DNA from: Nostoc sp. DedSLP01
GTDB lineage: Bacteria; Cyanobacteriota; Cyanobacteriia; Cyanobacteriales; Nostocaceae
Assembly: GCA_034530875.2 (NCBI GenBank)
Contig: JAVRCJ020000024.1
Span: forward strand, 1 to 64,000
Length of the DNA stretch: 64,000 nt
Direction: 5' to 3'
Positions 1-64,000 of the stretch are shown piece by piece; position 1 is the stretch's first letter; the number at the start of each line of letters is the position of its first letter. Under the pieces are notes generated by a model. The model saw only the letters and a list, made by a program, of their open reading frames with translations, did not search any database and had not been told where the DNA came from. The translations under genes were made by a program, and so were the position numbers.

Positions 1-301
1 ATTTCCACTGTTCGTTTTCAGTAGTTCTTCAAGGTTGAAGCGTTCCTGAAATGAGAGGGATTTCTTCCCATCAATACCAGCCGTCTTCTTACCAGCATTT
101 AGCTGAGATACTTGTCTTATTGCAAGAAATCGAGCCGAGGTTGATTTTAGAATAAGCTTTTGGAGTAACCGAGCTTTCCGCTTGTCTCCAACTTGAACAG
201 CTTTGTACACGCGATGAGTGAAGGCGGAAAAGATTTCGGCGGAATTTCTTCCACGGTAGTTCTTTCCATGATTCACTAGTATGTCTACTGTGTCTAATCA
301 T
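1..301 (-). pseudogene. Group II intron reverse transcriptase/maturase N-terminus, frameshifted and truncated by the window edge
   Basis: The ORF starts MIRHSRHTSESWKELPWKKFRRNLFRL. After a +1 shift at about 214-220, another frame is open to base 1: RVYKAVQVGDKRKARLLQKLILKSTSARFLAIRQVSQLNAGKKTAGIDG (RT N-terminal/RT0 motif). Confidence 0.85.
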
Positions 302-861
302 ACTCTTCTCTAGTTAATGTATTCTGAACACCTCAGTCCAATTACGGACTGTCCTACCCGACTTGTGGGGATTCCGCTTCTCGTCTAGCCTACTTGGGGT
401 TCGACTGCCCCAGGACTCACAAATCGTTTTTATTCGTTCCCTCGGAGAGATTGATTGTTCCGTTAGGCGTGGTCATTTCAACTACTGGATTCCCTCAACT
501 CTTGCCGCTATTAAGGGTACAATGCGGCGGGAATTATTTCTCCAGTGAGGTCAGGGGTTTTTATGTTGCGCCCTGCTTGGGAATAAGTTGCTTTTTTAGA
601 CCCGGTTTCGCCGTAGGAACTCCCTGTTAGCGCCAGTGTCAGCCCGCAACGGCTGTCTGATTGCACCCTGTTCCCAGCTTCACTCTACAAGAATCGAGCT
701 TGTTCGGTGTGGGCAGATAAGGAGTCAATTCTGAGTCTGAATGGTAGGGCTTTCACCTACATCTGACCGAGAGTTCAGCCTTTGGTGACAGTAATCTGCT
801 GTCGGGCTGGGTTAGTTATTTACGGGCTGATTACCGTGATTCACTAGCCACCGAATCGCAC
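1..861 (-). mobile_element. Group II intron, 5' portion (runs off the left window edge)
   Basis: The minus strand starts with the canonical GTGCG at 861. A candidate EBS1 (ACCCTT, complement of 513-518) sits in a stem-loop and pairs perfectly with the last 6 nt of the 5' exon (AAGGGT, 867-862). An RT/maturase N-terminus begins at 301. Confidence 0.9.
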
Positions 862-1034
862 ACCCTTGCTCCCTCTGGTCGCAGCAGGAAGCAAAGACCA
901 GTTTTCCTCATGCCTCCTGCCTTCGCTGATAACTTATAATTTCTAACTCAGTACTCCCGACTTTTGGCGTCAGTGTCATTAGCAGATGAATCAATACGAA
1001 TGTTAGGATATCTTTCACTAGCTGAATCTGACTT

Positions 1035-2198
1035 ATGAAATTAGTTTGCGCCCAAAGCGACCTCAGTACAAATCTCTCCCTCGTGAGTCGTGCTGTACCT
1101 TCACGACCGACTCATCCGGTACTTGCCAATGTGTTGCTCCAAGCGGATGCTGAAACTAACCAGGTAAGCTTAACAGCTTTTGATTTGAGCTTGGGTATCC
1201 GTACTAGCTTTAATGCTGAGGTCTGGCAAGGAGGAGCGATCGCAATTCCTGCTAAGTTACTTGTAGACATCACCTCTCGCCTTCCAGAGGGAGAAATTAC
1301 TCTCGATGATGAATCAGCCCTCACAGGCGCAACAGCAAGCGGTGAAGGTTTAATTGTGACGCTGACACCGAAAACTGGATATTATCAGGTACGAGCAATG
1401 GGAGCTGAAGAGTTTCCCGAACTACCTGTAATTGAAAATGCAGAAGTAATCCATCTTACCAGCGCTGCACTAATTGAAGGATTGCGGGGTTCATTATTTG
1501 CCACTAGTGCTGATGAAACCAAACAAGTACTCACGGGAGTGCATTTAACAGTTAAACAAGATACTTTAGAATTTGCAGCTACGGACGGACATCGCCTAGC
1601 AGTGGTAGAAACTAGCAACGAACGTCCTCTAGATGGAACTAGTCAGCTAGAAGTCACAGTCCCAGCGAGAGCATTACGCGAACTTCAACGAATGCTAGCT
1701 CATAGCGCCTCATCTGATGAACCTGTGGCTTTACATTTCGATCGCGGTCAAGTTGTCTTTGCATGGCAAAATCAACGCTTGACTAGTCGCACATTAGAAG
1801 GACAATATCCTGCTTATCGGCAACTGATTCCCCGTCAATTTGAGCGACAAATTACAGTTGAGCGACGACAATTCATCAGTACTTTAGAGCGAATTGCTGT
1901 GCTAGCAGATCAGAAAAATAATATTGTTAAGCTCAGCATTAATAGCGAAGCTCAGGAAATTATTTTATCTTGTGAAGCTCAAGATGTGGGTAGCGGTAGA
2001 GAACCAATGCCGGCACAAATTTCTGGAGACGACATAGAAATTGCTTTTAATATTAAATATTTGATGGAAGGCTTAAAAGAACTACCGTCTTCTGAAATTC
2101 AAATGCATTTAAATCAAAGTTTAACTCCGGTGATTTTTACGCCACTAGGTGGTTTAAAAATGACTTATTTAGCTATGCCGGTGCAACTTAGAAGTTAA
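1035..2198 (+). CDS. dnaN: DNA polymerase III subunit beta (sliding clamp)
   Basis: 387 aa with motifs SRPTHPVLANVLL, ATDGHRLA, LEGQYPAYRQLIP and a C-terminal YLAMPVQL. Confidence 0.97.
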   Translation: MKLVCAQSDLSTNLSLVSRAVPSRPTHPVLANVLLQADAETNQVSLTAFDLSLGIRTSFNAEVWQGGAIAIPAKLLVDITSRLPEGEITLDDESALTGATASGEGLIVTLTPKTGYYQVRAMGAEEFPELPVIENAEVIHLTSAALIEGLRGSLFATSADETKQVLTGVHLTVKQDTLEFAATDGHRLAVVETSNERPLDGTSQLEVTVPARALRELQRMLAHSASSDEPVALHFDRGQVVFAWQNQRLTSRTLEGQYPAYRQLIPRQFERQITVERRQFISTLERIAVLADQKNNIVKLSINSEAQEIILSCEAQDVGSGREPMPAQISGDDIEIAFNIKYLMEGLKELPSSEIQMHLNQSLTPVIFTPLGGLKMTYLAMPVQLRS

Positions 2199-2227
2199 TT
2201 AAAATTTCTGGTAACTTGAGGTTAAGT

Positions 2228-2249
2228 GTGGCTAGCGATCGCCAGCCAC
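2228..2249. terminator. Hairpin between convergent genes, with HIP1 in the loop region
   Basis: GTGGCTAGCGATCGCCAGCCAC has GTGGCT/AGCCAC arms and lies 30 nt after the dnaN stop. Confidence 0.5.
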
Positions 2250-2289
2250 AAGCAAAATGAAATTAATCTCACAACTAGCAATTATCCAT

Positions 2290-2442
2290 TTACACATCGC
2301 GGGTTTTGAGAAAATTATAAATAGCCAGTCCAATAGCTACAAGCAATACTGCATGAATTAAATTTCCGGCAATATGAAGTACCAATCCTAACGCCCAAAA
2401 ACCAACTAGGACAACAACAACACCCCAAAGTATACTCAACAT
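2290..2442 (-). CDS. Small membrane protein (lmo0937/DUF5670-like), 50 aa, not in the ORF track
   Basis: Hand translation gives MLSILWGVVVVLVGFWALGLVLHIAGNLIHAVLLVAIGLAIYNFLKTRDV*. It has two hydrophobic segments, the W..G.....G..IH pattern, and AAGAG upstream. Confidence 0.8.
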   Translation of the reverse strand: MLSILWGVVVVLVGFWALGLVLHIAGNLIHAVLLVAIGLAIYNFLKTRDV

Positions 2443-2669
2443 ATATTTACTCTTACTAAAGTGATTTTTACTTGTTCAGATATATTATCGCTTCAGTTGA
2501 GTTTGATTCTATTTGCCTTAAGATAGGTTTGTAAATTTAAATCATCTATCTGAAGATAGAAAAATTATATTATGTTAAAAAACGATGTGATAGATACATA
2601 AGCTTAAACCCTTATGATATCTAATTTTATTAATTTTCAATTTTGAATTTTGAATTGGTATCACTATTG

Positions 2670-5600
2670 TTATTTGGTGATTTGTTGAATCGGAATTTCA
2701 ATCCAAAATTCTGTACCTAACCCTGGCTGAGAATCACATTTAAATACACCGCCGTGTTTATCAACAATGATTTGATAACTAATTGATAACCCCAAGCCAG
2801 TGCCTTTTCCTACTGGTTTAGTAGTGAAAAATGGGTCGCAGATTCTTGCCTTCAAATCTTCTGGTATTCCCGGGCCATTGTCTTTGATGCGAATGACTAC
2901 GCTCTTGATATTACCTTCTAGTTCCCCAACAGCAGTACTAACAGTAATTTGGCTGGTATAAGCTTTTGATGTAGAGTCTCTGTAATCTTCTAAGGCATCG
3001 ATCGCATTACTTAAAACATTCATAAATACCTGATTTAATGGCCCGGCATAACATTCTATCAGGGGAAGTTCGCCATAGTCTTTGACTAATTTAATCGCTG
3101 GACTTTCCGGTTTTGCTTTGAAGCGATGCTGCAAAATCAGCAAGGTGCTATCAATACCTTCGTGGATATCAACTGGTTTTTTTTCTGCTTGATCGAGGCG
3201 GGAGAAATTTCGTAAACCCAAGACAATTTGCCGAATGCGATCGATGCCTATTTTCATTGAGGAGAGGGTTTTAGGCAAATCCTCAGTGATAAATTCTAAG
3301 TCTATTTCTTGTGCGCGATCGCGAATTTCCAAGTTGGGATCGGGACAGTTTTGCAAATACAAATCGAGGATACTGAGTAAGTCTTGGGTGTATTCGCTGA
3401 CATGATTGATATTGCCATAAATAAAGTTGACTGGGTTATTAATTTCGTGAGCAATACCAGCTACCAATTGACCCAATGAAGACATTTTTTCTGTCTGGAT
3501 GAGTTGAGTTTGAGTTTGTTTTAAATCATCCAAAGCTAGAGCTAATTTTTCTGTTTGCTCCTTAGTTTGATTCAGCAATTCGACTTGTTGCAGTGCAACA
3601 CCAAGCTGATTAGCAATTTGAGTAATAAATTTAATTTCTGAAGTTTCCCAGTGACGAGGTGCAGAGTTTTGGTAAACTGCTAATAAACCCCAGAGTTGTT
3701 GCCTAATAAATATTGGTGCGATCGCATACGCCTTTGCTTGAATTTGCTCTAAAGTCGCAATATGGCACTGAGAGTGACCAGCTTTATAGATATTATTAAC
3801 CACAAAGGTTTCATTATGGCGATATCGGCCACCTTGTGTTTCCTGCAAATAGCTATCTCGCCAACTTGTTTTGATATTAGAATTTACTAATTTTACCCAA
3901 CCTTCACTTACAAACTCAGCAATGTATTCCCCACTCCAATCAGCTTGGAAACGATAGACTGCAACTCGATCTGCTTGTAGCGATTTACAGATTTCTTGAG
4001 TAGTTGTCTGAAAAATTGCATCTAAATCCAAAGATTCCCGAATTTTTGCCACAACTTCAAACAATACTCGTTGTTGTTCTGCTGCTTGTTGCAAATCTAA
4101 TGTCTGTTCTCGTGTCTGAGCGAGTAATTGAGCTTGCTGGATTGCTACTCCCATTTGAGCAGCAATCTGACTGAGAAAGTTGACTTCATGAGGTTTCCAT
4201 TGACGGGGGCCAGAGTGTTGATAACTTGCTAGTAAGCCCCAAAGTTTTTGCCCAACAAAGATTGGAGCCAGCACGAAAGCGTAAATTTGAAATTGCTCTA
4301 GATTGTCAACATGGCACTGAGCAAACCCCATTTTATAGATGTCATCGACTGCAAATGTTTCATTATTGCGGTAGCGTCCTCCCTGTGTATCTTGTAAGTA
4401 GGTATCATTCCAAATTGTATTAATACCTAGTTCGGACTCATTCGACCAATAGGGACTCGAAGCCTCGAAATCTCCAACGAATTCACCACCCCAATCAGCA
4501 TCAAAACGATAAACTGAAACGCGATCGGCTTTGATTAATTGGCAAACTTCTTTAGTGGTTGTTTGAAAAATCGTATCTGTATCTAAAGATTCACGAATTT
4601 CAGCAATCACTTTAAACACAGCCTGTTGTTGTTCGGCTGTACGTTGTAATTCAAGGGTGCGTTTTTTTACTTGATGTTCTAAGTTTTCATTGAAAACTTG
4701 TACTTGCTGATACAATTCATACTGTTGAACTGCCGAAGCAAAGTGTTTGCCCAGGTTTCTAGCCAGTTCAATCTCTTCATGCGTCCACGGTCGCACCTGT
4801 GCTTTTTTAGCTTCGTACCAAGCTTCAAACGATCGCCTTGGGTACAATTGCCTTTTGTCGGTGTCATGCTTTCCAGCCCAGAGGGTTTCTATATCTATTT
4901 CGTTGCGAAAAATGCTTAAATAACCCAACAGCTGCTGACGATAATGGAGTGGAATTACCAAGACACTGCGAATTTTAGTTGGTTCAAAAGCAGCTTGTAA
5001 ACTCCGCCAGCCTGGAGTTTGATATATATCTAAAATTGGCCAAATCTCATATTCTTGGCTCGATTTATAGTGTTCTTGCCAGAAACCATATTGTTCTATC
5101 AGTGGATATATGGTTTGTTCTGGCATTACAGGTTGCTGCCCGCAAGTATAAAGTTTGACGCAACTGTTTCCAGGTATCAAGCATTCTCCCAAGGTGCTGA
5201 GGCTGCCATTTTGATAATCAAAAGTTGCATTTCTAATGCAAAGACGACCACCGACGCCATCAAAGGCAGCAACGGTAGCTTCTAAGGCTGGCTGTAATAC
5301 AATTGTCGGCAGTGAATGTAGTAAGGAACCAATGCGGTTAACGATCGCTTCTTGTTCGGCTTTTTTGCGGACTTGAGCCAGGAGAGTACTTTGAGCGATC
5401 GCTACTGAAAGTTGATCGACTACTATTTGTAATGCTTCTAATTCCGATTCTGAAATTAAATGCGCTTGGGAATTATGAGAGACTAACAGTCCCCAAAGTT
5501 GATTTTGGTTAATAATAGGAGCTACTATGCTGGACTTTACCCCCATTGCCTTTAAATATTCAACATGGCAAGAGTCTACAGTCCGGTAATGGATTGGCTC

Positions 5601-5981
5601 TGAAATGGTTTCTCCATTTTCTAAATCTCGCAGGTGAATTTGACCAATTTGTTGAGTATCAACATTCACAACACAACGCACCCGCGATTTAATAAATAGT
5701 TCCCGCGCACCTTCTGGAATATCATCAGCCGGGAAATTTAGTCCTAGTAGGGACGGCAAACGATCGTTGTTAATTGATTCAGCAATGACCTGACCGCTAG
5801 CATCAGGATGAAACTTGTAAATCATCACTCTGTCAGTTTGCAGTAGCGATCGCACCTCTGCTGTTGTGACTGTGATAATATCTTCTAATTCCAAACTGCG
5901 TCGGATACGATTTGTAATCCGGCGTAGTAAGCTTTCTTCATGGCGAGTTTCCCGCCAATCCCGTTCGTAGTTCGAGGTCAT
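2670..5981 (-). CDS. Knotless phytochrome/cyanobacteriochrome multi-GAF sensor histidine kinase (AphC/Cph2-like)
   Basis: GAF1 has FPADDIP...CHVEYL. A PHY-like domain has WAG and PRRSF. Two CBCR GAFs have WxDxYLQ...CH. The kinase has AHEINNP and [17 protein letters not shown]. Confidence 0.92.
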
Positions 5982-6116
5982 CGCTGATAATATCTTTAAT
6001 TAATAATTCAAAAATGTACATGTTTAAAGCTAATGACATTTTTGAATTTATTTACTCAACTTGTCTTCAGTAAAACTACGGCAAATTCCTAATCAAATTT
6101 CTCAAAATTTCAAAAA

Positions 6117-6142
6117 AAAGACGCAAAAATAATTGCGTCTCT
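6117..6142 (-). terminator. Probable intrinsic terminator after the ArsA/Get3 gene
   Basis: AGACGCAA-AAATAA-TTGCGTCT hairpin followed by a T-run on the minus strand. Confidence 0.55.
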
Positions 6143-6211
6143 TTCAGCTTTCAAAAAAGATTTTTGCTTTTGACTTTTAACTTATTGTTGAATATTTCAA
6201 TTTCAACAAAA

Positions 6212-7399
6212 TTAAACTCTTGCATTGTCAGCAAAGCTGATTTTCAGATAATCATCTTCCATCTTTGCACCTGCTGGTTGTAGTGCTGCTAAGGCTTGCG
6301 GCAAAACTAAGTTGCGACGATGATTGCCAATAGTAATATTTAATTCGTCGCCTGTTTTACTCAGTTGAACTTGATTTTTAGGAATACCAGGTAAGTAAAG
6401 TTCCAAGCTGTATTGATTTTGCTCTTGCACGACTCGAACAGTTGTTTCTCGGTAATAAACTTGAGTCGGATCTTCATCTTTATAAAGCGTTTCTTTCAAA
6501 CGTTCTAATGCCGCTAATCCGCACATTTCTTCAGAAAATAATGGCACTTCTTTCACGGGTAGAGGATGAAAATTCTCATGAATTTCTTGGCGATATTGCT
6601 CTTGATTTTCTTTCCAACGTTTAAAAAATGGGTCTTGGACTTCGCTGGGAATGATGCGATTTGCTACAACTAAATCAGTGGCAACATTATATAAGCTCAA
6701 ATAAGCATGAGCGCGAAGAGACTCTTTAATCACCATTTTTTCAGGATTAGTTACAAGACGCACTGAGGTTTGAGTATTATCTGTTAATACTTTTTCCAGA
6801 GCTTCTATTTGTTCGTAAAATTCATAAGGTGCATCCATTACCTCTTTATCTGGTAACGAAAACCCAGCAATTGGTTTAAAAAAAGGTTCAACCAAAGGCC
6901 GGAGTGCTACCGAGATATTTTGAAATGGTTTGTAAAAGCGGCGCATATACCAACCGCCTACTTCTGGTAAACTCAACAAGCGCAGTGCTGTACCAGTGGG
7001 TGCTGAGTCAATAATTAAAACATCAAACTCACCTTCGTCATAATGGCGTTTCATCCTTACCAAGCCAAAAATCTCATCCATACCTGGTAAAATTGCCAAT
7101 TCTTCCGCCTGTATCCCTTCTAAACCCCTTGCTTGTAAAACTTGGGTAATGTAACGTTTCACAGCACCCCAGTTTCCCTCTAGTTCTTGCAGTGCATCCA
7201 ATTCTGCACCCCACAAATTTGGGCGAATTTTTCGGGGTATATGTCCCATTTCCATATCAAAACTGTCTGCTAGGGAGTGCGCGGGATCTGTACTTAAAAC
7301 CAATGTCTGATAACCTAATTCTGCACAACGGAGTCCAGTTGCAGCAGCAACGGATGTTTTACCCACGCCGCCTTTACCTGTCATTAAAATTACACGCAT
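6212..7399 (-). CDS. ArsA/Get3-family ATPase (Get3d-like, with a C-terminal alpha-crystallin-like domain)
   Basis: GKGGVGKT P-loop, [14 protein letters not shown], and a C-terminal LELYLPGI...[16 protein letters not shown] domain. Confidence 0.92.
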
Positions 7400-7591
7400 G
7401 GATGCTTCTTTCCTGCCTGAGGATTTTTTACAATTATTTACAATCTTATCGACTCTTTAAGGAAAATAAATGCCGCTTAGGCATATCTCAACGCGAACAG
7501 TTTTAATCAGAAATATGGAGAATCATCCAGCCATATTTCCATACTGGCTACTATTTATATAGTAGTAGATTAGGCAAATACGATAGGAGTC

Positions 7592-7719
7592 AATACTTGT
7601 CGGCTAAGGACACAAGAGGAGGGAAAAGGGCAAGGGGGAATGAAAAAACCTTTATCTTTACCCTTTTCCCTTTTCTCCAAAATTAAATTCTGTGTTAAAA
7701 ATTCTTAACCTAGTAGTAT
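7592..7719. mobile_element. MITE-like element
   Basis: Imperfect terminal inverted repeats AATACTTGTCGGCTAAG / CTTAACCTAGTAGTAT enclose inverted purine- and pyrimidine-rich tracts. Related ends occur at about 10112, 11561 and 47535-47660. Confidence 0.55.
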
Positions 7720-7736
7720 GGTGCTAGGAGCTAGTA

Positions 7737-8345
7737 ATGTCTAAACCGAAAATTCTCCAACTGGATGGGATGTATTCGTTTCGTTCGTACTTTGAGTTTT
7801 CTAGCGATACGGATGAAGTTTTAGCAGAGTTTGACTATGCTTTTGTGCGCCAGCGTTTGCAACTTCCGAGAACGAGTAATCAACTAGATGGACTCGATGA
7901 ACTGCGACAACAACTTGAAGATACTATTCCCTACGTCACTCTTAGTAGTGAGACTGCAAAAAGGGAAATTTTAGTTGCACCAGTCTTAAGTCGGGTAGCA
8001 GTTATTTGTAAGCGACTGCTGCGAATTGAGTATCCCTTAAAGATAAATAATTTACTCCAAGGGAATTTGGACTATTTTATTCAATCGCAACAAAACTTAG
8101 TTGTAGTTGAAGCCAAACGGGATGATTTGACGCGTGGATTTACGCAGTTAGCAGTAGAAATGATTGCACTGTCGATGTTGGAAGATGCGCCAAATATAGT
8201 CTATGGTGCTGTGACGATGGGAGATGTATGGGTATTTGGGACTTTAGAACAGAATTTACGTATTATTAGACGGGATATTACATCCTATACTTTGCCGGAT
8301 GATTTGGTAGAGATAGTTAAGATTTTAGTAGGAATTTTAGAGTAA
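7737..8345 (+). CDS. Hypothetical protein, PD-(D/E)xK restriction-endonuclease-like fold
   Basis: Contains GNLDY...VVVEAKRDD...GFTQLAVEM and YGAVTMGDVWVFG. Confidence 0.7.
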   Translation: MSKPKILQLDGMYSFRSYFEFSSDTDEVLAEFDYAFVRQRLQLPRTSNQLDGLDELRQQLEDTIPYVTLSSETAKREILVAPVLSRVAVICKRLLRIEYPLKINNLLQGNLDYFIQSQQNLVVVEAKRDDLTRGFTQLAVEMIALSMLEDAPNIVYGAVTMGDVWVFGTLEQNLRIIRRDITSYTLPDDLVEIVKILVGILE

Positions 8346-8381
8346 TTTTTCGTACTAAGTAGATGCACCTGATATAAATAT

Positions 8382-8663
8382 TTACCCTAACTCATCTGTT
8401 GGGTTTGGTTGCAATAAGCGATCGAGCTTTGTTTCAATTGCTGAGAGTTTTTTAAGAATTGTAGGGCGATCGCCATCAACAGCGACTAGTAAATTAGTTA
8501 TTTTATCTTGGATGTTGGCTAATTGTGCCATTGCATTCTGAAGTTGGATCATTCCTTCTCGAAGTTCTTGGCGTTCCTGTCGTGCTTCACTTATCTCATC
8601 TAGAATAGCTTGGACTGTTTTAGCATTACTCTCAAGTAGATGTTTGAGTTCTTTATCAGTCAT
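8382..8663 (-). CDS. Hypothetical coiled-coil protein
   Basis: 93 aa ORF with a heptad-rich composition, co-oriented with and directly after ackA. Confidence 0.7.
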   Translation of the reverse strand: MTDKELKHLLESNAKTVQAILDEISEARQERQELREGMIQLQNAMAQLANIQDKITNLLVAVDGDRPTILKKLSAIETKLDRLLQPNPTDELG

Positions 8664-8714
8664 TGCGATCGCACTTGGATTTAGATTTATTATTCATCAT
8701 AAATTGTTAGTTGA

Positions 8715-9932
8715 TTACTTTTTAAAGAGTTGCCAACATTGTTGAGCGATCGCCCAGTCTTCTTGAGTGTGTATGACTAATACTCTCACGGTTGAGTCTG
8801 CTGTGGCTATATCTCGATCCACAGGTTGGTGTTGATTTTTTTCTAAGTCGATTTTTAATTGCAAAAATCCCAAAGCTTCACAAGCGGCTTGGCGAATTTC
8901 TGGAGAGTTTTCACCCACACCTCCGGTAAACACCAAAGCATCTAATCCTCCCAAACTGGTAAGCATTGCACCGATACCAGAACGCAAGCGATGGACGTAG
9001 ATATCCCATGCTAGTTTAGCGCGGGTATTGCCTTGGGCGATCGCTTTTGTGACTTCACGCATATCGCTAGATACACCGGAAATTCCTCGCAAACCAGAAG
9101 CTTTATTTAAGACATTATCTAATTTTTCTACAGAGTAATCGCAGTACTGTAACAGGTGAATTAAAATCCCCGGATCGATTGAACCAGAACGGCTGCCCAT
9201 CATTAATCCTTCTAAAGGTGTGAATCCCATAGTGGTATCAATACTGCAACCGTTTTTAATGGCAGTTAACGAACAACCATTACCGAGATGACAGGTAATT
9301 AATCGCAGAGATGCCAAATCTTGACCGAGAATTTGGGCAGCACGACTAGAACAGTATTGGTGACTGATACCATGAAATCCATAGCGGCGGATACCTTGCT
9401 CTACCCATTGATAAGGGCCGGGATAAATTGCTGCTGCATCCGGGATAGTACTATGAAATGCAGTATCAAATACTGCTACCTGGGCAACTTCTTTGAGGAT
9501 ATTTTCAATTGCTTCTATGCCTGACAAAGCGGCTGGATTGTGTTCTGGGGCTAGGTTATTCAGATTAGCGATCGCTTTTTTGACATCCTCCGTAATTACC
9601 ACACTTTCTCGGTAATCTTGTCCGCCATGAACTACACGATGTCCCACCAAATCGATTTCTGCTAATTGATTGATTACTTTCGTAGCCCCACGAGTGAGTG
9701 TATCGAGCATATAAGCGAGGCGTGCTTGTGCAGAGTCAGCAGAAATTGATTCTTCGAGCTTTGCACCCATAGCAGTTTTGACTTCAATTTCTGCCACGCC
9801 GTCGTCTTGAGTCCAATTGGCTTTCGCTTCCCAAAGAGGTTGGGGCGCTTGCGTGGGGAGAGCCTCATCTGCAATGTCATACAAACAACTCTTTTGGCTG
9901 CTCGAACCAGCATTTAGCACCAATATCTTCAT
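8715..9932 (-). CDS. ackA: Acetate kinase
   Basis: Motifs LVLNAGSSS, GHRVVHGG, VFDTAFH, RRYGFHGISH, DTTMGFTPLEG and FTGGVGEN. Confidence 0.96.
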   Translation of the reverse strand: MKILVLNAGSSSQKSCLYDIADEALPTQAPQPLWEAKANWTQDDGVAEIEVKTAMGAKLEESISADSAQARLAYMLDTLTRGATKVINQLAEIDLVGHRVVHGGQDYRESVVITEDVKKAIANLNNLAPEHNPAALSGIEAIENILKEVAQVAVFDTAFHSTIPDAAAIYPGPYQWVEQGIRRYGFHGISHQYCSSRAAQILGQDLASLRLITCHLGNGCSLTAIKNGCSIDTTMGFTPLEGLMMGSRSGSIDPGILIHLLQYCDYSVEKLDNVLNKASGLRGISGVSSDMREVTKAIAQGNTRAKLAWDIYVHRLRSGIGAMLTSLGGLDALVFTGGVGENSPEIRQAACEALGFLQLKIDLEKNQHQPVDRDIATADSTVRVLVIHTQEDWAIAQQCWQLFKK

Positions 9933-10133
9933 AATAGGAAAATATGACCTGCTCTAATTACGTGACAATGCTACACTTACTTGCGACAGCGTGCTATTGG
10001 GCATTAGATATATTTTGTAGTGAGTGGCTGATGGGTGTAAGTTTTTTCCCAGACTATGAGTATTGAGTCTCCTTCGTCAGAAAATAAAGATAGAAAACCA
10101 CACTGTGAATCAATACCGTTCAGTTAAGCTTTT

Positions 10134-10200
10134 TTCTCCCCTACCTCCCCTGCTTCCCCTCCCCCCCATCTCCCCATCTCCCCACCTCCCCACTCCCCTA
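10134..10200. repeat. STRR-type C-rich short tandem repeats
   Basis: Tandem CCCCATCT/CCCCACCT/CCCCACT-like units. Confidence 0.7.
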
Positions 10201-10280
10201 TTTCCTTTAAATTTTGTTTGCTCTACACTCGGCGTTAATCCATCATGAAGAATGATTAAGAAAAACGGGTGTAAACAAAA

Positions 10281-11534
10281 ATGATAAAAATCTTTGCTGA
10301 AAGCTGGATTGAAATTGGGGCAAGATTACAGATAAATTGGGTTTTAGTAAACGCCTGCTTAGAGTTTGCTGCTTGGGGGGTTTTCTCAGTTTTACTCGCT
10401 GAGGTCTTCAGAGACAGCTATCATGCATTGTGTCACCAAGTGAATTGGCTTGCTAAATGGCATAACAAGCATCACATGGCTTATCGCCGGGATTTATCTA
10501 TCGTTTCTTTAAAAATTTACCAAGAATCCCAGCTTTATCATGACATTTTAGAGTCGAGCTTGCTATTAGTCGTACTAGTGTTGATTGCCTTAATTGTCCG
10601 CCAAATGGGGTTATGGCTGGGAATAGCTTATGCCTGCACGTTCTTGTACGGTGCGTCTGTGCGTTACTTCCAGGGCAAAATTGATACAGACTACAATCAC
10701 TTACCAGGCCCTTTAGAAACGATTCCATCCTTGTGGTGGGTAAATCGTTCTTATCATTGGCGGCATCATTTTGATGATGTCAACGCCTACTACAGCGGTG
10801 TCTTTCCCTTGGTCGATAAAATACTGGGAACAGGACTATCTCTTAAGGGTAAAACCGTGGCTTTAACTGGAGCATCAGGAGCTTTAGGGCAAGCATTAAC
10901 GACTGAACTTGTCAAGTGTAATGCTAAAGTTGTGGCATTAACCACGAATCCAGAAAAATTAGCAGAACAAACTGGCGTCAAAGTAATTCCTTGGCAATTG
11001 GGTAATGAAGCTGAACTCAGGGAAAGTTTGCAGAAAATTGATATTCTCATCATCAACCACGGAGTCAATGTCTACACGAGCCGCACGCCTCAAGCCATTA
11101 ACTCTTCTTATGAAGTGAATACCTTTTCTGCATTGCGCTTGATAGATATATTTTTGACAACTATCACAGGACCGCAAGACAAAGCAACTAAGGAAATTTG
11201 GGTTAATACTTCTGAGGCTGAGGTGTCGCCAGCACTGAGTCCGCTTTATGAACTCAGCAAACGATCGCTAGGAGATATTGTCACCCTCAAGCGCTTGGAT
11301 GGCAATTGTATTATTCGCAAGTTAATTCTTGGCCCCTTTAAAAGTCAACTTAACCCTTATGGAGTAATGTCTGCACAGCAAGTTGCTCGTATGGTGTTGT
11401 TTTTGGCACGGCGAGACTTCCGAAATATTATTGTGACAATTAATCCTCTCACTTACCTGCTGTTTCCTTTGAAGGAAACTAGTACTTGGCTATACTACCG
11501 AGTTTTTAGCCGCGCAGCTAAGAGTGAGGAATAG
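10281..11534 (+). CDS. Bifunctional sterol desaturase-like / short-chain dehydrogenase protein
   Basis: His boxes HALCH, HNKHH and HWRHH in a hydrophobic N-terminal half, then SDR motifs TGASGALG and YELSK. Confidence 0.88.
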   Translation: MIKIFAESWIEIGARLQINWVLVNACLEFAAWGVFSVLLAEVFRDSYHALCHQVNWLAKWHNKHHMAYRRDLSIVSLKIYQESQLYHDILESSLLLVVLVLIALIVRQMGLWLGIAYACTFLYGASVRYFQGKIDTDYNHLPGPLETIPSLWWVNRSYHWRHHFDDVNAYYSGVFPLVDKILGTGLSLKGKTVALTGASGALGQALTTELVKCNAKVVALTTNPEKLAEQTGVKVIPWQLGNEAELRESLQKIDILIINHGVNVYTSRTPQAINSSYEVNTFSALRLIDIFLTTITGPQDKATKEIWVNTSEAEVSPALSPLYELSKRSLGDIVTLKRLDGNCIIRKLILGPFKSQLNPYGVMSAQQVARMVLFLARRDFRNIIVTINPLTYLLFPLKETSTWLYYRVFSRAAKSEE

Positions 11535-11575
11535 GAAACTAGGGTGTAGGAGTATGAGGCAATACGCTTGGGTTA

Positions 11576-11758
11576 ATTGGTGTCAACTTAAGCTCAAACT
11601 CTTGCCTCACAATCGTTTTACCCCACCCCTGCCCTTGCCAAGGGGAGGGGAGGTTTTGCGTCAGCAAAGCCGGGGTGGGGCAGGGCGGATCTTGATGGTA
11701 AGTGAGTAGAACTCGCTCATCACGTTTTCATCAGGGTTGACGTTAAGTTGACACCAAT
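11576..11758. mobile_element. MITE with perfect 16-bp terminal inverted repeats and an internal GC-rich REP-like hairpin
   Basis: ATTGGTGTCAACTTAA (11576-11591) and TTAAGTTGACACCAAT (11743-11758). Internal CCCCACCCC...CCCTTGCCAAGGG...GGGGTGGGG. Confidence 0.8.
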
Positions 11759-12040
11759 GCACAGCTGTAAAGCCCCTACAACGTGGTCTATTTACCTGAA
11801 AATTGCTGTAATGCGTGAATTTTGAATTGTTATTACTTTTCGGCTAAAGGGGAAAAGTACACTCTTCTCATAAGAACCACTCATGTCACCTTTGTTTGTA
11901 TCGTCGAAACCTCGTAATTGACGCAAACTGTCTGCTGGTAAGGGGTTTCAAGTCTCAAGCAAGAAAAATTAAGCAAAAAATAATTACCAACCAGCCAAAT
12001 TTTCCGGTTTTTTTAGCATTGTGATGATAAATAAAAATAA

Positions 12041-12145
12041 TATAGCGGTAGCTAGAGTTAGGACATTTTGAAGGCTTAAATGCTAGGAATAGTAATACTT
12101 TTACCTCCTGCCTTCAGCAAGAACTGCTTCCTGCCTCCTGCTATA
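12041..12145. repeat. TATAGC...GCTATA-bounded MITE-like element
   Basis: Starts TATAGCGG..GTTAGGACAT and ends CCTCCTGCTATA. A similar element in inverted orientation lies at about 25922-26011 (ATGTCCTAA...TGGTATA). Confidence 0.5.
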
Positions 12146-12154
12146 ACGTTGAAA

Positions 12155-12209
12155 GTCATGCTTCGTACCCCGAAGAATTGCTGAAATTCTTCGCTGCTTT
12201 CAGGATGAC
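12155..12209. repeat. REP-like stem-loop
   Basis: Nested inverted repeats GTCAT...CGAAGAATT...AATTCTTCG...ATGAC. Confidence 0.5.
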
Positions 12210-12562
12210 TACTGACAACATCTGCCGCCAATCAGTTTTTTTGTTGGGGATGCTGCTAATCCGCTACAAACTCTAAAGACAGAGCTAAATCACAGGGTAC
12301 CACAAAACTTACTCTAGATGTATCTAAGTAACTATGCTGAGCAAGTGTAAAGATGTCATGTTGTCATGGAGGCAATTTTAAAGCAATTATAAAGAGCTTA
12401 GTGCCATTTTGGCAGGTTTTATTCGTAAATATGCGATATTAGTAGACTGTACAAATATTTATTTTTATTCGCACGCTATTTACTACCTACGCAAAACTGC
12501 TAAGGCCAAGCGAGTTACGACACTAATAAATTTACAGTAATTTACGAAGTAGGAAATAATAC

Positions 12563-13819
12563 ATGGTATTATCACTGTCTTCTCATAATGTTATGCAGTA
12601 TCTGCAAAATGCAGGTCTGTATAACTCAGAAGATGGCGCATCAGATCGATCTGAGTTGCCAGGAAATAGCAAAAAGAATTTCAATTTGCTAGTCAATCTA
12701 GCAGATAATCGTAAACTGCTCGTTAAACAAGAACGTAACATTAATAGTGAAGGTCAGCCGCATGAGTTATTTAACGAGTGGCTGTTTCACCAATTGCTGC
12801 AACAGTTTCCAGTTTTCAGCAATATTTCGGCGATGCCTACGGCGGTAAACAACGCACCTTTGGTAGTCCATTTTGACGAAGAAAATTCTATTCTTGTCCG
12901 CAGTTATTTAAGCGATTATCTGGAACTTGGGACATTGTACCATAATAGTGAAATTTTTCCACCAGAAATTGCTTATGCGATCGGCACGACTTTGGCAGGG
13001 TTGCATCGTGCAACCTTCCAACGCCGAGAATATAAAGATTTTATGTCAACTGCTCCCCAAGGAGAGTTTCGCTATGGCTTTTACAATCCAGCCCAAGGGG
13101 TAGAATCGATTACTCCAGAGATTTTTGCGACTGTTCCCAGCGATGCGTTGAAATTCTATGTTTTTTATCAACAGTACGAGAGTTTGGAATCGGCGATCGC
13201 AGATTTGGCTTATGAGTGGAACCCTTGCTGCTTAACCCACAACGATTTGAAATTAGACAACATTTTAGTTCATTCTCGCTGGCAGCAACTAGACAATTGC
13301 CTAGTGCGGCTAATTGATTGGGAAGCTTGCGGTTGGGGAGATCCAGCTTTTGATTTAGGAACTTTACTCGCAAGCTATTTAGGAATCTGGCTCAAGAGCT
13401 TGGTAGTAGATCCTAGCATTGAGTTGGCAGAATCTCTACATCTGGCATTGATACCATTGGAGATTTTACAACCTTCAATTATTGCCCTCATGAGGTCTTA
13501 TCTCAATGCTTTCCCGATGATTTTGGAATACCGTAGTGATTTTATTTCACGGGTGATGCAATTTGCAGGCTTGGCACTGATTCATCAAATTCAGGATGCG
13601 ATCGCTTGCCGTAAATACTTTAGCAATACTGAGCTATGTATGCTACAAGTAGCTAAAAGTTTACTTACCATGCCAGAGCAAGCTGTACTGACTATTTTCG
13701 GTATCTCACAATCAGAAATTGTCAACCCTGTAGCCAAAATCCACAAACTTCCTCAGCCTCAAAAACAGCAACAGTTACTTCGCATTTATTACGAAAAAAC
13801 TCGACTACGTGGTTGTTAA
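12563..13819 (+). CDS. Aminoglycoside-phosphotransferase-family kinase (LanK/TvaC-like)
   Basis: LLVKQE catalytic Lys, HNDLKLDNIL catalytic loop, LIDWE and GDPAFDLG. Confidence 0.85.
   Translation: MVLSLSSHNVMQYLQNAGLYNSEDGASDRSELPGNSKKNFNLLVNLADNRKLLVKQERNINSEGQPHELFNEWLFHQLLQQFPVFSNISAMPTAVNNAPLVVHFDEENSILVRSYLSDYLELGTLYHNSEIFPPEIAYAIGTTLAGLHRATFQRREYKDFMSTAPQGEFRYGFYNPAQGVESITPEIFATVPSDALKFYVFYQQYESLESAIADLAYEWNPCCLTHNDLKLDNILVHSRWQQLDNCLVRLIDWEACGWGDPAFDLGTLLASYLGIWLKSLVVDPSIELAESLHLALIPLEILQPSIIALMRSYLNAFPMILEYRSDFISRVMQFAGLALIHQIQDAIACRKYFSNTELCMLQVAKSLLTMPEQAVLTIFGISQSEIVNPVAKIHKLPQPQKQQQLLRIYYEKTRLRGC
12830..12855. repeat. 18-bp short dispersed repeat inserted in a HIP1 site
   Basis: GCGAT|GCCTACGGCGGTAAACAA|CGC. 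Removing 12835-12852 restores GCGATCGC in frame. Confidence 0.75.
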
Positions 13820-14334
13820 TTATAAAACACCAGAACAAGTAAAAGAAGAATTCAGGAGTTAGATTTCATAAATTATGAATTTATGAGCCAGAAGCGTTCA
13901 AAAATCAGGATAACTGATAGCGAATCACTATACTAACAGGCTACACTCCCTATAAATTCTTTCTTCAGAGTCATAGGCACTGAAATTTTACGAAATTTTA
14001 AATTCTTCTGCGTATTATTTCACCTATCATAAATCTCAGAGGATTTTGCCGCATAGTAGTTTTATAAACAAGAACAAAGACGCTATCTGTCAGAGTTCAG
14101 TTTGATATGAACTAAGTAGCTGATTAGTATAGGTTAAAACTATACTTTGACCCACTACTAAGCTAGTACCCCTAGTGGGCAAAATAAATCTGAAAGTTAT
14201 TCTAATTATTACTCCATCCCTTTATATATAGAGTCTTCAAAAATTCTGAATTGGAGAATTTTGACCGGAGGCGGAGTGTCTCCGGCTCCGCTCCTGAATT
14301 CTGCTTTCTAATTTTGCATTTTTACAGTTGAGTT

Positions 14335-15444
14335 GTGAATGGATTAATGCTATATTCTGCCAATCAACCACTAACTTCTCTGTTGGATATTGCTAGTAAT
14401 ATCCAGATAGAACCAAATTTTTGTATTTACCATCCTCATTATCAACCCTTTGCTTTGCCGACTAAAGTAGCCGATCGCTTTCAACAAACTCCGACAGATT
14501 TACAACAAAAGTATCTGAACTTACTATTACGAAATTTTCTATATGGAATCTATTACAATGGTTCCTTGCAAAGTACTTTGACAGTAAATACTGATAGTAT
14601 TAATCAGACATCAAAATATAATTTAGAAGATAGTTCTGTTTCGGAAATTGATTGGAACTTCTACAAACAACTGCACGACAGCAATCGTGGTGTAGGTTAC
14701 TTTGACTCGGAATGGCAGGTGTTGCGGCAAGAACCTGATGGTACTATGGCGGTGACGAAAGGCGGTTTAACACTTCATATCGAGCCAGACTGCCATTTAC
14801 AATCCAATAAGAAATCTACCAAAGTAGGTGACATGGTAGCAATCTGGATGCCCAAAAATCGCCTGCAAAACGGTTTTTACATGGCAGTTAGTAATGTACG
14901 CCAAAAACAGCAAAGCAATCCAGACAGCGGTTTAGGAGCAGGGCGAATCTACTTTAACTTAACACCAACTGGTGCGATCGCTCTGATGGATAGCCTCACA
15001 CTGCAACTGAATGCAGCCTCCATTCCCTTTAACTTTCAAGTTCTTCACAATCCCTGTGCCTACGGACGCTATGATTCGGGATTACTTTACTTTGAACTCC
15101 ACGACTATCCAGCAATCCACAATATTCTGCAAACAGTTTATTGTGAAAATCAATTTCATTTCCAGCCTGAAATTCCCTTGTTTACCAAATTTTTAGCACC
15201 AGGGTTAGGTTTAGCTGAAGAACCAACCCAAAAATTTGCCGCGCAAGAAAGTTTCGGAGTCAACCGCTGTCAAATCGTTGCTAATGCTTTATTGGAAGCT
15301 TGGCAAAAAGGTAAGAATGCAATGGAAGAACGGATGAAAGCGATCGACCAACACTTTAAACGCCATGCCATTGACTTGCAGCGTCCTTACCTTAACCCTA
15401 ATTCTCAAGACGTTTATCTGCCGCTGAAATTAAGTAGCATTTGA
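14335..15444 (+). CDS. HopA1-family protein (phospho-Ser/Thr lyase, LanY/TvaD-like); start may be ATG 14347
   Basis: Contains RIYFNL, FQVLHNP..YGRYDSGLLYF, PLFTKFLAPGLGLAEEP and ESFGVNRCQIVA. Confidence 0.85.
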   Translation: MNGLMLYSANQPLTSLLDIASNIQIEPNFCIYHPHYQPFALPTKVADRFQQTPTDLQQKYLNLLLRNFLYGIYYNGSLQSTLTVNTDSINQTSKYNLEDSSVSEIDWNFYKQLHDSNRGVGYFDSEWQVLRQEPDGTMAVTKGGLTLHIEPDCHLQSNKKSTKVGDMVAIWMPKNRLQNGFYMAVSNVRQKQQSNPDSGLGAGRIYFNLTPTGAIALMDSLTLQLNAASIPFNFQVLHNPCAYGRYDSGLLYFELHDYPAIHNILQTVYCENQFHFQPEIPLFTKFLAPGLGLAEEPTQKFAAQESFGVNRCQIVANALLEAWQKGKNAMEERMKAIDQHFKRHAIDLQRPYLNPNSQDVYLPLKLSSI

Positions 15445-15451
15445 ATTTTGA

Positions 15452-15592
15452 TAGGGAGATGAGGAGGTAGGGAGTATGGGAGGTGTGGGAAGTGTGGGAG
15501 GATGGGGAAGAAATCTTTCATCCCTAGTCCCCACACTCCCCACACTTCCTTGTCTGTCTCTCTCCTCCCACACTGCCAATGCCCCATACCCT
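15452..15592. repeat. Inverted G-rich/C-rich STRR arrays between convergent genes
   Basis: GGGAGGTGTGGGAAGTGTGGGA faces CCCCACACTCCCCACACTTCC and can fold into a long hairpin. Confidence 0.7.
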
Positions 15593-15593
15593 T

Positions 15594-16376
15594 TTATAAT
15601 TCAACAATCACCGGCACGTGGTCGCTGGGTTGGGTTAATTTTCTCGGCGTCGCATCGATGACGCAACTTTTGGCGCGTTCGTACAGTACGGGTGTGAGAT
15701 AGTGATGGTCAATCCGCCAGCCTAAATTACGACGGAAGGCAGCGGCGCGATAATCCCACCAAGTATAATTGCCGCCTTCGGTTGTAAATTTACGAAAAGC
15801 ATCAGCAAATCCTAGTGTCAGGATATCACGTAGGGCTTGGCGCTCTATTTCTGTCGCCATAATATGATTCTCTGTACTCACTTGCTCGTGAATATCTTTA
15901 GCTTCCAGTGCAATATTGAAGTCGCCGCACACACAAATATGAGTTTGTGAGAGTAAAAGCAATCGCAAGTACTCGCGCAGGGCTGTCAACCAGCGTAGTT
16001 TATATTCGTATTTTTCGGTTCCCACTGCTGCACCGTTGGGAACGTATAAGTTCACAATCCTAATTCCATCTATTACACCTGTAATCACTCGCTTTTGCTC
16101 GTCCCATTCAGGTGCTAAATCTTTCAAAATTGCCCGAAAACCGCTACTTACGTCTAATAATGGTTGGCAGCTGATTATGGCTACGCCGTTATAAGATTTT
16201 TGCCCTGATAGATGGAGATGATAGCCCATTTCCTCAAAGGGCGATCGCGGAAATTCAGCATCTATAACTTTGGTTTCTTGTAAACAGAGAACATCAACGG
16301 GATTATGAGTTAACCAATCAATAACCTGTTCCAGACGAATGCGAATAGAATTGACGTTCCAAGTTGCAATTTTCAT
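15594..16376 (-). CDS. xth: Exodeoxyribonuclease III
   Basis: MKIATWNVNSIR, LQETK, CGDFNIA, YTWWDYR, GWRIDH and SDHVPV. Start placed at ATG 16376. Confidence 0.95.
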   Translation of the reverse strand: MKIATWNVNSIRIRLEQVIDWLTHNPVDVLCLQETKVIDAEFPRSPFEEMGYHLHLSGQKSYNGVAIISCQPLLDVSSGFRAILKDLAPEWDEQKRVITGVIDGIRIVNLYVPNGAAVGTEKYEYKLRWLTALREYLRLLLLSQTHICVCGDFNIALEAKDIHEQVSTENHIMATEIERQALRDILTLGFADAFRKFTTEGGNYTWWDYRAAAFRRNLGWRIDHHYLTPVLYERAKSCVIDATPRKLTQPSDHVPVIVEL

Positions 16377-16824
16377 GAGTTGGCTATCGAAATTTTTGTA
16401 AATCACTAATTACAAATTATGTAATTTTTCTACAATTATTTACTTTTTATAGTAAGTATCTTATTTAGTCATTGCCTTGAAAGCAAGCATAAATAACTTG
16501 ATCCCGTTTGATAATTTAGTATTTTCAGCTACTAAAGATTTAATTTTGTAGGTTCTGCTACAAAATATTCTACCCGATTATGATCCGCAAGACAGATGCA
16601 ACAACTAATTGATTAGTTATAGGTTATAAATGTAAGTCAGGGTTGACTTTTGCCGACAATCAAAAGATTTGTCGGAAGAAAATTTTCGGTGCGGTTAACC
16701 GAGTATTATGCTTGAGGTAGCTTGTTAGGTTAATTTAAATTTCAAACAGTAAGTAGAAATGCTTTGTTCTCATACAATAATGAGGTAATTCATTATATAG
16801 AGGACAATTTTACAAACTGAACTG

Positions 16825-17380
16825 AATTGAACTAACAGATTATCCATTTGTAGCCCAACCGTCATAACCTGTATATTTGGCATTTTTAGGTCGTTTTTCG
16901 CCAGATAAATGGTTAAAAAATGCGATCGCTATTGCTAAAGAAACTCCTTGGCGTTTGGATATAGGCAAAAAAGCAAACTTACAATCTTCTAAGGTTTTTG
17001 AACAAGAGATTGCCCCCTACATTGCTGGTCAGCAAATTCAATATCTCGGCAAAATCAATTATGCCGGAAAAACTGAACTTCTGGGCAATGCTGCGATCGC
17101 TGTTTTCCCCATCGCATGACAAAAACACTTAGATTTAGTAACCATTCAACCAAGGGCAACTGCTAAGCCAGGAATTGTTATCAATTTTCGCTTCTTACCT
17201 AAAGTGATTACTCACAGTAAAACAGGTTTAAGATGCAAAAATTAAGTACAAATGGCAGCAATGATTTCACTAGCTTGGGAAATCAATCGTTACATCTGTT
17301 GAATATATTTATAAAACAAGTTTAGCGTTAGCTAAATAGTTAACAGATATGAACTTGTTTACAGACAAATTATTAAAGAC
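16825..17380 (+). pseudogene. Degenerate GT4-family glycosyltransferase C-terminal remnant
   Basis: The frame reads ELTDYPFVAQPS*PVYLAFLGRFSPDK...IQYLGKIN...AVFPIA*QKHLDLVTIQ...PKVITHSKTG. It resembles the GT4 C-terminal domain but has in-frame stops, a degraded EPFGLV motif and no N-terminal domain. Confidence 0.7.
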
Positions 17381-17484
17381 CGCATAGAATCGAACAGCCG
17401 CATTCCTGCTGCCAACATCCATTTTAAATCAACTCGTTTTTTGCTTAGCTTAAACAACAACTTTTATTTGAGGAGGACATTGGT

Positions 17485-17670
17485 ATGAGTACGAGAGCCA
17501 ACACTTGCCCATGCTGCGGTGGTTCCCTCCTGCGTCATATCCGTCATGGCGAACTGTATTGGTTTTGCCTGTCGTGCCGACAAGAAGTACCACTGTTAAC
17601 TGTAACTCGCTTGCCAAATCCGGAAAGCCGAAATACCGGAGTTCTTCCCCAAGCAGCTACAAATTCCTAA
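17485..17670 (+). CDS. Small zinc-ribbon-like protein
   Basis: CPCC...WFCLSC Cys pairs and a GAGGAGG RBS upstream. Confidence 0.75.
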   Translation: MSTRANTCPCCGGSLLRHIRHGELYWFCLSCRQEVPLLTVTRLPNPESRNTGVLPQAATNS

Positions 17671-17788
17671 TTTTTCCTATTTTTAGACTGATAACAGCTT
17701 ACTATAAATCAGACCGAATTTAGTTTACAACCTATAAATATCTTCAACTGGTAAAATCAGGTGGATTTATATTGATAGGTTTAAAACT

Positions 17789-18811
17789 TTGTTAGCAGCC
17801 TTACTTTATGGGCAAGAAGATTTACGGCTAGAGGAAGTTGCCGATCCCACTCCTGCGGCTGGCGAAGTTGTGATTCAAGTGGGAGCAGCAATGACCTGTG
17901 GTACAGATTTGAAAGTCTGGCGGCGTGGCGGCCATGCCAAAATGTTGAAACCGCCGACTTTGTTTGGTCACGAAGCTGCTGGGCGAATTGTTGCCTTGGG
18001 AGCAGGTGTCACGCATTGGCAAATAGGCGATCGCGTTGTCGCTAATAATTCTGCCCCATGCATGACATGTTTTTTTTGTCAACGGCAAGAGTATTCTTTG
18101 TGCCCAAATTTAACTTGGAATAATGGAACTTTTGCCCAATATTTGAAAATTCCCGCACCGATAGTACAGCATAATTTATTGCAGATTCCTGATGATTTGC
18201 CTTGGGAATTAGCAGCAATGACAGAACCGCTAGCTTGTGTATTGCATGGTGTAGCGCGTTCTCATATCAAGCCCAAAGATAAAGTAGTCGTCTTAGGAGA
18301 TGGGGCGATTGGGTTGATGTTTGTAGCTGCTTTAGCAAATACTGCTGAAGTGTTGTTGTGGGGAGGTAACGACCAGAGATTAGAAATTGGTCAGAAATTG
18401 GGTGCAGCCCAGACTTTTAATTATCATCAAATCCCCGATATTCCCAGCGTCGTGAAAGAACTTACCCAAGGATGGGGCGCTGATGTCGTTATTGAAGCCA
18501 CTGGCGTGCCTAGTGTTTGGGAAACTGCGATCGCTTGCGCTCGTCCTGGCGCCACAGTGAACTTATTTGGTGGCTGTCCGCGGGATACCAGTATTACTGT
18601 GAATACAGAACAGCTACACTATAGCGAATTAACTCTTAAAGGCGTGTTTCATAATACACCAGAATATGTGCGATCGGCTTTATCGCTAATAGCAAGTCGG
18701 AAAATTCCCTTTGAATTACTTATTAGCGAACAGCGACCATTGAAAGATTTAGAACAGGTGTTTAATGACATGAAAACACGTCAAGTAATTAAAGTAGCGA
18801 TGATTCCTTGA
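17789..18811 (+). CDS. Zinc-dependent alcohol dehydrogenase (MDR family)
   Basis: CGTD, GHEAAG, structural Zn motif CxxCxxCxxxxxxxC, and GDGAIG. Confidence 0.92.
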   Translation: MLAALLYGQEDLRLEEVADPTPAAGEVVIQVGAAMTCGTDLKVWRRGGHAKMLKPPTLFGHEAAGRIVALGAGVTHWQIGDRVVANNSAPCMTCFFCQRQEYSLCPNLTWNNGTFAQYLKIPAPIVQHNLLQIPDDLPWELAAMTEPLACVLHGVARSHIKPKDKVVVLGDGAIGLMFVAALANTAEVLLWGGNDQRLEIGQKLGAAQTFNYHQIPDIPSVVKELTQGWGADVVIEATGVPSVWETAIACARPGATVNLFGGCPRDTSITVNTEQLHYSELTLKGVFHNTPEYVRSALSLIASRKIPFELLISEQRPLKDLEQVFNDMKTRQVIKVAMIP

Positions 18812-18844
18812 ATTGTGTTGTGGCGGTGTGAGTAAGGAGGCAAA

Positions 18845-19123
18845 ATGTTATTTATGGTAATCGAGCGATTTAAGGACGGTAAAACTAAAGAAATATATCG
18901 TCGATTTCAAGAGAAAGGGCGTATGATGCCTGAAGGTTTAAACTATATAGATAGCTGGGTCGAAGTCAACTGCGATCGTTGTTTTCAACTGATGGAATGT
19001 GACGATCTAAGTTTATTTCAAGAGTGGATATTGCAATGGCAAGATCTTGGTGAATTTGAGATAGTTCCCGTCGTTCCATCGAAACAGACAGCAGAGATAG
19101 TTAATAAGACGATGATTCCTTAA
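18845..19123 (+). CDS. DUF3303-like small protein
   Basis: MLFMVIERF...GRMMPEGL.YIDSW...RCFQLME...W.DL.EFEIVPV, with an AAGGAGG RBS. Confidence 0.8.
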   Translation: MLFMVIERFKDGKTKEIYRRFQEKGRMMPEGLNYIDSWVEVNCDRCFQLMECDDLSLFQEWILQWQDLGEFEIVPVVPSKQTAEIVNKTMIP

Positions 19124-19557
19124 TTTTTAGCAGGATACAGCAGATGATCGGGGTCTAGCCAAACAATGTAGAAAATCTCGTTAATAAAAAACCCATGAAC
19201 TCTACCATGTTCATTTGAAGACAGAGAAAACTGATATGGTGTATCAACTAATTGTTCTTCATTGGGTAAACCAAATCCGGTCTCGCTAGTATCTTCCCAC
19301 TTGATGGCATGACATCTAAGGCTACTGCTACGATTCACCAGTAATTCTTGAGCAGACAGGCTGGATAAAGCTTTCAAGCGTTCAAGCAGAGTCAGCCAGT
19401 AGATTACTTCTTTTTCGCTACAAGAAAACTTGTTGTGACTATCCTGATAGTATTTAAACGAAAAGCTGATGCCTTGAGGTGGCTTCAGCTTTGTTAGTTT
19501 AATACCTGATGTGCCATCTTTGGCAACCTCAGTCTTTTTAATCTTCTTCTTCGACAC
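19120..19557 (-). CDS. Putative toxin partner (PanT candidate) of the Panacea antitoxin
   Basis: Overlaps the end of the DUF4065 gene by 20 nt. The C-terminus YQFSLS..GRVHGFFINEIFYIVWLDPDH suggests a RelE-like fold. Confidence 0.65.
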   Translation of the reverse strand: MSKKKIKKTEVAKDGTSGIKLTKLKPPQGISFSFKYYQDSHNKFSCSEKEVIYWLTLLERLKALSSLSAQELLVNRSSSLRCHAIKWEDTSETGFGLPNEEQLVDTPYQFSLSSNEHGRVHGFFINEIFYIVWLDPDHLLYPAKN

Positions 19558-19990
19558 GAGATCCGTAGTACTCCTTCATCCACTCCTTCTTTATAACTTC
19601 GTTGGAAGGCGCATCAGCTGGTAGATTTCCTCTAGCCAAATTCCAAGGTGCTTCAGCATGAGTCATCTGCTCAAGTTCATAACCATCGCAGGCGAAGTAC
19701 TCTTGTGCAACTTCATCTAGAAACTTTTGAACCTCTTGGGACAATTGCGGTTTAGCATCCTCTAAAATTGGTTGCCATCCAAAAAGCTTGTACTTCTGGT
19801 ACAACGCAGGTATTACGGGGCCATGTATCCAGGCTTGAAAATCCTCTTGGAATAAAGGAGTGTCATAGATTGCAAGATGCCAAGCCTGAGCATAGTACAC
19901 AAGCTTTTGCAGCTTGAGATTACTTATAAAAGACCCTGTTTCATTTGCTAACCAGAGAAAGTAATCTGCTATTTTAAAACATGACAACAC
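19538..19990 (-). CDS. Panacea/DUF4065 (SocA/GepA-like) antitoxin
   Basis: ISNLKLQKLVYYAQ, FQAWIHGPV and LEQMTHAEAPW. GTG start at 19990 follows an AAGGAGG RBS. Confidence 0.9.
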   Translation of the reverse strand: MLSCFKIADYFLWLANETGSFISNLKLQKLVYYAQAWHLAIYDTPLFQEDFQAWIHGPVIPALYQKYKLFGWQPILEDAKPQLSQEVQKFLDEVAQEYFACDGYELEQMTHAEAPWNLARGNLPADAPSNEVIKKEWMKEYYGSRVEEED

Positions 19991-20290
19991 TACAACCACC
20001 TCCTTTGGACTCTCACATAACAACTACCCTTCATTCACTCTCATACATCAGCTTACAGAGCGATCGCAGCAACAGCTATGAGGAATTTTCCTGTATCTTA
20101 TAGTTTAATTGTACTACTTTAAACTTTTACTTACTGAATCGTAAAACATCAATAACTTTTGGTAGACTTACCGTATAAATAATCTTCTCATTACGCCTCA
20201 ACAAGAAACCTAAAGCAGCCTTAAGATTGAGTTCAGCAGCAAATCGTATCAGCATCACCATTAAGATATCTCGTTTTTTGCTCCAATATT

Positions 20291-21205
20291 TTAGGTTGTT
20301 GAGTGTAAGTTATTTGCAATTTTTTCCATTATTTGAGAGATAATGTTACTACCTTCATTTAATATCTCTAATGCATCAGTAAGCCCAAAACGTATTGCGT
20401 AACTACCTGCTGCCATTATGTAATACTTAACTCCGAAATATACCATCAAACGGCTAAAATTTATCGTTTCTAAACCTACCTTATCTAATAAATTTTGGTC
20501 GCCAATAGACACAAATACGAAATAGTTAAGCAAATCTTCAGCATCACTGTGTGTCTGTGAGCATAACGCTGCGTATACAGTTTGATAATCAAGTTCCAGA
20601 CCGAGAAACTGAAACTTTTCCTTAATAGTTACCGTTTTATTTGCTACTTTATCAGTTGTCGGTAAACTAATTTCTAAGAGAGCTTTGTTAATATACTGCT
20701 CTAATGCAGTTAGTGAATTTCGCTTATCAATTGCTTTAGACAAGTGGATTTGTTTTGCATCATCTGTCATATTATAAGTCAGTTTCAACCACATATTAAT
20801 CTCTTTTTTTTCTTTATTGAAATACTGTGCTAAATATTCCGTAAAACGACTACCATTTCTATTATCAATAAGAATAAACATCAAATTTATTGCTGACTCT
20901 ATGGCTGTTCGAGATATTACTTCTGAAGCTGCTGTAGAGCCAGTAACGTATGCAACGATCGCCCCTTGAACATACTCGAACGTGCGCTCAAGCATACACA
21001 GCAATAGTGACCATATTGGATCGACTTGGTTAAGCTCGTCCGCATGGTTAGACAAAGCTGTATCTATTTCCAGTTTGGTGCGCGTAGTCCAATAAATAGC
21101 ATCTGATTCACGTTGAACAAGGGGAGTAACAAGAATGTTATGACGTTCAGTAAATTCTGCTTGTAACTTATCAGCATCAATCATGTAGGTATTCTCTGGG
21201 GTCAT
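20291..21205 (-). CDS. Hypothetical protein, DUF5677/HEPN-like helical fold
   Basis: SRTAIESAINL and YQTVYAALCSQTH pattern (R..E and Y...S..H). The gene is AT-rich. Confidence 0.6.
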   Translation of the reverse strand: MTPENTYMIDADKLQAEFTERHNILVTPLVQRESDAIYWTTRTKLEIDTALSNHADELNQVDPIWSLLLCMLERTFEYVQGAIVAYVTGSTAASEVISRTAIESAINLMFILIDNRNGSRFTEYLAQYFNKEKKEINMWLKLTYNMTDDAKQIHLSKAIDKRNSLTALEQYINKALLEISLPTTDKVANKTVTIKEKFQFLGLELDYQTVYAALCSQTHSDAEDLLNYFVFVSIGDQNLLDKVGLETINFSRLMVYFGVKYYIMAAGSYAIRFGLTDALEILNEGSNIISQIMEKIANNLHSTT

Positions 21206-21373
21206 TTAAAATGCTTCATTTTTGTCTAATGACAATCTTAAATACTTCTTATACAAGAAAGTATATATACACTGATTAGGAATTATACCCACAATGAAAT
21301 AATTTTCTTGTGAAATGGGAAAACTATAATTACCCGATTATGGGTAACTTCTATGTAATTACCGAATAAAAAA

Positions 21374-21985
21374 ATGCTCAAAAAATCTCTGCTTAAAGTT
21401 TTAATTTTGCCTTTTTCTCTAGTACCTTGGCTATGTGCGGGAACGCTTTTTGATTCCAAAGTTAATGCTTTACCAGGGCAAAGTACAGAAGAGGTAGGCA
21501 CTTGGATTAAAGCGCATCCCACACTCCGCCCCAGGAATGGAGAGCAATTATTTGTGCAAAAGACTGATACAGCTGCACAACGATTTACTTTTCAAGCGTC
21601 GGTCTTGCCTCCCGGGAGAGTAGAGTTTTCCAAAGACCGTGGCACAATTCGTAGCGAGCGCATTTCTATGTATGATGCCATTAACGGTATGACATTCGAT
21701 CGCCTCCAAGAATCCTTGCGAGTCATTTATGGCTTGGAGATTTATCAAGACTTTGATCGCGCCGAAATCGTCTATCAATATCCCAACCAAAAGGCGGTTA
21801 ACTCAGCGCGTCTTGCTAAAACTCCCATCCGGGAAGCTTTAAAAGGAGAATTACGAGTAGGTTCGCGCTATGTATATTGGGTCGAAGTTGCCCAACCCAA
21901 AACGGGCAAAGCTTTTACCGGCCAAATGACGATTTTGCTCAAAACAGATCTAGACAAGTTAGAACGTGAATTGCAAATTCGGTAA
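21374..21985 (+). CDS. Hypothetical exported protein
   Basis: 203 aa with an N-terminal signal-like segment followed by ALPGQ...WIKAHPTL. Confidence 0.8.
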   Translation: MLKKSLLKVLILPFSLVPWLCAGTLFDSKVNALPGQSTEEVGTWIKAHPTLRPRNGEQLFVQKTDTAAQRFTFQASVLPPGRVEFSKDRGTIRSERISMYDAINGMTFDRLQESLRVIYGLEIYQDFDRAEIVYQYPNQKAVNSARLAKTPIREALKGELRVGSRYVYWVEVAQPKTGKAFTGQMTILLKTDLDKLERELQIR

Positions 21986-22130
21986 TGGGGTATTTGGGAT
22001 TGGGCATAGGGCATTGAGAGGTGTGGGAGGTGTGGGAGGTGTGGGAGGAAGGGAAAGAGGGGGAAGCATAAATTCTATTTCTCCCCACACTCTCCACACT
22101 TCCCCATCTCCTCATCTCCCACTCCCTTGG
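21985..22130. repeat. STRR arrays forming an inverted pair between convergent genes
   Basis: Tandem GAGGTGTGG units face CCCCACACTCTCCACACTTCCCC units. Confidence 0.7.
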
Positions 22131-22499
22131 CTACAGTTTCTCCAAACTTACAGAAGACAAGGTTTGCCATGTACCGGAAAAGATACTTTCAGCTCCTAAA
22201 GAAATTCGTAACAAATCTTCCTTAAATAATGGCGGCCAATCGATGCCAGCTTTACGTCCTGCGGCAAATAGCTGTTGCGCTTTAATGCTTAACTGAAAAA
22301 GCGCCAAAGCTAGTTCTCGGTCTAGGGTAGGCGCGTCTTTGAGGGCTTCAAACACCACTTTCAAGGCCAACAAAATTGAGGTGATTTGACCAGGTACCGG
22401 AGGTTTCCCATATTTCATACGCTCTAACAGCGCATCTGGGTAATCTTGGGTTGCAATTGTCTGATCTATCAGGAGTTTCCGAGCTGTTTCGTAATTCAT
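22131..22499 (-). CDS. Cyanobacterial hypothetical protein
   Basis: 122 aa containing GKPPVPGQITSILLALK and LDRELA. Confidence 0.8.
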   Translation of the reverse strand: MNYETARKLLIDQTIATQDYPDALLERMKYGKPPVPGQITSILLALKVVFEALKDAPTLDRELALALFQLSIKAQQLFAAGRKAGIDWPPLFKEDLLRISLGAESIFSGTWQTLSSVSLEKL

Positions 22500-22707
22500 G
22501 TAACAAGCTTACCGTACATTTTGATTGAGCAGGAATACTTAATTTGAATGTTAGAAAACTGGCTTATGGTTATTTATAGCAATCTCATTTGATTTGCGAA
22601 AAGAGATATATGGGAAAATGATGGATAATTTGCGATGCTCTGGATTAACCAGATAGACTGAGTATGATAGCTTTGAAAAATACACCTTTTTGGAAATTAT
22701 AAGCAAA

Positions 22708-22944
22708 ATGATATCACCGAATTTAGTAGAAATTCAGCGTTCCATCCGTGCATTGTCAGTAGAAGAACAACTTTGGCTACTAGAAACTATTGCTCGTGAT
22801 ATCCGAGAAAATGAGTATACAAAATATAATTCTACTGATGTTAAACATCCGCAAGAAGAATTGATAGAAATAGCTAACGAGCCAATAATTCAAACAAAGT
22901 TTTCTTTGATTCATGATGAATTTGCCAGTTCGGAAATACTCTAA
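22708..22944 (+). CDS. Small hypothetical protein, possibly antitoxin-like
   Basis: LSVEEQLWLLETIA motif and an acidic C-terminus. ATG at 22708. Confidence 0.55.
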   Translation: MISPNLVEIQRSIRALSVEEQLWLLETIARDIRENEYTKYNSTDVKHPQEELIEIANEPIIQTKFSLIHDEFASSEIL

Positions 22945-23008
22945 AAATATCTATGAGTAAAGATATAAATTGGTGTAAATTCAAAATTTAGATATACAAA
23001 TTATTGGA

Positions 23009-23044
23009 GAGCGATCGCTGAGAATTAATTCAGGCGATCGCTCT
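23009..23044. terminator. HIP1-armed hairpin between convergent genes
   Basis: AGAGCGATCGC...GCGATCGCTCT inverted repeat. Confidence 0.55.
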
Positions 23045-23087
23045 TATCTATTTAGAGCTAATTTGCTATAAGAATCTTTTATTTTTT

Positions 23088-24239
23088 TTACAAAAGATAC
23101 CGAGCTATTAAGGCAGAAGCAAATCTTAAGTGTTGTTCAGCTAGATATTGAGGATAGATAAATTGAGCATTGTCCATAAAACGATACACCCAGCGACAAA
23201 ACTCTTCTAGCGATCGCTTAGGCAATTTAACAATATAATCTACGTAAGCAGGTTTGCCATCTTTTCCCATTGGTCCTGGCTTGATGTCTTGCTTAGGATG
23301 CCGCTTCTCACCTTCCTGGATAAATCCTATAACTTGAGGAAAAAATCGAACTCGCACTTTTACAAGCTCCAGTTCTCCAAGGATTTCCCTTTTTTGGTCT
23401 TCTCTTGATCCTAAGTTCAACCCCCAGCCTGCGTTTAGCAGACGATGAGCGATATTTAGGCTTGTCCATTGAGCATCTGCTCCCCGACTTCTTCCATTCA
23501 GTACTTTGAAATGTTCGCTAAACCGATCTAGACGCGACACAACTAAATGACCATCTTTGTAGTCTTCCTGTAGCAAATACCAAGCAATGTCTGCATAAAT
23601 CAACTGTAAGGGATAAACTTGCTCATATCCGATTCTTTTAGGATTGTAAGGATTACGGCAGCGATAAAGCTCAACTGTTTGCCCTTTAATGATTGCCGTT
23701 TCCAGTGCATTTAGTTTTTCAAATAGCGTACCTCGATATTTGCGCTTGGCCATCATTTCCTCAGGATCGGTGTAGACAATAACTCGGTCTAATTGGGTTC
23801 TCACCGGATAAAATATCTCATCTTTCAGGTTTAATCCTTGTAATCGCCGCGTTAGTCTTTGATAGATCCCGTTAATTTGAGGGTCTTCCTGATACCTTGC
23901 CTGAGAGTGTAGGGCATTGAGAGCAACTTGTAACTCCTCGCAGTTCATTGCTCCTGTGCCAAGATAATAACCCCATCGGTAAGCTCTTTTATCTAAAAGC
24001 CCGTAGCGGCGAAGAGTCTTCAAATCATTTTGAATGGTATGACGCGAATAAAGGGGTAGCTCTACATTCAATTCACTTGCTATCTCATATAAATACGTTT
24101 GTACTATTTTTAAGGTATCATGATTATCAGAGTCAGATTGCATCGGATCGTGACAACCAACTCCTGGGTTTCGGGCAAACGTAGCAATTAACAGTAAAAG
24201 TCGCTCGAAGGCAGCAAGAGTACTATAAGAATGTTTCAT
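23088..24239 (-). CDS. WYL-domain transcriptional regulator (HTH-WYL-WCX)
   Basis: N-terminal HTH (TIQNDLKTLRRYGLL), YPLQLIYADIAWYLL, SRLDRF, and a C-terminal WCX-like segment (RWVYRFMDNAQFIYPQYL). Confidence 0.9.
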   Translation of the reverse strand: MKHSYSTLAAFERLLLLIATFARNPGVGCHDPMQSDSDNHDTLKIVQTYLYEIASELNVELPLYSRHTIQNDLKTLRRYGLLDKRAYRWGYYLGTGAMNCEELQVALNALHSQARYQEDPQINGIYQRLTRRLQGLNLKDEIFYPVRTQLDRVIVYTDPEEMMAKRKYRGTLFEKLNALETAIIKGQTVELYRCRNPYNPKRIGYEQVYPLQLIYADIAWYLLQEDYKDGHLVVSRLDRFSEHFKVLNGRSRGADAQWTSLNIAHRLLNAGWGLNLGSREDQKREILGELELVKVRVRFFPQVIGFIQEGEKRHPKQDIKPGPMGKDGKPAYVDYIVKLPKRSLEEFCRWVYRFMDNAQFIYPQYLAEQHLRFASALIARYLL

Positions 24240-24371
24240 AACTATATTTCACTCAGAAATGTCAATAATAAGAAAGTATTAACCTGTAATTTATAAAAAG
24301 GTTAAAACTTTTGCTAAGTATAGCTTTTAAAGATTTCACTCCATAGCTGCTAATACTGCGAAATAGTCGCG

Positions 24372-24411
24372 CTCTATCTGAACCTCTGTGTAATATGCAG
24401 TTCAGATAGAG
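24372..24411. promoter_or_regulatory. Perfect 12-bp inverted repeat, candidate WYL operator
   Basis: CTCTATCTGAAC-N16-GTTCAGATAGAG, immediately before the GGAGA RBS of the 24430 gene. A second repeat, TTAACCT-N13-AGGTTAA, lies at 24279-24305. Confidence 0.55.
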
Positions 24412-24429
24412 TTTTGGAGACTAAATAAC

Positions 24430-25101
24430 ATGCAGACTTGCCCCTCCTGCCAACATCCCTTACCCACCATTGGCTTCTATTGCTCGAACTGTCCTCAGCA
24501 AATTCGGTGTATAAACTGTCATGAAACACTGCTTTCTGGCGCAAAAGGATGTGTAATGTGCGGAACCCCAATAGGTCAAGGGCATAACGGATCGGCATCA
24601 ACCAATGGCAGTAACTTACCTAGTGTAATGAACACCTTAAAATTCATTGAGACCAGCAAAGGCTACTCACGAGAGATTCAGGCTTCTTTAAGTAACGAAG
24701 TGGGTATTAGCTGGGGTGGTGCAGCGATCGCCGCGATCGTTGGCGGACAAATCACACCAGGAAAACCGCCTAGTAATCGTCCTGTGATTCAGAATTTAAG
24801 TAATGCTGAACCTCAACAACTTTCCTTATTCAACTACGAAGCTAATACCGAGAACAATGAAGCAACGATTAATACAGTTGCTCAACTTCCTGCTGCTCAT
24901 GGAGTTGGTATTAAGGTAGATGAGAGTAACTTAGAACGGCGCTTACAAGCTGCTTCAGGAGAAGGAAGCTTAATTAAAGTACAGGGTGGTTTCCAAATAC
25001 TGCCTCCTGGCTTGGCTGAAGTCGAAAGATTAATAAACTCCAAACAAAACAACGCATCTATTGATGAATCTTCTGAAAATTCTGGTGAGGTGTCACCATG
25101 A
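24430..25101 (+). CDS. Double zinc-ribbon protein with a possible C-terminal partial winged helix
   Basis: Four CxxC pairs (CPSC, CSNC, CINC, CVMC), a low-complexity linker, and C-terminal GFQILPPGLAEVERLI. Confidence 0.75.
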   Translation: MQTCPSCQHPLPTIGFYCSNCPQQIRCINCHETLLSGAKGCVMCGTPIGQGHNGSASTNGSNLPSVMNTLKFIETSKGYSREIQASLSNEVGISWGGAAIAAIVGGQITPGKPPSNRPVIQNLSNAEPQQLSLFNYEANTENNEATINTVAQLPAAHGVGIKVDESNLERRLQAASGEGSLIKVQGGFQILPPGLAEVERLINSKQNNASIDESSENSGEVSP

Positions 25102-25877
25102 GGAGGACATCTGAGCAATTAATTCAGGAACTTTCAAAAATTGTTGACTCTCACTTTGCCCATGCAGTGGTTGAATGCTACGTCGAAATGCAGCAACGAT
25201 TTCTAGCTGGCGACTGGCAACCAACAGAATTAGATGGTGGTCGGTTTTGTGAAGCAATTTCACGTTGTTTGCTGCAAATGGATACTGGAAAGATCGATCA
25301 TCGTAAATTGCCTGGTGAAATTCGTAAAAATTTACTAGACCACAGCATTCCTCATAAACTTGGCTCAAAGGATCGTTATCATCTGGCTAAAGTAATTGAG
25401 GTTGTATATGGCTTCCGTTCAGATCGTGGTGCTGTTCATATATCAACCGAGTACACCGCCAACTATATGGATTCAATGTTGGTGCTTCATGCCAGCAAAT
25501 GGATATTTGCGGAGTTTCTTCGTCTAGTTTGGAATCAGGATCGAAAAGTTGTTGCAGAAATTATTGCCCAAATTGTTCAATTAGAACATTCCATAATTCA
25601 TGAATTAGATGGAAAACCTCTAGTTTTAGCAAGAGATATTTCGGCAACGGATGAAGTTCTGTTACTTTTGTATCATGCTGCCAATAATCGCTTGAGTCGT
25701 GCTGAGCTACGCGAACAGGCCGTTGGACAGAATCCTCAAAACGTCAGTGTCGCTATATCTAGGCTAATCAAAAATAAGGATATTCGACCTGTTGCTGAAG
25801 ATGAAGTTGTCCTTACTCCCAATGGTCAAAAAAGAATTCTTGAGCAAGTATTACCTAAATATACTCCCCAAAAATAA
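25098..25877 (+). CDS. Putative HEPN/Abi_C-like protein with a C-terminal winged helix
   Basis: GGRFCE helix and Rx6H motif (RSDRGAVH). The C-terminus VLLLLY..LSRAEL..AISRL..VVLTPNG fits a wHTH. ATGA overlap with the upstream gene. Confidence 0.7.
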   Translation: MRRTSEQLIQELSKIVDSHFAHAVVECYVEMQQRFLAGDWQPTELDGGRFCEAISRCLLQMDTGKIDHRKLPGEIRKNLLDHSIPHKLGSKDRYHLAKVIEVVYGFRSDRGAVHISTEYTANYMDSMLVLHASKWIFAEFLRLVWNQDRKVVAEIIAQIVQLEHSIIHELDGKPLVLARDISATDEVLLLLYHAANNRLSRAELREQAVGQNPQNVSVAISRLIKNKDIRPVAEDEVVLTPNGQKRILEQVLPKYTPQK

Positions 25878-26144
25878 AATGCTCAATTAAATTGCAGCAA
25901 ACGCATTCAGGGTATCTCTTTTATAACAAGGAATAGAGAACAAGCTCAAAAGCTAGTTGCTATAAGGGTTGTACAATTCATCTATGTCCTAATTTATCAG
26001 ACTACTGGTATAAAATTATGGCAAAAATAGCAGATAACAGGACATAGTGAAGATTTTTTAATTATTTCAGAGTAAATACGGCACAAAGTGGGCTTTTAGT
26101 TACTCTATCTTTTAAGAATAAATACTTTCAGAAGCGATCGCACA

Positions 26145-26843
26145 ATGGACGACAGCAAAGCATTATTTGATTACTGGCATGACCGAGTAAGACTGAAAAA
26201 CTCTGAATTAATTGCGACACTGGGCCATGTCCAAACCCAACAGCTACGTCATGAATGTACAAACTACGACGAACTCTGGCGCAGTCTTGAAGTTCAAGGA
26301 TTGGATGAACCAGAGCGTAGCAGGGTTATTGCTATCATTAAGTATGAGTGTACAGCCAAAGTTTTGCAGAATCGGGCTGGTCGTCTGCGCGATCGCGCAC
26401 ATGAGCTGGAGGCAGCTTGTCACGAACAAGATCGACAAAAATCTAAACTTCTTGGTCTAATCAAGGCGTTACAAGAGAAACTGTTTGGTAAGGACAAAGA
26501 AATTAAGAGGTTAGAAGCGAGAATTGCATCGCTAGAAGCTGAAAATGAAGCTTTGCGATCTGAAGCAGAGAATAGTAAAGCTGAGGCGGAATTACGTACA
26601 GAACTAGAGAATTTACAAAAGAAATACAATGCAGTTGAGAAGCGAAGACAGGAGTTAGCTAAGAATAATCAGAGTTTAGGTGGAAGAGTTGCCCACACAA
26701 AAAAATATAAGCAGCAAAGGGACGAAGCAATCGCTTTAACTCAACAACAGAAACAGCAAATTGCTATTTTAGTTCTAGAGAGTCAGCGTCTTCGTGAGGA
26801 GAATGAAAGGCTTTATAAAAAATTAAGCCAACTAGAGCGATAA
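26145..26843 (+). CDS. Hypothetical coiled-coil protein
   Basis: 232 aa with long E/K/Q/L heptad repeats. Confidence 0.8.
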   Translation: MDDSKALFDYWHDRVRLKNSELIATLGHVQTQQLRHECTNYDELWRSLEVQGLDEPERSRVIAIIKYECTAKVLQNRAGRLRDRAHELEAACHEQDRQKSKLLGLIKALQEKLFGKDKEIKRLEARIASLEAENEALRSEAENSKAEAELRTELENLQKKYNAVEKRRQELAKNNQSLGGRVAHTKKYKQQRDEAIALTQQQKQQIAILVLESQRLREENERLYKKLSQLER

Positions 26844-26876
26844 AATGTTCTAAATTTGAGACGCTCAATACTAAAT

Positions 26877-27272
26877 ATGAAACTTCAAGAGCTAAAAGCT
26901 AAAGTCTACCAGTTGGCTAAGGTAAATACTACCAAACAACTCAAGGCTAAATATCAGGAGATTCAGACGCTAGATATGCGTCTAAAAACCTCTTGGCAGG
27001 CAACTCTTGCTATTGTTCAAAAATCGCAAAGCGAGTATGAGAAGTGGTTAGAAAATCCACCTGAAGAATACAAAGAACTTTTCTCTGAGATTACAGAAGC
27101 TTTGGAAACATACGATCAAAAATCAGGACGGGCAAAAAACTTGGTACAAGAAATTATCTCAATAGCCGACGATATCGAAGAACTAGCAGAGGAATCTCAA
27201 AACGAAGCAGAAAAAATAAAGCAAGAAGTTGAAGTAACTAAACGCATTTCAAAAAAAGCTAGGCTTAACTAA
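26877..27272 (+). CDS. Hypothetical helical protein
   Basis: MKLQELKAKVYQLA...LDMRLKTSW, directly after the previous gene. Confidence 0.75.
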   Translation: MKLQELKAKVYQLAKVNTTKQLKAKYQEIQTLDMRLKTSWQATLAIVQKSQSEYEKWLENPPEEYKELFSEITEALETYDQKSGRAKNLVQEIISIADDIEELAEESQNEAEKIKQEVEVTKRISKKARLN

Positions 27273-27393
27273 TCTTGTCATTAGATATAGTTAATAAATT
27301 ATTAGAATATTTCAATAAGTTTGCTCCGATCAACTAATAAAATATCTAATAATATAGAATGTTAAAGGCAGATATTACTATCGTTATGCTTCA

Positions 27394-27579
27394 TATAGCA
27401 GACCGATTTGATTTGGTGAAAAAATCTAAGTATATGTAGTGACGCCACAAGGCTAAAATGTTGTATTAGATAAAGAAGTAAAAGCTTTGATACAGCTTTG
27501 TTTTACGCCATTTTTATTGGCCTATTTTAGCCTAGACACGCCACTACTTGTGTCTCAAAAATCAAATGTGAATCTTATA
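27394..27579. mobile_element. MITE (TATAG..ATTTGATTT terminal-repeat family)
   Basis: Ends TATAGCAGACCGATTTGATTT / AAATCAAATGTGAATCTTATA, with internal inverted pairs GTAGTG/CACTAC and AGGCTAAAAT/ATTTTAGCCT. Related solo ends at 22575 and 41009. Confidence 0.7.
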
Positions 27580-27587
27580 TTAAATTA

Positions 27588-27733
27588 CGTCTGATGTGAA
27601 TTATCGAAATCACCGAAATATCAAGGATTGTGCGCCCTGTAGAGACTTTGCACTGCAACGTCTCTACAACGATAAATCAAGGGTTTTAGCGTCTAATCCA
27701 CATAATGCATAAATTTCTAAATTTACATCAAGT
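27588..27733. repeat. MITE/REP-like element
   Basis: TGATGTGAATT / AATTTACATCA ends around a GTAGAGAC-N13-GTCTCTAC hairpin (27639-27667). Confidence 0.6.
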
Positions 27734-27829
27734 ATGCACTTAAAGCTTCTTCTGTTTGAAAATTTGGGTGTCTGGAGTAAATATTAGATAAATTTTTTAT
27801 ACAAAATTTTCCACATCCTGAAGATAACC

Positions 27830-29503
27830 TCAATTTAAAATTTTCTCAACAATTTCTTGACATTTTGCTACATTTCTGAAAGTATTTGCTGGGTAGGAAT
27901 TTGGATATAGGTTGCTAGTTTCGCTAATTATACTTTCTAAAAACTTTGAAGTTATAATTTTAACTTCATTCATTTGTACTGAACTTAAATCAGATGATAT
28001 ACTAAAAAAACTATCCGGTAAAGCCTTATATACCAAGTGTAAAACGAAACGATTGCTATGGATTGCAAATAATTTTTCTCTTCCTTCTCGTTGTTTTTGT
28101 TCTTCTGATAATCTACTATCTACTACTCTTAATATCTGAACTAATTTCCAAATTTCAGAACCATTTACTGAGCTATTAAACAGAGTTTTATATGGTGATT
28201 TTTCTATGTTTTCCCACAAAGCACTAATTTTATCTTTAACGCGCGTAGCGAAAGAAACCTCATGCTGTTTGCACGCTCGACTAATAGTGGCTTCATTTAA
28301 ATCAAAACCTTTTTGACCATCTGGGATTGATTCACCAGTTTTATAAGTATAAATAATTCCTTCTAATTGAAGTTCATTTTTTATTCTCTCTTGTTCAGGA
28401 TCGAGTGCTACAAATTCTCGCCGATCAATTCGATTTTGAGTATTGTTAAATCTGGTTATTTCTGTAGCGAATTCTTCTGGGCAGTTTTCTAAAGAGATAA
28501 AACGAATGAGAACTCTTGCTTTCTCAACTTGTTCAGGCGAAATTTGATATGCTCTTGCTATGGAACCAACAGTCTGAGCACCATTAACTATTTTGACATC
28601 CTTACATTCAAATATGCCAGTGTCTCTTCCACTTCCCCCAAGCGGTTTTTTTCCAATACTATAACACAAAGCTGTTATGCCATTATTATAATACCAAAAC
28701 TTTTCCGGCTCTTTTTTTACTGTATTGATAATACCTTCATTCACTTCACTATCTCTTACAAAAAGCCTAATATTTGAAGCAAATAATTTAGGAGAATGTT
28801 TAGTCCACCAATCAACTACTTCTCTTGCAGACACTTGCCCATAATATGATTGATAAGGTTCTTTTGTTTGTCCCCAATCAAAAAGACAAACATCTAAATT
28901 AATCGGGTTGCCTGATGCTCCTTGAGATATGATGTTATATATGGTTGATTGATTAATAATTTTCTTACTAACAATATCTATTGGATCGTTCATCTCTAAT
29001 AATAAATCATCAAGTTCTCTTAGAGGTTCATCTGCTAAAGGAGTTTGACCTGAATACACAAGAATTATTTCAAATCTCGTTCCTGCATCATTTAAGGCTT
29101 CTTCAATATCTTTAATTTTGTTATTAAATTTAGAGTTAAATCTGTCATATTTAGCATTCACTAAATCTTTAAAGCCTTTGGTAAATTTCATAACCTCATC
29201 TGTTTTTATACTTCCTTTACTGTCCTGTTTCCATTTGGATTGCAATATGTACATTACTTTTTCTCTTCTATCAAAATAAATGGAATCTATTCCATTATCT
29301 TGTCCACCATCAACTATAGATTTTGATGCTTCTTGAGGAGAAATATCAGCCAACACCATCAGTGTAAATGCAGCTAGACTTCTGGTTAAAAAAATCAACT
29401 CTCTGTCTGTTTCAGATTTGTTTTGATAATCTGACAAGTCAATTAAACCATTAAATGTTTTTTGAAGGTAGGACTTGATTTGGCGTAGATGGATTTCACT
29501 CAT
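27830..29503 (-). CDS. AIPR family protein (abortive infection phage resistance)
   Basis: DGGQDNGIDSI...LQSKW nuclease-like motif, plus LFASNIRLF, FWYYNNGIT, IVNGAQT and ITRFNNTQN. Confidence 0.9.
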   Translation of the reverse strand: MSEIHLRQIKSYLQKTFNGLIDLSDYQNKSETDRELIFLTRSLAAFTLMVLADISPQEASKSIVDGGQDNGIDSIYFDRREKVMYILQSKWKQDSKGSIKTDEVMKFTKGFKDLVNAKYDRFNSKFNNKIKDIEEALNDAGTRFEIILVYSGQTPLADEPLRELDDLLLEMNDPIDIVSKKIINQSTIYNIISQGASGNPINLDVCLFDWGQTKEPYQSYYGQVSAREVVDWWTKHSPKLFASNIRLFVRDSEVNEGIINTVKKEPEKFWYYNNGITALCYSIGKKPLGGSGRDTGIFECKDVKIVNGAQTVGSIARAYQISPEQVEKARVLIRFISLENCPEEFATEITRFNNTQNRIDRREFVALDPEQERIKNELQLEGIIYTYKTGESIPDGQKGFDLNEATISRACKQHEVSFATRVKDKISALWENIEKSPYKTLFNSSVNGSEIWKLVQILRVVDSRLSEEQKQREGREKLFAIHSNRFVLHLVYKALPDSFFSISSDLSSVQMNEVKIITSKFLESIISETSNLYPNSYPANTFRNVAKCQEIVEKILN

Positions 29504-29659
29504 AATGTTGCTAGGTTTAATTAACTTTGATGTTATTGGATAGAATTTTTACAACTAATTTATATTTAGTATAAATACTTTGTAAAAATATACACTGCTT
29601 TGAACCCAATTAACGATTACTTAGTTAGGAATGAACTTATTATACTTGTAATACTTACT

Positions 29660-29711
29660 AATAAAAATGGCTTCTGCAAAAAATAGAAGTTTTTCAGAAG
29701 CCATTTTTATT
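29660..29711. terminator. 17-bp perfect inverted repeat, probable bidirectional terminator
   Basis: AATAAAAATGGCTTCTG-N18-CAGAAGCCATTTTTATT. Confidence 0.6.
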
Positions 29712-30046
29712 GTAAACAAATAAAAAAGTCATACAATTTGTGAAAACCTTAATATATCAGGATTGTAAGCTATTGCTGTAATGTATAAAGTTTGCGATCG
29801 CACTTCTTTTCCCCATCAATCCTTTGTCGTTTTTCCATACTTGATAAAATAGCTTGTCTTTACAATTCTCTAGATAGTTAAGGTATTGTAGATGACATAT
29901 AGTACTCTTCCTTTAGGTTGATTCATACGAACCGCTGTAGATTGACGATCGCCTTTTAGAAGTATTGTCATTTTTCTCTGCTTGTATAAAAGCACCTGCT
30001 TTCCCCTTTCCCTATCCTAGTTGACTCCTTAGAACCAAACTTGGTA

Positions 30047-31027
30047 TTAGTCCTTGCGTGCAATGCGCTGCTGGAAAAGTACGACCACAAGTAGAAAGGC
30101 ACCGCGGAGGACAAGCTGCCACCAAGGAGTAATGGTTCCCTCAAGATTTAAAAGGTTGTACATCATTCCTAGTAAAAGTACGCCGACCAATGTCGGAAAC
30201 ACGCTCCCCTGACCCCCTCCAAGAAAAGTTCCTCCCATAACTGTTGCCGCGATCGCATCTGTCTCCCAGCCAAAGGCAGCCACAGGCTGGCCTGCTCCTA
30301 GACGACCTGCAAGGACAACGCCAGCCAACCCTGCAAGCAAACCGCTGAAGGTATAAACTGCAAGCTTAACTGAATTTGGGTTTACACCCATGAGCCGGGA
30401 TGCTTCTTCGTTGTTGCCAATTGCGAATATATGCAAACCTAATCGGCTTCTGTGCAACATAAACCAAGCTGCAAAATATAAAAGTGCAACTAGCAGCACG
30501 GGGACAGGAACAAAACCGATAAACCCCCTGCCCAGCCAAACCAGTCCTGATGCTGTTGATGATACGGGGATGGACTTTTCTTCAGTGATGCTCAACGCCA
30601 GACCGCGTGCAGCGCTGGCTGTGAATAATGTCACAACAAAGGGCTGGAGTCGGGCGCGAGATACCAGAAGACCATTGATTGCTCCGAGTAACGTGGTGCT
30701 AGCAATACCGCAGGCGATCGCTAAAAAGCTTCCTTGTCCAACGAGCATTGCCGCAACGACACCGCCCAAAGCAACGAGGGAACCCACGGACAGATCGATT
30801 CCTCCACTCAAGATGACGACAGTCATACCCAGCGCCACGATCGCCAGCATACTGTTCTGGCGCATGATGTTCGTGAGATTAACAGGCGTCAGGAAGGTTT
30901 GATAACGAAACGATGCGAAAACAACCAAACTCAGGAGTACGAACAGTACGCCCTGGGAAGCCAGCAGCTTGGCCAGACGCTTCAACAGCCGCAAACCCCC
31001 AAAGGCAAAAGACCTTGTGGCAGTCAT
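30047..31027 (-). CDS. Sugar ABC transporter permease (RbsC/YjfF-like)
   Basis: GGIDLSVGS, AIGNNEEASRLMG and DAIAATVMGGT. Confidence 0.9.
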   Translation of the reverse strand: MTATRSFAFGGLRLLKRLAKLLASQGVLFVLLSLVVFASFRYQTFLTPVNLTNIMRQNSMLAIVALGMTVVILSGGIDLSVGSLVALGGVVAAMLVGQGSFLAIACGIASTTLLGAINGLLVSRARLQPFVVTLFTASAARGLALSITEEKSIPVSSTASGLVWLGRGFIGFVPVPVLLVALLYFAAWFMLHRSRLGLHIFAIGNNEEASRLMGVNPNSVKLAVYTFSGLLAGLAGVVLAGRLGAGQPVAAFGWETDAIAATVMGGTFLGGGQGSVFPTLVGVLLLGMMYNLLNLEGTITPWWQLVLRGAFLLVVVLFQQRIARKD

Positions 31028-31033
31028 GACGCA

Positions 31034-32029
31034 TTACACCTCCTGAGGACGCTGTAAAAAAATCGCAAAAAGAATGATTACAGATTTCAAAACCAATGAC
31101 CACGTAAAGGGAATTAAGAGCATATTAAAACTTGTAGAGATTACCTGCATCAACAATGCTCCTGCAACAGTGCCCAGGACATTGGCACGACCGCCAGAGA
31201 AAGGCGTACCGCCAACAACAACGGCGGCGATCGCATCAAATTCGGCGTTGACACCAACCTTACTCGGATCGCCCATACCAAGCCTTGCTGTTTCAATGAG
31301 TCCGGCAATTCCGGCAAGCAGGGCGCTAATCAAATAGACTATATATTTCACCCGCTGGGCGCGGATACCCGCAAGCCGTGCAGCTTCTTCATTGCCGCCG
31401 ACTGCAACGATATGGCGTCCAAAAAGCGTAGACCTGATACAAAAGAAAGCTCCGGCGATGGCGACTGCTGCGATCGCAACCTGAATCGGTATAGAACCTA
31501 CATACCCCTTTCCCAGCGCTTCAAATGTGGGATGAGTGAAGGGAACGAGCTTACCATCTCCGATAACCTGAGCAATCCCCCGCCATAAAATCAGAGCCGC
31601 CAAAGTCACGATCAAGGCATCAAGTTTCAGGCGGGAAATGAGAAACCCATTAACAAGACCAATCAACAAAGCACTGCCTAAGGCCAAAAAGATGGCAACA
31701 GCCATACCATATTTAATCAGCAATGCCACAATCACAGAAACCAATGCCATAGTAGAGCCAACCGTAAGGTCGATGCCACGGGAGGCGATGACAAAAGTCA
31801 TCCCAACGGCAACTAACATTGTCGTGGATACCTGGAGCAACATGTTAAATGTGTTGCTAACTGTAGCAAAACGCGGAGTGAAAACAGCGTTCGCAACATA
31901 GAGAATTATAAGTGCCGCAGGCGCGCCGAAGTTTGGATTCCACAGAGTTCGCCAACCCAAACCGAGCTTTTTGCTATTCATTTGCTTTTTGCTCTGTTTT
32001 ACATTTTCTACCGACAGTTTCCCGAGCAA
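31034..32029 (-). CDS. Sugar ABC transporter permease (YtfT-like); start uncertain
   Basis: GIDLTVGS, AVGGNEEAARLAG and DAIAAVVVGGT. Confidence 0.9.
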   Translation of the reverse strand: MLGKLSVENVKQSKKQMNSKKLGLGWRTLWNPNFGAPAALIILYVANAVFTPRFATVSNTFNMLLQVSTTMLVAVGMTFVIASRGIDLTVGSTMALVSVIVALLIKYGMAVAIFLALGSALLIGLVNGFLISRLKLDALIVTLAALILWRGIAQVIGDGKLVPFTHPTFEALGKGYVGSIPIQVAIAAVAIAGAFFCIRSTLFGRHIVAVGGNEEAARLAGIRAQRVKYIVYLISALLAGIAGLIETARLGMGDPSKVGVNAEFDAIAAVVVGGTPFSGGRANVLGTVAGALLMQVISTSFNMLLIPFTWSLVLKSVIILFAIFLQRPQEV

Positions 32030-32033
32030 TCCA

Positions 32034-33575
32034 TTACCCTACACCCTTTTCATCCTCTGCACCTCCAGCCATTACGTGCAGAATTGTCTTGATGTTCTTT
32101 TCCTCGCCACTCAGTTCTGCGACTGACTGCCCATCACGCAGGACGACAACACGCCGTGAACCTTCCACGAGTTCTTCTACTTCCGATGAAATCATTAGAA
32201 CTCCCAGTCCTTGGTTTGCGAGTTCGGCAATCAACCGCTGAATCTCGCGCTTTGCACCAACGTCAATACCGCGAGTCGGCTCATCAAGGAGAAGAAGTTT
32301 TGTATTCTTGCACAGCCATCGGGCTAGAAGCACCTTCTGCTGATTGCCGCCAGAGAGTTCGTGAATCTTCTGCTCGGTGCTGGCCGCCTTGATACCAAGA
32401 CGCTGCATAAAACGATTGACGAGTTCGTTCTGCCGTTTGCGAGAAACGATGCCCCATTGGGTAAGGTTCGGTAGTGCAGCAAGGGTAAGGTTTTCCCGTA
32501 CTGAAAGCTCAGGAATGATACCGTCCGCCTTGCGATCCTCGGAAAGGAAAGCTATTCCAGCGTCAATAGCATCGTGAGGATCGACCAGGGATAAAGGACT
32601 ACCTTCGAGTTTTACGGTTCCATCCTCAAGTGGTTCCGCCCCAAATAGAGCGCGTGCCGTTTCGCTGCGACCAGAGCCGAGCAGCCCTGCAAGCCCGACG
32701 ATTTCGCCATGCCGCATTTCAATGGAGACGCCATTGAGCCGTTTTTTATATTTGAGAGCTTCTGCTTGGAGTAGCACTGGCCGATCTATTGTATTTTGGG
32801 ACTGTTGGGCAAATGCCGTGACTCCTTTGCTCACCTCTTCGGGCTGGCGACCCAACATATAGCAAACGAGTTGCAGACGATTGAGGGCTGACAGCGATTC
32901 TGTAACAATGTTGCGCCCATCACGCAGTACCGTCACGCGATCGCACACGGCATAAAGTTCTTCAAAACGATGGCTGACGTAGACGATGGATGTCCCTTGC
33001 GACTTTAGCCGACGCATAACATCAAAAAGGACAGCAACCTCAGTTTCCGTCAGCGAACTCGTGGGTTCATCCAAAATCAGCACCCGCGCACCAAAAGATA
33101 TAGCGCGAGCGATCGCTACCATTTGGCGATGGGCAATATTGAGCGAACCAACCACCGATCGCGGATCGATATGCAACCCCAGGCGCTCCAGAATATTGGC
33201 GGCCTCAGCGTTCATTGCCCGTTTATCGATGATGCCGAACCGATGCGGCTCCCTGCCAAGAAATATATTTTCGGCAACCGTGCGGAAATCCACCAGTTGG
33301 ATTTCCTGGTATACGGCTACGATACCTGCCGCCTGTGCTTCCGTCGGGTTCTGAAATGCAACGGTGTTCTGGTCGTACTCGATAACACCTGAATCCCGTC
33401 GATAAGCCCCCGTCATAATCTTGATCAGCGTCGATTTGCCAGCGCCATTTTCTCCGACCAGTGCATGAATTTCACCTGCGTTCAGTTCAAAATCCACCCC
33501 CCAAAGCGCTGGCACCCCGGAAAAACTTTTTTTTATGCCCCTCATACACAGGACATTTCGAGTCGCCTGATTCAT
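32034..33575 (-). CDS. Sugar ABC transporter ATP-binding protein (RbsA/YtfR-like)
   Basis: Two ABC domains with GENGAGKST, LDEPT and LSGGNQQK. Confidence 0.93.
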   Translation of the reverse strand: MNQATRNVLCMRGIKKSFSGVPALWGVDFELNAGEIHALVGENGAGKSTLIKIMTGAYRRDSGVIEYDQNTVAFQNPTEAQAAGIVAVYQEIQLVDFRTVAENIFLGREPHRFGIIDKRAMNAEAANILERLGLHIDPRSVVGSLNIAHRQMVAIARAISFGARVLILDEPTSSLTETEVAVLFDVMRRLKSQGTSIVYVSHRFEELYAVCDRVTVLRDGRNIVTESLSALNRLQLVCYMLGRQPEEVSKGVTAFAQQSQNTIDRPVLLQAEALKYKKRLNGVSIEMRHGEIVGLAGLLGSGRSETARALFGAEPLEDGTVKLEGSPLSLVDPHDAIDAGIAFLSEDRKADGIIPELSVRENLTLAALPNLTQWGIVSRKRQNELVNRFMQRLGIKAASTEQKIHELSGGNQQKVLLARWLCKNTKLLLLDEPTRGIDVGAKREIQRLIAELANQGLGVLMISSEVEELVEGSRRVVVLRDGQSVAELSGEEKNIKTILHVMAGGAEDEKGVG

Positions 33576-33841
33576 CGGCTTTACCTCGTTTTTATCATTA
33601 TTGCCGATAGTGGAGATCCTTCACTTCGCACTACAGTAATATTTTTGCCATCGTGGAGGCTCAGGATAGTTCCAGATTATCTTTTTTTTATTTGACGGTG
33701 ATAACTAGCTTGAAAATAGGGTTGCGGGAACGCGCAATAGGTGAATAGGCAACAACAGACTTTTAAACCTATTGCCTGTTCCCTGCTTTATTCTCATTAG
33801 ACGTAATTTATTAATTTTTAATTTTGAATTTTGAATTGTTA

Positions 33842-34843
33842 TTAGTATGCTTCATCTACAAAATCCTTGGCGTTGCTGGCATCGAACAGTCTGTCTTTGA
33901 GAATGATTCTTGGAGGAATTTTCTTGCCTGCAAAATACTCTTCCATCGTGGCGAAAACAAGGGGGCCAAAACGTGGGTTTGACTCGACACTGACGCCAAG
34001 TTCGCCGCGGATAATTGCTTCAAGTGCAGTTTTTTGACCGTCGATTGAACCGACGATCGCATCTTTGCCGGGTTTTATGCCTGCGGATTTGAGAGCCTGG
34101 ATTGCACCTAATGCCATTTCGTCATTGTGAGCATAGACTGCGGTGATGTCGGAACCTTTGGCTTGGATGATGTTTTCCATGACGCGCTGGGCAGCAGCTC
34201 GGGAAAAATCGGCTGTCTGGGTGGCGACGATTTTCATGTTAGGATAATTGGCGATCGCATTACGAAATCCCTTTGCGCGATCGATTGCCACTGATGAACC
34301 TGCCGTTCCAGTAAGTTCGACGATGGATGCCTTACCATTGGTAGCCTTGGCCAGCCATTCACCGACGCGACGGCCTTGGGCAATAAAATCCGAGCCTAGA
34401 AAGCTAACAAAATCTTCGCCTGGTTTTCCTGCCGCTTCGCGATCGATAAGAAAAACCGGGATTTTTGCGCCTCTTGCTGCTTCCAGGGCGGGCGTGAGAC
34501 CTTCATATTCACGTGGTGCAAGAAATATCGCATCTACTTGTCGTGCAATCAAATCCTCAATGTCAGAAAATTGTTTTGATGTCTGCCCTTGAGCATCGGT
34601 CATTAGAAAATCATAAGTTTTCTTACGCTTGGCGGCCTCTTCTTTAATGCTGTTCGTTTCGGCAATACGCCACGGCCCGATGTTCTCAGTCTGCGAAAAT
34701 CCAACAATTTTTTTCGTTTTCTCGCGCACGCACCCAGACAGCGAGAAAACTGCGATCGTAATTACAATGTAGGTGCTAAATACCAGAAACTTTGGCATAT
34801 AAGCTCGGATACTTGAGCATCCAAAACAGGTTTCATTCTTCAT
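33842..34843 (-). CDS. Sugar ABC transporter substrate-binding lipoprotein (YtfQ-like)
   Basis: LSGC lipobox, VGFSQ....PWRIAETNSIKEEA, and YAHNDEMALGA. Confidence 0.9.
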   Translation of the reverse strand: MKNETCFGCSSIRAYMPKFLVFSTYIVITIAVFSLSGCVREKTKKIVGFSQTENIGPWRIAETNSIKEEAAKRKKTYDFLMTDAQGQTSKQFSDIEDLIARQVDAIFLAPREYEGLTPALEAARGAKIPVFLIDREAAGKPGEDFVSFLGSDFIAQGRRVGEWLAKATNGKASIVELTGTAGSSVAIDRAKGFRNAIANYPNMKIVATQTADFSRAAAQRVMENIIQAKGSDITAVYAHNDEMALGAIQALKSAGIKPGKDAIVGSIDGQKTALEAIIRGELGVSVESNPRFGPLVFATMEEYFAGKKIPPRIILKDRLFDASNAKDFVDEAY

Positions 34844-34962
34844 AACCCATGATGTCTGAACGCTACATTGAGCTTATCTCGAAATCCAGACTATTTATCC
34901 CAATTCTTAAAAATTCAGTAACACAATTTAACCTATAAACCTATATAAAATCTAAATTTATT

Positions 34963-34997
34963 CATTACGTTAGCGCAGCGGGGCGTAGCCCATTACG
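34963..34997. repeat. 21-bp short dispersed repeat with 7-bp direct flanks
   Basis: CATTACG-TTAGCGCAGCGGGGCGTAGCC-CATTACG. Confidence 0.6.
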
Positions 34998-36381
34998 AAT
35001 TATTTTGGCATTGGTTAAAAGGTTCTCGAATAAAATAGAGCGCATCGCGTTTTTCAATTTCCATCCCGTCTCTATTCCAACTTCCCCAACGAGTGATGAA
35101 TTTTTTCTGGCGATCGCCGCGCTCAATAGCAACAGTAAAGTTATTCCGGAGTTCCCGATAACATCCATCTAAATTACTCAAGGTCAAATCTAGGGATGCA
35201 ATATTCAATTTATTATCTCCTTTATTGACAAGGAAAAATCCTTCATTACCGCGCTCCATAAGTAATACGCTGGGGCTATCAATCAGAGACAAAATATTTT
35301 CTTTGACATTCTTTCCTTGATTTCCTCGTTGATGTATAATCTGGCGAAATTTAACACCATATTGAATAAAATAACCATTGCGATTATCCAAATTTAATAT
35401 TAAAGGGATGCCACTTTCTCTAGCCAATACAAACGCTGTTGCTAAGAAAGAGTCAGAAGGATCGCTATAGGAATTGATGGCATTAAAATTAATCTCACGG
35501 GCAGTATCATGGTTTCTACCAAAGGTAACGCTACGCGAATCATTTATACCTGCGGAAACTGACAGCGAACGTAAATCTCCACCTAAGCTGAAAGCATTTT
35601 TCATGGAATTGTAGAGCGTAAAATCTGTAATATCAGCAATCCAATTATAATTTTCTGCACTGGTGTCGCTATCTACAATTACCTCAAGGTAATTCCATGC
35701 TTTTCCTTGGCTCTGTTGCTCAACATAGCTGATGTACTCTTTAACAATATCTTCTGGTATATGTTTGGCAGCATCAAACCGAAATCCATCAATTCCTAAA
35801 TCTAATAAATTTTTTAAATAAACTTTGTGAATTGTTTTAACGTTACTAGTAAATATTAGGTCAGGTAGCCCGCCCAACCAACAATTAATTTCTGAATTTC
35901 GATTGCCATCATTATAATTAATACTACAAGGATTTTTTCCCAAATGATTTGAGTCTGAATTAAATTCACTTACAATAAGACCTGGAAATTTAGTTAAATC
36001 TTCAAAATCATCACCACCATCTAAATTAGCCATGTGATTGAAAACAACATCAGCAATTACTTTGACATCACAACTATGGGCTTGATTAATAAGTTGTTTT
36101 AAATCTTCTTGCGAACCTCTACCTTCAATAATGCTGTAGTCCACAGGTTGATAGCGTGCCCACCATTCTGGCGCAGGATTAGATTTTTGGGCTGGAGGAA
36201 TTTGAATGTGAGAATATCCTTGCTTGCCGATTTCACATACAAACTTTTGAATATCAGCGTACTGTCCATCAAATGCATGAAAAATTGCAATTGGTTTTTC
36301 TGCTGCTAATGTCTGAATAGGTGAAATACAAATTATGCAGATTATAAGTGCATAGAAGATAATAGTTTTGAGGAAATACAT
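34993..36381 (-). CDS. Secreted alpha-amylase (GH13)
   Basis: Signal peptide, WWARYQP, DVVFNH, GFRFDAAKH, YLEV and NHD. Confidence 0.9.
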   Translation of the reverse strand: MYFLKTIIFYALIICIICISPIQTLAAEKPIAIFHAFDGQYADIQKFVCEIGKQGYSHIQIPPAQKSNPAPEWWARYQPVDYSIIEGRGSQEDLKQLINQAHSCDVKVIADVVFNHMANLDGGDDFEDLTKFPGLIVSEFNSDSNHLGKNPCSINYNDGNRNSEINCWLGGLPDLIFTSNVKTIHKVYLKNLLDLGIDGFRFDAAKHIPEDIVKEYISYVEQQSQGKAWNYLEVIVDSDTSAENYNWIADITDFTLYNSMKNAFSLGGDLRSLSVSAGINDSRSVTFGRNHDTAREINFNAINSYSDPSDSFLATAFVLARESGIPLILNLDNRNGYFIQYGVKFRQIIHQRGNQGKNVKENILSLIDSPSVLLMERGNEGFFLVNKGDNKLNIASLDLTLSNLDGCYRELRNNFTVAIERGDRQKKFITRWGSWNRDGMEIEKRDALYFIREPFNQCQNNS

Positions 36382-36461
36382 TGCTATGAAAAGAGGATAG
36401 TGTAGGATATTGTTTTACGTAAGTGTTAGAAGCAGCGATCGCAAGCTAAAAATTTTAAACA

Positions 36462-37085
36462 TCAAACAATCACCGAATTAGCTAGCTGTTTAAGAATTTT
36501 AACCACAGTATAAATGTCTTCTTCGCGATCCAGCGAGAATGTATAAGATAACCCGTATATTGGTGTTTCTTGTTTTATTAGCTTAATAAATTTAAATTCC
36601 TGACCATTTGTAACAAAGCCAAATGTTGGTTTGCCAGAGTCAGGATTACCCAACATATAAGCTAAAGCTTGAGGAATTGCAGGTACTAAAGAATATTGCG
36701 CTCTTTTAGCTTCAATTAGAAGTACCCAAAATAGCGGATGAAACACCAATATATCAATACGTCCTCTAACAATTGTGCCTTCATCCTCTGAAGAAATTTC
36801 TACCTCTTGTTCTGAAGCAATGTAAAAAGGTGGTTGATAAAAGCCCCCTAGTCGCAATAGTGGAGAGAGCACCACCATCTTAACAACAGGTTCTAAAATT
36901 GGATATTTCGACAAATGCAAATATTCTTCCTTCACTTGGTTGAGTAGTTCTTTTTCTGAATCTCTCAACTCTGGTAAATCCTGCTGCCACTCTAAAAAGA
37001 ATTGTTTGTCTTGTGTAAGTTGTAACCCAAATTCATCAATGAGTTGGGCTAGGGTGATATCTTTTCCTTGAACAACCTGAACCAT
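36462..37085 (-). CDS. Stand-alone type I restriction HsdR N-terminal-like nuclease domain protein
   Basis: RGRIDILV...IEAKR...QALAYM...GFVTNGQEF. Start placed at ATG 37085. Confidence 0.8.
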   Translation of the reverse strand: MVQVVQGKDITLAQLIDEFGLQLTQDKQFFLEWQQDLPELRDSEKELLNQVKEEYLHLSKYPILEPVVKMVVLSPLLRLGGFYQPPFYIASEQEVEISSEDEGTIVRGRIDILVFHPLFWVLLIEAKRAQYSLVPAIPQALAYMLGNPDSGKPTFGFVTNGQEFKFIKLIKQETPIYGLSYTFSLDREEDIYTVVKILKQLANSVIV

Positions 37086-37214
37086 TTGTCTATACCTTTT
37101 AGTCAAATGGTAATTGAAAATAAAGGTTTTGTGCGCGGGAAGTAGCAAAAACTCGGTGCATTGACGAATCTTTTTGTCCAATTTTCTACATGGCATAGCT
37201 ACTACTACGCATAT

Positions 37215-37502
37215 TTATTTTTTACAGTAGCTTTGCAAATCTTGTGAAGAGTTAACATTTTTTGCGATATATTGTTTTCTACCAATATATTGACCGTGAA
37301 TATTGACCATATAAGGAACAATGTAAGTCAAAATTGCAGAAATCCAGCGCTCAGATGTCATTTGACCAGTCCACAATGCCCAACCATGATTGATTGTGAA
37401 TAAAACAGATCCTATTATTAGAGCTACTTTAAAAGCAGTTGACATCCACTCGCGATTAAATAAGGTGAGTAAATATTCTCTGATAACCTTCTTATGCCTC
37501 AT
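37215..37502 (-). CDS. nrtS: Nitrate/nitrite transporter NrtS-family small membrane protein
   Basis: TAFKVALIIGSVLFTINHG...RWISAILTYIVPYMVNIHG. Start placed at ATG 37502. Confidence 0.8.
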   Translation of the reverse strand: MRHKKVIREYLLTLFNREWMSTAFKVALIIGSVLFTINHGWALWTGQMTSERWISAILTYIVPYMVNIHGQYIGRKQYIAKNVNSSQDLQSYCKK

Positions 37503-37573
37503 TCTGTTACTGTCTTTAATATTTTGTTTTCGGAAAAGATTAAAGGTTTTTGTTTCCTTTTTCCCTTTAACTA

Positions 37574-37687
37574 ATACCAATTCTGTATGAAGATGCACAT
37601 AATAAGACCCCCCTGTAGTCCCCCCTTAAAAAGGGGGGACGGCGACAGCCGGGGGGTAAATATATGCAGCTTCACAAAAAATGGTAT
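37574..37687. mobile_element. MITE with a GC-rich internal hairpin
   Basis: Ends ATACCA..TGAAGATGCA / TGCAGCTTCA..TGGTAT, with internal GTCCCCCCTT-AA-AAGGGGGGAC. Confidence 0.7.
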
Positions 37688-37715
37688 AACAAGTATTTAC
37701 TCACAAGCTTTTGAT

Positions 37716-39023
37716 TTAAACTCTTCTAATGGTAGGAGCATTTAAATAAGCCTGAGGATTCTCAGGATCGAACTCCAGATCATTAAAAAATTTCTCTACA
37801 CCCCGTGATGTACTTGGTGGAATTGCTTTTTCCTGACCAATTAATTTAGCTGCTTCCCGCCATAAATCTTCCCGATTTACAGCATCAATTAAAGGTTTAG
37901 TTTCAAATTCTGGGGAACGATGTCCCCAGCGCATATCTTCAATTAAAAACCACAAATCGTGGCTTTTATAAGGGTAGGAAGCATTCTCGCGCCAAAACTT
38001 AATTGCATGAGGACTATTTTCCACGACGCGGCCGTTTCCATAATCAAACTTGCCAAGTAAGCGATCGCCAATTACATTGCTTTTGACTCCCATCCATTGG
38101 CGCTGGGAGAGAATCTGGAACATTTCTTCTTTATTTTCAAGGCGATCGCACCACATTTGAGCTTCCAAAACTGCTGCGAGCATTGTTTTTGCCGCCTTGG
38201 GATGCTTATCTACCCATTCCCCACGCACTACCAGAGCTTTTTCCGGGTGATTGTTCCACAATTCTCCAGTAGTTACAGCTGAGTATCCAAACCCCTTTTC
38301 GATCAGTCGGTGATGCCAAGGATCTACACAAGAGAAGGCATCCATACTACCTGCCCGCATGTTAGCCACCGTTTGCGGAGGTGGCATCGTAACCAATGAT
38401 ATGTCTCTACTAGGATCGATACCACCATAAGCTAGCCACCAACGCATGAAAAAGTCCCCTGTCGATCTGGGAAAAGGAACGGCACAACGCACAGTTTCTC
38501 CAGCCCTAGTCTTCTGCTCAAATTTTGATTTGAGAGCAGAGCTATCTAAACCAAGGTTTAACTCTTTATAAGCATTGGCAAGTGAAATCCCTTGTCCATT
38601 CACATTCAGGCGAGCCAAGATATACATCGGAATTTTACGACGATAGCTAATCTCTCCCGTGGCAATCAGGTATGCTTGATTAAAGAGTAAATGAGCGCCA
38701 TCCAAGCCACCATCAGATGAGCTTAACATCAGTTTGTCCCGTTGAACAGCCCAAGAAGGCTGCTTATTTACCTGGATATCAGGCATACCATACTTAGCAA
38801 AAAAGCCCTTGACTTTGGCAATGATTAAAGGAGCGCAACTGCTGACAGGGACAAAGCCCAGTGTGGCTTTTCGCACCTCAGGAGTATCGCTTTCACCAGC
38901 ATACACACCCGAACTCAACTGCTTAACAGTGGAGTTAGAAGTGGCACGATGGCTTATGGTTTGAGTTAGTAGAGCTGCTGCACCTGTAGTTACTAAAAAT
39001 TTCCGTCTAGAAAGCTTTACCAT
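37716..39023 (-). CDS. NrtA/CmpA-family ABC substrate-binding protein (Tat signal)
   Basis: SRRKFL, TPEV..ATLGF, GLDGAH, HPEKAL and SYPYKSHDLWF. Confidence 0.9.
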   Translation of the reverse strand: MVKLSRRKFLVTTGAAALLTQTISHRATSNSTVKQLSSGVYAGESDTPEVRKATLGFVPVSSCAPLIIAKVKGFFAKYGMPDIQVNKQPSWAVQRDKLMLSSSDGGLDGAHLLFNQAYLIATGEISYRRKIPMYILARLNVNGQGISLANAYKELNLGLDSSALKSKFEQKTRAGETVRCAVPFPRSTGDFFMRWWLAYGGIDPSRDISLVTMPPPQTVANMRAGSMDAFSCVDPWHHRLIEKGFGYSAVTTGELWNNHPEKALVVRGEWVDKHPKAAKTMLAAVLEAQMWCDRLENKEEMFQILSQRQWMGVKSNVIGDRLLGKFDYGNGRVVENSPHAIKFWRENASYPYKSHDLWFLIEDMRWGHRSPEFETKPLIDAVNREDLWREAAKLIGQEKAIPPSTSRGVEKFFNDLEFDPENPQAYLNAPTIRRV

Positions 39024-39112
39024 ATCGATTAATCTGTTGAAAATTAGTAATATCAGTAGATTGCAAAGTTATCTGTTTAGATTGGCTTTAGGGTGTAGAG
39101 AAAGAATGGCAT

Positions 39113-39262
39113 TAGACTTCTTGCTCTTATTCGGGAAAAGGGGAAGGTGGGGTCCCCTCTGGGGATAAGGGGCGGGGGAAAGGGGGAAAGGTTTGGTATT
39201 TTCCCTTTAACATGCATCCCTTTGACCACAAGAGTGCAAAAAGCACTTTTGCAAAAGGTCTA
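39113..39262. mobile_element. MITE (TAGACyTyTTGCA terminal-repeat family)
   Basis: Ends TAGACTTCTTGC / GCAAAAGGTCTA, the same family as 45690-45761. Confidence 0.65.
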
Positions 39263-39306
39263 TTGATGAGTTAATTACAAACTCAGTTAAGGTTGTGTCA
39301 CAGGGT

Positions 39307-40134
39307 TTAAATTACGTTGCTTACACTGGTTACAACTTGGTTTTCTATATATCTAACTTGCTGCTGTCTGTATAGAAATTGCATCATTTCATGACGAAGT
39401 GCATTATATTTAGTGCTATCCATAATTTCCATCGGAAACCGAGGATATGCAAAGGGCACTTCCAAAACGCGATCAATGGTTGCAGCAGGGCCGTTTTTCA
39501 ACATGACCACGCGATTAGAGAGTAATAGTGCCTCATCCACATCATGAGTAACCATGATGGCAGTGATATCGTTTGTATTACAAATATGCATTAACTCAGT
39601 TTGTAGGGAACTACGAGTTAATGCATCCAAAGCTCCAAATGGTTCATCCAAAAGTAGTAACTTCGGCTTGATAGCTAAGGCCCGTGCTAAAGCGACTCGT
39701 TGTTTCATTCCCCCAGAAAGTTGTTTTGGTTTTTTGCCAATGGCATCTTTTAGCCCTACCATTTCCAGGGAATGAGCAATTAGTTGATAGCGTTCTTTCT
39801 TGGATTTGTGGTGCATTACCTTATTAACAGCTAAGGCGACATTTTCCCAAGCAGTTAACCAAGGTAAGAGGGAATAGTTTTGAAAAACCATCATGCGATC
39901 GTAACCAGGTTTACGTACTAATTGACCGTCAATTTGTACATACCCTTGTGTTGGTTTATCCAACCCAGCCACAATATTTAATAAAGTAGACTTACCACAA
40001 CCGGAATGACCGATGAGGGAAACAAAATCTCCAGGAATGATTTTTAAATTGATATCTTGCAGGACAATATTTTTGCTACCATCCGATAGCTTAAATTCCT
40101 TACCTATCCCTTGAATTTCAACAAAGCTAGACAT
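39307..40134 (-). CDS. Nitrate/bicarbonate-type ABC ATP-binding protein (NrtD-like)
   Basis: GHSGCGKST, VFQNYSLLPWL, LSGGMKQR and LDEPFGALD. Confidence 0.92.
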   Translation of the reverse strand: MSSFVEIQGIGKEFKLSDGSKNIVLQDINLKIIPGDFVSLIGHSGCGKSTLLNIVAGLDKPTQGYVQIDGQLVRKPGYDRMMVFQNYSLLPWLTAWENVALAVNKVMHHKSKKERYQLIAHSLEMVGLKDAIGKKPKQLSGGMKQRVALARALAIKPKLLLLDEPFGALDALTRSSLQTELMHICNTNDITAIMVTHDVDEALLLSNRVVMLKNGPAATIDRVLEVPFAYPRFPMEIMDSTKYNALRHEMMQFLYRQQQVRYIENQVVTSVSNVI

Positions 40135-40184
40135 ATTTATGTTCCGTTAATCTTATTTGAATTAGAATTTTTTCTGCAAACAGG

Positions 40185-40991
40185 TTATTCTTGTGGAGTT
40201 ATTTTGAACGAGAAATAAGCCATTATTTTGTCTAGAATTATGCCAACTCCGCCCAAGTAAATAATTGCCAAGATGATTTCACTAATATCTGAGTTGTTGT
40301 ATGCATTGACGATAAAAAAGCCTATGCCGTCGTCAGAGAGCAACATCTCGGCTGCAACAACGGCTAACCAAGATAGACCAAGTGCAATCCTTAATCCTGT
40401 AAAAATGTAGGGAAGTGTAGCAGGGAGTAAAATTTTAAAAAAGTTCTCAAAAGTTGTGAACTCTAAAATTTTGGAGACGTTGGTGTAATCTTTAGGAATC
40501 TGCTGTACGCCTAAAGCAGTATTAAGAATAATCGGCCAAATTGCTGTAATAAAAATTACAAATATAGCTGAGGGGTCGGGTTTGAGAAAAATAGCCTGAG
40601 CAAGAGGCAGCCAAGCCAGAGGTGCAACCGGACGTAACAGTTGGATAATTGGATCGATCGCTAGTCTAGTAAATTTGTTCAAGCTAATAATAAAACCAAT
40701 CAGAATACCTGCGATCGCAGCTAGAAAATACCCAAAGGTCACTCGCTGAAGGCTGGCAATCAGCAACCAAAACAATCCTTTGTTATTAGTTCCCTTGTTA
40801 AAAAAGGGATCGATAATCAACTCCCAAGTATCAGTTATAACCGTAAAAGGAGAAGGCAAGGATGTTTCAGGATTTAAGCTGAGTAAATGCCATACAATTA
40901 ACAGAATTGTAATACCAAAAGCAGAGGCAATAATTTCCTGAGATTGCTTATACAAACTATGAAAACTAGAACTTTTAATATTTATCAACAT
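40185..40991 (-). CDS. Nitrate/bicarbonate-type ABC permease (NrtB-like)
   Basis: LRPVAPLAWLP, IWPIILNT and FTGLRIALGLSWLAVVAAEM. Confidence 0.92.
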   Translation of the reverse strand: MLINIKSSSFHSLYKQSQEIIASAFGITILLIVWHLLSLNPETSLPSPFTVITDTWELIIDPFFNKGTNNKGLFWLLIASLQRVTFGYFLAAIAGILIGFIISLNKFTRLAIDPIIQLLRPVAPLAWLPLAQAIFLKPDPSAIFVIFITAIWPIILNTALGVQQIPKDYTNVSKILEFTTFENFFKILLPATLPYIFTGLRIALGLSWLAVVAAEMLLSDDGIGFFIVNAYNNSDISEIILAIIYLGGVGIILDKIMAYFSFKITPQE

Positions 40992-41073
40992 TGAGTAAAA
41001 TCCTCAAATATAGTAATCCAATTTCATTCGGAGAATCACTTTAGAGAAAGACAACAGGAAATAAGAAAAGGGG

Positions 41074-41089
41074 TGTATTTAACTTTACA
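41074..41089. promoter_or_regulatory. Possible NtcA box
   Basis: TGTA-TTTAACTT-TACA (GTA-N8-TAC) about 85 bp upstream of the permease. It lies in a MITE-like remnant and has no -10 at the canonical spacing. Confidence 0.3.
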
Positions 41090-41144
41090 AAAATTAAGTA
41101 ATATCAAGTTCGGATGATTAGTTATAATTGCAGTCCTCGCATTA

Positions 41145-41198
41145 CCCCTCCCCAACCCTCCCCTTGGCAAGGGGAGGGTGCCGTAAGGCGGGTGGGGT
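41145..41198. repeat. REP-like GC-rich stem-loop
   Basis: CCCCTCCCCAACCCTCCCCTTGGCAAGGGGAGGGTGCCGTAAGGCGGGTGGGG, the same family as 11620-11680. Confidence 0.7.
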
Positions 41199-41442
41199 GT
41201 TTTAGAATTGACAGCAGATTGAAAGTAAGTGAGGTACAGCAGGACTGATTCATCAAAGATAAAGAGTTTCTTTCTAACTCCTACCTCCTCCTGCCTCCTG
41301 CCCTCTGCCTCCTGCCTTCGTTATCCTTTCCAAACCATGTCTTAATTACGAATTACGAATTGGTATAATTGCACCAAGATGCAAACTATTTAGAGATAAT
41401 TCATAGAAAAACTAAACTCTGCAAAGAAAAATGCAATAGGCT

Positions 41443-42717
41443 TCAATCCTCTTCCCTCCTGCCTCCTGCCCCCTGCCCCCTGCCTTCCATAACACCAGAT
41501 TGCCGAACCAGAAATTCCCGAATAGCTGGGTCTTCTGCCAAACCGATCGCCCTTGTATAAGCCTGTTTAGCTTCTGGCTCCTTACCTAAATGCTTGAGCA
41601 GGTGAGCTTTGAGCGCCCAATATGGCTGATAACTTTTGATAGATTCGGCTGGCAGTGCTTCTAAGTGCGCTAAACCTTCTTCTAAACCTTTAGCTTCTGC
41701 GATCGCTGCGGCGTGTCCAACTAAAGCGCCCAGCGTCGGGGAAAACTGAATCAGTCCTTCATACAGCAGTGCTAAAGTCTGCCAATCTGTGCGCCCAGTC
41801 ACTCGACGCTGAGCGTGTGTGGATTGAATAGCAGCTTCCAACTGAAATTTTCCCAGTTTTTTAAATGTTGCTGCTTGGGTAAGTTCGCGTTCCGCCTCGT
41901 TTAACATTGGCTGCGACCAAAGCGTAACGTCTTGCTCCAAAAGCGGAACGTAAGCACCAGTTGTTGTCCGACGAGCATCGCGGCGCGCTTCGCAATGCAA
42001 CATCAGCGCTAACAGCCCCCGTGCCTCAGGTTCTTCTGGCAATAGCTGTACGCACAGACGCGCCAACCAGATTGCTTCTTCCGTTAAACCTTTACGCCGT
42101 GGATCTACCCCGGTCAAGTTCTCCCAGCCATTACTGTAAGCAGCATAAATGGCTTCTAGTACAGCATCCAACCGCGCCCGCAGGTCTTTAGCTTCTGGCA
42201 ACTCAAAAGCGATACCAGCATCTCGAATCTTAGCCTTAGCACGGACAAGCCGTTGACTCATAGTTGCTGGGGCGATGAGAAAAGCTGAGGCAATTTCCGC
42301 AGCATTCAGCCCCAGTACTGTTTGTAGCATCAGAGGAGTGCGGATACCTGCATCGATCGCTGGGTGAGCACAGATAAACAAAAGTTTCAGGCGATCGTCT
42401 GCAAACTCAACCTCAAAAGATGTCTCCTCTTGCACGTTGTTAGCTATCAGCTTCAAGGCATTAGCTGCTGAGGCTTTCACCTTAGCGTGTCGGGCATCAT
42501 CGATCAGGCGACGCCGCGCAGTCACCAACAGCCAAGCTTCTGGATTTTCAGGGACACCTTTTTCCGGCCAAGTCTTCAAAGCAGCAAGGAATGCATCGCC
42601 AAGCACATCTTCCGCAGCAGCGACATCATGCGTGCGAACTGCTAGATAAGCAACTAATCGTCCGTAGGAATTACGTGCTGCGAGTTCCGCGGCTCGGCGT
42701 GCATTCTGAGTAGTCAT
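41443..42717 (-). CDS. ECF42-type RNA polymerase sigma factor with DUF6596/TPR extension
   Basis: AAAEDVLGDAF, NPEAWLLVTARRRLID, DDRLKLLFICAHPA, MSQRLVRAK and a TPR-like C-terminus. Coupled to a DGPF gene. Confidence 0.92.
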   Translation of the reverse strand: MTTQNARRAAELAARNSYGRLVAYLAVRTHDVAAAEDVLGDAFLAALKTWPEKGVPENPEAWLLVTARRRLIDDARHAKVKASAANALKLIANNVQEETSFEVEFADDRLKLLFICAHPAIDAGIRTPLMLQTVLGLNAAEIASAFLIAPATMSQRLVRAKAKIRDAGIAFELPEAKDLRARLDAVLEAIYAAYSNGWENLTGVDPRRKGLTEEAIWLARLCVQLLPEEPEARGLLALMLHCEARRDARRTTTGAYVPLLEQDVTLWSQPMLNEAERELTQAATFKKLGKFQLEAAIQSTHAQRRVTGRTDWQTLALLYEGLIQFSPTLGALVGHAAAIAEAKGLEEGLAHLEALPAESIKSYQPYWALKAHLLKHLGKEPEAKQAYTRAIGLAEDPAIREFLVRQSGVMEGRGQGAGGRREED

Positions 42718-43076
42718 TAGCCCTGAGTCATTGGTATGAAAGGTCTAACTTCAACTGCACCGTCAGCTGCTGCTGGGCAACGAGCCGCCCAATCCAAAGC
42801 CGCATCTAAATCTGGTACATCGATGAGGAAGAAACCACCGAGTTGTTCTTTGGTTTCAGCGTAGGGGCCGTCTTGGACTTGGCGTTGCCCGTCGCGCAAT
42901 CTGACTGTTGTTCCAGCATGAGGCTGATAAAGTGCTGCACCACCAGCAATTGCACCAGCTTCCGCCAAAGCTTGTGAGTAAGCGCTGAAAGCACCCCAGT
43001 AAGCATCCTTGTGCTGTTCATCTGTGCGATTGTTGAAGTTGTTTTCGCTTTCGTAAACTAGGATTGCGTACTGCAT
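42717..43076 (-). CDS. YciI/DGPF-family protein, copy 2
   Basis: DGPYAETKEQLGGFF...VEVRP. The stop overlaps the sigma factor ATG. Confidence 0.92.
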   Translation of the reverse strand: MQYAILVYESENNFNNRTDEQHKDAYWGAFSAYSQALAEAGAIAGGAALYQPHAGTTVRLRDGQRQVQDGPYAETKEQLGGFFLIDVPDLDAALDWAARCPAAADGAVEVRPFIPMTQG

Positions 43077-43135
43077 GTTAGTTCCTTATGTTGTGAGTTG
43101 ATTTCGAGCTTGGTTTTTGGCGCTCTTATTTATAT

Positions 43136-43162
43136 GACGTGCGACTTATGAGCATTTCGACA
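43136..43162 (-). promoter_or_regulatory. ECF42-type promoter
   Basis: TGTCGA-N17-CGTC on the minus strand upstream of YciI copy 2. Confidence 0.7.
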
Positions 43163-43184
43163 TAAACCGCAAACTCTTTTTCTT

Positions 43185-43295
43185 GAACATCACCAGGAAT
43201 GCATCGCCGAGTAAATCTTTCGTGGCAGTGACATTATATCTGCAAACCAGCAGGTTGAAAAGTTTTGCGGCTCGGCGTTCATTCTGGGTAGTCAT
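43185..43295 (-). pseudogene. Decayed 5' remnant of the ECF42 sigma gene
   Basis: ATGACTACCCAGAATGAACGCCGAGCCGC...CTCGGCGATGCATTCCT parallels the start of the 42717 gene, with a deletion and substitutions. Confidence 0.75.
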
Positions 43296-43654
43296 TAGCC
43301 TTGAGCCATTGGGATGAAAGGTCTAACTTCAACTGCACCGTCAGCTGCTGCTGGGCAACGAGCCGCCCAATCCAAAGCCGCATCTAAATCTGGTACATCG
43401 ATGAGGAAGAAACCGCCGAGTTGTTCTTTGGTCTCAGCGTAGGGGCCGTCTTGAACTTGGCGTTGCCCATCGCGCAATCTGACTGTTGTTCCAGCATGAG
43501 GCTGATAAAGTGCTGCACCACCAGCAATTGCACCAGCTTCCGCCAAAGCTTGTGAGTAGGCGCTGAAAGCACCCCAGTAAGCATCCTTGTGCTGTTCATC
43601 TGTGCGATTGTTGAAGTTGGTTTCGCTTTCGTAAACTAGGATTGCGTACTGCAT
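43295..43654 (-). CDS. YciI/DGPF-family protein, copy 1
   Basis: Differs from copy 2 at two residues. Confidence 0.92.
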   Translation of the reverse strand: MQYAILVYESETNFNNRTDEQHKDAYWGAFSAYSQALAEAGAIAGGAALYQPHAGTTVRLRDGQRQVQDGPYAETKEQLGGFFLIDVPDLDAALDWAARCPAAADGAVEVRPFIPMAQG

Positions 43655-43714
43655 GTTAGTTCCTTATGTTGTGAGTTGATTTCGAGCTTGGTTTTTTTGC
43701 GCTCTTATTTATAT

Positions 43715-43741
43715 GACGTGCGACTTATGGATATTTCGACA
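43715..43741 (-). promoter_or_regulatory. ECF42-type promoter
   Basis: TGTCGA-N17-CGTC on the minus strand upstream of YciI copy 1. Confidence 0.7.
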
Positions 43742-43772
43742 GAAATCGGAAAATTTTTTTCGCGGACATCAA

Positions 43773-44345
43773 CTATTCAGTAGGCTTCATTATCCAACCT
43801 ATAAGAATAGCGATCGCTGAACCCAAAATCATAGCTGGTTCGGGAACAGCTTTAACTATTGTGCCTGGCCCAGAAATTCTATTCTCGAAGATTCCTTGGC
43901 TTGAATCAGAATATCCTGTTGTAACCAAGAAGTAGTTTTTATCTGTACTCAAAGATACATTTTTGAAACCAGAAAGACCTTTTTTAGGAAAGCCGTCATT
44001 ACCGATAACAGCATTTAGCAATGGTTGGTTTGGGTTAAAGTTATCTGAGTACAAAAATAAGTAGTTGTCCCATTCTTTTGGGGTTGTAGCAATACTTAGA
44101 AAATCATACAAACCTTCAGTTTCAACTTTAAACCCGAATGTATTGTAACTAGTAACTGTACCGATACCTGAAGGTAAAGTAGGAATGTTTGCATTCTGTG
44201 CAACAAAGGGACGAGTCCATGTTGATTCTCCTATGGTAGTGCCTGTATAAGTAAAATCGAAAGCTTGTGCGGGTTTAACGTTAATAACAGCAACAGATAA
44301 TGTCAAACCAGCGGTAGTAATGCCTAACTTTTTCGTGAATTCCAT
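43773..44345 (-). CDS. PEP-CTERM sorting-domain protein
   Basis: Signal peptide (KPAQA) and C-terminal VPEP plus a hydrophobic helix. Start is 44345 or 44360. Confidence 0.8.
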   Translation of the reverse strand: MEFTKKLGITTAGLTLSVAVINVKPAQAFDFTYTGTTIGESTWTRPFVAQNANIPTLPSGIGTVTSYNTFGFKVETEGLYDFLSIATTPKEWDNYLFLYSDNFNPNQPLLNAVIGNDGFPKKGLSGFKNVSLSTDKNYFLVTTGYSDSSQGIFENRISGPGTIVKAVPEPAMILGSAIAILIGWIMKPTE

Positions 44346-44379
44346 CGGATAATTCTCCAAACGGATAGTAGGAAACTAT

Positions 44380-45438
44380 CTACACGCGCAAAATGAAAAT
44401 CGAACTAGTCATTAATAGGCAGTACCAGCCAGTAAAGAGTAAATAAGTTTTATGGTCTGCTGCATAAGAACGCAACACTACTAATCGTAAAGCGATAATA
44501 CAGCTAAAGAAGAAAAGTACAATATCCCACAGCATAACTACTAAGCTATTGCCTGCTGGCATCATCAAACACCAATGGATTAAAACTGGGAATATCAAAA
44601 AGCAAAGGCTCACAAAAATTCGACTAAAATTCTCTCCGAATACCAGAGGAAATGTATTGCGACCAATTGCTTTATCGCCTGGAATATCACGAAAATCTTG
44701 AACAGATATCAGTATTATACACGCAGTACATAATATTATTAACCATGACCAAACAACAGGAGAAATTGGCGCTACCATTTGCCAAGCTGCTCCCATCTCA
44801 GACATAATACCAAATCCACTAAGAATATTTTTTGCCATCCAATTTTTTGCACCGCCTAAATTATTATGAATAATAAAATTGAACTGCCATAAAATTGCCC
44901 ATTCAAGTACTCCCAACCACCAAGCTACTGCTGTAAGCAGCATCATAAATACATACCCACGAATTTCAGCATCCTGATAGGAAATGATTCCTTGCGCCAG
45001 CGGCCGGTCTGGCTTGTTGATTTTGTCTTCTTCGATATCACTGAGTTGGTTGGATATACAAAATGAAGTAATACACAACCAAAAATATATTAAACTACTA
45101 GCTAATATTGATATTCCATCAATCAATGAGATGGGAGGATGATTCACTAAAGCAGTTGTAGTGAATAACAACCCAGGCACTATTGACATTGTAATATCGC
45201 GGCGAATAAATAGCCAGTTTATTTTTAGTTCTTCAGCAGTATTTATGAAGACTAATTTTGGCAAAAGAAGAATTAGGTTGCTGATGGCGATCGCACTTTG
45301 AAAAATATTAAATGAAAATCTTCCTGGAGTCTCTTCTTGTAATTTTTCTAAATCTAAGCGAACGATATTAATCTGCTGTTTAGCCTCGTTATGCGGAGAT
45401 ATAGCTTCAACAGCCTTATTCAGAGTTTGATCGGCCAT
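44380..45438 (-). CDS. UbiA-superfamily prenyltransferase / possible UbiA-type terpene cyclase
   Basis: Multi-pass membrane protein with NQLSDIEEDKINKPDRP and QDFRDIPGD..IGRNT motifs. Confidence 0.85.
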   Translation of the reverse strand: MADQTLNKAVEAISPHNEAKQQINIVRLDLEKLQEETPGRFSFNIFQSAIAISNLILLLPKLVFINTAEELKINWLFIRRDITMSIVPGLLFTTTALVNHPPISLIDGISILASSLIYFWLCITSFCISNQLSDIEEDKINKPDRPLAQGIISYQDAEIRGYVFMMLLTAVAWWLGVLEWAILWQFNFIIHNNLGGAKNWMAKNILSGFGIMSEMGAAWQMVAPISPVVWSWLIILCTACIILISVQDFRDIPGDKAIGRNTFPLVFGENFSRIFVSLCFLIFPVLIHWCLMMPAGNSLVVMLWDIVLFFFSCIIALRLVVLRSYAADHKTYLLFTGWYCLLMTSSIFILRV

Positions 45439-45689
45439 ATTTTCCTCTAGCAAGTGGATAAAATCAATGAACGCAGCAAATAATAAAACTGCTAATTACG
45501 TCAGCCCCAATATTGATGTATGCAAAACTAAGAGATTAATTTTTCTGTTATAAATTGCGATTGTATAAATACTTCCGCAATTATTAACTACCGAAAAACA
45601 GTAAAGGTGAATAATAATTTACTCAAGTTTCAAACTGATTTTGCATCTTCTCATCAGATGAGAGCAGTTGCTAGTTTTGCAACATTCAA

Positions 45690-45761
45690 TAGACCTCTTG
45701 CATAAATATCGTTTTTCCTACAAAAGTTATTTATGAAAGTTATTTTTGTGCAAGAGGTCTA
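45690..45761. mobile_element. Short MITE with perfect 13-bp terminal inverted repeats
   Basis: TAGACCTCTTGCA / TGCAAGAGGTCTA. Confidence 0.75.
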
Positions 45762-45799
45762 CTCTTTGAGGAAATCTCGTTGTGAATTTACTCTTGTTA

Positions 45800-47350
45800 C
45801 TACCACTTAATCCTATGGGACAAGAATTTATCCATGCATCGTTCTGCTAAAGCTGCGATGGTTAGGGAAGGATTAGCACCTGCTGAACCTGGAATCAGAG
45901 AACCATCAACAACAAATAAATTAGGATAACCATAAACCTGGCCGTAGGTATTGCAGACTTTTTCCATAACTGCACCACCAAGGGGGTGCGTTGTGCCATT
46001 AGCATCAGGCGGCCCTGCAACGGTATTATCGTTGGCTTTGTTAATGAGTTGATATGTATGCTGCAATGCTTGAGAATTTTTCTGGTTGTTAGGTGAGTTT
46101 GTAGGCCAGAACAAATCAGCTGACTGGGTAGAAGTATTGTAGGTGAGATAGCCCTCTGGTTTAGCGATCGCCTGACCAAGGGTAGCAATTACACCATCTT
46201 GTAAATTAGGCAGAGGAGTCTGTTCGATAATCACCGGGGCAATAGGATTATCGAAGTGTTCGATGACTGATGTAGCTGGGCCACCTTTTGTAGGATTAGT
46301 TGGATATTTGTTGATAATGGCGCTGAGTGCATCACCGTTAGTTCCCCAAAACTTTCCTACATACTTATTCAAGCAGCGTAATGTGCCATGAGCCTTAGCA
46401 CGCAGCAACAATTCAGTAGTTCCAATCGAACCAGCTGCTAAAAATAAATAGCGACAAATCAAAGATTTTTGTCCAATTACAGTCCCTTGCTCGTTGATGC
46501 GATTAGAAACTATTCGGAAACGTCCATTATTTAATTCCTCTATCCTAGTTACCACGTGCAGAGGTCGAATTTCGACATAACCAGTGGCTTCTGCTTTCTT
46601 GAGGTAATTTTTGTCTAAGCTATTTTTTGCACCGCTGTTCGCTCCATAAATTAATACACCATTAATAGCAGAAGCAACTTTCTTGCCTGCAATTTCCTGA
46701 CGAACGATATCCCAATCAACTGCCATTGTGTGTTTGCGGACTTTGAGACCAGCCTTAGCTCCCTGCTCTAAAAAAATCCGGCTTGCTAAATAGTAGTCAG
46801 TTTGTAAAATATCGTCTGGTATGACAGCCGACTTGATAATCGAACGCACTCGTGGGTAATAGACTTTATCTAATTCTTCGTAGCTGATACTACGTGGAAA
46901 GGCTTTATAAAAGATTTCTCGATCTGGCTGATAGGTAACAGCACTGTAAACCAGGGAACTACCTCCAACGCCAGCTCCACGAAAGGCATTAATACCATTG
47001 CCTATTTTGAGATCGAGGACGCCAGTATAGACATCGATGGGAGTGCGATCGAAAAATAGTGTAGTTGGACTGAGCCAGGTAGTACGACCGTCTGGTTTAT
47101 CAAATGTAGCGAAAGTATCGCCTGCATTAGTTATCGGCCATCTCCGCCCGCGCTCTAGTACGATTGTTTCAATTTTTGCCTGACCTAAACGCAATGATGC
47201 TACTGCTCCACCAAAACCACTCCCGATAACGATCGCCTCTACATATTCTTCACTATTAAAGGCAGAACTACGAACCGCAGATATACCTATGCTTGTAGTA
47301 GCTGCAATACTTGCCTGAAGAAAATGACGACGTTTTATCAGTCGGGACAT
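45800..47350 (-). CDS. Tat-exported GMC oxidoreductase, cholesterol-oxidase-like
   Basis: KRRHFL Tat signal, IGSGFGG, ERGRRW, GVGGSSLV, HPLGG and ANPSLTIAALAER. Confidence 0.9.
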   Translation of the reverse strand: MSRLIKRRHFLQASIAATTSIGISAVRSSAFNSEEYVEAIVIGSGFGGAVASLRLGQAKIETIVLERGRRWPITNAGDTFATFDKPDGRTTWLSPTTLFFDRTPIDVYTGVLDLKIGNGINAFRGAGVGGSSLVYSAVTYQPDREIFYKAFPRSISYEELDKVYYPRVRSIIKSAVIPDDILQTDYYLASRIFLEQGAKAGLKVRKHTMAVDWDIVRQEIAGKKVASAINGVLIYGANSGAKNSLDKNYLKKAEATGYVEIRPLHVVTRIEELNNGRFRIVSNRINEQGTVIGQKSLICRYLFLAAGSIGTTELLLRAKAHGTLRCLNKYVGKFWGTNGDALSAIINKYPTNPTKGGPATSVIEHFDNPIAPVIIEQTPLPNLQDGVIATLGQAIAKPEGYLTYNTSTQSADLFWPTNSPNNQKNSQALQHTYQLINKANDNTVAGPPDANGTTHPLGGAVMEKVCNTYGQVYGYPNLFVVDGSLIPGSAGANPSLTIAALAERCMDKFLSHRIKW

Positions 47351-47534
47351 AATTAATCTCCTACACTACCTGCTTTCGCCCAAATAAATTTACACGCTTC
47401 GCCAAACAAAGCACGGGAAGATGAAGCGAAATATTTCCTCAACACCCTGTCTGTTGGCAATTACTAAGGTTGCGATCGCCCTTTTACACCATTTTTATAT
47501 AGGTAAGGGCGTACACCTTATGCCCCTATAGCCC

Positions 47535-47660
47535 AATACGCTTGGGTTAGCCTTTTAAAATCCCCCCAACCCCCCGATAAATTGGGGGCTAACAACTCTC
47601 TGTTTCACCCCCTTTTTAAGGGGGTCGCCGCAGGCGGGGGGATCTTAACTGAACTGTACG
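47535..47660. mobile_element. MITE-like element with nested hairpins
   Basis: Ends AATACGCTTGGGTTA / TTAACTGAACTGTA, with internal CCCCCGATAAATTGGGGG and CCCCCTTTTTAAGGGGG. Confidence 0.6.
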
Positions 47661-47680
47661 TCCCTCTCAATTCGCAGTAC

Positions 47681-49732
47681 CTACACAAACAGGAAATGAC
47701 TGCTAGCTGCTAACTGTTGAGGGCCAACACCAACAACTACAGCAATTAAGTCATTGTTAGAATAAATTCCAGCTCCTTGCGGTACGCCTGTCAAATCAGC
47801 CGGAACCGGGCCGAGTCCGATAGTAACTTGGATGTCTTCAGGTAGTTGGATAAAGTCCTGATTGAGGTTGAAATCAGTAATTAGAGCATAGTCTTGATTG
47901 CCCAGCTTGTCGTAATAGACTGCACTATCTTTACCCACAGTGAATTCACCAAGGAAAAAGATATCGCTACCGCTACCGCCAGTCAAAGTATCAATCTCTG
48001 GTTTGCCTAATCCAAATTCTGGAGGGAAGGGGTTAGAGCCAAATAATCTATCGTCACCATCACCACCAGAGAGAGAGTCACTACCAAGATTGCCAATCAG
48101 AACATCATTCCCAGACTCACCAAAGAGTTTGTCATCGCCGGTATCGCCGCCGAGTCGGTCGGCTCCATCACCTCCATAGGCGATATCGTTGCCTGAACCA
48201 GCAAAAACTTTATCGTTACCAGCATCACCATAGATCAGATCTTCTTCTGAACCACCAAGGATGTTATCATTCCCATCGCCACCAAAAACAGTATCCTTAC
48301 CATTTTGAGCAGCGATGTCATCGTTACCAGTTCCACCATTAATGGAATCATTACCACCGCCAGCAAAGAAAACATCGTTGCCAGCACCACCCAAAAGGGT
48401 ATCATTTCCCTCTACACCAAAGTCGAGGTCGCCATTCAGGTCAAAGTCGCCAAAAATTAAGTCGTTACCGGCACCGGCGTCAACGTAGTCGTTTCCAGCT
48501 CCGGAGATAAAATCGTCATCGCCACTACCGCCAAAAAGTCGGTCGTCACCATCAACAGCAAATGTCGTATTATTGCCACCCCCGGTAAAAATTGTGTCAT
48601 TGCCTGGGGTACCGATGAAACCTTCGGCAGCATCAGAGCCTGTGAAAATTCCTGTCCCTGGTGTCAAGTTGGGGGTTGGATTACCAAAGACGAACTTACC
48701 GGTAGATCCTAACTGTTGGGGTGTCACGCCAACAACTATAGCAATCAGATCGTTCGTGCCATTTCTGTTAGCGTAGATAGCTGTTCCTTGCGGTAAGCCG
48801 GGAGCTGTTGGGCCTAGTCCGATGATGGTTTGGAGGCTTTCTGGTAGTTGAATGAAGTCTTCTTTGACATTAAAATCGGTAATCAAGGCATAATCTTGAT
48901 TGCCTAGTTTGTCGTAGAATACTTTGGTGTTTTGCCCGACGGTGAATTCTCCAAGAAAGAAGATATCGCTACCAGCACCACCTGTTAAAGTATCGATTTC
49001 GGGCAATTCTAATCCTAATTCTGGGGGATAAGGGTTAGAGCCAATTATCCAATCGTTGCCATTACCACCAGATACTACGTCGTTGCCAACATTGCCAATC
49101 AGCAGGTCATTGCCACCACCACCATGAAGTGTGTCGTTGCCAGTATCGCCGCCGAGTCGGTCGTTACCGTCACCACCATAGAAGAGGTCATCTCCTGGCC
49201 CGGCAAGACCTCTATCGTCTCCAGCACCAGCACGAATAGTATCGTTGCCTAAACCACCAGTCAATAAATCGTTACCGTCATTGCCTTTAATGAGATCGTT
49301 GCCGTCTTGACCAGCTATGTTGTCATCTCCGGTGCCGCCATCTAATATATCGTTGCCACCGCCACCCAAGAAAACATCATTCCCAGCGCCGCCATTTAAG
49401 GTGTCATTTCCTTCTAGGCCAAAGTCGAGGTCTCCATTGGAGTTAAAGTCTCCAAAAATCAGGTCGTTTCCATCACCTGCATTTACAAAGTCATCTCCTG
49501 CACCAGCGACTAAAACATCATTTCCAATCCCGGCTAAAAGATGGTCTTTGCCACCAAGACCGAATAAAACATTATTGCTAGTTAATGCAGAAGTGTTAAT
49601 TTTGTCATTACCTGGAGTGCCAATAAAAGCTTCACCAGTTGGTGCATAAATTGGATTTGGATTAGCTGTGAAAATTGTGCCATCAGCTGTTACTTTACCA
49701 GTGTAGGGATTTGTAGTTTTGGGCTTTGCCAT
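47681..49732 (-). CDS. RTX/hemolysin-type calcium-binding repeat protein with an internal duplication
   Basis: Many GGxGxDxLx nonapeptides. Two modules each end in EIDTLTGG..SDIFFLGEFTVG..YDKLGNQDYALITDFN. Start placed at ATG 49732. Confidence 0.9.
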   Translation of the reverse strand: MAKPKTTNPYTGKVTADGTIFTANPNPIYAPTGEAFIGTPGNDKINTSALTSNNVLFGLGGKDHLLAGIGNDVLVAGAGDDFVNAGDGNDLIFGDFNSNGDLDFGLEGNDTLNGGAGNDVFLGGGGNDILDGGTGDDNIAGQDGNDLIKGNDGNDLLTGGLGNDTIRAGAGDDRGLAGPGDDLFYGGDGNDRLGGDTGNDTLHGGGGNDLLIGNVGNDVVSGGNGNDWIIGSNPYPPELGLELPEIDTLTGGAGSDIFFLGEFTVGQNTKVFYDKLGNQDYALITDFNVKEDFIQLPESLQTIIGLGPTAPGLPQGTAIYANRNGTNDLIAIVVGVTPQQLGSTGKFVFGNPTPNLTPGTGIFTGSDAAEGFIGTPGNDTIFTGGGNNTTFAVDGDDRLFGGSGDDDFISGAGNDYVDAGAGNDLIFGDFDLNGDLDFGVEGNDTLLGGAGNDVFFAGGGNDSINGGTGNDDIAAQNGKDTVFGGDGNDNILGGSEEDLIYGDAGNDKVFAGSGNDIAYGGDGADRLGGDTGDDKLFGESGNDVLIGNLGSDSLSGGDGDDRLFGSNPFPPEFGLGKPEIDTLTGGSGSDIFFLGEFTVGKDSAVYYDKLGNQDYALITDFNLNQDFIQLPEDIQVTIGLGPVPADLTGVPQGAGIYSNNDLIAVVVGVGPQQLAASSHFLFV

Positions 49733-50212
49733 ATTTTTTTCCTTCTTTGTTAGGGGAATATCTATCGATGACCAGCATAGTCCCATGCTGTTGGAGCGCG
49801 TTTTTTCTCTCAAAGAGTTTCAGGTTTGAGATTATTCAATTTCGTCCATTCATCGGGAATGTTATATATAGATGTAACCTAAATCTTTGTAGAGCCTTCA
49901 ATGCTCTTTTCAAACCACCCAATAATTAATATCTGCGGTTTTTAAACAATTTTGGGAGTGGTTTACTGGCTTGTTTACAAGCATACAATATTTTTATTTT
50001 TTTGTAAATTAAGAAAGATTTAACATCAGGTATATTTTGCGTTTATTTTTGGTGGCTTTAAGGAAAGTTTAAGGCTAAGTAAATTAACCACAAATTTCAC
50101 TTAAGCTCGTGAATTTTGAGGCAATTTAAAGCATATTTTTGCAGTAAAAAGACAATAATTTTGTATTGTTTTTTGAAGAAAAACTTTGCAATTTTATGTT
50201 TGTGAATTTTGC

Positions 50213-51130
50213 TTATTCCAGCAGATATTCTCGATAGTGTTGCCAGGTTTTATTATTTGATAAGCTTTCTACTGGAATATCTTTAATTTCAATTCCTGCT
50301 CGAGCTGCTATGCTGGACAAGACTTCGCTGGCTAATCCCGTGTAGCCTGGTTCGTTGCCAAGCAATTGACGGAATTTGGCAGCGCAACTAGCTCCTTTGG
50401 CCAACTCAAATACATAATCGTCGGCTACTTCGCCTAATGCTTCTAGAGTTGAGCGTTCTGCACCACCAATGGAAGCACAAGCGTAACCGATACCTCCCCA
50501 AAGGTCTGCTTGTCTTGTTGTGGGAAAAGCACTTATAGTCTTGGCAATGCGGTTAACATCAGCACAATCTACTAACCAAATGCTGCGGCCTAGACCTTGG
50601 TCAAAGACACGACAGGCATAGCCAGAAAGCTGGACGGGAAGAGCTTGACCGTCTATGTAGTCTTGCCAGTAATAAACACCATGATTAAAAGCATAACCAT
50701 CGATTACTGGCCAAGATGTTACGGGGTTCTGTGCATTTAAATGTAGCTCAATAGGCAGTTTGTACCGGACTAGTCCCAAACCCACCCCCAAATAAACCAT
50801 AGTTTGATAAGCTGCTGTGGTTTTTTCGAGAAAAGCCTCTACTCGATTTTGGTTCTGGGGTTTGAGTGCATTTAGTTCGGTGAGAGCTATACCTACACCT
50901 TCTAAGGCAAATCCTAGCAACTCGGAGTCAATTGCATTGAGCTTGGCAACGATCGCCTCTGGTTGTTCGTCTGCGATCGCTGCATGGTATCCTTGCCACA
51001 TACCCTCGGCAATATGTCCAAATCGCTGCGGCACTTTCGGATCTTTTACCATTACCTTACGTGCCGCTAAATTAGCTCTCATCTGCGTCCTAGCTTGTTC
51101 GGCATTGATTTGCCAAGCTTGTTGTATCAT
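50213..51130 (-). CDS. DUF1702 family protein (enediyne E2/E3/UnbL-like), paralog 3
   Basis: GFALEGVG, IDGYAF, FDQGLGRSIW and ADLWGGIGYA. Confidence 0.85.
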   Translation of the reverse strand: MIQQAWQINAEQARTQMRANLAARKVMVKDPKVPQRFGHIAEGMWQGYHAAIADEQPEAIVAKLNAIDSELLGFALEGVGIALTELNALKPQNQNRVEAFLEKTTAAYQTMVYLGVGLGLVRYKLPIELHLNAQNPVTSWPVIDGYAFNHGVYYWQDYIDGQALPVQLSGYACRVFDQGLGRSIWLVDCADVNRIAKTISAFPTTRQADLWGGIGYACASIGGAERSTLEALGEVADDYVFELAKGASCAAKFRQLLGNEPGYTGLASEVLSSIAARAGIEIKDIPVESLSNNKTWQHYREYLLE

Positions 51131-51235
51131 CTTTGTTGTCCTTGTTGAGCAATAGTTTCTGGAGGTAGCATTTCTTTAAACGCAAAGAGCGCAGAGGCAC
51201 GCAGAGAATTCGCTAGGAATTCATGAAATGTTGCA

Positions 51236-52156
51236 CTAAGCTGCTAGGGTTGTTCTAACCGGATGAAAAACACGCGCTCGGTAATGGTGCCAACTTTGAG
51301 ATTCTAGTGCTTGATGATTGACTAAAGTATTAGCTACAGCATCAGTACTCATTCCCCACAAGACTTGACAAGCTAATTCTGTGTAAGGTGAGTAATTACC
51401 AACAGATTGGCGGGATTTGGCAGCGTAAGCTGTTCCTTGGGCTAATTGAAATTGGTAAACATCTGCTGCATTTTTTAGGGCTTCTATGGTTGCACGTTCG
51501 GCACCGCCAGCGTAAGCACAGGCGTAACCGACACCACCCCACAAATCTTGTCGCCTATCTTGGGCAAAGGTATCTATGGTGCGTGCAATGTGATTGACAT
51601 CGCCACCACCGATAAACCAAATACTGCGACCTAAACCTTGGTCAAAAACACTGCAAGCATAACCAGGAATTTGTTCCGGGATGGCTTGATTATCGAGGGA
51701 GTCTTGCCAGCGAAACATGCCTTGATAGTAGCCATAACCATCAATTGCTAAACAACTTCTCTCAAAGTTGAGCTTGTTTAAATGCGGTTTAATAGGCAGT
51801 CCAGCACGAGCCAACATCAAACCCAAACCCACATAAACCCAGTTATGATAAGCTGCACCATCACCTGCAACAAGAGTTGCCATCCGATTTTCGCTGCTGG
51901 GTGCGAGTAAGTCGCGTTGCGCTAGAGCCATACCGACGCCTTCGTAAGCAAAACCTTGCAATTCTGCATCGATTTCATTGATTTTAGGAGCGATCGCTTT
52001 TAAATCTTCACTAGCGATCGCTACATGATATCCTTGTAAAACCGTACTCCCAATCTTGCTTAATCGCTGTTGCACTCCGGCATCGCTTTTTTGAATTCCG
52101 CGTTTAGCCCAAGTATCAGCCATTAAGGTGTTAGCTTCATTTGTTTTAATTTCCAC
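51236..52156 (-). CDS. DUF1702 family protein, paralog 2
   Basis: GFAYEGVGM, IDGYGY, FDQGLGRSIWF and DLWGGVGYACAYAGG. Confidence 0.88.
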   Translation of the reverse strand: MEIKTNEANTLMADTWAKRGIQKSDAGVQQRLSKIGSTVLQGYHVAIASEDLKAIAPKINEIDAELQGFAYEGVGMALAQRDLLAPSSENRMATLVAGDGAAYHNWVYVGLGLMLARAGLPIKPHLNKLNFERSCLAIDGYGYYQGMFRWQDSLDNQAIPEQIPGYACSVFDQGLGRSIWFIGGGDVNHIARTIDTFAQDRRQDLWGGVGYACAYAGGAERATIEALKNAADVYQFQLAQGTAYAAKSRQSVGNYSPYTELACQVLWGMSTDAVANTLVNHQALESQSWHHYRARVFHPVRTTLAA

Positions 52157-52187
52157 GATTCAAATTATCCTTGTAACGCAATAAGTA

Positions 52188-53129
52188 CTAAGCTGCTACA
52201 GTTGTTCTAACTGGATGAGGTATCCGCGACCTGTAATGCTGCCATAGAGGAGATTCTGGAGTTTCGCCATTAGTGGCTAAACTGTCAGCTACAGTATCAG
52301 CACTCACTCCCCACAACACGCGACAAGCCAATTCTGTGTAAACTGACTGATTACCAAGACATTGACGCGACTTGGCAGCATAAGCAGTACCTTGCGCTAA
52401 ATGCAAGCGATAAGCACCTGCTGCATTTCCTAAGGCTTCTATGGTTGCGCGTTCGGCACCACCAGCATAAGCACAGGCATAACCTACACCACCCCATAAG
52501 TCTTGTCGCCTATCGAGTGAAAAAGCATCAATGGTACGTGCAATGCGATTAACATCACCACCATCGACAAACCAAATACTGCGACCTAGACCTTGGTCGA
52601 AAACACTGCGGGTATAACCGGAAATTCCTGGCGAGATGACTTGCTTATCGAGGGAGTCTCGCCAATAAAACATCCCTTGATAGTAGCCGTAGCCATCGAC
52701 TAATAACCAACCCTTAGCGGTATCGAGTCTTTGCAAATGAGGTTCGATAGGTCGCCCAACTCTAGCTAACATCAAACCTAAACCCACATAAACCATGTTT
52801 GCATAAGGCGCACCATCACCTGTAACAAAGGTGGCTATACGATTTTGGCTAATTGGTGTGAGAAAATCGCGCTGTGCTAGTCCCATACCGACGCCTTCGT
52901 AAGCAAAGCCCCGCAACTCTTCATCGATTTCATTTAATTTGGGAGCGATCGCTTCTAATTCATCAGTAACAGCCGTGTGGTATCCTTTCATTAACGAACG
53001 GCCGACCTGTTCCAATCGCTTTTGTACACCAGCATCGCTTTCGCGCACGTCGCGTTCTGCCCAAGTAGCGATTAAATCTGTTGGTAATGTGGCTTTATTT
53101 AAACTTGATTGCCAAGCGTCTTGTATCAT
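52188..53129 (-). CDS. DUF1702 family protein, paralog 1
   Basis: RGFAYEGVGM, VDGYGY, FDQGLGRSIWF and DLWGGVGYACAYAGG. Confidence 0.88.
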   Translation of the reverse strand: MIQDAWQSSLNKATLPTDLIATWAERDVRESDAGVQKRLEQVGRSLMKGYHTAVTDELEAIAPKLNEIDEELRGFAYEGVGMGLAQRDFLTPISQNRIATFVTGDGAPYANMVYVGLGLMLARVGRPIEPHLQRLDTAKGWLLVDGYGYYQGMFYWRDSLDKQVISPGISGYTRSVFDQGLGRSIWFVDGGDVNRIARTIDAFSLDRRQDLWGGVGYACAYAGGAERATIEALGNAAGAYRLHLAQGTAYAAKSRQCLGNQSVYTELACRVLWGVSADTVADSLATNGETPESPLWQHYRSRIPHPVRTTVAA

Positions 53130-53144
53130 AATATTTTTCCTAAT

Positions 53145-54572
53145 TTAAAAAGCTGAATGCATGGAATTTTCCGGAATCCAAGTTCCGTGGAAACCGAAAG
53201 GAACTCGCTGCGGTAGAAGAATGCGGGCTACAGGTTCCTCTGTAATGTCTTGAGCATTAAGAACTACTAATTCTGAAGTTCTTGTAGCTTCGTCGTAGAC
53301 GAAAGTTAATAACCAACCATCATCCTCTTGAGTAGCGTGGGGACGCGGGACAAATACTGCCTCTCCTCCATAACGACCAGACCCCCACTCGTGGGTTTGG
53401 GAATAACCATTGGCAAAGTCATACTTAATTACTGCATCTAAAAAGAAAATAGGCAGCTGTTCCGGCACCATTCTGGCTGTGTAACCGTATTGATTTCGTC
53501 TGCCGACAAATTGCTGATTTAAAGTAGGAAATTCTGAAGCCAAATCATCAATTCTGCCTTCTCGCACTGCACCTGTGCGCAGATTGAAGCGCCAGCCATA
53601 TAACTGCGGCTTATTAACTTGATTATAGCGTAAATTTGTCTTTGTCGGTATGTTTAGTAGTTGAGCATCATCTGTGCGACAGCCAATGACGACAACTTCC
53701 TCTCCTGTTTCATAAGCATTGAGAGTATGCAAAACATAACAGGTAGAAACTTCAAACCAGCGGATATTGCTGTTATTGCCATGACGGGGAATGATACCAA
53801 AGCGGCTGGGCAGATTTGGTTCAAACATGTAACCTGGTTCTCTGCGTCGTAGCCTTTCTAAACTCAATGTCAGGGGCAAATCCATGAATATTGTATAGTT
53901 TGCAGTGATGGCAAAGTCATGCATCATGACCCCTCTAGGCAAATCTATGGGAATTGTTCTCAGTAACTCTCCTTTAGCTGAAACTACACCATATCTTAAA
54001 TAAGGTGGCTGTAGTAGAGAATAGCCAAAAAACATCATTTCCCCAGTTACAAAATCAACTTTCGGGTGAGCAGTGAAGGGAGAATTCAGTTGTCTTTTAT
54101 AAGCGAATGGCCCGATTGTTGTTAAGTCAGGTACGCTAATTTTGTATGGTTCAGCTCCCTCCCAAAGGGCCAAGAGTTGACCTGCGTGCCACACCAGGTT
54201 AGTGTTAGCAGTGTTCTTGAACGGACTGAAAAGATTATTGGGGGGGTTTTGCAGCTGTGGCGACTCCATCAAACTTGTCCAGATGGCTTTACCTACTTTC
54301 TGTTCTAGTTTAAATCCCCGTGTCTGGACATAGCGGTTGCGGTAAGTGGCTTTGCCATTACTAATCTGCACCCCATGCAACATACCATCTCCATCAATCC
54401 ATTTGTAATCGCCTTTGGGGAGAAATTGAGGATTAGGGCCATTGCGAATAAACATTCCTGATAAATCAGTTGGTAATTCTCCAATTACCAAGAGGTTACC
54501 GGCTGTGATTTCTGTTTGTACGGGAGAAAAATTACCTGTGAGATAAGGGCTGATTTTTTGAGCGACAATCAT
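53145..54572 (-). CDS. Carotenoid-cleavage oxygenase family protein
   Basis: YLTGNFSPV, RNGPNP and DGDGMLH, with four Fe-ligand His residues (TAHPK, MMHDF, VLHTLN, GFHGTW). Start placed at ATG 54572. Confidence 0.93.
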   Translation of the reverse strand: MIVAQKISPYLTGNFSPVQTEITAGNLLVIGELPTDLSGMFIRNGPNPQFLPKGDYKWIDGDGMLHGVQISNGKATYRNRYVQTRGFKLEQKVGKAIWTSLMESPQLQNPPNNLFSPFKNTANTNLVWHAGQLLALWEGAEPYKISVPDLTTIGPFAYKRQLNSPFTAHPKVDFVTGEMMFFGYSLLQPPYLRYGVVSAKGELLRTIPIDLPRGVMMHDFAITANYTIFMDLPLTLSLERLRRREPGYMFEPNLPSRFGIIPRHGNNSNIRWFEVSTCYVLHTLNAYETGEEVVVIGCRTDDAQLLNIPTKTNLRYNQVNKPQLYGWRFNLRTGAVREGRIDDLASEFPTLNQQFVGRRNQYGYTARMVPEQLPIFFLDAVIKYDFANGYSQTHEWGSGRYGGEAVFVPRPHATQEDDGWLLTFVYDEATRTSELVVLNAQDITEEPVARILLPQRVPFGFHGTWIPENSMHSAF

Positions 54573-54610
54573 AGTTAAAACTATTTGATTATGGTGAATA
54601 AGATTATTAG

Positions 54611-55966
54611 TTAATGCTTCTTCTTTTCTGGGTAGGGAGGATATCTCCATTTCAAATCCATCAGAAAAGATTTATTTAATATACCTCTTTGATAAGAGAA
54701 GTTATCAAAGCCAGCTTTACCATGATAACGACCCATACCACTAGCACCAACTCCACCAAAAGGTAAAGCCGGAACGGTTAAATGCATCACGGTATCGTTA
54801 ATGCAAACTCCACCAGAGACTGTTTGCTGCAAAATTCGCTCTTGATTTTTTTGATTGCTGGAAAAGAAGTATAAAGCAAGGGGTTTTGGTTGTCGATTAA
54901 CTAAGGCGATCGCCTCTGATAAATTTGTATACTCTAAAACAGGAAGAATTGGGCCAAAAATCTCTTCTTGCATTATCTTGTCTTGCCAAGAGACTTTATC
55001 AATGACAGTAGGAGCAATATAAAGATCCTCTATATTTGTTTCGCCTCCCACTAAAATTTCCCCACTTCCTAATAATTGGGAAAGGCGACAGAAATGCTTT
55101 TGATTTATGACTCTAGCATAGCTCTTACTTACTGAAGGGTCATCACCGTAAAAATTTCGGATTTGTTTTTTGATATTGGTCAATAAATCTGTTTTAATTT
55201 TACGATTTACTAACAGATAATCGGGTGCAGTACAAGTTTGCCCAGCATTAAAGAATTTGCCCCAAACAATTCTTTTAGCTGTATGTTCGATGTGAATATG
55301 CTCGTCAACAATACAAGGACTTTTGCCACCAAGTTCAAGGGTAACTGGTGTTAAATTTTTAGCGGCTGCTGCCATCACAATTTTACCAACTTCAGTACCG
55401 CCAGTAAAAAAGATATGGTCGAAATTTTTTGATAATAGTTCTTGACTGGTTTCAATACCGCCTTCAATGACTTCAATAAAAGATGGGTCGAAATTTTCAC
55501 GAACTATTTTAGCTATAAGTTGAGAAGTAGCAGGAGCTATTTCTGATGGTTTTAAAATTGTACAATTTCCAGCAGCGATCGCACCTACTAAGGGTGCAAA
55601 CATCAAGTTAAATGGATAATTCCAAGGCCCAATAATTAAAATTATACCAAGAGGTTCAGAACGGATTTGAGCAGAAGAAAGAAACTGATAAAAGGGAGTA
55701 GGAGCTTTCTGCGGTTTTACCCACGATCTAATATTTTTGAGAGCAAATTTAATTTCTTCTAAAACTCCAATAATTTCAAAATACGCTTCAAATCCTGACT
55801 TATGCAAATCAGCTTTTAAAGCTTGAACAATATTATCTTTATTGTTCTCAATTACTTGTTGAAGAATTTTCAGTTGTTGAATCCGAAAATCAATATTCTT
55901 AGTTTTGCCAGTATTAAAAAACTGGCGCTGATGTTCGAGTTCATTATAATCTATTTGAGTGAGCAT
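54611..55966 (-). CDS. Aldehyde dehydrogenase (ALDH3-like)
   Basis: PWNYP, FTGG, LELGGKSP, AGQTC (catalytic Cys) and EEIFGP. Confidence 0.93.
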   Translation of the reverse strand: MLTQIDYNELEHQRQFFNTGKTKNIDFRIQQLKILQQVIENNKDNIVQALKADLHKSGFEAYFEIIGVLEEIKFALKNIRSWVKPQKAPTPFYQFLSSAQIRSEPLGIILIIGPWNYPFNLMFAPLVGAIAAGNCTILKPSEIAPATSQLIAKIVRENFDPSFIEVIEGGIETSQELLSKNFDHIFFTGGTEVGKIVMAAAAKNLTPVTLELGGKSPCIVDEHIHIEHTAKRIVWGKFFNAGQTCTAPDYLLVNRKIKTDLLTNIKKQIRNFYGDDPSVSKSYARVINQKHFCRLSQLLGSGEILVGGETNIEDLYIAPTVIDKVSWQDKIMQEEIFGPILPVLEYTNLSEAIALVNRQPKPLALYFFSSNQKNQERILQQTVSGGVCINDTVMHLTVPALPFGGVGASGMGRYHGKAGFDNFSYQRGILNKSFLMDLKWRYPPYPEKKKH

Positions 55967-56081
55967 AGCTTTTTAGGTATTCAGCTAGTAGTTATTAGGT
56001 CATTGAAAAAAGAAATGGCAGCGGCTAATTGTGTAACTTTTAAAACTAAACTGCCATTTCAGTTGTTTTCCTCAGCTAAAA

Positions 56082-57953
56082 TTAAGACCTGATTTCAGCT
56101 TGTAGTGATACTAATTCTGGAACTTTTGCTGTATCTTCGTTCTTTAGGCTTTGTAATTCATTAGTTCCATTTTCTACGCTTTTTCCATTACCCAAGCTAA
56201 TCCAAGGCTGCAATTTTGGTTGATGTTGGTAACTCTTGAAAGCTTCTCTAGCTTTTGCAGTGATACTGTTGTCTGGTACACCTCTAGTTTTCAATTTGAA
56301 AATAAAGTTATCCCAACCAGCTACAGCAGATGCTTTCAGTAAAGCGAAAACGTGCTTGAGGTTTTGTGGCGCTAACAAGCCTTTTATTCCAAATGCCTTC
56401 CACAAAAACTTCAGATACCAAATAGCGACAAAGAAGTGAGTGTATTGCATAGAAACAAAAACATTAGCTCGTTGGGGTTCATACTTAGTGAGGTGGATAT
56501 ATTCATCAAAATCTCGGCTCATTATGTAATTAAAAGGCAATTCATCTGCTCGATGGGTATACATAAACCCAATATTGGCGTTCTTTTCTGCCAACTCTGT
56601 TAACTGTTTGTAGGCAGCATTTAGTATCTCTGTAATGTATACACGACCTGGTTGTTTAATTTTTGCCAGGAAATTCAAATCTAAATGCCATTTCCCTACA
56701 TACAAAGGAATCATCATACCAAACCACCACATGTTTTCTAGGAACATGCGATAACTCATGATGCTAGCGTTACCAAGATGTTTAGGATGATTGCTAACAA
56801 GAAGATTGTTGCGATCGATCATTCCTAAATTAAAGCCGTTATAAACTGCACGTTTCTTCTCTGCATCTGGTTCGCCTGCTAACTTAGCGCGAATTACTTC
56901 TGTAATGGTGTCTATTTCAAAAGACATCATCGTCATTCCCATCGAATAGAAAGGATCGAAGATAGCTGCTGCATCACCAATTACATACCAGTTATCTCTT
57001 GAGAGAATAGTCTTACTCTTGTGCGCTAGCCTTGGCCAGTAATGAAAATCGATTTCCTCTCCACTCTTGAGCAGTCGATAAATAATGTTATGATTCGCTT
57101 CCAGAAAAGCATAAAACTTTTCTTTAGTATTGACACTGTGAGCATCAATATATTCGTGATGGTGGACTAATCCGATTGACAATTCCATGTTTTGGGTGTC
57201 TGTGGGAATCATCCAAATCCAATGTCCGTGTCCCATCCAATGATTAGTAGCGTAGTAGTGGCTACAGGTGGAAACTAAAGGATCGTAACCGCTATGAAAG
57301 ATAGTGCGATCGACATTTTTAACGCGCATCCATGCCGAACCATTATTAACGCCACACACATTTTCAGGGCCAAATAATAGATTATCTGTCTTACGACCGA
57401 TGATAAATTTGCGTCCTGCCGCATCAATAACATGTTTGGCTGTAAGTTCGATATACTCACCATCTAGTTTGACTTTCACCACATTCAAACCATCTCCAGG
57501 CGTTAAGTCAACATCAACAACACGGCCTTGATAAAAGACAGCACCCATCTGTTGATTCATCCTCAGCACATCTCGCTCAAATTTAGGACGGTGAATCAGA
57601 ACAGAAGCCAAGGGCGGTTGGCGAATAGCCCAAAGATGATGGTAGTCATTAATGTTTTCTGTACTTTCTGGATGCTTAGGCCAATGAAAGTTTAAACCGA
57701 ATTTTGGCGGATGATGCTCAACCATGTAGTCATAAAGACCCAACTCTTTACAAATCATTAACGTAGAGATTTCAACCGCTGATTCACCTACTTTCAAATC
57801 TTTTTCTGTCCGTTCTTCAGGACGAGGATCGACCAAAGCAATTTTGATATTGGGAACATTAAGTAACAGGTGACGAGCTTGGCATACCCCTGCTAATCCA
57901 GCACCCATAATTACTACATCATAATTATAGGTTTGGCATTGAGTGCTATTCAT
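56082..57953 (-). CDS. Flavin-dependent halogenase-like protein B
   Basis: GAGLAG, LKVGES, WIWMIP and GDAAAIFDPFYS. Confidence 0.85.
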   Translation of the reverse strand: MNSTQCQTYNYDVVIMGAGLAGVCQARHLLLNVPNIKIALVDPRPEERTEKDLKVGESAVEISTLMICKELGLYDYMVEHHPPKFGLNFHWPKHPESTENINDYHHLWAIRQPPLASVLIHRPKFERDVLRMNQQMGAVFYQGRVVDVDLTPGDGLNVVKVKLDGEYIELTAKHVIDAAGRKFIIGRKTDNLLFGPENVCGVNNGSAWMRVKNVDRTIFHSGYDPLVSTCSHYYATNHWMGHGHWIWMIPTDTQNMELSIGLVHHHEYIDAHSVNTKEKFYAFLEANHNIIYRLLKSGEEIDFHYWPRLAHKSKTILSRDNWYVIGDAAAIFDPFYSMGMTMMSFEIDTITEVIRAKLAGEPDAEKKRAVYNGFNLGMIDRNNLLVSNHPKHLGNASIMSYRMFLENMWWFGMMIPLYVGKWHLDLNFLAKIKQPGRVYITEILNAAYKQLTELAEKNANIGFMYTHRADELPFNYIMSRDFDEYIHLTKYEPQRANVFVSMQYTHFFVAIWYLKFLWKAFGIKGLLAPQNLKHVFALLKASAVAGWDNFIFKLKTRGVPDNSITAKAREAFKSYQHQPKLQPWISLGNGKSVENGTNELQSLKNEDTAKVPELVSLQAEIRS

Positions 57954-58008
57954 GGAATTTTCCTTTTTACTAAGTACAAAAATTGATTAATGTGATTTTT
58001 TTTTGTGT

Positions 58009-58140
58009 CACGCAAAGACGCAAAGGCGCAAAGAAGAGAATGAAAAGAAGGACTTACTAAAGTAGTGAGTACTTCGCTTATCTTGTTGGGCAAACCTCTG
58101 CGTAACTTTGCATTTGACTCTGCGCCCCTGGAGCGTTTAA
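58009..58140. repeat. ACGCA(A/G)AG repeat / REP-like inverted pair
   Basis: CACGCAAAGACGCAAAGGCGCAAAG faces CTCTGCG units. Similar repeats at about 51180-51210 and 60067-60106. Confidence 0.55.
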
Positions 58141-58177
58141 AAACAAAAGCTTGTGTACCTCACTTAACTGGAAATTG

Positions 58178-59998
58178 CTATAGTTTGGCGGCAACTAACT
58201 CTTGCTCTGGCAACTTTTGAAATTCAACACTTTTACTCGCAAACCAAGGCTTCAACTCAGGCTGATATCTATAACTCTTAAACTCTTCTTTAGCCCTAGC
58301 AATTTCACTATTAGCCGGGAGATTTTTGGTCTTGCACCGATAAATAAAATCATCCCAGCTAGCTTGAGCAGATGCACCGAGTAAAGCAAAAACATGTTTC
58401 AGATTCTTTGGCGACAACAGACCTTTTAATCCAAAACCTTTCCACAAGAATTTAAGATACCAAAGAGCAACAAAGAAGTAAATGTTTTTCATATATGCAA
58501 AAACATTGCATTTTTGAGGTTCGTATTTCGTGTTTTGCAGATAGCTATCAAATTCTTGGGTCATGTAATAGCCAAAGGGTAACTGTTGCCCTCTATGAAC
58601 GTACATCATGCCAATATTGGCGTCTTTTTCTATCAGTTCATTGAATTGTTCGTAAACATGAGACATCAATGTTCTAATAACTTGACGGCTTTGTTGGCTA
58701 AATTTACGCAGAAACTTCAAATCTAAATGCCATTTGCCAACATACATAGGCACAATCATGCCGAACCACCACATATTTTCAAGGTAGACGCGCCAGCTCA
58801 TGATGCTAGCGTGACCGAGTTGTTTGGCGTGGCCGTGGAGAAGATGATTGCAAGATTCTATATAGCCAAGATTGTAAGCATTATACACAGCCCGCTTCTT
58901 CTCTGCATCCGGCTCGTTTGCTAATTTTGCTCGGATAATTTCTGTGACACTTTCCATTTGGAATGTCATCATTACCATTCCTAAGGAATAGAAAGGATCG
59001 AAGATGGCAGCCGCATCACCAATTACATACCAATTATCTGGAGAAAACAGAGTTTTACTCTTATGTGCTGCCCTTGGTAAGTAATGAAAGTCAACGTCTT
59101 CTCCACTTTTAACTAGTTGGTAAAGAATGTTGTGATTGGCTTCTAGAAAAGCATAAAACTTTTCTTTGGTGTTAACACTTTGGGCTGGAATAACTTCATG
59201 ATGATGGGATACTCCTACTGATAATTCCATAGTTTGAGTATCTGTAGGAATGACCCAAATCCAATGGCCGTGACCCATCATGTGATTGGTGGCATAGTAA
59301 TGGCTGCATGTCGCACCTGTAGGATCGTAACCGCTATGGAAAATAGTGCGATCGACATTTTTAACTCGTACCCATGCAGAACCATTATTAAGACCAGCAA
59401 GTTTCTCAGGGCCAAAGAGTACATTATCTGTTTTATGGCCAATGATAAATTTGCGTCCTGCTGCATCAATAAGATGTTTGGCTTTCAGTTCTACGTAGTC
59501 ATTACCTACTTTGACTTTAACATTATTTGGAGTATCACCAGAGGCTAGATCGACATCAACTACACGACCATTGTAAAAGTCAACTCCCATCTGTTTATTC
59601 ATTTTCAAGACATCACGCTCGAACTTAGCGCGGTTCATCAGAACGGAAGCTAGCGGGGGTTGTTTGATAGACCAAACATGGTAATAATCATCAATGCTTT
59701 GGGTATTTTTTGGGTCTTTCGGCCAATGATAGTTTAGTCCATATTTGGGCGGATGATTCTCAATTAAGTAATCATAAAGACCCAATTCTTTGCCGAAAAA
59801 GAGAGTGGAAATTTCGACAGTTGATTCACCTATTTTTAAATCTTTTTCGGTTCGTTCTTCAGGACGGGGGTCAATTAAGGCAATTTTGATGTTGGGGATA
59901 TTTAGTAGTAAGTGACGAGCTTGAGATACTCCAGCTATCCCAGCACCCATAATGACGACATCGTAAGTTTGAGAGCGAGTTGTTTTGTTGACTGACAT
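58178..59998 (-). CDS. Flavin-dependent halogenase-like protein A
   Basis: GAGIAG, LKIGESTVE, WIWVIP and GDAAAIFDPFYS. Confidence 0.85.
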   Translation of the reverse strand: MSVNKTTRSQTYDVVIMGAGIAGVSQARHLLLNIPNIKIALIDPRPEERTEKDLKIGESTVEISTLFFGKELGLYDYLIENHPPKYGLNYHWPKDPKNTQSIDDYYHVWSIKQPPLASVLMNRAKFERDVLKMNKQMGVDFYNGRVVDVDLASGDTPNNVKVKVGNDYVELKAKHLIDAAGRKFIIGHKTDNVLFGPEKLAGLNNGSAWVRVKNVDRTIFHSGYDPTGATCSHYYATNHMMGHGHWIWVIPTDTQTMELSVGVSHHHEVIPAQSVNTKEKFYAFLEANHNILYQLVKSGEDVDFHYLPRAAHKSKTLFSPDNWYVIGDAAAIFDPFYSLGMVMMTFQMESVTEIIRAKLANEPDAEKKRAVYNAYNLGYIESCNHLLHGHAKQLGHASIMSWRVYLENMWWFGMIVPMYVGKWHLDLKFLRKFSQQSRQVIRTLMSHVYEQFNELIEKDANIGMMYVHRGQQLPFGYYMTQEFDSYLQNTKYEPQKCNVFAYMKNIYFFVALWYLKFLWKGFGLKGLLSPKNLKHVFALLGASAQASWDDFIYRCKTKNLPANSEIARAKEEFKSYRYQPELKPWFASKSVEFQKLPEQELVAAKL

Positions 59999-60118
59999 TT
60001 TCTGTTTTGTTCGTTAAAAGTTTTGAGAGGTGGGCAGATTTTTGATGAAACCTCATTTTGTGGTATCACGCAGAGGCGCTCCAGACGCAGAGGAGAGAAC
60101 GCAAAGTAAGGACTTGAG

Positions 60119-63100
60119 TTAAATTGAGCCAGCAATCCAATTTAAGGAACGGAATGGAATTACAACTAAGGCAATCATTCTTTCAGGGCTGCGTGTTAGT
60201 TTGATGGGGAAGGTGAGAACTTTAAGTTGGCTGTTGGCAGTGGCATCGCTGAATAAGATGCTATCCCCTTCTATGCGTTCGATCGCCAAATTAATATCTT
60301 TGACTTTAGTCGCCTTACGCAAGGCTTCTATAGCTGTCCAAATCCGCGTACCTGCGCTATCTACTGACTCTTTAGTTTCTAGCTGTTGGATTAATGGATA
60401 TCGAGAAGAATTCAGTAAGGCAATCCAATCTTCGGTACTGCGATGAGTTATCGGTTCGATATCGCAACCTTGCACTCCTCGACCGGCAACGCAGAAACAA
60501 ACACGTTCGTCATGGGCAAGGGATACTTCGATTTTTTCTTCCGCCAGTCCCACAACTACTGGTTTGCCAGATTCCGTCCACTGAATGCGGACTTTGGATA
60601 TGAGATTAGCATTATTGTTCAAAAGTTGAGCGATCGCTCTGTGGAATAAAGGTAATTCCAATTGATGGCGTTCTGTGGGTAAGAGTGTATGGATACCGGG
60701 AAGATAACCCAATGATATCTCTGGTGCGACAACTTTGAATAAAGGCGATCGATTGCTCAATTCTCTAGCAAGAATCAGTTCATCTCTTTGACTGGGATCT
60801 GCCAAATCTTCAGCAGTGGGATTCTCCTGGCGGTGTTCTAGTATCCGCAATTGATAGCTATTGAGTCTTTCGATAACACGACCATCGGGAGCTACTAAGA
60901 AAACATTACTGCGATACTGTTGACCTTCTCGCCCTTGTGGTGTAGTCACACCAATATACGAACCAGCTTCATCTTTATCTGATTGATAGATTTCAATACT
61001 ATCGATGCGGATGGGCAAACAAAGATCCTGGGGAATTACTAGTTGTCCGGCTTGTAACAAAGAGTCTCTGCAATAAGGATCTCCCAGTAAGAAAGGCCCT
61101 TGCGCTCTATCTAAAGATTGTTTTTGCTCCTCGGCAGAATACAAGTTTCTTTGGGTTTTGAATACGCACTTCTGGGAATTCAGGCTATAAACCTGTTGTA
61201 AACGCTGGAACTTGGTCCCTTGGAATAGTAACCAACTATAGAGATCTGCTTGAGGCTCAATATCTAGAGGCACTTCTGGAACTTCAACCTGTTCTAGAGG
61301 TGGCTGTTTGTCAACATCTAGTAAAAATGTCGCTGAAAAATGGCTGATGGCAAATCCTGTCTGTTCTGTTTTGATGGTGACATAAACTTGCTGCGGATCG
61401 CTTTTTAACTTCCTCTCCAGTACCTCTGCATGAATTTCTATGTCTACTCCTTTGTCAGGAGCTACAACAATAGGACGTTCCAGACGGATATCTTCTATTT
61501 GTACAGCTGGTAAGGAATCTTGACTGGTGACATAAGCAACTGCTTGTGCCATAGCTTCCAAACCAAATACAGTCGGGAACAGATACGAACCTTTATACAG
61601 GTGATCATGTAAGTATGAATCCCGTTCCAGACTCAGATGCGCCCTGAGAACAACCTCTACACCTGGTTGATAAATCAAGATTTTCTCTAAAAACTTCGAT
61701 TTAGCAGGAGGTGAGAACAATCCAGGATACCAAGTATCAAAGCCACTCGATTCAAAAGCTGCTAAGGTTTGCATCGGTGCGGCTATCACAACTCGCAAAT
61801 CTGCGGCTTCATTTTTGATGAGATGCAAGAATCGACTAACGCCTGCATCTTTGGGAATGGCACTAATACCCATCTTGTTCAGGCTGCGCACGCTACCCAT
61901 CCGCGCCCCCATACCTACTTCTTCCCAGACGCTGTACGCCATTGATACCACGGCAGTTTCAGGGTGCTGGACTTGAAAACGGCGTAAAATCAGATCCAAA
62001 GTTTCATTAGAGAAGCCATACCAAGCATTGCGTTGCATCCCTGTAAAGCCGATGACTGAAGAGAAACCAGCGAAAAGCTTCAGTGATGTACCTTCTAGTG
62101 CTTTACAGAGATTAATCAAACCGAGAAGCTTAGGACTGATTTCATCAAATGCTGCTTCTGTAGAGACTTGCTCAATCAGTCTCGGCTTATTGAGAGCAGC
62201 CCCGTGAATAACTCCTGATATCTCACCTAGTTCTTGTCTGACTTTTTGTAAAAGATTAACTACTGCTTGATAGTCAGCAACATCGCACGCATAGTAGCGG
62301 CAGGTTAATCCTTCAGATTGAAAGCGTAAGAGAGTGCGGGTAATATCAGAATTACTGTTGTCATCCTGATGAAGCGAACGTCCCACAAGTACCACGCGGA
62401 CACCTGTATCTTTAGCCAGAGCCAAGGCACACTCGGCAGTAATACCTTTTGCTCCACCTGTAACGAGGATGACATCCTCAGATGACCAGGTAATATTCCG
62501 GTCTAAATAATCTACAGGTTGCTGTACCTGAGGCCGAGGAACGTAACGTCTGAGATCGGTATCGTAACTTACAGTTGTATAGACGTGGGGAGTAGAAAGT
62601 TCTCTAAAGACGCATTCTGCTAGATTATTGGGATCTACCGTAGGAGAGAAATCAATTACTCGAACTTTGAGATCGGTTCGTTCTAGATGCAAGCTGGCAG
62701 CAAAGCCAACTGTACAGCATTGGTCGATATCTGGTAGTGGCAGTTTTGCTCCGAAATATCCCCCACTAAATTGAACGTAAGCTACTGTTGTATGGTCGCG
62801 GGATGCTAGAGGTGGAGTGGCGATACTGCGTAACCGTTCAATCATCCCAATCAGACGAGCTTCTGATGACAGTTGAGCATTCGGTGTAGAAGGTAATACC
62901 GCGATGAAGTGGGTTAAATTGAGGCTGTTAGCTAGTGTTTGAGGGCTGGCTTCTGCAAAGGTTAGACTTTGAACTTGAGCGCCTTGAGTCCGAAGTTGGT
63001 CTGATAAGGCTGCTATTTTGTCTGCATTACTTAATTCATAAAGAATTAGGACATTTGCAGCTTGCCAGTTTTCTTCCATCTGTCTGCCTAAAGCGACTGA

Positions 63101-64000
63101 GGGAATTTCCTCTGGAACATTTTGGACGATATAATCGCGTACCAGTTGCTTACGGGTTAACTCTGGCCCGATCGCTGTTATTTTGCCATTGTTTTGTCTA
63201 AAATCTTGCTTGAGAGAAACTGTTGAGCTAGATTCTGAGATTTTGATTCCATTACCGTTACCATTATTGTTTGGTATGTAATTGTGAATTGTCTCAGCAA
63301 TCTCTTGAATCGTGGCGTTGGCTAGAGAAGGCGGGTCAATTTTCCCGGCGGCGCCAAATAGCTTGGCGGCTTCTGCGACGACTTCACCGGCTTTGATGGA
63401 ATCAAGGTTGAGGTCGTCGAGCAATCGCAATTCGGCTGTGATACTTTCTCTGACATATCCTGTTTGTTGGATAATCAGGTCAGTCAGTGAAGAGGCGATC
63501 GCATCAGTTGTTTTCGTTAAGCTTGTGGGTATTATAGAAGCTGCTTCATGACCGTTGGATATGAAACTGCGAATCGTTTCAGCTATCTCTTGAATTGTGG
63601 CATTGGCTAAAGCAGGTGGGTCAATTTTCCCAGCCACACCATATTGTTTGGCGGCTTCTGCGACAATTTCACCGGCTTTGATGGAATCAAGGTTGAGGTC
63701 GTCAAGCAATCGCAATTCTGCTGTAATACTTTCTCTGACATATCCTGTTTGGCGAACAATCAAGTCTGCTAACAAGAACTCAACACTCTGATTAGTGTTT
63801 GTTTCTGCTGGCTTCAGTAACGTAGAAACGGTACTGTGGGAACCATTACCATTAACTGCATGAGTTATTCTCGCACCATTTTGAGGTGTTGCAGCTAAAG
63901 GCAGAGTTTGCATATCGGCTCGGATGACTTCAGCGATAAACTTACCGCGTCGAGCCAGGTAATCTTGCAGTACCTCTGGTGAAGTATGGTTATGTTCGGC
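60119..64000 (-). CDS. Iterative type I PKS, enediyne PKSE-like; 5' part beyond the window; visible domains ACP-ACP-KR-DH-PPTase
   Basis: The frame is open to 64000. Two ACPs carry LDDLNLDSIK. KR: VTGGAKGITAECALALA, YGFSNE, SVWEEVGMG. DH: YLHDH....LFPTVFGLEAMAQ, LLGDP..RD. PPTase: SLAH, GCDIE, RIWTAIEALRKA. Confidence 0.9.
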   Translation of the reverse strand, partial: AEHNHTSPEVLQDYLARRGKFIAEVIRADMQTLPLAATPQNGARITHAVNGNGSHSTVSTLLKPAETNTNQSVEFLLADLIVRQTGYVRESITAELRLLDDLNLDSIKAGEIVAEAAKQYGVAGKIDPPALANATIQEIAETIRSFISNGHEAASIIPTSLTKTTDAIASSLTDLIIQQTGYVRESITAELRLLDDLNLDSIKAGEVVAEAAKLFGAAGKIDPPSLANATIQEIAETIHNYIPNNNGNGNGIKISESSSTVSLKQDFRQNNGKITAIGPELTRKQLVRDYIVQNVPEEIPSVALGRQMEENWQAANVLILYELSNADKIAALSDQLRTQGAQVQSLTFAEASPQTLANSLNLTHFIAVLPSTPNAQLSSEARLIGMIERLRSIATPPLASRDHTTVAYVQFSGGYFGAKLPLPDIDQCCTVGFAASLHLERTDLKVRVIDFSPTVDPNNLAECVFRELSTPHVYTTVSYDTDLRRYVPRPQVQQPVDYLDRNITWSSEDVILVTGGAKGITAECALALAKDTGVRVVLVGRSLHQDDNSNSDITRTLLRFQSEGLTCRYYACDVADYQAVVNLLQKVRQELGEISGVIHGAALNKPRLIEQVSTEAAFDEISPKLLGLINLCKALEGTSLKLFAGFSSVIGFTGMQRNAWYGFSNETLDLILRRFQVQHPETAVVSMAYSVWEEVGMGARMGSVRSLNKMGISAIPKDAGVSRFLHLIKNEAADLRVVIAAPMQTLAAFESSGFDTWYPGLFSPPAKSKFLEKILIYQPGVEVVLRAHLSLERDSYLHDHLYKGSYLFPTVFGLEAMAQAVAYVTSQDSLPAVQIEDIRLERPIVVAPDKGVDIEIHAEVLERKLKSDPQQVYVTIKTEQTGFAISHFSATFLLDVDKQPPLEQVEVPEVPLDIEPQADLYSWLLFQGTKFQRLQQVYSLNSQKCVFKTQRNLYSAEEQKQSLDRAQGPFLLGDPYCRDSLLQAGQLVIPQDLCLPIRIDSIEIYQSDKDEAGSYIGVTTPQGREGQQYRSNVFLVAPDGRVIERLNSYQLRILEHRQENPTAEDLADPSQRDELILARELSNRSPLFKVVAPEISLGYLPGIHTLLPTERHQLELPLFHRAIAQLLNNNANLISKVRIQWTESGKPVVVGLAEEKIEVSLAHDERVCFCVAGRGVQGCDIEPITHRSTEDWIALLNSSRYPLIQQLETKESVDSAGTRIWTAIEALRKATKVKDINLAIERIEGDSILFSDATANSQLKVLTFPIKLTRSPERMIALVVIPFRSLNWIAGSI

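Follow-up and report, generated by a model that had tools for sequence, protein, structure and literature searches.

What does the gene run at the end of our window, the whole stretch of 64,000 nucleotides of the filamentous cyanobacterium Nostoc sp. DedSLP01 that we analysed, produce? An earlier note had read these genes as an enediyne-type cluster with halogenases and polyene-cleaving enzymes, and had proposed a halogenated, oxidatively shortened polyene or polyyne acid as the product. An ORF check of the 64-kb window found all eight minus-strand ORFs uninterrupted (Table 1), and Pfam matched them to the expected families. From the PKS to DUF1702 gene c, the spacers measure 120, 224, 115, ∼38, 15, 31 and 105 bp, so the compact run (spacers of 15–224 bp) was read correctly. 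The ∼38-bp spacer between ALDH and CCO is counted from the probable CCO start at 54572; the longest CCO ORF overlaps the ALDH gene by 40 bp.

Table 1. Genes of the cluster and its surroundings (contig positions; those beyond 64000 lie on the same contig past the window).
Feature	Position	Strand	Evidence or remark
PKSE-like iterative PKS, 3' part	60119..64000	-	Pfam PP-binding, KR, DH; full gene contig 60119-66925
Flavin-dependent halogenase-like A, 606 aa	58178..59998	-	Trp_halogenase, E 1.7e-8
Flavin-dependent halogenase-like B, 623 aa, 70% to A	56082..57953	-	Trp_halogenase, E 6.7e-9
Aldehyde dehydrogenase (ALDH), 451 aa	54611..55966	-	Aldedh
CCD1-type carotenoid-cleavage oxygenase (CCO)	53145..54650, probable start 54572	-	RPE65, E 1.4e-150
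DUF1702 (E2/E3-family) protein a	52188..53129	-	Pfam DUF1702
DUF1702 protein b, 67% identical to a	51236..52156	-	Pfam DUF1702
DUF1702 protein c, separate subclade	50213..51130	-	Pfam DUF1702
RTX Ca-binding repeat protein	47681..49813	-	Pfam; follows the cluster in the closest relatives
Cholesterol-oxidase-like GMC oxidoreductase	45800..47350	-	Pfam; homolog in 8/53 related locus sets
Nrt/Cmp-family anion ABC importer + NrtS	37215..40991	-	cluster-linked subclade
Importer permease	40185-40991	-	
Importer ATPase	39307-40134	-	
Importer binding protein	37716-39023	-	
NrtS	37215-37598	-	
DUF302 gene, past the window	67102-67602	-	
AsnB gene, past the window	67740-69662	-	
MarR-DevBCA, divergent, past the window	71285-75215	+	

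The eight genes thus stand where they had been placed, but the cluster reaches further both ways: it includes DUF302, AsnB and exporter genes upstream and a linked anion importer downstream. The importer is a candidate halide importer by sequence. A general link between importer and halogenase did not hold; it is limited to a subclade of at least 80% identity, and none of the 17 loci of the 69–78% group has a halogenase relative. The GMC gene is probably accessory; we dropped its reading as an SgcE9 ortholog because the identity is only 27%. All 14 tested gene pairs gave dN/dS values of 0.07–0.29, indicating purifying selection. Scans for promoters (42 versus 34 ± 7 in shuffled sequence) and terminators (11 versus 15 ± 3.5) gave no clear excess, and a sequencing-run search listed no RNA run containing the cluster; the three runs that contain it in full may be the source of this DNA.

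We then asked what kind of synthase heads the cluster. Past position 64000 the PKS runs on to 66925, with KS and AT in front, and the intact protein (2268 aa) has the order KS-AT-ACP-ACP-KR-DH-PPTase with no thioesterase. Its catalytic motifs are intact (KS Cys/His/His, AT Ser with HAFH, KR Tyr, DH His/Asp), both ACPs keep DSIK, and ER and MT domains are absent from it. The two ACPs, KR and DH that had been read from the letters were recovered by Pfam, whereas the PPTase is weak (PF01648, E 0.009, below its cut-off). The C-terminus nevertheless contains the PPTase motifs GCDIE and WTAIEALRK and aligns with that of SgcE (30% over 138 aa, E 9e-15). Over the larger regions, identity to SgcE is 42% (KS-AT) and 30% (KR-DH-PPT).

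In a quick KS tree that holds a single actinobacterial PKSE, the KS falls within a clade of PKSE and PKSE-like sequences (SH-aLRT 100). There SgcE and the cyanobacterial G103 and G141 sequences form a three-member clade (98), which is sister to the 38-member clade of our synthase (95), placing the latter outside the canonical PKSEs. The position of the KS apart from PfaA and HglE in this tree rules out a PUFA or heterocyst-glycolipid synthase; the TIGR02813 score of the PKS is 607 bits against a cut-off of 1010. A PKSE-like identity, as first proposed, therefore agrees with the tree. Of the supposed enediyne hallmark, the domain order survives, but the KS belongs to a sister clade.

The rest of an enediyne cassette is largely missing. 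Three E4 (CRTAC1/UnbV) queries gave no tblastn match at E 1e-3 in the 99.8% complete genome, and tblastn found no E10 hotdog thioesterase there. A six-frame HMM search of the genome for thioesterases returned one weak match on another contig (E 0.0096). No E5 (UnbU, RnfD-like) is linked to the PKS; partial matches of 27–32% lie on contigs C23 and C31. The three partners that the earlier note had named thus failed to appear beside the PKS and, because E4 and E10 were not found and the E5 matches are weak and unlinked, this is not an enediyne cluster. The E3-type component is present as three DUF1702 copies, each of which may be an ortholog of either E2 or E3. The locus shares with the enediyne PKS cassette, as described for C-1027 SgcE (PMC4480864), the KS-AT-ACP-KR-DH-PPTase order, the lack of an ER and the DUF1702 genes. 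It differs in its tandem ACPs and sister KS clade, and in having flavin halogenases, a CCO and an ALDH in place of E4, E10 and a linked E5. Canonical E3-E4-E5-E-E10 cassettes occur separately in cyanobacteria G103 and G141, and the 'enediyne' T1PKS described in 10.1101/2022.10.12.511943 may be such a cassette.

Is the arrangement conserved? The order PKS-halogenase(s)-ALDH-CCO-DUF1702 was found in 15 of 22 fetched loci, too often to be due to chance, which bears out the synteny expected from the start; five of the others are interrupted by contig ends, and two are a Scytonema variant, PKS-CCO-AsnB(-ALDH), with neither DUF1702 nor a thioesterase. The earlier note had mentioned orphan clusters of this kind in some cyanobacteria, and the literature confirms it. 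CF-45 is a catalogued orphan family of cyanobacterial iterative PKSs with no assigned product, defined by its authors at an average identity of >54% over shared genes; it includes a PksE-like cluster with three halogenases in Microcystis PCC 7806 and occurs in PCC 6712, on a PCC 7822 plasmid and in PCC 9339 (PMC2442094, PMC4247773, PMC8472315). On sequence similarity, we assign the window cluster to CF-45. The PCC 7822 plasmid cluster, taken to be the one that we compared, has a KS 71% identical to ours, three halogenases at 59–61% and a CCO. It has its own fused tandem hotdog thioesterase, a CCO of another subfamily and, in the 33 kb covered, no ALDH or DUF1702 gene, whereas our variant lacks the thioesterase and has a CCD1-type CCO, an ALDH, three DUF1702 genes, DUF302 and AsnB. 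In the openly accessible literature searched, neither a characterised cluster with a known product nor a product of the halogenase family surfaced.

The two halogenase-like proteins are distant from characterised enzymes. The best PDB match of A is PltA (E 2e-15), a carrier-dependent flavin halogenase with which it shares the FAD, catalytic-Lys and WxWxIP motifs at distant similarity only. Protein A carries GxGxxG, PxKYG (with the catalytic Lys) and WxWxIP, which we take to be marks of flavin-dependent halogenases. These motifs and the distant homology suggest that A and B are halogenases; they could be monooxygenases. Among 300 genomes sampled from the host's family, 38 have a member of this halogenase family, which, where context was read, mostly adjoins PKSE-like synthases. 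Relatives at 58–65% identity are also found next to modular PKS/NRPS genes; in one case (locus L064) the relative is flanked by a small ACP-like gene on one side and a PKS on the other. JamD is a carrier-dependent flavin halogenase that acts as an alkyne halogenase. We could not establish that the family is JamD; the 65% relative in Moorena producens JHB bears no such name. More distant matches (26–31%) lie in NRPS-type or other contexts. Aetokthonotoxin is the subject of PMC12210266.

A dedicated CCO and ALDH, together with two or three DUF1702 genes, set this variant apart. The CCO has an RPE65 domain and the four Fe-binding His residues, in motifs (AHPK, MHDF, LHTLN, GFHG) that align with its nearest solved structure, a carotenoid 9,10-dioxygenase (E 6e-106). 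It is a cluster-specific duplicate, 62% identical to a stand-alone paralog, and the ALDH is likewise a second copy (61% to a paralog elsewhere in the genome). Cluster CCOs group in a separate 19-member clade (99), sister to stand-alone CCD1-like copies. Pairing of CCD1 with an aldehyde dehydrogenase is the apocarotenoic acid route. Our pair shares the CCD1-type enzyme, four His motifs and ALDH with that route but consists of dedicated duplicates inside a polyketide gene run, and presumably acts on the polyketide polyene. A different subfamily accounts for four further CCOs linked to the PKS (two from Scytonema, one each from Gloeothece and G651), which means that this PKS type acquired a cleavage enzyme on at least two occasions.

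The distinctive feature of our variant, which lay out of sight of the earlier note, is that it has no thioesterase; in many relatives one is fused to the PKS. In its thioesterase-less clade the CCO occurs in 21 of 24 locus sets, the three misses being cut by contig ends, against 2/20 for the CCO and 0/20 for the ALDH in thioesterase-bearing sets; many of these loci were chosen by halogenase search, which biases the tally, and were covered over 10–35 kb only. Because the 24 sets are largely one clade, they amount to about one event. A strict exclusion between thioesterase and CCO does not hold: the two occur together in Gloeothece and G651, and the thioesterase-less loci G746, G711 and G447 have no CCO either. 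A second thioesterase-less lineage, with a split PKS, has a CCO in one of five loci. Thus, the loss of a thioesterase and the gain of a CCO do not match one for one.

Taken together, these results lead us to keep the product first guessed in its polyene form, and we consider it somewhat better than an even bet that the cluster makes a conjugated polyene carboxylic acid that carries halogen, has been shortened by oxidation and may be amidated. The self-priming iterative PKS would build an ACP-bound all-trans polyene from malonyl units, as PKSE chemistry and the missing ER and MT domains would suggest; PKSEs are described as making carrier-bound polyenes (PMC9682884), and a heptaene is reported to be made by E together with E10 (PMC4480864). 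The two flavin enzymes would then chlorinate or brominate the electron-rich polyene, probably before it leaves the carrier. The dedicated CCO would cleave one C=C to give a halo-polyenal, and the ALDH would oxidise the aldehyde to the acid. AsnB may form an amide, and DevBCA may export the product. Within this model no other single step is as likely as the CCO cut to release the chain, since an E10-type thioesterase is missing from PKS and genome alike; we hold this step tentatively, at a little under even chances. CCO cleavage on the carrier would leave an ACP stub still needing removal.

The DUF1702 proteins allow another reading. The three match Pfam at E 1e-63 to 1e-80, and the predicted model of protein a is all-helical (pLDDT 86.5). 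Their fold gave no function: there is no PDB sequence match, structure comparison found no fold match (best Z 4.2), and an Atlas search returned essentially the same family. A heterodimer prediction for a and c scored 0.00, which speaks neither for nor against such a pair. Conservation falls on Glu, Asp, Arg, Tyr and Trp (Glu78, Asp145 and Arg183 among them) and on no His, a pattern more in keeping with acid-base chemistry than with metal binding. By sequence they may be conserved tailoring or scaffold partners. Alternatively, halogenation could be cryptic or partly so: the flavin halogenases would replace the iodination by E4/E5, the DUF1702 proteins would turn vinyl halides into alkynes by eliminating HX, and a (halo)enyne or polyyne acid would result after trimming by the CCO and ALDH. 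A diiodotetrayne is reportedly the product of the five-gene enediyne cassette. Iodide is described as needed for production of sungeidine and dynemicin (PMC11350584). The co-occurrence of genes points the same way. In an unselected survey, 10 of 401 genomes had DUF1702 above the cut-off, six of them with cluster-type halogenases, three with E4 and one with neither, and DUF1702 is likewise missing from the two Scytonema loci without halogenases. However, our DUF1702 proteins form their own 21-member clade at 25–34% identity to the C-1027 copies, and the openly accessible literature searched revealed no function for E3. In addition, 16 of 20 thioesterase-bearing halogenase clusters lack DUF1702, so that halogens are probably kept there. 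We regard cryptic halogenation as unlikely, although it is the best of the alternatives. Its fullest form, a stripped-down, all-soluble enediyne alkyne chemistry that joins halogenases, HX elimination by DUF1702, CCO release and a halide importer, is more doubtful still.

It is less probable again that the CCO and ALDH are not biosynthetic but serve self-protection by breaking down a reactive polyene, or else yield an apocarotenoid, with release left to the DUF1702 pair, AsnB or a hydrolase in trans. The close stand-alone paralogs of both enzymes and the carotenoid-cutting nearest structure are consistent with such roles, yet the two genes lie within the run itself, flanked by the halogenases and DUF1702, and the CCO clade is cluster-specific. 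As for release in trans, the split-PKS lineage carries two DUF1702 genes right after the PKS, at the thioesterase position, in 5/5 loci, against at most one, in 4/20, for thioesterase-bearing loci; the G067 cluster also has an alpha/beta hydrolase. The Scytonema variant, which makes do without DUF1702 or a thioesterase, argues against it.

The polyene might also cyclise to a haloaryl-vinyl intermediate that the CCO and ALDH cut to a halobenzoic-type acid, which we consider improbable. 2,4-Dichlorobenzoic acid is described from Subsection V cyanobacteria (PMC4558948), and Fischerella of that group carries the cluster. Among NCBIfam models the ALDH scores best with the benzaldehyde dehydrogenase MdlD (452 bits, below the cut-off), and lignostilbene dioxygenases are among the matches of the CCO; the CCO is, however, far closer to the carotenoid 9,10-dioxygenase (358 versus 221 bits), and a recognisable cyclase is absent.

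Fischerellins contain N-heterocycles, methyl branches and saturated stretches but lack halogen, features that count against their being the product. That this is the missing fischerellin cluster is accordingly very improbable: Fischerella muscicola SAG 1427-1 and F. thermalis do carry it, but no NRPS was recognised and no AsnB is present in the Fischerella loci, and our PKS lacks the MT and ER domains. Fischerellins are described as cyanobacterial polyynes with no known cluster as of 2021 (PMC8406139). Least credible of all is a true cyclic enediyne, which the PKSE-like PKS and E2/E3-family genes might suggest but which the KS position, the missing cassette genes and the separate canonical cassettes oppose.

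The variant therefore offers a small system in which to test the role of DUF1702/E3 in enediyne biosynthesis, and whether a carotenoid oxygenase can trim or release a polyketide. If the all-soluble alkyne chemistry were true, it would give E3 a function and reveal a new mechanism of polyketide off-loading. Because culture-collection strains carry the cluster (Fischerella PCC 7521, Nostoc NIES-4103 and Nostoc PCC 9305), the compound can be sought directly.

The cluster is real, intact, widespread and orphan. All eight minus-strand ORFs listed in the earlier note were recovered uninterrupted, with agreeing family labels, and dN/dS was 0.07–0.29 in all 14 gene pairs of cluster genes and close relatives. 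The nearest named loci belong to Nostoc and Desmonostoc (88–89%); in the sampled genome G952, the importer-to-exporter gene run is almost identical. From gene content, motifs, synteny and selection we infer every chemical step of the likeliest route, which we modestly favor: the PKS would assemble a polyene, which would be halogenated while carrier-bound and then cleaved oxidatively; the cleavage product would be oxidized to an acid, optionally amidated and exported.

The window is the beginning of a 127-kb contig, on which the PKS extends to position 66925 (2268 aa, KS-AT-ACP-ACP-KR-DH-PPTase). The DH His and Asp are intact, as are the motifs GACSSS, EGHGTGT, GHTKAA, GHSLGE, HAFHS, DSIK (twice), TGGAKGI, YGFSN, GCDIE and WTAIEALRK, which we take to have their usual catalytic meaning. 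The C-terminal PPTase named earlier gave a weak Pfam match (E 0.009) but aligns with the C-terminus of SgcE, the C-1027 PKSE (30%, E 9e-15). Identity to SgcE is 42% over KS-AT and 30% over KR-DH-PPT. In a quick tree of 49 rows, the KS joined the PKSE and PKSE-like synthases (support 100) and was separated from HglE/PfaA and modular KS, supporting a PKSE-like PKS. SgcE and the cyanobacterial PKSEs of genomes G103 and G141 form one clade (98); its sister is a 38-row PKSE-like clade (95), where the window KS falls within a 22-row subclade (99). An HMM trained on four E10 sequences detected a C-terminal tandem hotdog thioesterase (TE) in many PKSE-like relatives. Such TE-fused synthases (records P0045, P0052, P0065, P0066, P0077, P0079, P0080, P0082, P0083 and others) are a broad PKSE sister family; some also carry FAD-oxidoreductase or PilZ domains, and records are named Nitrospirota, Thermodesulfobacteriota, Thermoflavimicrobium and Methanoperedens.

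The halogenase-like proteins keep the usual motifs and match PltA distantly. Of 300 genomes sampled from the host's taxonomic family, 38 contain this halogenase family; where its context was read, it stands mostly beside a PKSE-like PKS, sometimes beside modular PKS/NRPS. Desmonostoc geniculatum has halogenase A shortened to 194 aa (locus L004:4542-5126), no halogenase B and the remaining genes intact, possibly a natural non-halogenating variant. A protein of 116–133 aa without Pfam match follows the halogenases (L067:16530-16928, L150:14923-15276 and similar) in many clusters with a TE and in some without one. DUF1702 is represented in the host genome by the cluster's three genes only. An unselected survey found it above cut-off in 10 of 401 genomes: with cluster-type halogenases in six, with E4 in three, alone in one. 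Genome G243 has a lone canonical-type DUF1702 (L041:9875-10930), with no PKS, E4 or halogenase recognized within the 40 kb read. The predicted DUF1702 structure is confident and all-helical, and conservation falls on acidic, basic or aromatic residues, none of which is His. That these proteins form alkynes seems to us doubtful.

The E10-based HMM detected no TE in the window PKS or in loci L003–L024; searching all six reading frames of the host genome with a broader HMM yielded a single weak match (E 0.0096), on another contig. We tallied 53 locus sets, counting known duplicates once, though genes of split sets were in some cases counted twice; TE was present in 20 and absent from 33. Within the window's clade, CCO occurred in 21 of 24 sets and DUF1702 in 19; three sets are interrupted by contig ends, and two from Scytonema are PKS-CCO-AsnB(-ALDH), free of halogenase and DUF1702. 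TE-bearing sets held CCO in 2/20, ALDH in 0/20 and a single DUF1702 in 4/20. Five other TE-less sets have two DUF1702 genes directly after a split PKS (CCO in one), three more have neither CCO nor DUF1702, and G312 is TE-less with CCO and no DUF1702. Because the sets are kin and many were chosen via a halogenase search, this co-occurrence is suggestive, not a statistic. The CCO is of CCD1 type, with His motifs present. Cluster CCOs fall into a separate clade of 19 rows (support 99) whose sister group is the stand-alone copies; the cluster CCOs of Scytonema, Gloeothece and G651 belong to another subfamily, which implies at least two recruitments of a cleavage enzyme. Elsewhere, the host genome encodes one further paralog of the CCO and one of the ALDH, at 61–62% identity. 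A protective role for the pair, with the chain released by another route, is in our judgment improbable, more so than alkyne formation; we keep oxidative cleavage to an acid as the preferred reading.

Enediyne clusters are defined by a five-gene cassette (PMC4480864). In genomes G103 and G141 the cassette is complete, in the order E3-E4-E5-E-E10 (roles assigned from order, size and similarity); thus cyanobacteria have both PKS types. The host genome gave no match to E4 or E10; E5 gave only partial matches there (27–32%), none linked to the PKS. The enediyne-type label of the earlier note fails for cluster membership, although up to the polyene the PKS probably still acts as a PKSE does. As products, an aryl acid is very improbable, fischerellin even more so, and a true enediyne the least credible. 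In canonical cyanobacterial cassettes, small secreted-looking genes lie between E4 and E5 (L038-L039 of G103, L044 of G141, L047 of G314); in G314, E3, E4 and E10 are present with no PKS in the stretch read.

The upstream block DUF302-AsnB-MarR-DevBCA (L001:7102-15215, on the window's own contig) is kept in the closest relatives, and a DUF302 homolog occurs in 11 of 24 locus sets of the clade; these genes are probable cluster members. Downstream lie genes for an RTX-repeat protein, a cholesterol-oxidase-like enzyme, UbiA, PEP-CTERM, two proteins that we take to be YCII-like, an ECF sigma factor and an Nrt-type anion importer. The UbiA-family protein (host paralogs at 48% and 43%) presumably resembles a UbiA-type terpene cyclase and might be one. 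The cluster in L012 is bordered by a comparable sigma pair, and the 119-aa gene is single-copy in G952.

Features flanking the PKS-to-DUF1702 gene run
Feature	Location	Remarks
Three-gene Nrt/Cmp-family anion importer + NrtS	window 37215-40991	
ECF sigma factor with DUF6596, plus two small genes ahead	window 41443-43654	
Two 119-aa genes	window 42717-43076, 43295-43654	98% identical; precede ECF sigma factor
UbiA-family membrane protein	window 44380-45453	
Cholesterol-oxidase-like enzyme	window 45800-47350	RR signal-like N-terminus
DUF302 gene	contig 67102-67602	upstream of PKS, beyond window
AsnB amidotransferase	contig 67740-69662	upstream of PKS, beyond window
MarR + DevBCA exporter	contig 71285-75215	divergent, upstream of PKS, beyond window

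The importer differs from two other host-genome paralogs (permease 54% and 45%). Its binding protein had 16 matches of at least 80% in 300 genomes: 13 with a cluster-type halogenase on the same contig within ~35 kb, one with halogenases on other contigs and two with no halogenase match. The 69–78% group is mostly stand-alone, with a halogenase relative in none of the 17 loci read. Relative to NrtA, THD is replaced by TGD and VGEPW by CVDPW, at positions that we take to be nitrate ligands. Our guess is a candidate halide importer, with nitrite and cyanate as rival substrates. A TauE/SafE-type exporter, possibly another halide transporter, adjoins the canonical enediyne cassette of G103 (L039:5410-6414) and stands beside halogenase clusters in G647, G447, G033, G569 and G690.

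That orphan PKSE-like clusters with halogenases are known from cyanobacteria, as the earlier note said, is borne out by two papers: a PksE-like PKS with three halogenases had been noted in Microcystis PCC 7806 (PMC2442094), and this type was catalogued as CF-45, in four genomes, product unknown (PMC4247773). A third reports that Hyella PCC 6712 has a cluster with four halogenases and unknown product, which has relatives in Fischerella, Gloeothece and Microcystis (PMC8472315); it is probably of the CF-45-type family. Among the open-literature papers screened, mostly at the level of abstracts, none evidently assigns a product to the family or describes the TE-less CCO-ALDH-DUF1702 variant.

Eight of the 53 related locus sets contain a homolog of the cholesterol-oxidase-like enzyme. 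In streptomycetes, cholesterol oxidases are found alongside antifungal polyene clusters, and by this analogy the enzyme hints that the product of the Nostoc cluster may have a eukaryotic target.
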